Part shown: positions 1 through 32,000 of the stretch, piece by piece
Position numbering within the stretch: the first letter of the stretch is position 1
Layout: the number at the start of each line of letters is the position of its first letter
From: Gemmata obscuriglobus
GTDB taxonomy: Bacteria > Planctomycetota > Planctomycetia > Gemmatales > Gemmataceae
Reading direction: 5' to 3'
Assembly (NCBI RefSeq): GCF_008065095.1
Contig: NZ_CP042911.1
Location: 6,120,001 to 6,152,000 of the forward strand
DNA: 32,000 bases
Made by a program: the position numbers and the translations under genes
Notes under the pieces: generated by a model
What the model was told of the DNA's origin: nothing
The model's database searches: none
Seen by the model: the letters and a program-made list of their open reading frames with translations, nothing else

Positions 1-2
1 AC

Positions 3-542
3 GGCACCCGCGGGTTCGCGAAAAAGGTCGGCCAGTTCTCGGTCATGATCGGCCTTCTGGTTGACGGGCTCCCCGTGGTGGGGGTCGTGGCCGAACCGGT
101 GCAGCAGCGGATCACGTTCGCACGGATCGGCGGCGGCTGCTGGCTCCAATTCGGTAACGAGGAGCCGACGCGCTGCCAGGTTTCGGCCCGCGCGTTCGAC
201 GAACTCGTGCTCGTGCAGAGCTGGGCGAAAACGGGCATGTCGCCGAAGCCGGTGCGTGCGCTGGCACCCAAAACGGTGATCGAGACGTATTCCGGCGGGG
301 TGAAGCTGGCGTGTGTGGCGCGTGGCGATGCCGACGTGTACGCGAATACCTACGGCACGTTCGCGGACTGGGACATTTGCGCCGGCCACCTGCTCGTGAC
401 CGAGGCCGGCGGCACGGTCACGTTCCTGAACGGCGCGCCTGTAACCTATCAGGCACCGGAGTTCAAACAAACGAACGGGCTGCTCGCCACAAACGGGCTC
501 GTCCACGCGCAAGCGGTCGCGGCTTTGAGCCGTGAATCGTGA
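3..542 (+). CDS. Inositol monophosphatase / CysQ (3'(2'),5'-bisphosphate nucleotidase) family protein, 5'-truncated by the window edge
   Basis: The frame is open from base 3 (GTRGFAKKVGQFSVMIGLLVDG...), so the Met at 45 is internal. The leading 'GTRGF' looks like the end of the IMPase DPIDGT motif, and 'WDICAGHLLVTEAGG' matches the family WD-x-AAG motif. Stop TGA at 540-542. Confidence 0.8.
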   Translation, partial: GTRGFAKKVGQFSVMIGLLVDGLPVVGVVAEPVQQRITFARIGGGCWLQFGNEEPTRCQVSARAFDELVLVQSWAKTGMSPKPVRALAPKTVIETYSGGVKLACVARGDADVYANTYGTFADWDICAGHLLVTEAGGTVTFLNGAPVTYQAPEFKQTNGLLATNGLVHAQAVAALSRES

Positions 543-812
543 GTTGTAACGGTAGAGCTTCGCCGCGGGGCACTCTCCTCGTGGCCCTTGGTCCTGCGCG
601 CGGGGTTCTTGGTCGTGGGGTGCTCCTCAACGCCGACTTTCGCACCGACCGCACCAGCCCCAACGAGCGCAGGTCGAAAGTCCTCGCGGGAGTTCAAAGT
701 CCGGTATGCCAGCGAGCCGATCACGGCCATTGACGAACAGTACGGTCAGCTCGTATTCCGGCCGCCATCCCGTTAGTGCTCGCCGCACCGAATCATCCGC
801 CGCAATTCGGCC

Positions 813-2186
813 TTATGGCCGCACATCGAAGCAGAGTACCTTTTCCTCATCGCGAACGTACAGCAGACCGTTCACCAGGGTCGGCGTGGCCCAGTTGTTG
901 TTCCCGGTCAGCACCTTCGGCAGCTTCGACACCAGTGTGTATTCCTTGGGATTTGCCTCCACCAAGCACAGGTCGCCCCGCGCGGTCTGCAGGATGAGGT
1001 GTTCACCCGCCAGAATCAGGCTCGCCTGCCCGATCTCGCGCGCCTCCCAGTCCGGTACCGATTTCCCGGTCATGAGCGTGACGCACTTCAGCCCGCCGCT
1101 GCCCTGGGTGCCGTCGATGCCGAAGAGGTGCTTGTCCTTGTACACGCTCGTCGCGTGGTGGTTCGCGAATCCGTTGCGACGCTGCTCGTACACCTTTACC
1201 AAGGTAACCTCGTCACCCCGGCGTTCGGCCCGTAGAAGCGCGCAGCCCATTTCGTACGCGGACGAGATGAACACGTACTCGCTGTCCACCACCAGGGGCG
1301 TCGCGATGTTCCCGCTGAACCGTGTGGCCCACTTGAACTCGCTCATCACCTTTCCGTCGGCAGCACGCACTGCGAGGAGAGCGTCACCCAAAAACGCGAA
1401 GATCACTTCAAGGCCGCCAATGCTGGCCGCGACCGGCGAACTGTATCCCGGCGGGTTAGAACCCGCCCGCCACTTCACCGCGCCACTCGCTCTATCAAAC
1501 GCGACGACCGCGGCCCCATTGCCGCCCGGTTGCACAACCACCATCTCGCCCAGAAGCAGCGGGGAACACGCAACACCCCACTGCGGCAGGTCCGCGTTGA
1601 ATTCGGTGATGAGATCGTGTTCCCAGCGCACCTGGGGCCGATCCCCCTCGATCTCAAGTGCGAGCAATTTGCCCGCGCCACCAACCGTAAATACCCAGCT
1701 CCCCGCGACCGTCGGCGTGGCGCGCGGGCCGATCGCATAGGTGCGGTCCTTACCGGCCTGCCCCGATGGGTACGTGTGTTCCCACACGAGCCGCCCGGTT
1801 TCGGCGTCCAGGCACACGACGCGCTCGTTCTCGCCCTGGCGGTCCTGAACGTACAACCGTCCCCCGACCACCGCACACGACCCGTACCCGCCGCCGATTG
1901 GCGTGCGCCACAGTTGTTTCGGAGGGCTCTTGTCCCAGTCGGTACGAAACGATCCGGCCGGCGCAACGCCCGCGTGCCCGGCCCCGCGCCACTGCGGATA
2001 GCCGGTCGCGGTGTCGGCGGGCTTGTGGTTCGTCAGGGCGGCGTTCGTGGCACGTTCAATCTCGGCCGGGTCTTCACTGTTCCGCGCGAACAACGATTGC
2101 ACCCAGGGGCTCCGAGCGGCGACAAACACGCCGACGGCGATGACTGCGGCCACGCCCGCGACGAGAAGGATCGCCCGTGCCTTCAT
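813..2186 (-). CDS. PQQ-type (BamB-like) beta-propeller repeat protein with N-terminal signal/anchor
   Basis: N-terminal hydrophobic segment MKARAILLVAGVAAVIAVGVFVAA. Repeated blades of the type 'GRLYVQDRQGENERVVCLDAETGRLVWEH' and 'LLYVRDEEKVLCFD'. GAGG lies upstream of the ATG at 2186. Confidence 0.85.
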   Translation of the reverse strand: MKARAILLVAGVAAVIAVGVFVAARSPWVQSLFARNSEDPAEIERATNAALTNHKPADTATGYPQWRGAGHAGVAPAGSFRTDWDKSPPKQLWRTPIGGGYGSCAVVGGRLYVQDRQGENERVVCLDAETGRLVWEHTYPSGQAGKDRTYAIGPRATPTVAGSWVFTVGGAGKLLALEIEGDRPQVRWEHDLITEFNADLPQWGVACSPLLLGEMVVVQPGGNGAAVVAFDRASGAVKWRAGSNPPGYSSPVAASIGGLEVIFAFLGDALLAVRAADGKVMSEFKWATRFSGNIATPLVVDSEYVFISSAYEMGCALLRAERRGDEVTLVKVYEQRRNGFANHHATSVYKDKHLFGIDGTQGSGGLKCVTLMTGKSVPDWEAREIGQASLILAGEHLILQTARGDLCLVEANPKEYTLVSKLPKVLTGNNNWATPTLVNGLLYVRDEEKVLCFDVRP

Positions 2187-2289
2187 GATAGTGCCTCAAT
2201 TGGGCGCAACGATGTGGAGCGCGTAACGCGTCAAACCATAGTACGCGTTTCGTCCGAGAGCACGTCTTTTGAGGCGAGGCACATCCGCA

Positions 2290-3591
2290 CTACTTCAGCG
2301 CCTTCAGGCTCTCGCCGGCCGCCGCGATCGTCTGCTCGATGTGTTCGTCGGTCATGGCGCCGCAGGTGAACGCGGCCTCGAACTGGCTGCACGGCAGGTA
2401 CACGCCGCGGTCCATCATCTCCCAGAAGAAGCGCCCGAACCGCTTCACGTCCGAGGTCTTGGCCGTGTCGAGGTCGGTCACCGGTGTGTCGGTGAAGAAC
2501 AGCGTCCACATGCTCCCGACGCGGTTGAACTGAACCGGCACCCGCGCGTGCTTGGCCGCTTCGAGGAGCCCGACGCCGATCCGGGCACTTTGGGCTTCGA
2601 GCCGCGCGTACGGCGGGTTCGTCTTCAACTCGGTCAGGGTCGCGATGCCGGCCGCCATCGCGACCGGGTTGCCCGAAAGCGTGCCCGCCTGGAACACCGG
2701 CCCCGCGGGCATCACCTTCCGCATCACGTCCGCGCGCCCGCCGTACGCACCGACGGGGTAACCGCCGCCGATGATCTTCCCGAAGCACGTCAGGTCCGGG
2801 GCGTCGCCGAGCAGTGCCTGCGCGCCGCCGTAGCCGAGCCGGAAGCCGGTCATCACCTCGTCGTAGATGAGCAGTGCGCCGTGCTGCCGGGTGAGCCGGC
2901 GGAGTTCCGCGCGGAACTCCGCCGTGGGCGGCACGAGCCCCATGTTCCCCACCACCGGTTCCAAAATCACGCCCGCGATCCGGTCCCCCTGCGCGGCGAA
3001 CAGTTCCGCCAGCGCGGCCACGTCGTTGTAGCGCAGCACGCTCGTATCCTGGGTGCAGCCCGCAGGCACACCGGGACTGTTCGGCACCCCGAGGGTCAGC
3101 GCGCTGGAACCGGCCGACACGAGCAGCGAATCGACGTGCCCGTGGTAGCACCCGGCGAACTTGACGATCCGGTCGCGCCCGGTGAACCCGCGGGCCAACC
3201 GGATGGCGCTCATCGTCGCCTCGGTGCCGCTGGACACGAAGCGCACCATTTCGACCGACGGGATCGCTTCGATCACGAGTTCCGCGAGCTGCGTTTCGAG
3301 TTCGCACGGTGCGCCGTAGCTCGACCCGTTCTTCAGCGCGGCGATGGTCGCGTCAACGACTTTCGGGTGACAGTGGCCGAGGATCATCGGCCCCCACGAG
3401 CCGATGAAGTCGAGGTAGCGGTTGCCGTCGAGGTCGTAGAGGAACGGCCCGTCGGCACGGGAAATGAAAAGCGGGCTGCCGCCCACGCCGCCGAACGCAC
3501 GGGCCGGACTGTTGACGCCACCGGGGATCACGGCTTTGGCGCGTTCGAAGGCCGCGGCGCTCGCGGGGCGGACGGTCGAGAGGTCGAGCAT
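2290..3591 (-). CDS. hemL: Glutamate-1-semialdehyde 2,1-aminomutase
   Basis: 433 aa with HemL-typical blocks: 'FERAKAVIPGGVNSPARAF', 'DFIGSWGPMILGH', 'LIYDEVMTGFR' and the PLP-lysine context 'CFGKIIGGGYPVGAYGG'. Confidence 0.95.
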   Translation of the reverse strand: MLDLSTVRPASAAAFERAKAVIPGGVNSPARAFGGVGGSPLFISRADGPFLYDLDGNRYLDFIGSWGPMILGHCHPKVVDATIAALKNGSSYGAPCELETQLAELVIEAIPSVEMVRFVSSGTEATMSAIRLARGFTGRDRIVKFAGCYHGHVDSLLVSAGSSALTLGVPNSPGVPAGCTQDTSVLRYNDVAALAELFAAQGDRIAGVILEPVVGNMGLVPPTAEFRAELRRLTRQHGALLIYDEVMTGFRLGYGGAQALLGDAPDLTCFGKIIGGGYPVGAYGGRADVMRKVMPAGPVFQAGTLSGNPVAMAAGIATLTELKTNPPYARLEAQSARIGVGLLEAAKHARVPVQFNRVGSMWTLFFTDTPVTDLDTAKTSDVKRFGRFFWEMMDRGVYLPCSQFEAAFTCGAMTDEHIEQTIAAAGESLKALK

Positions 3592-3872
3592 TGTCTCTAT
3601 TTGTTCTCAGGTTCACAGGTGCGATGTTACCGCCGCACCGGACGGCAACACGAAACCACAGATGCGGTCGGTGATCGTGCCGGGCACACCGAGGCGAAGT
3701 CAACAGATCCGGGCACGATGACCAACCAAGCACGCCTCATTCACGGTCCGGCTGGTTGTGCCTGTACTTGTGGCAGAGACAGGAATGTCTGTGACACAAG
3801 ACCAAAAGCCAAAGCAGGCACTGACAACCGAAGCGCAAATCATACACGTGCCCGATGGTCGTGTCGCTTTTG

Positions 3873-3939
3873 TTGACGAGCCGCGACCGCCAGGGAGCGG
3901 TGCCACGTATCCCGCTCCCTGGCGGTCGCGGCTCGTCAA
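3873..3939. repeat. Perfect 28-bp inverted repeat (11-nt loop), GC-rich palindromic element / possible terminator downstream of the kinase gene
   Basis: 3873-3900 (ttgacgagccgcgaccgccagggagcgg) is the exact reverse complement of 3912-3939. It lies 60 nt past the kinase stop on the minus strand, and no U-tract follows on either strand. Confidence 0.9.
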
Positions 3940-3998
3940 GAAAGCGGCAGTATTACCGGGTACGTGTATCGGGCCAACGAGCGCGAGGGAATGAGCAG

Positions 3999-5972
3999 TC
4001 AGGACCGTTTCGGTATCGATTCCAGAACTTGTGTGGCGCGCCGAACGGCGTCCTTGACCGGCTGCTGCGAGTCGTCGTCGTACAGCTCAGTGATCTCGCG
4101 GCACCGGGTGCGCACGACGCGCTCGTGTACCGCGCGGTCGGCGCTGTCTGGATCGGACGCGATCTGCCGAACGGTGCGTTCGGTCGCGTCCAGCCACGCG
4201 TTGATGTTGTCGACCCGCACCTTGACCGGATCCGGAGGCGGCGCCGGTCGGCCGAGCCGCAACTGGCACCCGATGAGGTACCAGGCCCGGCTCTCGGCTT
4301 CCTTCTCGGTCATGGTGACCAAGGCGTCGGTGGTCCGCGCCGCCTTCTCCGGGTCCGGGATGCGCTGGAGCCGCAGCGCCCGCAGCGCGAGCGACTCCGG
4401 GCTGGCCGGGTCGAACTTCATCGGCTGGTCGTAGAGCTGGCTGTTCTTGAGCTTCTCGTGCAGCTTGCGCAACTCCCCCTCGGCGGCCCGGATGTCCGCG
4501 ACCCGCTTGTCCGCGACCCAGCCCCAGCGGGCCTTGGCCAGCACCTGTTTGTCGGCCGTGTACGGCAGCTTCGCCTCTTCCGGGAACCGCGCCTTCACCT
4601 TGCCCCACAGCCCTTCGGCGCGCGGGAGGTCACCGTCCTTCTCGGCGTCGATGGCGAGCATGGCGTGCTCGAACGCCTCTGGGTCGTCACCGTCGGCCGG
4701 TTTCCGGAGGGCACGCGACTCGTTCCGGTTCGTCAGTTGGCGCTCGCGGTCGCGGACGGTAGCGCTGCGGAAGATCGCCGCGGCCCGGTCCGCCAGTTCG
4801 CCGCCCTGTGCGCCGTGCGCGTCGAGGAACCGCGAGGCCGCCTCGGCCCGCTCCGCCGGCTCGCTCGTCTTCTCGATCGCCGCGAACAGCTTCTCCGGCG
4901 ACGCCGGCCGCAGGGCCGCGTACGCCCCGAGCCCGAGGACGAGCAGCACCAGCCCCAGGCCGACCGCGTGCACCCATTTCTGCTCAGGCAGCGGGACGGC
5001 CTTCTTTTTCTTCTTGCGCTTACCACGGAGCGCGCGGGCGGCGGCCTTATCGGTCGCGTCCATCCGGTCCCCGGACTGGTTCACCGGCACGGCGGTGCGT
5101 GCCTGCGCCACCGACAGCCCGGCGCTCTTGCGCGCGAACGCGTCCTCTTCGATCTCCGTCAGCATCCGCGCCACCCACGCCGCGTCCACCGGGCGGCTCT
5201 CCTTATCTTTCTCCAGCAGTTGCAGAATGAGCGACTCGAACTTCGGCGGCAGTTCGTTCACCAGCTTCCCGATCCGCGGCGACTTCTCGTTGACGTGCTT
5301 CAGGAACATCTCGACCGTGGTTTCTGCTACGAACGGCTTGCGCCCGGTGAGCAGCTCGAAGAACACGATGCCGAGCGAGTACAGGTCCGACTTGTTGCTG
5401 AGGTTGCGGTCCCCCCGGCACTGCTCCGGGGACATGTACGCGGCGGTGCCGATCGTGCTGTTCGCGCCGGTGAGGGCGGTCACGTCGGTGTCCTTGGCGA
5501 TCCCGAAGTCGGTGAGCTTCAGCGTGCCGTCCCGCGTGATCATCAGGTTGGACGGCTTCAGGTCGCGGTGGATGATGCCCTTGTCGTGGGCGTACTGGAG
5601 GGCCTCGCTGAGCTGCTTGCCGTACGCCACGACCTCTTCCCACCCGAGCTTGCCGCGGCGCGACAGGATGCGGTCGAGGGCCTCCCCGTCGATGAACTCC
5701 ATCGCGATGTACGGGTTCGACTTGTTGATCTTCCCGTGCGCGATGAGGCGGACGATGTGGGGGTGTTTGAGCTGTTTGAGGATGTTGGCCTCGCGCTCGA
5801 AGCGGGCCATCGCGCCCTCGTTGCCGAGGAGGCCGAGGGCGACCACCTTGAGCGCCACCGGGACGATCTTCTCCTCGCTGCGGTGGAACTTCGCCTTGTA
5901 GACGGTTCCCATCGCACCGCTGCCGAGTTCTTTCTCGACCTCGAACGGCCCGATCTGCTGACCGACCAGCAT
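3999..5972 (-). CDS. Transmembrane Ser/Thr protein kinase (Hanks type) with large C-terminal extracytoplasmic helical domain
   Basis: Hanks kinase motifs GSGAMGTVYKA, VALKVV, HRDLKPSNLM, DFGIAKD and GTAAYMSPEQ. The Lys run RGKRKKKKKA is followed by the TM helix WVHAVGLGLVLLVLGLGAYAAL, then about 310 aa of helical/TPR-like sequence. Confidence 0.95.
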   Translation of the reverse strand: MLVGQQIGPFEVEKELGSGAMGTVYKAKFHRSEEKIVPVALKVVALGLLGNEGAMARFEREANILKQLKHPHIVRLIAHGKINKSNPYIAMEFIDGEALDRILSRRGKLGWEEVVAYGKQLSEALQYAHDKGIIHRDLKPSNLMITRDGTLKLTDFGIAKDTDVTALTGANSTIGTAAYMSPEQCRGDRNLSNKSDLYSLGIVFFELLTGRKPFVAETTVEMFLKHVNEKSPRIGKLVNELPPKFESLILQLLEKDKESRPVDAAWVARMLTEIEEDAFARKSAGLSVAQARTAVPVNQSGDRMDATDKAAARALRGKRKKKKKAVPLPEQKWVHAVGLGLVLLVLGLGAYAALRPASPEKLFAAIEKTSEPAERAEAASRFLDAHGAQGGELADRAAAIFRSATVRDRERQLTNRNESRALRKPADGDDPEAFEHAMLAIDAEKDGDLPRAEGLWGKVKARFPEEAKLPYTADKQVLAKARWGWVADKRVADIRAAEGELRKLHEKLKNSQLYDQPMKFDPASPESLALRALRLQRIPDPEKAARTTDALVTMTEKEAESRAWYLIGCQLRLGRPAPPPDPVKVRVDNINAWLDATERTVRQIASDPDSADRAVHERVVRTRCREITELYDDDSQQPVKDAVRRATQVLESIPKRS

Positions 5973-6035
5973 GACAGTACCCCTCAGGCGCCCGCGCGTG
6001 GAGAGGCGTATTGTACCAAAGTCGGGCGAGCGGCG

Positions 6036-6575
6036 TTACTTCTTCTGTCCCGGTTCGGACCGCGGGACCAGTTTGAGGGCCACCGAGTTTAAGCAATATC
6101 GGAGCCCGTGCGGGGGCGGCCCGTCCGGGAACACGTGCCCGAGGTGCGCGTCGCACCGGCTGCACAGGATCTCCGTGCGCACCATGAAGTGGCTGCGGTC
6201 CGTCCGGGTGCTGACGTGTTCGTCGGCGACCGGTTCCGCGAAGCTGGGCCAGCCGGTGCCCGAGTCGAACTTGCTGAGCGAGTCGAACAGCGGTTGGTCG
6301 CAGCACACGCACACGTAGACGCCGTTGTCCTTGGTGTTCCAGTACGCACCCGTGCAGGCGCGTTCGGTGCCGTGTTCGCGCGTCACCCGGTACTGTTCGG
6401 GGGTGAGTTGCGCCCGCCACTCCGCTTCCGTCTTCACCACCTTTTCGCCGCCCATCGGAACCCCCTCACGCTCCGGAACCGGCGCGGGGGCGACCCCGGG
6501 CCGGAACGCCAGAGCGGCATAAACGATCAGGGCGACAGCGCCCAGCCCCACGAACAATTTGAGCCGCGGTTTCAT
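6036..6575 (-). CDS. msrB: Peptide-methionine (R)-S-oxide reductase MsrB with N-terminal signal/anchor
   Basis: SelR/MsrB signatures: '[13 protein letters not shown]', 'GTGWPSF', '[16 protein letters not shown]' and 'RYCLNS'. The N-terminus [24 protein letters not shown] is hydrophobic. Confidence 0.93.
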
Positions 6576-6605
6576 AGCGGTTGGATGCGGCGGGCGCCCC
6601 GTCGG

Positions 6606-6899
6606 TTACTTGCGCTGGATCTTTTTCGGCCCGGTGCCCGTCGTCCGCTCGTAGGTGCCGTTGTCGGTCTTCACGTACTTGGTGAAGCCCTTGGCGGCGA
6701 GGTTGCTGTCGGACATGGCGGCCTTGCCGTGGGCGTCCGTCCAGGCGCGGGGGGTGTTGGCCTCGGCGAACACCCGGCGCACGGCCGCACCGGTTTCGGG
6801 GTGCGCGGTGAGGGCCGCGTCGGCCATCTTCTGAAGCACCTCGAACCGCTCGCCGCCGGTCCCGTCGGCGAGCACCACCTCGTACACGTACAGCGGCAT
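6606..6899 (-). CDS. Small FmdB-like protein lacking all four zinc-ribbon cysteines (hypothetical)
   Basis: GGAGG Shine-Dalgarno upstream of the ATG at 6899. The N-terminus 'MPLYVYEVVLADGTGGERFEVLQKMADAALTAHPETGAAVRRV' parallels the FmdB/CxxC_CxxC_SSSS pattern MP-x-YEY-x-C-xx-CG-x-FE...L-x-CP-x-CG, but the Cys positions carry V, A, H and T. Confidence 0.6.
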   Translation of the reverse strand: MPLYVYEVVLADGTGGERFEVLQKMADAALTAHPETGAAVRRVFAEANTPRAWTDAHGKAAMSDSNLAAKGFTKYVKTDNGTYERTTGTGPKKIQRK

Positions 6900-6910
6900 A
6901 CGTCCTCCGA

Positions 6911-6992
6911 GTCACAGGTCGGCAGGTCCCAAGTCCCAAGCCGAACGGCGTGGCCTTCTTGACTGGGGACTTGGGACCTGCCGACCTGTGAC
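6911..6992. repeat. Perfect 27-bp inverted repeat (28-nt loop) filling the intercistronic gap
   Basis: 6911-6937 (gtcacaggtcggcaggtcccaagtccc) is the exact reverse complement of 6966-6992. On the minus strand it starts 8 nt after the TAG of the upstream gene (7000-7002) and ends 2 nt before the SD of the 6606-6899 gene. Confidence 0.9.
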
Positions 6993-6999
6993 AACTATT

Positions 7000-7947
7000 C
7001 TACCCCTTCGCTAGCTCGGCGCGAACGGTTTCGAGCAGCTTCTTGGTGGCCTTGATGCCGTCGGCCTCGCTCAGCTTGCCGCCCTCGTACTCGATCCCGA
7101 CGAAGCCGCTGTACTTGTGCTTCTTCAGCACGATCTCGAGCATTTTGCGGTAGTCGGTGTGGGTCTCGTTGCCCTTGTCGTCGAAGTCGTGCGACTTGGC
7201 CGACACGCCCTTCGCGAACGGCATCAGTTCGTCCACGCCCTTGTACCGGTCGTAGGCGGTCTCCTTCACGCCTTCGATCTTGCCGATGTTGAAGTTGCCG
7301 AAGTCGGGCAGGGTGCCGCACCGCTTGTGGTCCACCAGCTTCATCACCCCGGCCAGCCACCCGCCGTGGCTGGACAACCCGCCGTGGTTCTCCACGATGG
7401 TGTTGATGCCCAGCGTGTCGGTGAACTCGGCCAGCTTCCGCAGCCCGTCGGCGGCGAGCTTCTGGGTCTCGGCGAACCCCTTCTTCCAGTCGCTGGCGGC
7501 GTTCACGCGGATGCTGTGGCACCCGAGGAACTTGGCCCACTCGGCCCACCGCTTGTGGTTCTCGACCGCCTGGAGCCGGCCCTTCTCGTCCGGGTTGCCC
7601 AGGTTGCCCTCGCCGTCGCACATGATGAGGACGCTGGTCACCTTGTTGTCGTCCGCGACCTTCTTGAGGTCGGTGAGGTACGCGCCGTCCTTCTTCTTGT
7701 CCGCGTAGAACTGGTTGACGTACTCGATCGCGGTGATGCCGTACTGCTTCGCGCTGATCTCGGCGAACTTGAGCGGGTCGAGCTTGTCGCCGCCCTTCGC
7801 GCGGAACGCGCGGTGCAGCGACCACTGCGCGAGCGAGATCTTGAACAGGTCGGCGGGCTCGGCGGCGGCGGCGAGCCGGGGCAGGAGTGCGGCGCCGGTG
7901 GCGGCGGCGGACGCGGCGAGGAAGTCGCGACGCGAGAACGAACGCAT
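7000..7947 (-). CDS. Tat-exported sugar phosphate isomerase/epimerase (xylose isomerase-like TIM barrel) family protein
   Basis: Twin-arginine signal [22 protein letters not shown]. The body has TIM-barrel family blocks ([34 protein letters not shown]). I moved the start from the track's 8211 to ATG 7947, which has GGAG upstream and avoids overlap with the gene ending at 8078. Confidence 0.85.
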
Positions 7948-8077
7948 GGGAAGCGCTCCGAAGAGAGGGTGCGAGACGAGGGGATTGTATGCGCCGCGGC
8001 GCCGTGTCCGCCCGGCGTCTCCGAAATCCGTTTGGGCCGACTGGCGCAACCCGCACATTCCCGAAAAACCGAGCTCT

Positions 8078-9320
8078 TTACTGATACCGCTTCCGCAGCG
8101 CGTCCAGTTCTTGAATCTTCTTTTGCGATTCGAGCGCGGCGAACAGCAGTTGCTTCGCGTCGGCGCTGAGTACATCAATGTGCAGCGCCCGAAGGGCGAA
8201 CCGCTCCGCATCGACCGGGCGGTTGGCGTTGGCGTGGAGCTTCGCGAGGCGTAAGCACAACTGGATGTCGTCCGGGTTCACCACCGTCTGCTCCGCCAAC
8301 ACCGCGGCGAGTTGGTCGGGCTTTTTGGCAACGTCGTAGACGCGCGCGAGCTGGTCGAGCCAGTCCGCCTCACCCGGCGCGGCCGTGCGCCCCTGTTCGT
8401 AGCGGGCCGCGGCGCGGTCGTAGTCCTTCTGCTCGAAGTGCAGCTTCCCGAGTTCGAGCAGCACACGCGAGTCGCCCGGGTGCGTTCCGGCCGCGTCTTC
8501 AAGCACCGCCCGCGCGCCGGCATCGTCCTTCCCACGTTTCAGAATGCGTGCCAGCACAACGGCCGCGCCGGGGTGCCCCTTCTCTTTCGCCCGGACGGCC
8601 TCGACGAGCGCTTTCGCATCGTTGGCGCGGTCGCGGCGCAGGTACTCGCCGGCCAGCCGAGCCGCGAGATCGGGGTCTCCGGGCGCCTTCTTGTGCGCCG
8701 CCTCGAGTTCGGCGAACGTCATCGGGGGGTCCGTGCGCCGCGGGGCGGTCTCGCGCACAACCTCGCCCAGGAACTTGCGGTAGCCGGCCTCGAACACGGG
8801 CCGCTCGACGCCCAGCGCGGTCTTGAGCGCGGCGTCGGTGCCCGCCCCGGTCTTGAAAGCGTCGAGCAGTTTCGCGACGCCACGTTCGCCGTGCGACTTC
8901 GCGATCCACTCGACGTACAGCAGCCCCTGGTAGTACGCGAGCATCACGTCCGCGGGCTGGTTGAACCGCTTGTACGCGCGGGAAATGGTGTCGAGATCGA
9001 AGACGGTGCCCGCGGCCAACCGGTCGCGCAGCAGCGGCGCCACCTGGCCGAACCGTTTGGTGTTCTCGGCGCGAACGGCCAGCCCCTCCGTGAGCCACAC
9101 CGGCGCGCGGTGCTCGGTTTGAAGGAGGTTGAAGGCGTGGGTCAGTTCGTGCCGGACGACGACGGCCCAGTTGTAGGCCCGCGCCCCACCGTCGGCCCGC
9201 GGGGACGGGAGCGCGATGAGCGGGCCGGTACACGCCCCCTGCACCGCCCCGGGCAGGCCGGGTAGCATCGCGATCCGCCCGCTGAAGATTTGCCGCCGGG
9301 CGAACACCTCCACCAGAATC
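8078..9320 (-). pseudogene. C-terminal fragment of an IS-disrupted TPR + HExxH (peptidase MA-like) protein gene
   Basis: Contains 'WAVVVRHELTHAFNLL...WLTEGLAVRAE' (HExxH...E) followed by TPR-like helices. The apparent GTG start at 9313 is an in-frame continuation of the 10578-12129 fragment once the IS is removed. Confidence 0.8.
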
Positions 9321-9337
9321 CAGTAGTTTCAAGTTGG
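9321..9337. repeat. IS left terminal inverted repeat
   Basis: cagtagtttcaagttgg, the exact reverse complement of 10561-10577. Confidence 0.9.
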
Positions 9338-9360
9338 GCGATTTATGAGTAGCGGGCCGC

Positions 9361-10569
9361 ATGGGTTTACCGGTCAATGGTGGTTACCACGCCTCCACTG
9401 TCGGAGCCCCCATGCGACCCAAACGTCAGTCTATCCGAGCCACCCCGGCCCACGCCACCCGGCACCTCCGTCCGGTCCTGACCGACTGGCTCGGCCGTGC
9501 GGTCCAACTGCCCAAGCGTCGCCGCACCTGTACACCCGAGGTGGTGTGGCGGGTGGTGCTGTTCGCCGCGGCGTTCGCCCGCTCGGTGGCCGCGGCCTGT
9601 GCCGCGATCGCCGACGCCCCGTCCGGGCAGGCCATCTGGGATTGCTTGTACCTCACGCTGCCCAAGCGGCGCCGCACCCTCGAGCGGCGGTTGCGGCCGG
9701 CCCTCCACGCCCCGCTCGGCAAGCGGAAGCGGGCGGCTCGGGTCGCGATCGACTACCACCGGATCGGGTACTTCGGGACGCCGAACCGGGACACCACCCG
9801 GTCCAAGGGGGCCGGCGGCACCCACACGTTCCACACGTACGCCACCGCGTGCCTCGTCGGGGGACCGGACCGGTACACGCTCGGGTTGACGGCCGTGGGC
9901 GAGAAGGAGCCGATGACCGCGGTGCTCACCCGGCTGTTGGATCAGGTGACGGCGGCACGGGTTACGGTCCGGGTCGCGCTGCTGGACAAGGCGTTCTTCT
10001 CGATCGCGGTGATGCGGTTGCTCCAGGCGCGGGGTGTGCCGTTCGTGATCCCGGCCGTGGTCCGGGGCCGCAAGCCCCGGCCCGGGGTGAAGGGGGTCGG
10101 GTTGCGGGCCGTGCGGCGGCGGGGCGCGGGTCGATATGCGTACACCCACGCGGATCGGGGCACCTCGGTGCGGGTGCACGTGGTGATCGCTCACAAGAGC
10201 TACCGGTACCGGCGGACCGGGGGCCGGCGGAGCAAGAAGTTACTGTACGCGGCGTGGCGGGTGAGCGGGAGCCCGGTGGCGATTCGGGACCTGTACCGGA
10301 CCCGATTCGGGATCGAGAGCAGCTACCGCCAGTTGGGGCAGGTTCGGCCCCGGACCTCGACCACCGATGGGGTCGTGCGACTCCTGTGGGTGGCCGTCGG
10401 GCTGATCCTGCGTAACGCCTGGTTGTGGTCCCGCTCAGCCCGCGGCCTCGGGTGGACACTGGCGGCGGTATGCCTGATACTGTTGGCCGATGGGCTGGCA
10501 CCTACAGATGGCGAAAATAAGTCCATTACTACTGCACGATCGGCCAACAAAACCAAGCCGCCAACTTGA
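9361..10569 (+). CDS. DDE transposase (IS4/IS5-superfamily-like; family not assignable by eye)
   Basis: 402-aa ORF filling the IS and ending inside IRR. It has 'VALLDKAFFS' (candidate catalytic D) and 'YRTRFGIESSYRQLGQ' (Y-x2-R-x3-E signature of DDE_Tnp_1-type enzymes). An alternative start ATG at 9412 (MRPKRQS) has a better GGAG upstream. Confidence 0.85.
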   Translation: MGLPVNGGYHASTVGAPMRPKRQSIRATPAHATRHLRPVLTDWLGRAVQLPKRRRTCTPEVVWRVVLFAAAFARSVAAACAAIADAPSGQAIWDCLYLTLPKRRRTLERRLRPALHAPLGKRKRAARVAIDYHRIGYFGTPNRDTTRSKGAGGTHTFHTYATACLVGGPDRYTLGLTAVGEKEPMTAVLTRLLDQVTAARVTVRVALLDKAFFSIAVMRLLQARGVPFVIPAVVRGRKPRPGVKGVGLRAVRRRGAGRYAYTHADRGTSVRVHVVIAHKSYRYRRTGGRRSKKLLYAAWRVSGSPVAIRDLYRTRFGIESSYRQLGQVRPRTSTTDGVVRLLWVAVGLILRNAWLWSRSARGLGWTLAAVCLILLADGLAPTDGENKSITTARSANKTKPPT

Positions 10570-10577
10570 AACTACTG
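10561..10577. repeat. IS right terminal inverted repeat
   Basis: ccaacttgaaactactg, the exact reverse complement of 9321-9337. Confidence 0.9.
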
Positions 10578-12129
10578 GAATCTTCCCGGGCGGTTCGAAC
10601 CCGTACTGTTTCGCGAGTTCCGCATGGGTCTCTTCCAGCACGTCCGCCAGAAACGCCGCGAGCACGTGGTCGTTCTTCTTGTCGAACCGGATCACGAAGT
10701 GTGCCGTTTCCGTCGTCGCGTACCCGGCGAGTTCTTCGAGCACTTTGAGCGCGTTATCAACCCGCACGTTGAACGGGTCGGCTTTCATCGAGGCCTTGAG
10801 CGCCGCCATCGCCTCCGGCTCGCGCCCCTGCATGTACAGGAGCAGTCCCAAACCGGCCTTCGGACCGGGAAGCGCTGGCCGCAGGGCGCTGGCCGTCTCG
10901 AAGCACTCGGTGGCGGTTTGGAACTGGCGCGCGTCGCTCAGGATGGTGCCGAGTTCCAGGTAGAACGTCGCCGGCTTCGCATCAAACGCGGCCACCTCCT
11001 TCTCGAACGCTGCGGCCGCCGGCCGGTCGCCCGCCAGGTGCTTGAGCGCGGCGAACCGGGCGAGCGTGGCGGCGTCGCGCGGGTTGATCGCGCGCGCGGT
11101 CCGGAGCAACTGTTCGGCGCCGGCAGGATCGGCCTCGGCGAGGCGGACGTCCGCCTTGAGCCGCAGCGCGGCGGGGTGATTGGGGTTCACCTTCAGCGCC
11201 AGATCGGCGCGACGCTCGGCCTCGGCGTACTCCATCCGCTCCAGCGCGATCGCCCCCTTTCCCACCAACGCCTCGACCGCCTTGGGGTTGATCTTGAGGG
11301 CGGCGTCGAACGCGTTCGCGGCCTCGGCCCGGTTGTGCTTGCTGAGCAGCAACTGGCCGCTCAGGTGCTCCGCGGGCCAGAAGTCGGCGTCCGGCTTGAG
11401 GGCGTCGCGCAGCAGCTCTTGGAGGATGAACTTGAACTGCTCGTGCTTCGCGTGGGTGGTGGCGTTCTCGATCCCGGCTTGCGCGACGATGAGCAACTTG
11501 TCGGGGTCGGTGATCTCCTTCCCCGCCGCGGCCGCGTCGGTGTACGCCTTTACGAACCATCGCATCTCGGTGTCGGCGCCGGACAGGTCGCCCCCGTCGC
11601 GCAGAACGCGGGCGCGGACCCAGCGTGCGAGGAAATGGTCGCCGTCCTTCTTGAGCACGTCGTTGGCATCGTGGGTGGCGTCGTCCCACTTGCCTTGCGC
11701 GAAAAGCAGATCGGCGCGGGCGGCGAGGAGGTCGGGGTGACCGGGGTGCGCCTTCAACCCTGCGTCGAGCGCGTCGCGGGCCTTCGCGTACTCGCCCTGA
11801 GCGCGGAGACACGCCGACTGGCCCAGGAACGCGAGCGGGAGCTTTTCGCTCCTGGCGAGGTCATCGTAACCGGCCAGCGCTTCCGCGTAGTTGCCGCGCA
11901 AGAGTCGTTGCCGCAGCGCGGGATAGTCCGCTTTGGGTTGCGAAGCGAAGAACTCACCCGCCGGCCCCGCACCACTGAAGCGAGAGAAAGAACCGGGTCG
12001 CGCCGTCCACGTTTCCGGCGCACGGGGGGCGGAGCCTGAGCGCGCTCCCCTTCCCTTCAGTAGGGCGGCGCCGGAGGAGGTGGTAGGCCCGCTGAACCCG
12101 ACGAGTACGGCAAGGATTGGAACCATCAT
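10578..12129 (-). pseudogene. N-terminal fragment of the IS-disrupted TPR + peptidase gene (signal peptide + TPR repeats)
   Basis: Signal-like MMVPILAVLVGFSG, followed by many TPR-like helices. In the track ORF (10435-12129) everything after '...QYGFEPPGKI' is translated from IS sequence (PVVSSWRLGF...). Confidence 0.8.
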
Positions 12130-12216
12130 GCCTCCACCGTACCGATGCGGTGAAACGGCCGCAAGCGGCCGGCGTCAGAACGGGGAAGTCCGCCCCGCGC
12201 ACGTCGAGGTCGCGCC

Positions 12217-12684
12217 ATGTTCGTCACCGTCGCCGCCGTCGTACTGCTCGCCCCCGCCGAGCCGCCAAAAGCCGAGGCAAAAGAGTTATCCCCGGCGGCA
12301 AAGAAGGAAGTGGAGAAGCTCCAGGGCAAGTGGAAGCTGATCAAAGGCGCCCGCGCCGGCAAAGAGTACGAGCACACCGAAGGCGACCCGGAACTGGTCG
12401 TCGAATTCAAGGGGCGAACATGGGTGCTTAACGGGGTCGAGAAGGCCGAAATCGTCGCCCTCGATCCGTCCACCGATCCGAAGTGCCTGGACCTCAAGAG
12501 CCAAGAAAAGGCCCGCGGCGACAACGTCGTTGACGAGGCCATTTTCAGGCTCGACGGCGACGCCCTCATCGTCTGCCTGTACCAGGGGTCGGGCAAAAGC
12601 CGCCCCTCCTCGTTCGACATCCCCAAGGACAAGGACACGATCCTGGTCGTGCTGAAGCGCGTCCCGGCCGACCCGAAAAAGTGA
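12217..12684 (+). CDS. TIGR03067-type (planctomycete lipocalin-like) domain protein
   Basis: 'LQGKWKLIKG', 'DPSTDPKCLDL' and 'AIFRLDGDALIVC' match the pattern I recall for the TIGR03067 domain. The N-terminus is hydrophobic, and GAGG lies 7 nt upstream of the ATG. Confidence 0.8.
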   Translation: MFVTVAAVVLLAPAEPPKAEAKELSPAAKKEVEKLQGKWKLIKGARAGKEYEHTEGDPELVVEFKGRTWVLNGVEKAEIVALDPSTDPKCLDLKSQEKARGDNVVDEAIFRLDGDALIVCLYQGSGKSRPSSFDIPKDKDTILVVLKRVPADPKK

Positions 12685-12903
12685 CACCGGTGGCGCGGAC
12701 CGGGCGGTTGTGGCCGGCGGACCCGCGCGGTACACTCGGCGCCGCATGAACGGCCGAACGAGATTGATCCTAACCAGTCTCGGCCCCGGCCGCGTGTCAC
12801 GAACAGCCACACGACGTTCGCCCGATCGGTTAGTTCAAGATCGAAAGTCCGTCTTCCTCTCCAGAACGTCACCGCGTTTCGTCCGCGGAACTGAGGAGCA
12901 GCC

Positions 12904-14547
12904 ATGCCCGCGCACCTTCGCGCCGCCGTGTTCGTCGCCGCGCTTTGCTTCCCGCGAGCCGGTTCCGCCGCCGAGCCGGCGCCGGCCCCCCGGCCCGCCC
13001 GCGACCCCGCCGACGCGATCGCCGCGCTGATCGACGCCCAACTCGCGAAGGACTGGGAGGCCCGCGGCATCGTCCCGGCCGACCGCGCCGACGACGGGGA
13101 GTTCGTCCGCCGCGTCTACCTGGACCTCATCGGCCGCGCGCCGAAGGCCGCCGAGGCGCGGGAGTTCCTGGACAGCCCGGCGCCCGACAAGCGCGCGCGG
13201 CTCGTCGAGCACCTGCTCACGGCGCCCGGGCACGCGAACCACTTCGCCGCGGTCACGCGGGCGCAGTGGCTCCCGCAGGCGGCGACCAACTTCCAGCTCG
13301 CGCAGTTCGGCAACCAGTTCGAGGTCTGGCTCCGCGACCGCTACCGCGAGAACACCCCGGCCGACGAGACGGTGCGGCGGCTGCTCACGGTCGGGATCGC
13401 GGTCAACAACCAGAACCCGCGGTTCCGGTTCGTGCAGCCGGTCAGCGGCAACGCCGAGGCGGCCATGATCGTCGGGTTCTACTCGGCTAACGAGGGCAAA
13501 CCCGAGGCCCTGGGGGCGGCCGTGAGCCGCCTGTTCCTGGGCATGAAGCTGGAGTGCGCCCAGTGCCACGACCACCCGTTCGCGCCGTACACCCGGGACC
13601 AGTTCTGGCAGTTCGCGGCGTTCTTCGGCGAGCTGAACCCGCTCGGCGGCCCGCGCCCCGGGTTCGTCGGCCCGCTGCCGCCGCAAGGGGACCGCAACAC
13701 GATCGGCGTCATGGGCACGGAGCGCACGGTGACCGCCGCGTTCGTCGACGGCTCCGCCCCCGAGTGGTCGGCGGACAAGACCCCGCGCCAGGAGCTGGCC
13801 GACTGGCTCGCGACCGCGAAGAACCCGTACTTCGCGAAGAACATGGCGAACCGGATGTGGGCACACTTCTTCGGGATCGGCCTCACCGACCCCGTGGACG
13901 AGCCCGGCGAGAACAACCCGCCGAGTCACCCCGAGCTGCTGAAGGAGCTGGGGCGGGCGTTCGCCGGCTGCGGCTTCGACACCCGCGTGCTGATCCGCGG
14001 CCTCGTCCGCTCGAAGGCGTACCAGTTGACGAGCAAGATGTCGCACCCGGGCCAGGCGGACCCGCGCCGGTTCGCGCGGATGAACATGAAGGGCCTGTCG
14101 CCGGCCCAACTGTTCGACACGCTGGTGGCGGCCACCGGGTTCCGCGAGCCGGCCTTCATGCGCGCCCAGCAGAACAACGGGTTCGTACAACCCAACAACC
14201 CGCGCAGCGAGTTCCTCGCCCAGTTCGCCAGCTCCGAGCGCGCCACCGAGACCAACACCACCATCCTCCAATCCCTCATGCTGATGAACGGCAAGTTCAT
14301 CGGCGACCAGACCGACCTCGCCAAGAGCGAGTTGCTCGCCGCGATCGCGGACCGGCCCGGCTGGAGCACCGAGCAGCGGGTGAGCAACCTGTTCCTCACC
14401 GCGTTCAGCCGCCCCCCGACGCCGGCCGAGCTCGAGCGGTTCACGAGCTACGTCGAACGGGGCGGCGCGAAGAACGACAAGCAGCAGGCCCTCGCCGACG
14501 TGTTCTGGGTGCTGCTGAACAGTCCGGAGTTCCTGTTCAATCATTGA
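12904..14547 (+). CDS. DUF1549 + DUF1553 domain-containing exported protein
   Basis: Signal peptide MPAHLRAAVFVAALCFPRAGSA. 'FVRRVYLDLIGRAPKAAEAREFL' is DUF1549-type, 'CAQCHDHPFAPYTRDQFWQFAAFF' is the conserved CxxCHDH block, and the C-terminus '...LLNSPEFLFNH' is typical of DUF1553. GAGGAG precedes the ATG. Confidence 0.9.
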   Translation: MPAHLRAAVFVAALCFPRAGSAAEPAPAPRPARDPADAIAALIDAQLAKDWEARGIVPADRADDGEFVRRVYLDLIGRAPKAAEAREFLDSPAPDKRARLVEHLLTAPGHANHFAAVTRAQWLPQAATNFQLAQFGNQFEVWLRDRYRENTPADETVRRLLTVGIAVNNQNPRFRFVQPVSGNAEAAMIVGFYSANEGKPEALGAAVSRLFLGMKLECAQCHDHPFAPYTRDQFWQFAAFFGELNPLGGPRPGFVGPLPPQGDRNTIGVMGTERTVTAAFVDGSAPEWSADKTPRQELADWLATAKNPYFAKNMANRMWAHFFGIGLTDPVDEPGENNPPSHPELLKELGRAFAGCGFDTRVLIRGLVRSKAYQLTSKMSHPGQADPRRFARMNMKGLSPAQLFDTLVAATGFREPAFMRAQQNNGFVQPNNPRSEFLAQFASSERATETNTTILQSLMLMNGKFIGDQTDLAKSELLAAIADRPGWSTEQRVSNLFLTAFSRPPTPAELERFTSYVERGGAKNDKQQALADVFWVLLNSPEFLFNH

Positions 14548-14634
14548 CAAGTCTTGGCCCGGCGCGAGCGCCTCAGGCGCAACGTTCCTGGATCGCGATT
14601 CACAACACCGAACACACGCTCGGAGGTACCTCGC

Positions 14635-15954
14635 ATGTCCCTGACGAACCTGGACCGCCGGCATTTGCTGCGCGCCGGCGCGGTGAGCACCGCGGTATCG
14701 GTGTCGGGCTGGATGGGCCGACTGGCCCGCGCCGCCGAGGAGACGAAGGCCAAGCCCAAGCGCTCGTGCATCCTGCTGTGGATGAACGGCGGCCCCGCGA
14801 CCATCGACCTGTGGGACCTGAAGCCGGGCCACGAGAACGGCGGGCCGTACAAGGAGATCGAGGCCGCGCCGGGGCTGCGGATCGGGGAACACCTGCCGAA
14901 GCTGGCCAAGCACGGCAAGAGCCTCGCGGTGCTGCGGGGGATGTCCACGAAGGAGGGCGACCACTCCCGCGGCACGTACCTGATGCGCACCGGCCAGCTC
15001 CCGGGGTCCGCGGCCATCCAGTACCCGAGCATCGGGTCGCTCCTGTCGAAGGAGCTCGGCGACCCGAAAGCGGAGCTGCCGAACTTCGTGGCCATCGCGC
15101 CGCAGCGGTTCTTCGCCCAAGAGGCGTTCGGCCCGGGGTTCCTGGGGCCGGTCCACGCCCCCCTGATCGTCGGCGACAACCAGTTCAACAACAACGTGCA
15201 GGGGGCCGGCCTCGACGCCGCCCTGAAGGTGGCCAACCTCGACCGCCCGAAGGAGGTCGAAGAGGGCACCGCGGGCGCCCGGCTGGACCTCCTGCACCAA
15301 ATGCAGGAGGAGTTCGCCGGCCAGCGGCCCGGCGCGATGGTCACGAGCCATTCGGCCGCCTACGACCGCGCGGTGCGGCTGATGCGGTCCGAAGGCGGCA
15401 AGGTGTTCGACCTGTCCAACGAAAAGGACGCCACCCGCGACAGGTACGGGCGCAACCTGTTCGGCCAGGGGTGCCTCCTGGCCCGCCGGTTGGTCGAAAA
15501 GGGCGTGCCGTTCGTCGAGGTGTCGCTGGGCAACTGGGACACCCACCAGAACACCTTCGACCTCGTGAAGGGGCTGTGCGGCACCCTCGACGCCGCGTGG
15601 GCCGAGCTCATGGACGACCTGAAGGACCGCGGCCTGCTTGAGACGACCACGATCGTCTGGATGGGCGAGTTCGGGCGCACCCCGCGCATCAACCCCGGGA
15701 AGGGCCGTGACCACTACCCGAACGCCTGGAGCACGGTCCTGGCCGGCGGCGGCATCAAGGGCGGTCAGGCGGTCGGTAAAACCAGCAAGGACGGAACAAC
15801 CGTGGAGGAGCGCGTCACCTCGACCGTGGACCTCCTCGCGACCGTGTGCTCGGCCGTCGGGATCGACTTCGAGAAGCAGAACATGTCGAACGTGGGCCGG
15901 CCGATCCGCATCGTCGACAAGGGCGCCAAGCCGGTCACGGAGGTGCTCGCGTGA
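14635..15954 (+). CDS. DUF1501 domain-containing (sulfatase-like fold) protein with Tat signal
   Basis: MSLTNLDRRHLLRAGAVSTAVS (twin-Arg signal), 'LLWMNGGPATIDLWDLKPG' and 'WMGEFGRTPRIN...GRDHYP'. The start is set at ATG 14635, with GGAGG at 14622-14626, rather than the track's 14554. Confidence 0.9.
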   Translation: MSLTNLDRRHLLRAGAVSTAVSVSGWMGRLARAAEETKAKPKRSCILLWMNGGPATIDLWDLKPGHENGGPYKEIEAAPGLRIGEHLPKLAKHGKSLAVLRGMSTKEGDHSRGTYLMRTGQLPGSAAIQYPSIGSLLSKELGDPKAELPNFVAIAPQRFFAQEAFGPGFLGPVHAPLIVGDNQFNNNVQGAGLDAALKVANLDRPKEVEEGTAGARLDLLHQMQEEFAGQRPGAMVTSHSAAYDRAVRLMRSEGGKVFDLSNEKDATRDRYGRNLFGQGCLLARRLVEKGVPFVEVSLGNWDTHQNTFDLVKGLCGTLDAAWAELMDDLKDRGLLETTTIVWMGEFGRTPRINPGKGRDHYPNAWSTVLAGGGIKGGQAVGKTSKDGTTVEERVTSTVDLLATVCSAVGIDFEKQNMSNVGRPIRIVDKGAKPVTEVLA

Positions 15955-17864
15955 CCGCCAAGCAGCAACCTACCCCCCCGGCCCCCCTCCTTGAAGGGAA
16001 GGGGGGGGAGAAAGAGCATTCGCGCGCCGCGGCCGGTTCCGGTGGCTCCTTGCCTGACTCCCCCTTCCCTTCAGGGAGGGGGGCCGGGGGGGTAGGTCTT
16101 CTGGCCCTCGCGGTACTTGTCGCGCTGACCGGCGCTGTGGCCGCCGCCCCCGATACCCCCCCAGCCGTCCCGACGGTAGCGCCGGCGCCGCGGCCCGCGA
16201 AGCCGAAGTTCGTCGCGCCGGCGTTCGACGACACGCACGAAATGTTGGTCTTCGCGAACAAGCGCCCGGTCCGCATCCGGGTGACGGTGCGCCACGAGAG
16301 CGCGTCGCTGGGCGAGTTGTGGCGCGACCGCCTCCGGAAGGCGTTCAACTTCTGCGACCGCGACGGCAACGGCTCGCTCGGCGCGAAAGAGGTGACCTTC
16401 GCGTTCTCCGACCAGGGGCTCCTCCAGTTGCTTCAGAACGGGCTGTACCAGCCCACTGCCGGGAACGCACCGACCCTCGACGCGCTCGACCGGGACGGCG
16501 ACGCCGAGGTGTCGTTCGAGGAGTTCATCGCGTCCTACCCGCGGTCCGCCGCTCGGCTGATCCGCGTGCTCCCCGTCCAGTCGGACAGCGCCCAGAACAT
16601 CGCCGTCACCGAAGCCGTGTTCACGCTGCTGGACGCCGACGGCAACGGCCAGCTTACCCAAGACGAAGTGCGGCGGGTCGAGAAGTTCCTCGCCACCCAC
16701 GACGCCGACGAGGACGAGTGCCTGAGCGCGCAAGAGTTGACGCCGAACGTGACTCCCCGCTCGGGGCTTCAACCGCTGCCTCAGACCACGGCCCGGGCGA
16801 CCGGCCCCTACCCGCAGCCCGCGACCGCACAAGCGGTCGTCTTGTACCCGCCCGGCAAGATCCCCGGGACCGTCACCCAGCAGCTCATTCTGAAGCACGA
16901 CCGGGACGGCGACTTCGAGCTGACGCGGGCCGAGATCGGGTTCGACGACCGCACCTTCGCGGCGCTCGACGCGGACCGGAGCGGGGCGCTCGACGGCGAA
17001 GAGCTGGACGTGTGGCGCACCGGCCCTCCGGACCTCGAACTCGCCCTGTCGCTGGCCCCCAGGGCCGCCGGCTGCTCCGCGAAACTGGCGGACGAGAAGG
17101 AGGCCGCGCGACGGGGCTTCAAAATCAAGCAGGTGGAGAACTCGCGGCTGGTGCTCCACGTCGGCCGGCAGTCGATCGACCTGTGGGCGTTTAGCCCGGC
17201 GGTCCCGTCCGCCGCGAGCGCGCTGAAGAGCCAGTACGCCTATCTGTTCGCTCAGGCCGCCAACGGCAAGGAGCACATCGACGAGAAGGACGTGGGCGGC
17301 CCGAACGCGGTCCAGTTCCAGTTCATCCGGGTGGTGTTCGACGCGGCCGACCGGAACGAGGACGGCAAACTCACCCGGGACGAGTTCGACGCGTACTTCG
17401 ACCTTCAGGACAGCTTCCGCGACATCTGCCTCAACTTGGCCCCCGCGGTGCAAACCCCGACGCTGTTCCAACTGCTCGACGAGAACCGCGACGGCCGGCT
17501 CAGCGTGCGGGAACTGCGAACCGCGTGGGACCGGCTCGTCGTGCTGGAGGAGCCGGGCGCGACGGTCCTCACGCGGAGCATCATCCAGCCCGCACTGTCA
17601 CTGCGCCTGACGCGCTCGTTCGACCGGTACGTCGTCGGCGTGCAGCCAGGAACGCTTATCAGCACCGGGCAGATGGCCGTGCCGACGAAGGGGCCGCTAT
17701 GGTTCCGGAAAATGGACCGCAACGGCGACGGCGACGTGTCGCGCGGGGAGTTCGTCGGAACGCGGGCCGAGTTCGACGCGATCGACACCGACCGCGACGA
17801 CCTCATCAGCCTCGACGAGGCGGAAGCGTTCGACAAGCAGGCGCGGGTGAAAGGTGAGAAGTAG
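15951..17864 (+). CDS. Secreted multi-EF-hand (about 10 Ca-binding loops) protein
   Basis: Ten DxDxDG-type loops: DRDGNGSLGAKE, DRDGDAEVSFEE, DADGNGQLTQDE, DADEDECLSAQE, DRDGDFELTRAE, DADRSGALDGEE, DRNEDGKLTRDE, DENRDGRLSVRE, DRNGDGDVSRGE and DTDRDDLISLDE. The proposed GTG start overlaps the DUF1501 stop (GTGA, 15951-15954). The start is uncertain because a palindromic element lies between it and the hydrophobic core LLALAVLVALTGAVAAAP. Confidence 0.8.
   Translation: MTAKQQPTPPAPLLEGKGGEKEHSRAAAGSGGSLPDSPFPSGRGAGGVGLLALAVLVALTGAVAAAPDTPPAVPTVAPAPRPAKPKFVAPAFDDTHEMLVFANKRPVRIRVTVRHESASLGELWRDRLRKAFNFCDRDGNGSLGAKEVTFAFSDQGLLQLLQNGLYQPTAGNAPTLDALDRDGDAEVSFEEFIASYPRSAARLIRVLPVQSDSAQNIAVTEAVFTLLDADGNGQLTQDEVRRVEKFLATHDADEDECLSAQELTPNVTPRSGLQPLPQTTARATGPYPQPATAQAVVLYPPGKIPGTVTQQLILKHDRDGDFELTRAEIGFDDRTFAALDADRSGALDGEELDVWRTGPPDLELALSLAPRAAGCSAKLADEKEAARRGFKIKQVENSRLVLHVGRQSIDLWAFSPAVPSAASALKSQYAYLFAQAANGKEHIDEKDVGGPNAVQFQFIRVVFDAADRNEDGKLTRDEFDAYFDLQDSFRDICLNLAPAVQTPTLFQLLDENRDGRLSVRELRTAWDRLVVLEEPGATVLTRSIIQPALSLRLTRSFDRYVVGVQPGTLISTGQMAVPTKGPLWFRKMDRNGDGDVSRGEFVGTRAEFDAIDTDRDDLISLDEAEAFDKQARVKGEK
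15968..16097. repeat. 130-bp palindromic element (about 40-bp stem with two T/G mismatches, 50-nt loop) inside the 5' end of the EF-hand ORF
   Basis: 15968-16007 pairs with 16058-16097; only t15991/g16074 and g16006/t16059 are non-Watson-Crick. Both strands translate to P/G-rich peptides (PTPPAPLLEGKGG... and ...SPFPSGRGAGGVG). Confidence 0.9.
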
Positions 17865-17929
17865 TCGTGCCGGCTCCGGCCCCCTGGGACTCTGAAGCCG
17901 ACTGCCGCGCACGAATTCGAGCGGTTTTG

Positions 17930-18889
17930 CTACCGCGCAACCACCGCGTCCGGTGCGGGGGCGAGGTGCGATTCCACCGTGCGGCGCAGCCCGTCCTCGA
18001 ACGAAACCGCCGGCGCGTAGCCGAGGTCCGCGCGCGTCCGCCGGATGTCCGCGAGCGAGTACTTCACGTCCCCGGCCCGCGACGGCCCGAAGGTCGGTCG
18101 CAGGTCGGTGCCGAGGATACGGTTCAGCGCCGCGACCAGTTCCAGCAGCGTCACACTGCGCCCGGTGCCCACGTTGTACACGTTCCCGGACGCGTCCGGT
18201 GCGTCGGCGGCGCGCGTCAGCGCGTGCACCGCGTTGGCCACGAACGTGAAGTCGCGCGACTGTGTCCCGTCCCCCTGGATGCTGGGGGCGCGGCCCGCGA
18301 TCATGGCGGCGGCGAAGAGCGCGATGACCCCGCTGTACGGGCTGTCGGCGCGCTGCCGCGGGCCGAAGATGTTGAAGAACCGCAGCCGCACCGTCTCGAT
18401 GCCGTAGGTGTGCGCGAACGCCTGCATGTACAGTTCGCCCGCGAGCTTCGCCGCCGCGTAGGGCGACTTTGCCACCAGCGGCAGGTCTTCGGTCTGCCCG
18501 CCCGGCGCCGAGTGCCCGCCGTACGCGCTCGAGCTGGCGGCGTACACCACCCGGCGCACCCCGTTTTTGCGGGCGGCGTCGAGCAGGTTCAGGGTCCCGG
18601 TGGCGCACGCCGCGTGCGTCACCGCCGGGGCCTCCACGCTCCGCGCCACCGACGCCAGCGCCCCGAGGTGGTACACCACCCCGGCCCCCTTCACCGCCCG
18701 CGCGACCGCCGCCGCGTCCGTCAGGCTGCCTTCGACCACCTCAACGCCGCTCAGTCGAGCCAGGTTGTCGCGGAGCCCGGTGCTGAAGTCGTCCAGCACG
18801 CGCACGGGGCGGCCCCGGCGGACGAGGTCTTCGACGAGGTGCGACCCGATGAACCCGGCGCCGCCGGTGACGAGGGACAGCTCTTCCAT
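17930..18889 (-). CDS. NAD-dependent epimerase/dehydratase (extended SDR) family protein
   Basis: 'LVTGGAGFIGSHLVEDLV' Rossmann motif, 'SSSAYG' and the 'YAAAKLAGE' YxxxK catalytic motif. 319 aa. Confidence 0.9.
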   Translation of the reverse strand: MEELSLVTGGAGFIGSHLVEDLVRRGRPVRVLDDFSTGLRDNLARLSGVEVVEGSLTDAAAVARAVKGAGVVYHLGALASVARSVEAPAVTHAACATGTLNLLDAARKNGVRRVVYAASSSAYGGHSAPGGQTEDLPLVAKSPYAAAKLAGELYMQAFAHTYGIETVRLRFFNIFGPRQRADSPYSGVIALFAAAMIAGRAPSIQGDGTQSRDFTFVANAVHALTRAADAPDASGNVYNVGTGRSVTLLELVAALNRILGTDLRPTFGPSRAGDVKYSLADIRRTRADLGYAPAVSFEDGLRRTVESHLAPAPDAVVAR

Positions 18890-18955
18890 GAGCGTGTTGC
18901 TCCGCGGTGTTGAGACGAGAAGGAGCGGAGTGTAACAGCCCCGCCGGCCGGGTGT

Positions 18956-19867
18956 CTACGCCGACCGAAGTGTTAAAATCGCCAGTTCCGGGCGTACTCC
19001 GAACCGAAACCGCCAACCGAAGCCGACACCGGTGTTAACGTACAGGTGCCCGTGTGGGACCGGGTACAGCCCGGCCGCCCAGCGGCGCGCGCTCCGGTGC
19101 AAGAACAGCCGCCCGAGCCCCGGCCAGTTAATCTGCCCGCCATGCGTGTGGCCACTCAGAACCAGGTCGGCACGGTGCGAACCGAGGTGCGCCGCCGACT
19201 CGGGGTTGTGTGCGAGCAACACCCGCGGGGACCGTTCGCAAGCACCGCCGAGTGCGGCCGGCACGTCCGATTCGCCGCTCCACAGATCGTCGATGCCGGC
19301 CACGACAAGGCTTTCGCCCCCGTGACTGACCGCGACGGACCGGTTCCGAAGCACCGTCACCCCTTCCGCCCCGAGCGCGTTGGCGACGACGTGGTCGAGG
19401 CCGTGGTGCTTCCGCTTGCCCCGTGGGACGTGAACGGAGAAGTCGTGGTTGCCGAGTACCGCAAAAACGCCGAGTGGTGCTTCGAGAGAGCGGAACAATC
19501 GGGCCGCGCCAGCGGCGTGCTCGGGACCACGGTCGATGAAATCGCCGGTCAGCGCGATCAGATCCGGGGCTTCCTGAGCGGCACGTTCGATGACGCCTTC
19601 CAGGTAGCCGGTTGGGATGTGGCTGCCGCAGTGAAAGTCGCTGAGGTGTGCAATCCGAAGGCCAGCCAGGGCAGCAGGAAGGTCCTTGATCGGTAGGTCG
19701 ACCCGGTTGACCGCCAGCCAGGTCGGTTCGACATGGTACGCGTACCCGAGCCGTGCCCAGCTACGCCCGACCGCCCGTGCGGCACGGCGGGCCAACCCGC
19801 CGATCGAGTCTCCGGGAGTCGCCCCGGCAAAAACGGACGGGCAATCGCCTGTCGTCAGCATAAGCAA
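18956..19867 (-). CDS. Metallophosphoesterase (calcineurin-like, YaeI-type)
   Basis: Motifs 'HLSDFHCG', 'LTGDFID', 'LGNHD' and 'SGHTHGGQ'. Confidence 0.88.
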   Translation of the reverse strand: MLMLTTGDCPSVFAGATPGDSIGGLARRAARAVGRSWARLGYAYHVEPTWLAVNRVDLPIKDLPAALAGLRIAHLSDFHCGSHIPTGYLEGVIERAAQEAPDLIALTGDFIDRGPEHAAGAARLFRSLEAPLGVFAVLGNHDFSVHVPRGKRKHHGLDHVVANALGAEGVTVLRNRSVAVSHGGESLVVAGIDDLWSGESDVPAALGGACERSPRVLLAHNPESAAHLGSHRADLVLSGHTHGGQINWPGLGRLFLHRSARRWAAGLYPVPHGHLYVNTGVGFGWRFRFGVRPELAILTLRSA

Positions 19868-19979
19868 ACTGCCCTCTAGTCTTTGGCGCCCCGCATAATT
19901 TTAGGGCGCGCAAAAACAGAGGGCGGTAACTGAGCAGAAGATTCAGCACAATCGGGCTGAAATAAGGTTGGTACGCTCC

Positions 19980-20333
19980 TTACTTCTTGGGTCCCTTCTT
20001 CGGCTGCGGCTTCTCGTCTTCGTCCCCGTCAAGGTCCTCGTCGTCCTCGTCGTCCTCGTCGTCCTCGTCGTCATCCAGATCGTCGTCGTCAAAATCCTCG
20101 TCGTCGTCGAAGTCATCGTCGTCGAGGTCGTCGAGGTCATCGTCGAGGTCGTCGAGGTCGTCGTCCTCGAGGTCGTCGAGGTCGTCGTCGTCGTCCTCGT
20201 CATCATCGTCGTCATCGTCCTCGAAATCTTCGTCTTCGTCGTCGGCGGCGAGAACGGGGGTGAGCAGTTCGTCGAGCCACGACAGGTCTTCCGTCGGGGC
20301 GAACCCGGCGGAAAGAAGGAGACTGGCGGCCAT
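19980..20333 (-). CDS. Hyper-acidic small protein (117 aa; 65 of 77 consecutive residues are D/E) with short basic C-terminal tail
   Basis: ATG at 20333 has GAGGA 8 nt upstream; the track's 20414 start is a TTG. The sequence is MAASLLLSAGFAPTEDLSWLDELLTPVLAA + D/E tract punctuated by L/F + KPQPKKGPKK. Only this frame avoids poly-S/poly-V nonsense and has a good RBS. Confidence 0.6.
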   Translation of the reverse strand: MAASLLLSAGFAPTEDLSWLDELLTPVLAADDEDEDFEDDDDDDDEDDDDDLDDLEDDDLDDLDDDLDDLDDDDFDDDEDFDDDDLDDDEDDEDDEDDEDLDGDEDEKPQPKKGPKK

Positions 20334-20713
20334 GCGGTCGATCCTCGTGTACGGGTGATGGCCGTTGGACCGGATAGCCCCACTGCTATCGGCGTCCGCC
20401 GGCGCGGAATCCAATTCTCAAACCCGTTCGCGGGCGGGCGCGAGGCCCCGCGTCGGAGTAAGCGGTCTCGTCGCTAGAGCGGTCAAGGTGCGCACAGGTT
20501 CGCCCCGTGTGTGGCTCGCGGACCGTAACCTACAACCACCATGGTGCGGTCAAAGGTAGGCGCTTCTTAGGAACGGGTTCGGAGCGTGTCAAGAACTCCT
20601 TTCGAACTTTCCGAAGTTCCGCAAAAGCCTGCAAAACGCGGCCTTGCGACACGGCTCCGGGCGCCCCGTACAATCGGCTCAGCCCACACGTTCGTTCCCC
20701 ACAAAGGCACGCT

Positions 20714-21487
20714 ATGGCCCAGCCCGGCGTAGACGACGAACAGGTCACCCAGCCCGACTGGGCGCTGCTCACGAACGGCCGGCTGCCCGACTGGGGGCCG
20801 TTGTACGTCGAGACCCCCGCGAACGTGTACGGGCCGGACGCGCCGCCCGTCGCGGAGCCGTGGAACACGGTCACCGCGAGCTTCTTTATCTGGATCGCGG
20901 CGGCGTGGCTGTGGCGGGTCCGCGGGAGGTATCGGGAGTTCCCGTTCCTGGTGTGCTGCATGCCGATTTTGCTGGCGGGCGGCATCGGGGGAACGCTCTT
21001 TCACGGAACGCGGGCGTCCCCCTTGTTCTTCCTGCTGGACGTGGTGCCGATCTCGCTCCTGGGGCTGGCCGGCTCCGCGTACATGGCCTACCGGTTCGTC
21101 GGGCGGCGGCGCGCCTGGGTGCTGGTGCTGATCCTGATCTTTTACGCCGTGTGCAACCGGCTCTTCTTCGCGGTGATCGGGCCGATGAACCGGCAGTTGA
21201 GCATCAACCTGTCGTACGCGTCGCTGGCGGTGGTGGTGCTGGTCCCGGTAGGGTTAGTTCTGTGGCGCACCCGGTTCCGGCACGGCGGGTGGGTGGTCGC
21301 GGGGCTGACGAGCTTCGCGCTCGCGTGGTTCTTCCGGCTGTACGACCAGCAGAGCGCGGGCACGTTTCCGATGGGCAGCCACTGGCTGTGGCACACGTTC
21401 GGCGCCGTCACGACCGCGGCGATGGTGCAGTTCTTTTACAAGGTGGAGGGCGAAGCACCGGCCAGCGGCGGGGCGACCCAATCCTGA
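20714..21487 (+). CDS. Polytopic membrane protein, ceramidase-like / CREST-superfamily putative hydrolase
   Basis: About 7 hydrophobic helices. 'AEPWNTVTASFFIW' resembles the ceramidase N-terminal E-x-x-NT-x-S block. There is a conserved-looking His in 'GGTLFHGTRAS', 'LLDVVPIS', and an HxxxH in the last helix (HWLWHTFGA). The start is set at ATG 20714 (MAQPGVDDE). Confidence 0.55.
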   Translation: MAQPGVDDEQVTQPDWALLTNGRLPDWGPLYVETPANVYGPDAPPVAEPWNTVTASFFIWIAAAWLWRVRGRYREFPFLVCCMPILLAGGIGGTLFHGTRASPLFFLLDVVPISLLGLAGSAYMAYRFVGRRRAWVLVLILIFYAVCNRLFFAVIGPMNRQLSINLSYASLAVVVLVPVGLVLWRTRFRHGGWVVAGLTSFALAWFFRLYDQQSAGTFPMGSHWLWHTFGAVTTAAMVQFFYKVEGEAPASGGATQS

Positions 21488-21722
21488 CATTCGCCCTTCA
21501 CAGAGGACGACACGCACGCTGTGAAGCGCGAGCGCGCCGGCCGCTTGCGATGTGCCGTGCGCGCGCCAATGAGACCCGTCAGAGCCGCCCAACACATCGT
21601 CGCCCGTTTGCCCATCACCATATCCTTGCTCATCCCGGCTCGAACCGTCGCTGAAAAAAACGGTGTCCCTTGCGGGCGGACCGGGCACTAATTGTGTGTG
21701 CCGCCGTGGCAAGGAGACCGAC

Positions 21723-24611
21723 ATGCTGGACCCGCGGACCGGAACCGCGCTGTACCGCGCCGCATCCCGAGCCGGCCCCGGCGCGGCGGCCACCGACCGG
21801 GCGCTCCTGGAGCGGTTCGCCCGGGACCACGACCCGGGCGCGTTCACCGAGTTGCTCGCGCGACACGGGCCGACCGTTTGGGCCGTGTGCCGGCGCGCCA
21901 CCCGCACCGAAGCCGATGCCGAGGACGCGTTCCAGGCCACGTTCCTGGTGCTGGCGCGCCGGGCCGCCCGGGTGCGGAAAGCCGCGTCCGTCGGGAGCTG
22001 GCTGTACGGAGTCGCCTCCCGGATCGGGCGGAAAGCACGGGCGCGGGCCGATCGCGCCCCCGATCCCGCGCGGCTTATGTCGCCCTCCCCTGCCCCTCCG
22101 CCGGACGCCGGGTTGAGCTGGAGCGAAGTCCGGACCGCCCTCGACGAGGAACTCGCGCAGCTCCCCGACGACCTCCGCGCGGTCGTGCTGCTGTGCTACT
22201 TCCAGGGGCTCACGCAGGACGAAACCGCGGCCCAACTCGGCTGGACCGCCCGCACCGTCAAGGCGCGTGTCGCCCGCGCACGCGGACTGCTTCGCGCCCG
22301 GCTCACCCGCCGCGGCATCGAACTGGCAGCCGCCCTCGCGGTCCCGCTCCTCACCGCGGACGCGGGGGCCACCGTTCCACCGCACCTTCGCACCGCGCTG
22401 GCCTCATTCGCCACCGACATGACGCGAGGCGCCCGCACGGGGCTGCGATTGTCGCCGTCGGTCGTCGCCCTCGCCCGAACGGAGGTCTCTGCCGTGAAGA
22501 TGATCCGTCTTGTCGCACTCTGCGCCACCGCCGCCGGGTTGATGGCCGCCGGCATGTTGTCCGGCCGCCCACCCGTATCCCCCACCGGGAACGCCACCGC
22601 CGCTGCGCCCGTGTCCGCCCCACCGGCCCCTGAACCGCCTCAGAAGATCCCGGCGGCGGGCGTGCGGATCGGCACCACCGAGTTCCGGCAAGTGGGATGG
22701 CACTCCCGGGTGTTCTTCGCCAACGGCGGGAAAACGCTGCTCACCGCGGGCGAAGGCGCGATCGTCCGGTTCTGGGACATCGAGCAAGGGAAAACGACCC
22801 ACGAGATTCAACTAAAGGGTCTCTACAACGACGCCGCGGCCACTCCCAGCGGCGACCTGCTGGCCGTTGCCGGCATCCACTGGCCGAAGGGGAAGGATCA
22901 AGACAGCGAGCCCGTGTTGTGGTTGATCGACACGCCGCGTCGCACCGTCCGACACACCGTCGCGTTGCCCCCGCGGCTGGGAGGCAACAGCCAGAAAGTC
23001 GCCCTCAGCGCCGATGGACGGCGCGCGGTTGTCGAGCAAGAGGGCGACGTTCAGGTGATCGACACCAAGTCCGGTGAGGAACTGATGCGGCACAAGGGCC
23101 GCATCAACGCCGGCACCCTCGCCGTGTCACGCGACGGCAAGCGGATCGCGTTCGGCCGGCACGACCTGTACTTATGGGAGTGGGAGTCCGGTGAGGAGCC
23201 CCGCAAGCTCGCGAGCCGAAGTGTAACCGGGGTCGAGACCGCGGCGTTCGCACCCAACGGCAAGTCGCTCTACGCTGTGGCGGACGGCGGCAAAGTGGCG
23301 TGGCTCGACGTAGCCACCGGACGGCGCACCGGAACGCTCGATCTCGACGGGACGCCGTGGAAATGGTCCTTTAGTCCGGACGGCCGAACGATCGCCGTCA
23401 CGTATGTGAGTCATTTACGATCCAAGAGCAGCGGCGCAGTGGTTCTGTGGGACCCGCTTAGCGCCAAAGAGATCGGCCGGTTCCCGGTCGGCCAGACCGA
23501 GGCGAAACATGTGAGCTGGTCGGCCGACGGAACCCGTCTGGCGGCGGTGACCAACTACCGGCTGTGGGTATGGGACGTGAAGACGGGGAAGCCGATCGGA
23601 CCGTCCTCGATCGGCCACGAGGGCCAAGTCTCCGGGTTCGCGTTCGGACCGGACGGTCGGCTCTTCACCGCTGGCGACGACCACACCGTCCGATCGTGGT
23701 CCCCGGACACCGGGGCTCAAGGTCTGGAGCTGATCCACGACAGTTGGGTGCGGGGCGTCGCCGTTTCGCCCGACGGCGCGCTCGTGGCGGGCTCAGCGCT
23801 CCGCAACGATCTGAGGATCTGGGACGCGAAGACCGGCGCCGAGCGGTTCCGGCTGCTCGGCAACGGTGAATCGGGCGGACAGCGCCGGGCGCGGTTCACT
23901 CCGGACGGCCGCCGCCTCGCCGCCTGGGGCGATGACATGTACCTGCGGGTGTGGGACACGCGCAACGGCAAGCTCCTCTCCGAGCACCGAACCGTACCCG
24001 CGGGGATAACCGAAGCCCAGCTCGATGACCCGTGGCAGCACAAATACCTGCTGCTGGGCTTCGCGGCCGCGGACATCAGCGCCGACGGCTCGACCTTCGC
24101 GTTCTGCAACTCCAAGGCCGTTCAGGTCTTCGACGCAACCACCGGCAAACAGCGAGGCGCGTTCGAGCCCGACCCCAACGGGGTCACCGCGCTCGCGCTG
24201 TCGCCGGACGGTCAGGTGCTCGCGACCGCCGGGCGCGGCACGGTGACCGAGACGCGGTCACCCGACGGGCGCACACGTTCGACCGCGGCCGACGATCACC
24301 GAACGGTGCTCCGGGACGTCGCCACCCAAAAGGTCTTGTGGGGGGCGACCTCGCCCGGATCGTGGAGCGGCGGGCTCACGTTTTCTCCCGACGGCAAGCT
24401 TCTCGCCGAGGTGACGGGGGAGGAAAAGGGCTATGCCGTCCGTGTGTGGGAGGTGGGGTCCGGAAAGGAACTCGGCCGGATCGCGCTCCCGGGGCGCGGC
24501 AATCAGGTCACGTTCGACCGCACCGGGCGGCGGTTGGCCGTCGCCAACTGGGACACCACGGCGACCGTGTACGACCTGGACACCGCGCTCAAGCCCGTTG
24601 AACCCAAGTGA
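21723..24611 (+). CDS. ECF (sigma-70 family) sigma factor fused to a TM helix and a large C-terminal WD40 beta-propeller region (962 aa)
   Basis: Sigma region 2 (DRALLERFARDHDPGAFTELLARHGPTVWAVCRR...AEDAFQATFLVLARRA) and region 4 (LPDDLRAVVLLCYFQGLTQDETAAQLGWTARTVKARVARARGLLRARL). TM helix MIRLVALCATAAGLMAAGMLSG (about 22497-22565). Many blades follow, such as 'FSPDGRTIAV' and 'AGDDHTVRSWSPDTG'. AAGGAG lies upstream of ATG 21723. Confidence 0.9.
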   Translation: MLDPRTGTALYRAASRAGPGAAATDRALLERFARDHDPGAFTELLARHGPTVWAVCRRATRTEADAEDAFQATFLVLARRAARVRKAASVGSWLYGVASRIGRKARARADRAPDPARLMSPSPAPPPDAGLSWSEVRTALDEELAQLPDDLRAVVLLCYFQGLTQDETAAQLGWTARTVKARVARARGLLRARLTRRGIELAAALAVPLLTADAGATVPPHLRTALASFATDMTRGARTGLRLSPSVVALARTEVSAVKMIRLVALCATAAGLMAAGMLSGRPPVSPTGNATAAAPVSAPPAPEPPQKIPAAGVRIGTTEFRQVGWHSRVFFANGGKTLLTAGEGAIVRFWDIEQGKTTHEIQLKGLYNDAAATPSGDLLAVAGIHWPKGKDQDSEPVLWLIDTPRRTVRHTVALPPRLGGNSQKVALSADGRRAVVEQEGDVQVIDTKSGEELMRHKGRINAGTLAVSRDGKRIAFGRHDLYLWEWESGEEPRKLASRSVTGVETAAFAPNGKSLYAVADGGKVAWLDVATGRRTGTLDLDGTPWKWSFSPDGRTIAVTYVSHLRSKSSGAVVLWDPLSAKEIGRFPVGQTEAKHVSWSADGTRLAAVTNYRLWVWDVKTGKPIGPSSIGHEGQVSGFAFGPDGRLFTAGDDHTVRSWSPDTGAQGLELIHDSWVRGVAVSPDGALVAGSALRNDLRIWDAKTGAERFRLLGNGESGGQRRARFTPDGRRLAAWGDDMYLRVWDTRNGKLLSEHRTVPAGITEAQLDDPWQHKYLLLGFAAADISADGSTFAFCNSKAVQVFDATTGKQRGAFEPDPNGVTALALSPDGQVLATAGRGTVTETRSPDGRTRSTAADDHRTVLRDVATQKVLWGATSPGSWSGGLTFSPDGKLLAEVTGEEKGYAVRVWEVGSGKELGRIALPGRGNQVTFDRTGRRLAVANWDTTATVYDLDTALKPVEPK

Positions 24612-24622
24612 GGGAGAACGTC

Positions 24623-25861
24623 ATGGTCGAGATCCTGCTCGCGTGGCTCGCGACGCTGCCGGCACCCGCACGGCCGGCGGGATTGGCGCCGGACCTGGCC
24701 CCACCGGTCCACGTCACGGCCGACGGCCGCCCCCTGGACGTGGAGCGCGTCGGGCACGCCGCGCCGTTCGTCGGCGACTTCTACGGCGACGGCAAGCCGG
24801 CCCTGCTGGTCGGGCAGTTCGACGGCGGGAAGCTCCGGGTGTACCGCAACGTCGGCACCAGGACCGAGCCGAAGTTCGGCGCGTTCGAGTGGTTCAAGGC
24901 CAGTGACGCGCTGGGCACCATCGAGCCCGGGTGAGACATCGGGTTCTGTCCACAGTTGGTGGACCTCGACGGCGACGGAAAGGGCGACATCATCTCCGGC
25001 TCCTGGCCGGGGCCGATCACTTGGTTCCGCCGCACCGGCGAAACGTTCGCGGGCGGCGAAACGCTCAAGCACAAGGACGGCACGCCGGTGAACCCGGCGA
25101 ACGGGTCGCACGCCTTCGCGTTCGACTGGGACGGCGACGGCTTGCCGGACCTCGTCATCGGCACCGCCGGCGGCGAGGTGATGCTCGCGCCCAACGTCGG
25201 CACCCGCGACCGGCCCGTGTTCGACCGGGCGAAGCCGCTCACGGCCGGCGGCCAGAAGCTCACGGCTCCGAGCGGGTGCGCCGCCCCCGTGGTGGCCGAC
25301 TGGGACGGCGACGGCCGGCCGGACCTCGTCGTCGGTGCCGAGGACGGGAGCGTGGTCTGGTTCCGCAACGCGGGGACCCGCCGGGAGCCGAAGCTCGCGG
25401 CGGCGCAAACGCTGGTGCCGCCCAGCCCGTCGCCCCGGCACGACGACAAATCCCGCCGGCCCGGCGAGTGGGGGATGCGCGCCCGCCCGGCGGTGGTGGA
25501 CTGGGACGGCGACGGCAAGCTCGACCTGCTCGTCGGTGACGTGTGCGGCGGCTACGAGGGGAAGCCGCAGGCGACGGCGGACGAGGCCGCCGAGCACAAG
25601 GGCGCCGCGGACCGTCTCCCCGCCCTCCGAAAGGAGTGGGCGGCTGCGTACAAGGAGTTCGCGGCGCTGTCGGACGCCCCCGAGCCGACCGACGCACAAA
25701 AGCGGGCCGCTCACCGGGTTCAGGTGGCCCGGCTGCGGACCAAGGTGACACGGCTGAAAGACGAGATCACCCAACTGCAGGACGTGCGCGACCGTTACGG
25801 GGCGGGATACATGCGCCACGGGTACGTGTGGCTGTTCAAGCGGGTCGAGCCGGCAAAATGA
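24623..25861 (+). CDS. FG-GAP/VCBS-type repeat protein with C-terminal coiled coil, interrupted by one in-frame TGA (24932-24934): pseudogene, recoding or selenoprotein candidate
   Basis: Track ORFs 24608-24934 and 24956-25861 are in the same frame, separated only by TGA. The D-x-DGDG repeat series runs across the stop (GDFYGDGKPALLVG / VDLDGDGKGDIISG / FDWDGDGLPDLVIG / ADWDGDGRPDLVVG / VDWDGDGKLDLLVG). GGGAGA lies upstream of ATG 24623, 11 nt after the upstream stop. Confidence 0.65.
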
Positions 25862-25874
25862 GGAGGAAACGCTT

Positions 25875-27068
25875 ATGAACACGGCACGCCTCGGCGCGAT
25901 GCTCGCGCTGCTCACCGGCCCCGCGGCCTTCACCGGCGCCGCGCCCCCGCCGCCGCAACCGGTCCAGGTGCGGTCGCTCGCCTACGCGCCGGACGGAACC
26001 GTTCTCGTCGCGGCGACGGGCGGCGGGACGGGGGGAGCGGGCGGCGTGGTGGCATGGGACGCGGCCACCCGGAAACAGCTCTGGGCGCGTAGCGGCCCCA
26101 AAGGGTTCGGGTCCGTCTCGTTCGCGCCGGACGGCAAGTCGATCGCGGTGACGCACGGCGCGGCGACCGTGCTGCGGCTCGCCGCGCTGACCGGTCAGGA
26201 GATGGGTGAGGTCGGCCCGCACCCGAAGCCCGTGCGGGCCTGCGTCTACGTACCAGGCACGGGGCACCTGGCCACGGGCAGCGACGGAACCGTCCGTTTT
26301 TGGGACCTGGCGACCGGCAAAGTGGTCAAGGAACTGAAGGGCGGCCACCCGGCCGAGATCAACAGCTTGACAGTCTCGCCCAACGGGAAGTGGCTCATTT
26401 CCGGAGGGCCGGACGGCACCCGGGGCTGGGACGTGGCCACCGGGGCGGAGCTCAAGAACGGGTTCAAGCAGGAACGCGGGATCGCCTGGTACGGGCCGAC
26501 CTTTGTCGGCCCAGACCGGGTTCTGTTCGCAGACAACTCCGCCACCCAGTATCTGCTCGAGCTGCCCTCGGGCCGGGAGTTGCTGCGTTACGAGGGCTTC
26601 GGGGGCGGTATCGCCTACTCACCGGCTCTCGGCGTCGCGGCGTTCCACTGGGACGGCACGAACGTTCACATCATGGACCTCGCCTTCCGCGCCCCCACTG
26701 CGGCCGAACAGGCACGTATTGAGAGCCTGCTGAAGGAGTTCGACGACGACTCGTACCCGGTGCGGGTCGCCGCATCGAAAGCCATGCGACAGGTCAGCTC
26801 GGTGGCCGAACCGGCACTCCGCAAGGCGATGACCGACGGCCCCAGCGCCGAGGTGCGGATGCGCGCCCGCGTGACCCGTAAAGCCATCCTGGAGGAACCG
26901 CTCCGCACCCTCAAGGGGCACACGGCCCGTGTGCGGCCGATGTGCTTCTCCCCGAACGGCAAAGTGCTAGCCACCGGAGCCGAAGACGGGACCGTGCGGC
27001 TCTGGGACCCGAGTACCGGGAAGGAACTGGCCCGGCTGACGGCCCCCGATCCCGGCGTCCAACAGTGA
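25875..27068 (+). CDS. Exported WD40 repeat protein with inserted HEAT-like helical module
   Basis: Signal peptide MNTARLGAMLALLTGPAAFTGA. WD blades include 'ATGSDGTVRFWDLATGK', 'SGGPDGTRGWDVATGA' and 'TGAEDGTVRLWDPSTGK'. The helical insert is 'LLKEFDDDSYPVRVAASKAMRQVSSVAEPALRKAM'. A strong GAGGAGG lies upstream, 13 nt after the previous stop. Confidence 0.85.
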   Translation: MNTARLGAMLALLTGPAAFTGAAPPPPQPVQVRSLAYAPDGTVLVAATGGGTGGAGGVVAWDAATRKQLWARSGPKGFGSVSFAPDGKSIAVTHGAATVLRLAALTGQEMGEVGPHPKPVRACVYVPGTGHLATGSDGTVRFWDLATGKVVKELKGGHPAEINSLTVSPNGKWLISGGPDGTRGWDVATGAELKNGFKQERGIAWYGPTFVGPDRVLFADNSATQYLLELPSGRELLRYEGFGGGIAYSPALGVAAFHWDGTNVHIMDLAFRAPTAAEQARIESLLKEFDDDSYPVRVAASKAMRQVSSVAEPALRKAMTDGPSAEVRMRARVTRKAILEEPLRTLKGHTARVRPMCFSPNGKVLATGAEDGTVRLWDPSTGKELARLTAPDPGVQQ

Positions 27069-27352
27069 GCGACCGCACCGGGCGGCGGTTGGCCGCGAGC
27101 GGCTTTGCCGGGGCCGGCTAGCCGACCGGCGGAACGACCGGTGCCGCACGCCCCCCGGAAACGGTGCCAAACCAACCCGTCACCTCCTAGCAAACAATCA
27201 AACACACATAAACACCTGATTGTACCTGTCGAAACAGGCGACTTCTCATTGTTTTCCAACCAGCCCGGACGTATGATTCAAACACCGATAAGCGCCCACA
27301 CGTCGCGATCTGCCCAGTTGCACTCCGCTCTTCCCTGTGTCCCGGAGTTGAC

Positions 27353-28222
27353 ATGCCTCAGCCGTTTTTCCGTTCCCGGCGTGGGTTCACGCTGATCGAG
27401 CTGCTGGTGGTGATCGCCATCATCGCGATCCTCATCGGCCTCCTCCTCCCGGCCGTCCAGAAGGTGCGTGCCGCCGCCGCCCGAATCCAGAGCGCGAACA
27501 ACCTCAAGCAGATCTCGCTGGCGCTGCACAGCTACCAGGACACCGTGAACCACCTGCCCGACGTGGACGGCAACATCGGCGGGACCAGCGGGCGCACCAT
27601 CACCTCCGTCCACACCTTCCTTCTGCCGTACATCGAGCAGGGCTCGGTGCTGACGCTGGCCGAGCAGAACGGCCTGTGGGGACCGGCCCCGAACTCCGCG
27701 TCGAGCAAGAAGATCAAAACGTACTTGTCGCCCCGCGACCCCTCCAACCCCGGGGACTTCCTCAACGAAAACGGGAACGACTGGGCGCACTGCAACTACG
27801 GTTACAACGAGGCCGTGTTCACCGACCCGTACGTCGCCTGGAACCCGCGGCTGACGCTGCAACGGATTTCCGACGGCACCTCCAACACGGTGGCGTTCGG
27901 CGAGCAGTACGCGCTGTGCAACGGCAACCACCGGGTGTGGGGGTACCCCGCGATCGTCAACCAGTCCTGGACCCCGAACTTCATTCCGCCCGACATCAGC
28001 GGCGGGGCGCCGGTCAACTGGACCCCGCCCGCCGCCCCGCCCCAGGCCGTGCCCACGGTCGCCAACTGCAACCCGTCGAACGTCCAGGCGATGGACGCCG
28101 GGGGCTGCCTGGTCGGCATGTTCGACGGGAGCGTGCGCACCGTCTCAACGTCCATCAGCGGCACCACGTGGTTCGCGGTCATCTGGCCGAAGGACGGGTT
28201 GGTGGTTGGAAACGACTGGTAA
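27353..28222 (+). CDS. DUF1559 domain protein with type IV pilin-like N-terminal cleavage/methylation signal
   Basis: '[55 protein letters not shown]' is the canonical planctomycete DUF1559 N-terminus. The C-terminal block is '...[15 protein letters not shown]'. Confidence 0.9.
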
Positions 28223-28260
28223 CCACGGCACCGTCAAAAGTCACACCTAACGTCACACCT

Positions 28261-28297
28261 AGGGGCCGCCGTTCCGGCGTTAGGAGCGGCGGCCCCT
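28261..28297 (+). terminator. GC-rich hairpin (11-bp stem, 15-nt loop) between the DUF1559 gene and the lipoprotein gene; possible attenuator/terminator
   Basis: aggggccgccg (28261-28271) is the reverse complement of cggcggcccct (28287-28297). No U-tract follows. It is preceded by the direct repeat gtcacaccta at 28240-28249 and 28252-28261. Confidence 0.35.
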
Positions 28298-28320
28298 GGG
28301 CTCTTGGCCCCGGACCTCAC

Positions 28321-28767
28321 ATGCTCTCGACAACCGCTCTCACACACCGCTGGCTCCTCACAGTCGCCGGCGCGGCGCTCGTGCTCACCGCCGCACCGGG
28401 CTGTTCCGGTCAGAAGACCCAAAACGTCTCCGGCGTCGTCACGCTCAACGGTAAACCGCTCACGTCCGGCGTGATCCGGTTCCACGGCCCGGGGGACCGG
28501 ATGGCGACCGCCAACATTCAGCCGGACGGCACGTTCGTCGCAACCGACGTGATGCCCGGGGAGGTGAAGGTCGCGATCACGGAGTCACTGATCGCCGCGG
28601 GGGGAGCACGTGCGACCCCGAACGCGGCGAAGAGCCAGGGGCTGAGCGCGCCGGAGCAACCGAAGCGCGTCGCCATCCCGCCGAAGTACAAGGACGTGAG
28701 CACCAGCAACCTGAACTACACGATCACCTCGTCCACGGGCAACCTGGAAATCGCTCTCCAATCCTGA
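28321..28767 (+). CDS. Small putative lipoprotein, carboxypeptidase-regulatory-like beta-sandwich domain
   Basis: MLSTTALTHRWLLTVAGAALVLTAAPGC (signal with a Cys lipobox-like site), then 'VSGVVTLNGKPLTSGVIRFHGPG...IQPDGTFVATDVMPGEVKVAI'. The start is set at ATG 28321 inside the longer track ORF 27676-28767, whose upstream part overlaps the DUF1559 gene out of frame. Confidence 0.7.
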   Translation: MLSTTALTHRWLLTVAGAALVLTAAPGCSGQKTQNVSGVVTLNGKPLTSGVIRFHGPGDRMATANIQPDGTFVATDVMPGEVKVAITESLIAAGGARATPNAAKSQGLSAPEQPKRVAIPPKYKDVSTSNLNYTITSSTGNLEIALQS

Positions 28768-28812
28768 CCGTCTGCGGGACATGCGCCGTTCACCAAATCC
28801 GCGCGCCGGTTT

Positions 28813-28853
28813 GCTCTCTCGGGCCTCTTACCTGATAACAGGCCCCGGAGAGC
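28813..28853 (+). promoter_or_regulatory. Hairpin whose 3' arm contains the Shine-Dalgarno of the second ECF-WD40 gene
   Basis: gctctctcgggcc (28813-28825) pairs with ggccccggagagc (28841-28853). This gives 11 of 13 pairs with a 2-nt internal mismatch and a 15-nt loop. GGAG at 28847-28850 lies in the 3' arm, and the ATG is at 28858. Confidence 0.35.
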
Positions 28854-28857
28854 TCTC

Positions 28858-31800
28858 ATGAAACGGACCGCCGCCCTTCGCCTCGTCCGCACCGCGGCAC
28901 ACGCGCCGCTGGCCGAAGCCAGTGACGCCGAACTCCTCCAGCGCTTCTGCCAAAATCGGGACGAGTCCGCGTTCCGCGAGATTCTGCGGCGGTACGAGGC
29001 GCTCGTCCGCGGCGCGAGCCGGCGCATGACGCGAGACGGTCACGCGGTCGATGACGCGGTCCAGAACACGTTCCTGACCCTGGCCCGCAAAGCCCACGCG
29101 ATCCGCCACGCGCCCGCCCTGCCCTCGTGGCTGCACCGCGTGGCCCGGTCCGTCACGGCCCGAACCGCCGGCGCGGCCCCCGCCGGCGCCGAGCCGATCG
29201 ATCCGACCCCCTCGCCGCTGGATCAGCTCTCGGCCCGCGAGGTCCTGAGCATCCTGGATGACGAACTCGCCCGGTTGCCCGCGACCTATCGGTCGGCCGT
29301 TTTGCTGTGCCTCGTCGAGGGGAACACAGTCGAGGACACAGCCCGGCGCCTGGGGACGACCACCGGCGCGGTCCGCGGGTGGCTCCAGCGCGGCCGGGAG
29401 GCACTGCGGCACCGGCTGAGCCGGCGCGGCGTGGAGCTTTCGGCGGCGCTACCCCTACTGGCTCTCGGTACCCAGCCAGCAACCGCAGGCCCGGTGCACG
29501 ACGCACTCGTCCGGGTGGCGCTGGCGGCGCACCGCCCCGCGTCTGCCGTCACGCGGTTGCTAGCGGGCTTTTCCGTTGCGTCGGTGGTGGCGTTCGGTGT
29601 CCTGATCGCTGGCGTCGCCGCGTCCGCCGCACTCATGTCCCCACGAGCCGGCGACCCACCGCCGGTGGCGCCGAAGGCGGCGGAACCGGAACCCAAAGTG
29701 GAAGCCAGAACCGACGGGTTGGTCACCCGGGACGGGTTGCCCGAAGGGGCGGTCGCGCGGATCGGCTCGCCGCGCCTGCGGCACGCAGGCGAGGTCACCG
29801 CAATGGCCTTCAGCCGCGATGGCCGGCTGTTCGCCACGGCCTCCCCCGCGAATCGGGACAAGTCGGTCCGTGTGTGGGACATGACCGACGGCAAGGAGAA
29901 GTACCGCATCCCGATCGCTGTGAACCTGGACGAAAGCGCAGAGCGTGCCCGGGCCGTATCTGTGGCGTTCTCGGCCGACGACAAGCGGCTACTGGTCCTG
30001 GACGCGGACGGGTTCCGGTCGTTCGACGTCGGCACCGGCAAGCCGGAACGGACGAACGTTCTGCGCAGGCGAACGGAGCCGAACCTATTTCCTCCACGCG
30101 AAGAGACCATCGGGGCCGGCTTTTCCCCGGACGCAAAGGTATACGCCGTTGTCCGGGGTAGCGGGGAAATGGTGCTGGGCAACACCGCCACGGGCGAAGT
30201 GACACGCACGATCGCGAAAGCGATGACCATCCCCGAGAACATGGGGTACGCCCATGTGAACGTTCTGTTCACCCCGAACGGGACCGGGGTTTGCGTTCCG
30301 ATCCTGAATGCCGCGGTTCCGATCTTCGACACGCAAACCGGAGAATCCAAGCACTCGCTGGCAAAGGAACTCGTCTCCCAAAGCAACACAATCTACAGCG
30401 CCGCGTTCGCGGCAGACGGGCGCACGTTCGTTGCCGACACCCTCGCACGGGCGGAGGGGGAGCGAGTTGCCGCACCTTACGCGATCGCGGTCGGGGACGT
30501 TGCGACCGGTAAAGTGGTGCGAACCATCCCACTGCCAGAGATGCCCCGTGTGCTGAGCGTGAGTCCGAACGGCAAGCTCGTGGCGGTCGGCACGCAATCG
30601 AGCGGGCCGAGCCAGATACGGGTTCTGGACTTGGCGAGCGGCAAGGAAGTGCAGTCCGTTCCGCTCACCCTCACGCCCGCCCTGGTGACGTTCTCCCCCG
30701 ACTCCCGGTTGCTCGCCGGCACGTGCCACTACGAAGGAAAAGTGACCGTGTGGGATCTCGGAAAGAACGGCCTCCACCCGCAATCAGCAGACGATTTTGA
30801 CATATGGGCACACTTCGACGCCCGTGGTCACGTGGTGCTGAACCCGTTCGGCCGAACACATATGGTCGATTGGCGGAGCGGAAAGGTGGTGCAAGAACGG
30901 TCGCGGGGACCCGAACCGAGCTACCAACCCGGCACCGCCAAGTCCGGGGATGGTAAGCTGCGCGCCGAGATCGAGTTTCCAAAGGGCAAACCGCAACAGT
31001 CGCGGGCGATTTTGGTGAAGGAGTCGGCTACGGACCGGACGGCGGCGCGGCTGGAGGGTCTGACCGATTTCCCGCGGCGAATGGTGTTCGCAGACGGGAA
31101 CCGCCTGCTCGTGACGGCCACCCAAGACGATGTGCTAACGGTTTGGGATGTCGGGGCCAAGAAGTCACTCTGGTCAGAGAAGTACCCCGCTCGAGCCTTC
31201 GGTTACAGCGGAATGGGCGAGCCCCATTCCGACGCCGCAAACCGCCGGATGGCGATCGCCTGGAGGGGCCAAAACGCAACTGTCATCGACGTGTGGGAAC
31301 TGCGCCGTCCCACGCGCGTGTCGCGGGTGGAAGTTCCGAACGCGCTGCTGGCCGCAGGTATCGCCTTCTCCCCGGACGGAGCGTACATCGCGGGTGGGAA
31401 CGATGCGGTCACGCTCTGGCGGGTGTCGGACGGCCGGAAGGTCCAGACCCTCGGCGGCCATGCGGCCAAGGAGGCGCGCAACGACCGCCCGAGGATATCC
31501 TGTGCGTTTTCGCCGGACAGTGGGAAACTGCTCACCGTCGATGGCACGGGAACGATCCGGTTGTGGGAGTGCGTGAGCGGGCAGTTGATCCGCACGTTCT
31601 CCGGGCACCACGGCCCGACCAGTGCTCACTTTTCACCGGACGGGCGACTGATCGTCGGAGCGAGCTACGATGCCCCCGTACTGATTTGGGATGTATACGG
31701 GCTAAAAGACCCACCCGCCTTCAACGCCGAGCGAATTTGGTCCAATCTGGCGGACGCCTCACCCGCAGCGGCCTTCCGGGCGGTGCGGGAACTGTGCGCC

Positions 31801-32000
31801 GCCCCCAAAGAAGCCGTCGTCCTGTTAAAGGAGAAATTGCCCCCGGAATCACTCGATGGGAAAGCGATCGACGCGCTGATTAAGGGCCTCTCTTCGGAGC
31901 AGTTCGCGGACCGGGAGCGAGCCACAACCGACCTCGGGAAGTACGGCGAATCGATCGCCCCGATGCTTCGCCAGGCGAACGGCGCCACCACGGACGCAGA
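28858..32000 (+). CDS. Second ECF sigma factor - TM helix - WD40 (+ HEAT-like) fusion protein, 3'-truncated by the window edge (>1047 aa)
   Basis: Not in the supplied ORF track. I translated frame 1 by hand from ATG 28858 to 32000 and found no stop codon. Sigma region 2 'SDAELLQRFCQNRDESAFREILRRYEALVRGASRRM...DDAVQNTFLTLARKA'; region 4 'LPATYRSAVLLCLVEGNTVEDTARRLGTTTGAVRGWLQRGREALRHRL'. TM helix 'LLAGFSVASVVAFGVLIAGVAASAALM' (about 29557-29637). WD blades 'KSVRVWDMTDGK', 'GKVTVWDLGKNG', 'DGTGTIRLWECVSGQ' and 'DAPVLIWDVYG'. Confidence 0.9.
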   Translation, partial: MKRTAALRLVRTAAHAPLAEASDAELLQRFCQNRDESAFREILRRYEALVRGASRRMTRDGHAVDDAVQNTFLTLARKAHAIRHAPALPSWLHRVARSVTARTAGAAPAGAEPIDPTPSPLDQLSAREVLSILDDELARLPATYRSAVLLCLVEGNTVEDTARRLGTTTGAVRGWLQRGREALRHRLSRRGVELSAALPLLALGTQPATAGPVHDALVRVALAAHRPASAVTRLLAGFSVASVVAFGVLIAGVAASAALMSPRAGDPPPVAPKAAEPEPKVEARTDGLVTRDGLPEGAVARIGSPRLRHAGEVTAMAFSRDGRLFATASPANRDKSVRVWDMTDGKEKYRIPIAVNLDESAERARAVSVAFSADDKRLLVLDADGFRSFDVGTGKPERTNVLRRRTEPNLFPPREETIGAGFSPDAKVYAVVRGSGEMVLGNTATGEVTRTIAKAMTIPENMGYAHVNVLFTPNGTGVCVPILNAAVPIFDTQTGESKHSLAKELVSQSNTIYSAAFAADGRTFVADTLARAEGERVAAPYAIAVGDVATGKVVRTIPLPEMPRVLSVSPNGKLVAVGTQSSGPSQIRVLDLASGKEVQSVPLTLTPALVTFSPDSRLLAGTCHYEGKVTVWDLGKNGLHPQSADDFDIWAHFDARGHVVLNPFGRTHMVDWRSGKVVQERSRGPEPSYQPGTAKSGDGKLRAEIEFPKGKPQQSRAILVKESATDRTAARLEGLTDFPRRMVFADGNRLLVTATQDDVLTVWDVGAKKSLWSEKYPARAFGYSGMGEPHSDAANRRMAIAWRGQNATVIDVWELRRPTRVSRVEVPNALLAAGIAFSPDGAYIAGGNDAVTLWRVSDGRKVQTLGGHAAKEARNDRPRISCAFSPDSGKLLTVDGTGTIRLWECVSGQLIRTFSGHHGPTSAHFSPDGRLIVGASYDAPVLIWDVYGLKDPPAFNAERIWSNLADASPAAAFRAVRELCAAPKEAVVLLKEKLPPESLDGKAIDALIKGLSSEQFADRERATTDLGKYGESIAPMLRQANGATTDA

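Follow-up and report, generated by a model that had tools for sequence, protein, structure and literature searches.

An ECF sigma factor fused to a WD40 sensor and its two exported propeller partners, one a probable selenoprotein: a proposed signalling module of Gemmata obscuriglobus

Three adjacent genes of Gemmata obscuriglobus are proposed to form an operon that acts as a transmembrane signalling unit with a sigma factor as output, in which the gene 2 product is a selenoprotein and three propellers build an input module with exchangeable heads. We rate this reading as a whole at slightly better than an even chance; the evidence favours three extracytoplasmic propellers that serve as an input module coupled to transcription. 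Gene 1 would encode a one-polypeptide ECF sigma factor of the ECF57 / ECF01-Gob kind, joined by a linker and one transmembrane (TM) helix to an outside double WD40 propeller, with the products of genes 2 and 3 as secreted partners of that propeller. A UGA in gene 2 would be decoded as selenocysteine (Sec) with the aid of a hairpin 12 nt downstream, and the resulting Sec-Cys pair would sit in the loop entering the second D-x-D-x-D-G repeat. The three propellers would constitute a conserved input module that was joined during evolution to an ECF sigma factor, to a BlaR1-type zinc protease acting on BlaI, or to an anchor only. An extracellular change, most likely in the redox/adduct state or ligand occupancy of the Sec-Cys site, may alter the propeller complex and be relayed via the single TM helix so that the sigma domain is freed or activated. 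The sigma factor may then transcribe its own operon from a conserved TGTCCC-N15-GCACTA promoter.

Organisation of the locus

The genes lie in the window, a 32,000-nucleotide stretch of the Gemmata obscuriglobus chromosome taken as a whole:

21723..24611, + strand: gene 1 (WP_010041595.1), ECF sigma, linker, TM and double WD40 propeller, 962 aa
24623..25861, + strand: gene 2, exported FG-GAP β-propeller with C-terminal helical hairpin, 412 aa if UGA is decoded
25875..27068, + strand: gene 3 (WP_010041590.1), exported WD40 propeller with four-helix HEAT-like insert

Gene 1 starts at ATG 21723 and its stop codon occupies 24609-24611. The ATG of gene 2 (24623) is found 11 nt past this stop, preceded by GAGGGAG, and that of gene 3 (25875) 13 nt past the stop of gene 2, preceded by GGAGGA, as an earlier sequence-only reading had described for these spacers and their Shine-Dalgarno sites. 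There are no terminator-like sites between the three genes. The same reading saw neither an anti-sigma factor nor a site-1/site-2 protease gene in the window, and Pfam finds neither in the remaining large ORFs of the stretch. A second sigma-WD40 paralogue starts in the same window at about 28858. The candidate Sec codon of gene 2, the BlaR1/BlaI and head-less versions of the module and the promoter-like element go beyond what had been noted earlier.

Gene 1, its promoter-like motif and the proposed release of sigma

Gene 1 and its upstream region were divided as follows:

21650..21690, + strand: candidate autoregulated ECF promoter with A-rich tract, -35-like and -10-like elements (putative function)
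21684..21702, + strand: inverted repeat GGCAC-N9-GTGCC overlapping the -10-like element
21852..22295, + strand: cytoplasmic sigma domain, region 2 (aa 44-110) and region 4 (aa 139-191), from Pfam and NCBIfam TIGR02937
22296..22493, + strand: conserved post-sigma-4 linker (aa 192-257), motif RRGIELSAALAVPLL
22494..22565, + strand: single TM segment (aa 258-281), from hydropathy and its conserved position in orthologues
22566..24608, + strand: extracytoplasmic part with Pro-rich spacer, entry motif R-I-G-T-x-x-F-R and ~650 aa of WD40 blades (Pfam)

The assignment of gene 1 as a real ECF sigma factor, tethered by one TM helix to a WD40 part outside the cytoplasm, is supported. Pfam detects Sigma70_r2 at aa 44-110, Sigma70_r4_2 at aa 139-187 and Sigma70_r4 up to 191, and TIGR02937 (sigma70-ECF) scores 76.9 bits for a cut-off of 42.9. 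Matches to ECF sigma factors of the PDB lie mostly inside aa 15-199, and PDB sequence matches for query aa 1-260 stop at about residue 204. Linker residues R193, R196, R197, G198 and L210 are invariant in alignment A4, and the region aa 190-330 has zero Pfam family matches even at E ≤ 10, leaving no recognisable anti-sigma domain there. A Pro-rich stretch directly follows the TM segment and WD40-type propellers extend from ~aa 330 to 962 (Pfam). This sustains the earlier picture of a 962-aa ORF with sigma regions 2 and 4, a linker of ~60 aa, one TM segment and WD40 blades, except that the segment was called strong: its Kyte-Doolittle value of 1.84 (1.75-2.27 in orthologues) is moderate. A second membrane segment is in principle conceivable at aa 199-216, a weakly hydrophobic stretch.

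The promoter-like element combines TGTCCC (21664-21669) and GCACTA (21685-21690) across a 15-nt spacer and ends 32 nt 5' of the gene 1 ATG. The bipartite motif, with a spacer of 15-16 nt, is present upstream of all five sigma-fused orthologues (window, L001, L002, L006 and L008). The pattern occurs once in the window for 0.01 occurrences expected by chance and is absent elsewhere in 86 loci, being unique to the sigma-fused orthologues. GCAC/GTGC arms with loops of 5-9 nt recur at the corresponding position upstream of all five orthologous genes; the inverted repeat may serve as an operator or as a hairpin of the 5' leader.

By analogy with IutY-type sigma/anti-sigma hybrids, regulated proteolysis of the tether is the most likely route by which sigma would be released. 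It is also conceivable, though rather unlikely, that sigma is never released and works, or is silenced, while membrane-tethered in the manner of ToxR or CadC, under the control of a conformational or oligomeric change or of metal binding or a disulfide at C56/C158, the outside propellers serving mainly for localisation or assembly. Cys56 and Cys158 of the sigma domain are indeed invariant in 10 sequences (alignment A4), a sigma-2/sigma-4 link via these cysteines was proposed for ECF57 (PMC8999054), neither a protease nor an anti-sigma domain was found by the scans above, and a tethered sigma could come close to DNA through the strong membrane invaginations of Gemmataceae (PMC8567305). However, the same sensor is fused elsewhere to proteases of the BlaR1 type, which are known to act by proteolysis, and a sigma factor must join core RNA polymerase. 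We know of no example of a membrane-tethered sigma factor that stays active.

A conserved triad under three heads

A large WD40 protein, an FG-GAP protein with Sec or Cys and a WD40 protein bearing a HEAT-like insert make up a triad whose synteny is kept in 11 of the 12 orthologous loci, counted as those with tail-bearing gene 2 orthologues. This conservation across relatives supports the downstream genes as genuine partners of sigma-WD40, as had been suggested. The loci include Frigoriglobus L001, Gemmataceae MAGs L002 (where the triad genes overlap by 4 nt), L006-L008 and L010, Pirellulaceae L009, Fuerstiella L004, metagenome contigs L085 and L086, and the P0041 contig.

The same large WD40 is found under three heads, namely an ECF sigma, a BlaR1-type M56 protease accompanied by a BlaI repressor, and a bare signal anchor. 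It is orthologous under all three, with end-to-end alignment over ~650 aa (E ≤ 2e-55) and 28-63% identity among orthologues versus 24% for the paralogue of the same window (E 9e-13). The BlaR1-headed orthologues (L004, L085) keep the HELAH motif, have their last TM just before the WD40 and a BlaI-family gene upstream. Since triads without a head also occur (L007, L009, L010 and the P0041 contig), the module has a function of its own that is not necessarily signalling. In the searchable literature we found neither the syntenic triad, nor one WD40 under three heads, nor the promoter-like motif shared by the sigma-fused orthologues.

The three propellers could instead form a periplasmic structural, lectin-like or enzymatic complex, acting for example on envelope glycans or in redox chemistry, whose head would report its assembly state as feedback on synthesis with no sensing of an external signal. 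We find this improbable. It would accommodate the head-less triads, the closest folds of gene 2, which are lectin-type FG-GAP propellers, and the more distant Sec-FG-GAP homologues, which occur in unrelated neighbourhoods beside oxidoreductases, aldehyde dehydrogenase and S9 peptidases. Yet none of the three gene products has a recognisable catalytic domain, and the module was fused twice independently to heads that control transcription, which argues for its state feeding into gene regulation. Several observations run counter to the signalling unit that we privilege: neither an anti-sigma domain in the linker nor a protease gene in the operon or the window was found, triads occur head-less, and distant Sec-FG-GAP homologues have unrelated neighbours.

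That the β-propeller and repeat domains lie outside the cytoplasm, as the sequence-only reading held, is backed by three lines of evidence. The unfused orthologues start with an N-terminal signal anchor in place of sigma and TM, immediately before the shared WD40 entry motif; in the BlaR1-headed orthologues the WD40 comes after the last TM, the position of BlaR1's external sensor; and the N-termini of all the gene 2 and gene 3 homologues inspected resemble signal peptides. All three speak against a cytoplasmic WD40 extension that would be a scaffold for cytoplasmic partners, behind a non-spanning hydrophobic segment or two segments, which we judge very improbable; PMC8999054 lists ECF57 under protein interaction and makes no mention of a TM helix, and the moderate TM hydropathy and the stretch aa 199-216 would fit such a topology, but the latter has only ~12 hydrophobic residues and includes charged ones.

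The exported partners and the candidate selenocysteine

Gene 2 matches FG-GAP_3 with 97 bits (Pfam), and its AlphaFold2 model (pLDDT 92.3) comprises a propeller and, after it, a helical hairpin (aa 319-392). Foldseek gives integrin-like FG-GAP propellers as best matches of this model (probability 1.0, E 5e-8 to 1e-6), namely UmbA4 of Streptomyces (9oee), PVL lectin (2bwm) and ITFG2 of KICSTOR, with TM-scores of just 0.33-0.39 and identities of 15-21%; the nearest folds are the lectin-type UmbA4 and PVL lectin. The product of gene 3 forms a WD40 propeller, interpreted as seven-bladed (AlphaFold2, pLDDT 91.5), with a four-helix insert at aa 276-340 (nt 26700-26894) ahead of the last blade. Its earlier description as an exported WD40/HEAT protein holds for the exported WD40; the insert is HEAT-like, its match to HEAT_2 staying under threshold (E = 2.7e-4).

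Gene 2 had been read as an uninterrupted ORF, which overlooked an in-frame TGA:

24932..24934, + strand: in-frame UGA, candidate Sec codon (residue 104), TGA conserved at the column
24947..24965, + strand: SECIS-like hairpin GTCCAC-AGTTG-GTGGAC, 19-nt span beginning 12 nt past the UGA

The ORF listing accordingly shows gene 2 in two pieces (24608-24934 and 24956-25861), and its public annotation covers the C-terminal 300 aa only (WP_029600962.1). This TGA very probably encodes selenocysteine, as judged from TGA at the same column, Cys in homologues, a hairpin with constrained synonymous sites and the Sec-insertion genes, of which G. obscuriglobus is reported to possess a full set (PMC4807772). 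The codon is TGA in 31 of 31 sites from several phyla and TAA or TAG in none; Cys occupies the column in 14 of 18 full-length homologues. The surrounding motif is G-U-D-I-G-F-C in the window and G-U-C-[VI]-G-F in most homologues. Most homologues have a full 7-pair GGTCCAC/GTGGACC stem; that of the window has 6 pairs because the outermost bases of its span (T-C) are unpaired. Across 29 sequences the five core pairs show either no change or compensated changes, the Val codon of the hairpin is GTG in 27 of 27 cases (41% at other Val columns) and its Pro codon is CCA in 76% (versus 5%), the synonymous-site constraint being limited to the hairpin. Covariation of the base pairs is statistically not significant, the support consisting of invariance and codon bias. 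The hairpin is not present in four Cys-form genes examined and matches no Rfam family. Among the top 120 database clusters, 100 are truncated gene calls and 89 of these begin in the hairpin. The Sec-FG-GAP family is found neither in NCBIfam nor in the selenoprotein literature searched.

It is hardly credible that gene 2 is a pseudogene or split gene in which TGA is a true stop and the rest is untranslated or restarted at the TTG or GTG codons found in the hairpin 7-8 codons past it, as the two separate ORFs of the public annotation might suggest, because the interruption is always this one codon at one column, the seven codons up to the supposed restart are conserved as amino acids with variable third positions, Cys-form homologues are continuous, and both halves build a single propeller in the AlphaFold2 model.

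Comparison with known systems

Sigma-TM-WD40 fusions are known from comparative genomics (PMC8999054, PMC7826278, PMC8567305); the Gemmata-expanded ECF-WD40 group mentioned in the sequence-only reading as lacking an established mechanism corresponds to these ECF01-Gob / ECF57 proteins, ECF sigma factors of planctomycetes that are extended at the C-terminus by WD40-like parts (Jogler et al. 2012; Casas-Pastor et al. 2021, PMC7826278; PMC8999054). [quoted passage not shown] The ECF57 / ECF01-Gob literature searched describes no conserved partner genes, TM topology or mechanism. Unlike ECF57 as filed under protein interaction, the extension of gene 1 is assigned an extracytoplasmic position and comes with two conserved secreted partners, one a probable selenoprotein, and its module is also found beneath heads other than sigma.

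IutY of Pseudomonas putida (ECF243; Prc, RseP), a sigma/anti-sigma hybrid with demonstrated regulated intramembrane proteolysis (PMC8999054), is the model for proteolytic release. Its layout is that of gene 1: the ECF sigma comes first, one TM helix follows, and the C-terminal part is periplasmic. The anti-sigma and periplasmic domain of IutY is of the FecR type and a TonB-dependent receptor provides the signal, whereas gene 1 has no detectable FecR-like or other anti-sigma domain and its partners are soluble propellers.

BlaR1/BlaI (MecR1/MecI) systems share the logic of an outside sensor, one membrane-crossing polypeptide and a transcriptional output, and the likeness is direct in L004 and L085, where the same WD40 comes after the final TM of an M56 (HELAH) protease with a BlaI-family repressor gene ahead. 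Gene 1 has a sigma domain and no M56 domain, and in place of a penicillin-binding domain its sensor is a double WD40 propeller accompanied by two partner proteins.

Mammalian thioredoxin reductase ends in Gly-Cys-Sec-Gly, a neighbouring Sec-Cys redox pair, and the propellers of PQQ methanol dehydrogenase bear a vicinal Cys-Cys disulfide. The gene 2 family resembles such systems in the alternation of Sec and Cys at one column with a Cys adjacent or nearby (U-C, C-C, or U-x4-C in Gemmata), in the predicted position of the pair on a β-propeller loop and in the hairpin after the UGA. In contrast to thioredoxin reductase, the order is Sec-Cys, not Cys-Sec, and the site is internal; in contrast to Sec-Cys redox proteins, gene 2 encodes an exported propeller of the FG-GAP type in which neither a redox domain nor a cofactor site is recognisable. 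With the integrin-like FG-GAP lectins (Psathyrella velutina lectin, UmbA4, ITFG2) it shares the D-x-D-x-D-G loops, to which it adds the helical hairpin, a closing C-terminal strand pair and the putative Sec-Cys loop.

Organisation of the three-gene operon

The Gemmata obscuriglobus operon and the sequence elements discussed below are the following:

21650-21702, upstream of gene 1: candidate promoter, A-rich-TGTCCC-N15-GCACTA, with the inverted repeat GGCAC-N9-GTGCC
21723-24611, + strand: gene 1, from the ATG at 21723 to the stop codon at 24609-24611, coding for 962 aa and preceded by the Shine-Dalgarno sequence AAGGAG
24623-25861, + strand: gene 2
24932-24934, + strand: in-frame TGA in gene 2, a probable selenocysteine (Sec) codon at residue 104
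24947-24965, + strand: SECIS-like hairpin GTCCAC/GTGGAC, starting 12 nt after the TGA
25875-27068, + strand: gene 3

Gene 2 starts 11 nt past the gene 1 stop codon and gene 3 starts 13 nt past that of gene 2, each with its own Shine-Dalgarno sequence (GAGGGAG and GGAGGA, respectively). No terminator-like site was found between genes 1, 2 and 3, and a gap of 285 nt separates gene 3 from the next gene. The sequence-only reading had described three closely spaced genes; its account of the gene 1 domains, of the spacers and Shine-Dalgarno sequences and of gene 3 stands, but gene 2 is not the uninterrupted ORF that it had assumed, due to the in-frame TGA. A GTG at 24608 overlapping the gene 1 stop codon (GTGA) is a possible alternative start of gene 2. 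It would lead to a more typical signal peptide (MRENVMVEILL...), and the ATG at 24623 has the better Shine-Dalgarno site.

The surroundings of the operon hold several other features. Between the operon and a second ECF sigma-WD40 gene, at 27353-28767, lie a DUF1559/N-terminal-methylation (pseudopilin-like) gene and, behind it, a small lipoprotein-like ORF; a DUF1559 gene is found also near the orthologous operon of locus L002. The second sigma-WD40 paralogue (28858-32000, + strand; Sigma70_r2, r4_2, WD40) runs off the window end, up to which no FG-GAP or WD40-HEAT partners are visible. A low-complexity region at 19905-20477 can be read either as an extremely acidic, Asp/Glu-rich ORF (19980-20414, minus strand) or as a Val/Leu-rich one (plus strand).

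The membrane-anchored sigma-WD40 fusion

The product of gene 1 is identical to WP_010041595.1 (962 aa). Pfam assigns Sigma70_r2 to aa 44-110, Sigma70_r4_2 to aa 139-187 and Sigma70_r4 up to aa 191, with neither region 1 nor region 3 among the families shown for this protein; it is thus an ECF (group 4) sigma-70 protein, having regions 2 and 4 without 1 and 3. The NCBIfam model TIGR02937 (sigma70-ECF) scores 76.9 bits (cut-off 42.9) and solved ECF sigma structures align mostly to aa 15-199. WD40-type propellers, about 650 aa of blades, extend from around aa 330 to the carboxyl terminus (Pfam). Cys56 in sigma-2 and Cys158 in sigma-4 are invariant in an alignment of the sigma part (A4, 10 sequences). 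Two conserved cysteines at these places have been described for ECF57 (PMC8999054), and gene 1 combines the Cys pair with the WD40-rich C-terminal extension of ECF57 and ECF01-Gob. This type of sigma domain pairs with many different C-terminal extensions, in agreement with the duplication of Planctomycetes ECF sigmas followed by the capture of extensions (PMC7671368).

One hydrophobic segment of the protein (aa 258-281, score 1.84) is found at the same position in the orthologues. It follows a linker of 60 aa and precedes a Pro-rich stretch. Conservation in A4 is strong just after sigma-4, in the segment RRGIELSAALAVPLL. The interval aa 190-330 gives no Pfam match even at E <= 10, and no solved structure matched to aa 1-260 reaches past about residue 204. 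The sequence-only reading saw in gene 1 a sigma factor, anti-sigma factor and sensor in a single polypeptide. The sensor role is retained, as are the two neighbours as its partners, the genes being syntenic in 11 of 12 loci; an anti-sigma role of the linker, though possible, is unsupported because it has no Pfam match at that permissive threshold. Compared with IutY, a sigma/anti-sigma hybrid released by regulated proteolysis, gene 1 shows no recognisable anti-sigma domain on the way from sigma-4 to the TM helix; it shares the single TM helix followed by a C-terminal domain, here probably outside the cytoplasm, judging by the signal-anchored and BlaR1-headed orthologues. No M56 zinc-protease domain (HExxH), as found in BlaR1, is detected by Pfam in gene 1. 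Pfam scans of the other large ORFs also confirmed that no site-1 or site-2 protease gene is visible in the window, nor an anti-sigma gene.

A probable selenocysteine codon in gene 2

The TGA of gene 2 lies in the context ...TIEPG-U-DIGFCPQLVDLDGDGK, where U stands for Sec. The public annotation covers only the part of the gene behind it, the C-terminal 300 aa being identical to the deposited WP_029600962.1. Aligned gene 2 homologues, used to scan genomes, yielded 79 loci. TGA occupies the identical column in 31 sites, including the one in the window, and TAA or TAG in none. The hosts of these sites are Gemmataceae, Pirellulaceae, Isosphaeraceae, other Planctomycetota, Verrucomicrobiota, Phycisphaerae and Sedimentisphaerales. 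The common motif is G-U-C-[VI]-G-F-x-P-Q, replaced by G-U-D-I-G-F-C in Gemmata, Frigoriglobus and locus L006. Cysteine is found at the Sec column in 14 of the 18 aligned homologues that are uninterrupted, mainly as Cys-Cys; its codon is TGC in loci L002, L004, L085 and L086.

The protein parts on both sides of the TGA are conserved among homologues. In the seven codons past it the amino acids are kept and the third positions vary; it follows that translation runs through them in the frame of the TGA. AlphaFold2 modelling of the read-through product gives one propeller with a pLDDT of 92.3. Gene calls in databases are truncated in 100 of the 120 best-matching clusters, 89 of these 100 starting at a TTG or GTG shortly after the TGA. 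The Sec form thus predominates, with its genes systematically mis-annotated. A pseudogene was considered for gene 2 and rejected, as the TGA is in the same column in 31/31 sites and the codons following it are under constraint at the protein level.

A full gene set for Sec insertion was reported for G. obscuriglobus (PMC4807772). The window has no tRNA gene of any kind and none of the genes for SelA, SelB, SelD or tRNA-Sec. NCBIfam has no model specific to the gene 2 or gene 3 family, and the searchable literature gave no link between FG-GAP or VCBS proteins and selenoproteins or selenium. From these sequence comparisons the gene 2 TGA is most probably decoded as selenocysteine, and gene 2 with its homologues probably represents a new selenoprotein family.

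The hairpin that follows the TGA has a stem of 5-7 bp and a 5-nt loop. Its usual form in homologues is GGTCCAC-AGTTG-GTGGACC, of which the outermost pair is lost in the window. The five core pairs are invariant save for two compensated A-U to G-C changes. With only 2 compensatory pairs the covariation is no different from that of shuffles and is not significant; codon-level constraint and the comparison of Sec and Cys forms were therefore used instead. The Val codon of the stem is GTG in 27/27 sequences (41% at five further columns with conserved Val); Pro is encoded by CCA in 76% (5% elsewhere) and Gln by CAG in 26/26. Such constraint at synonymous sites is confined to the hairpin. In four Cys-form genes an identical or nearly identical peptide is specified by different codons, and the hairpin cannot form in any of them. 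Rfam returned no SECIS or other match, either in the whole window at gathering thresholds or in 24880-25030 at E <= 10.

Partner proteins

The AlphaFold2 model of gene 2 has a signal-peptide-like N-terminus, a feature of all the gene 2 homologues examined, followed by the FG-GAP propeller (aa ~25-313), a hairpin of two antiparallel helices (aa 319-351 and 358-392) and two closing strands. FG-GAP_3 matches at 97.1 bits (Pfam cut-off 26.9), and the closest solved folds found by Foldseek are the FG-GAP lectin-type propellers UmbA4, PVL lectin and ITFG2. By its repeats and modelled propeller fold, gene 2 is an FG-GAP beta-propeller protein. Residue 104 stands in the loop entering the strand ahead of the second D-x-D-x-D-G motif. 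Judged from integrin propellers, the loop would connect blades and lie on the ligand-binding face.

The gene 3 product (397 aa) is identical to WP_010041590.1. Its AlphaFold2 model starts with a signal region of low confidence followed by a WD40 propeller, read as seven blades, with an insert of 65 aa forming four helices (aa 276-340) ahead of the last blade. HEAT_2 matches this insert below threshold (21.6 bits, cut-off 27.7; E = 2.7e-4), and one homologous protein (P0271) has a precomputed HEAT_2 match.

Conservation of the triad and exchange of its heads

Synteny was analysed at 12 distinct loci with usable flanks, in each of which the gene 2 orthologue has retained its coiled-coil tail. 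The three-gene arrangement first read from this one locus recurs: a large WD40 protein is encoded immediately upstream of the gene 2 orthologue in 11 of the 12 loci, L011 being the exception, and a gene 3 orthologue follows immediately downstream in those 11 wherever the contig is long enough. The triad genes overlap by 4 nt in L002. The upstream WD40 proteins align end-to-end with the gene 1 WD40 part over ~650 aa with 28-63% identity (E <= 2e-55), compared with 24% (E = 9e-13) for the other sigma-WD40 paralogue of the window. The part preceding the sensor WD40, or head, is of three types:

ECF sigma plus TM helix: the window, L001, L002/L003/L174, L006 and L008
BlaR1-type M56 protease (HELAH), with several TM segments of which the final one is just ahead of the WD40 part: L004 (Fuerstiella) and L085
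Signal anchor only, with the shared entry motif GDPLPxGAxxRLGTxRFRH directly behind it: L007, L009, L010 and the metagenome contig of P0041

A gene for a BlaI-family repressor precedes the M56-headed WD40 gene in both L004 and L085. Their operons, at 4098-10596 and 2439-8429 respectively, code for BlaI, the M56(HELAH)-WD40 fusion, a Cys-form FG-GAP protein and a WD40 protein. No paper mentioning BlaR1 together with WD40 was found in the searchable literature. In locus L015 of Verrucomicrobiota a separate M56 protein is encoded first, then a WD40 protein and then a Sec-form gene 2.

Other combinations were observed. In L039 (2933-7287) a 977-aa fusion of an ECF sigma with FG-GAP repeats is encoded directly upstream of a Sec-FG-GAP gene, seemingly a parallel design based on another kind of propeller. 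L029 (Planctomycetota) carries two Sec-form FG-GAP paralogues (101-1652 and 5767-7338), each with TGA and hairpin, and between them the gene of a 747-aa FG-GAP protein. In L009, a Pirellulaceae MAG, the triad has the order head-less WD40, Sec-FG-GAP, WD40; a 1029-aa protein encoded just upstream (586-3672) has the bpX3 domain, which belongs to the MoxR-vWA-beta-propeller ternary system.

Membership in a triad was rejected as a property of every Sec-FG-GAP homologue. The distant homologues have unrelated neighbours (among them S9 peptidases, GFO/IDH/MocA oxidoreductases, an aldehyde dehydrogenase and separate ECF sigmas), so that the triad represents one specialised subfamily within a wider selenoprotein family.

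Candidate promoter

All five sigma-fused orthologues have upstream the sequence A-rich-TGTCCC-N15/16-GCACTA(A/T), overlapped by GCAC-N5-9-GTGC. One copy of the pattern lies in the window, against 0.01 expected, and the 86 loci hold no further ones; neither the BlaR1-headed nor the head-less versions are preceded by it. Among the matches listed in a metagenome scan with the pattern, one is an orthologue (L174) and the rest are chance matches, which gives no regulon information. The TGTCCC-N15-GCACTA element of the window is a candidate autoregulated ECF promoter, and the overlapping inverted repeat could be an operator or a leader hairpin.

Proposed mechanism and comparison with known systems

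The architecture, the synteny of the three genes, the orthology of the sensor under its three heads, the signatures of Sec decoding and the promoter-like motif were all observed in the sequences. The mechanism that we favour, as somewhat more likely than not, builds on them. The three propellers would assemble into a complex outside the cytoplasm, with the Sec-Cys pair as a possible site that reacts to redox change, to electrophiles or to a ligand. The state of the complex could then be relayed through the single TM helix. Regulated proteolysis might set the sigma part free, for which IutY (PMC8999054) is a precedent and to which the BlaR1-headed relatives also point, and the sigma would then drive transcription of its own operon. 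This mechanism is made less certain by the searches, which found neither a protease nor an anti-sigma domain, and by the head-less triads, which mean that the module has an intrinsic function. A further-reaching and rather doubtful proposal is that the exported FG-GAP selenoproteins are an undescribed family with an extracytoplasmic Sec-Cys sensor of redox state or electrophiles, within a portable three-propeller module that is plugged into either an ECF sigma or BlaR1/BlaI. If that proposal holds, no selenium-dependent signal path across the membrane to transcription would precede this one.

The gene 2 family is widespread and unusual, being an exported propeller and not a classical redox enzyme. 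It is called as two fragments in the Gemmata and Frigoriglobus reference genomes; its correction would improve the annotation of truncated entries and widen the range of selenium-using proteins.

Comparative genomics had already described sigma-WD40 fusions, under the names ECF01-Gob and ECF57 and in the expansions of Gemmataceae (PMC8999054, PMC7826278, PMC8567305, PMC11032199). The searchable literature yielded no previous description of the partner genes and their conservation, of BlaR1/BlaI heads in exchange for the sigma, of the FG-GAP partner as a selenoprotein or of the candidate promoter. These fusions are among the most expanded regulators of Gemmataceae, with about five ECF57 copies per planctomycetal genome, and have so far been without a tested mechanism or known partner, ECF57 being classed under 'protein interaction' without experiment (PMC8999054). 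The locus provides concrete partners for them, and the same sensor, found with a sigma head, with a BlaR1 head and without either, is a natural experiment. The portable-module proposal, if true, would give a mechanism for the so far unexplained ECF57 sigma-WD40 fusions.
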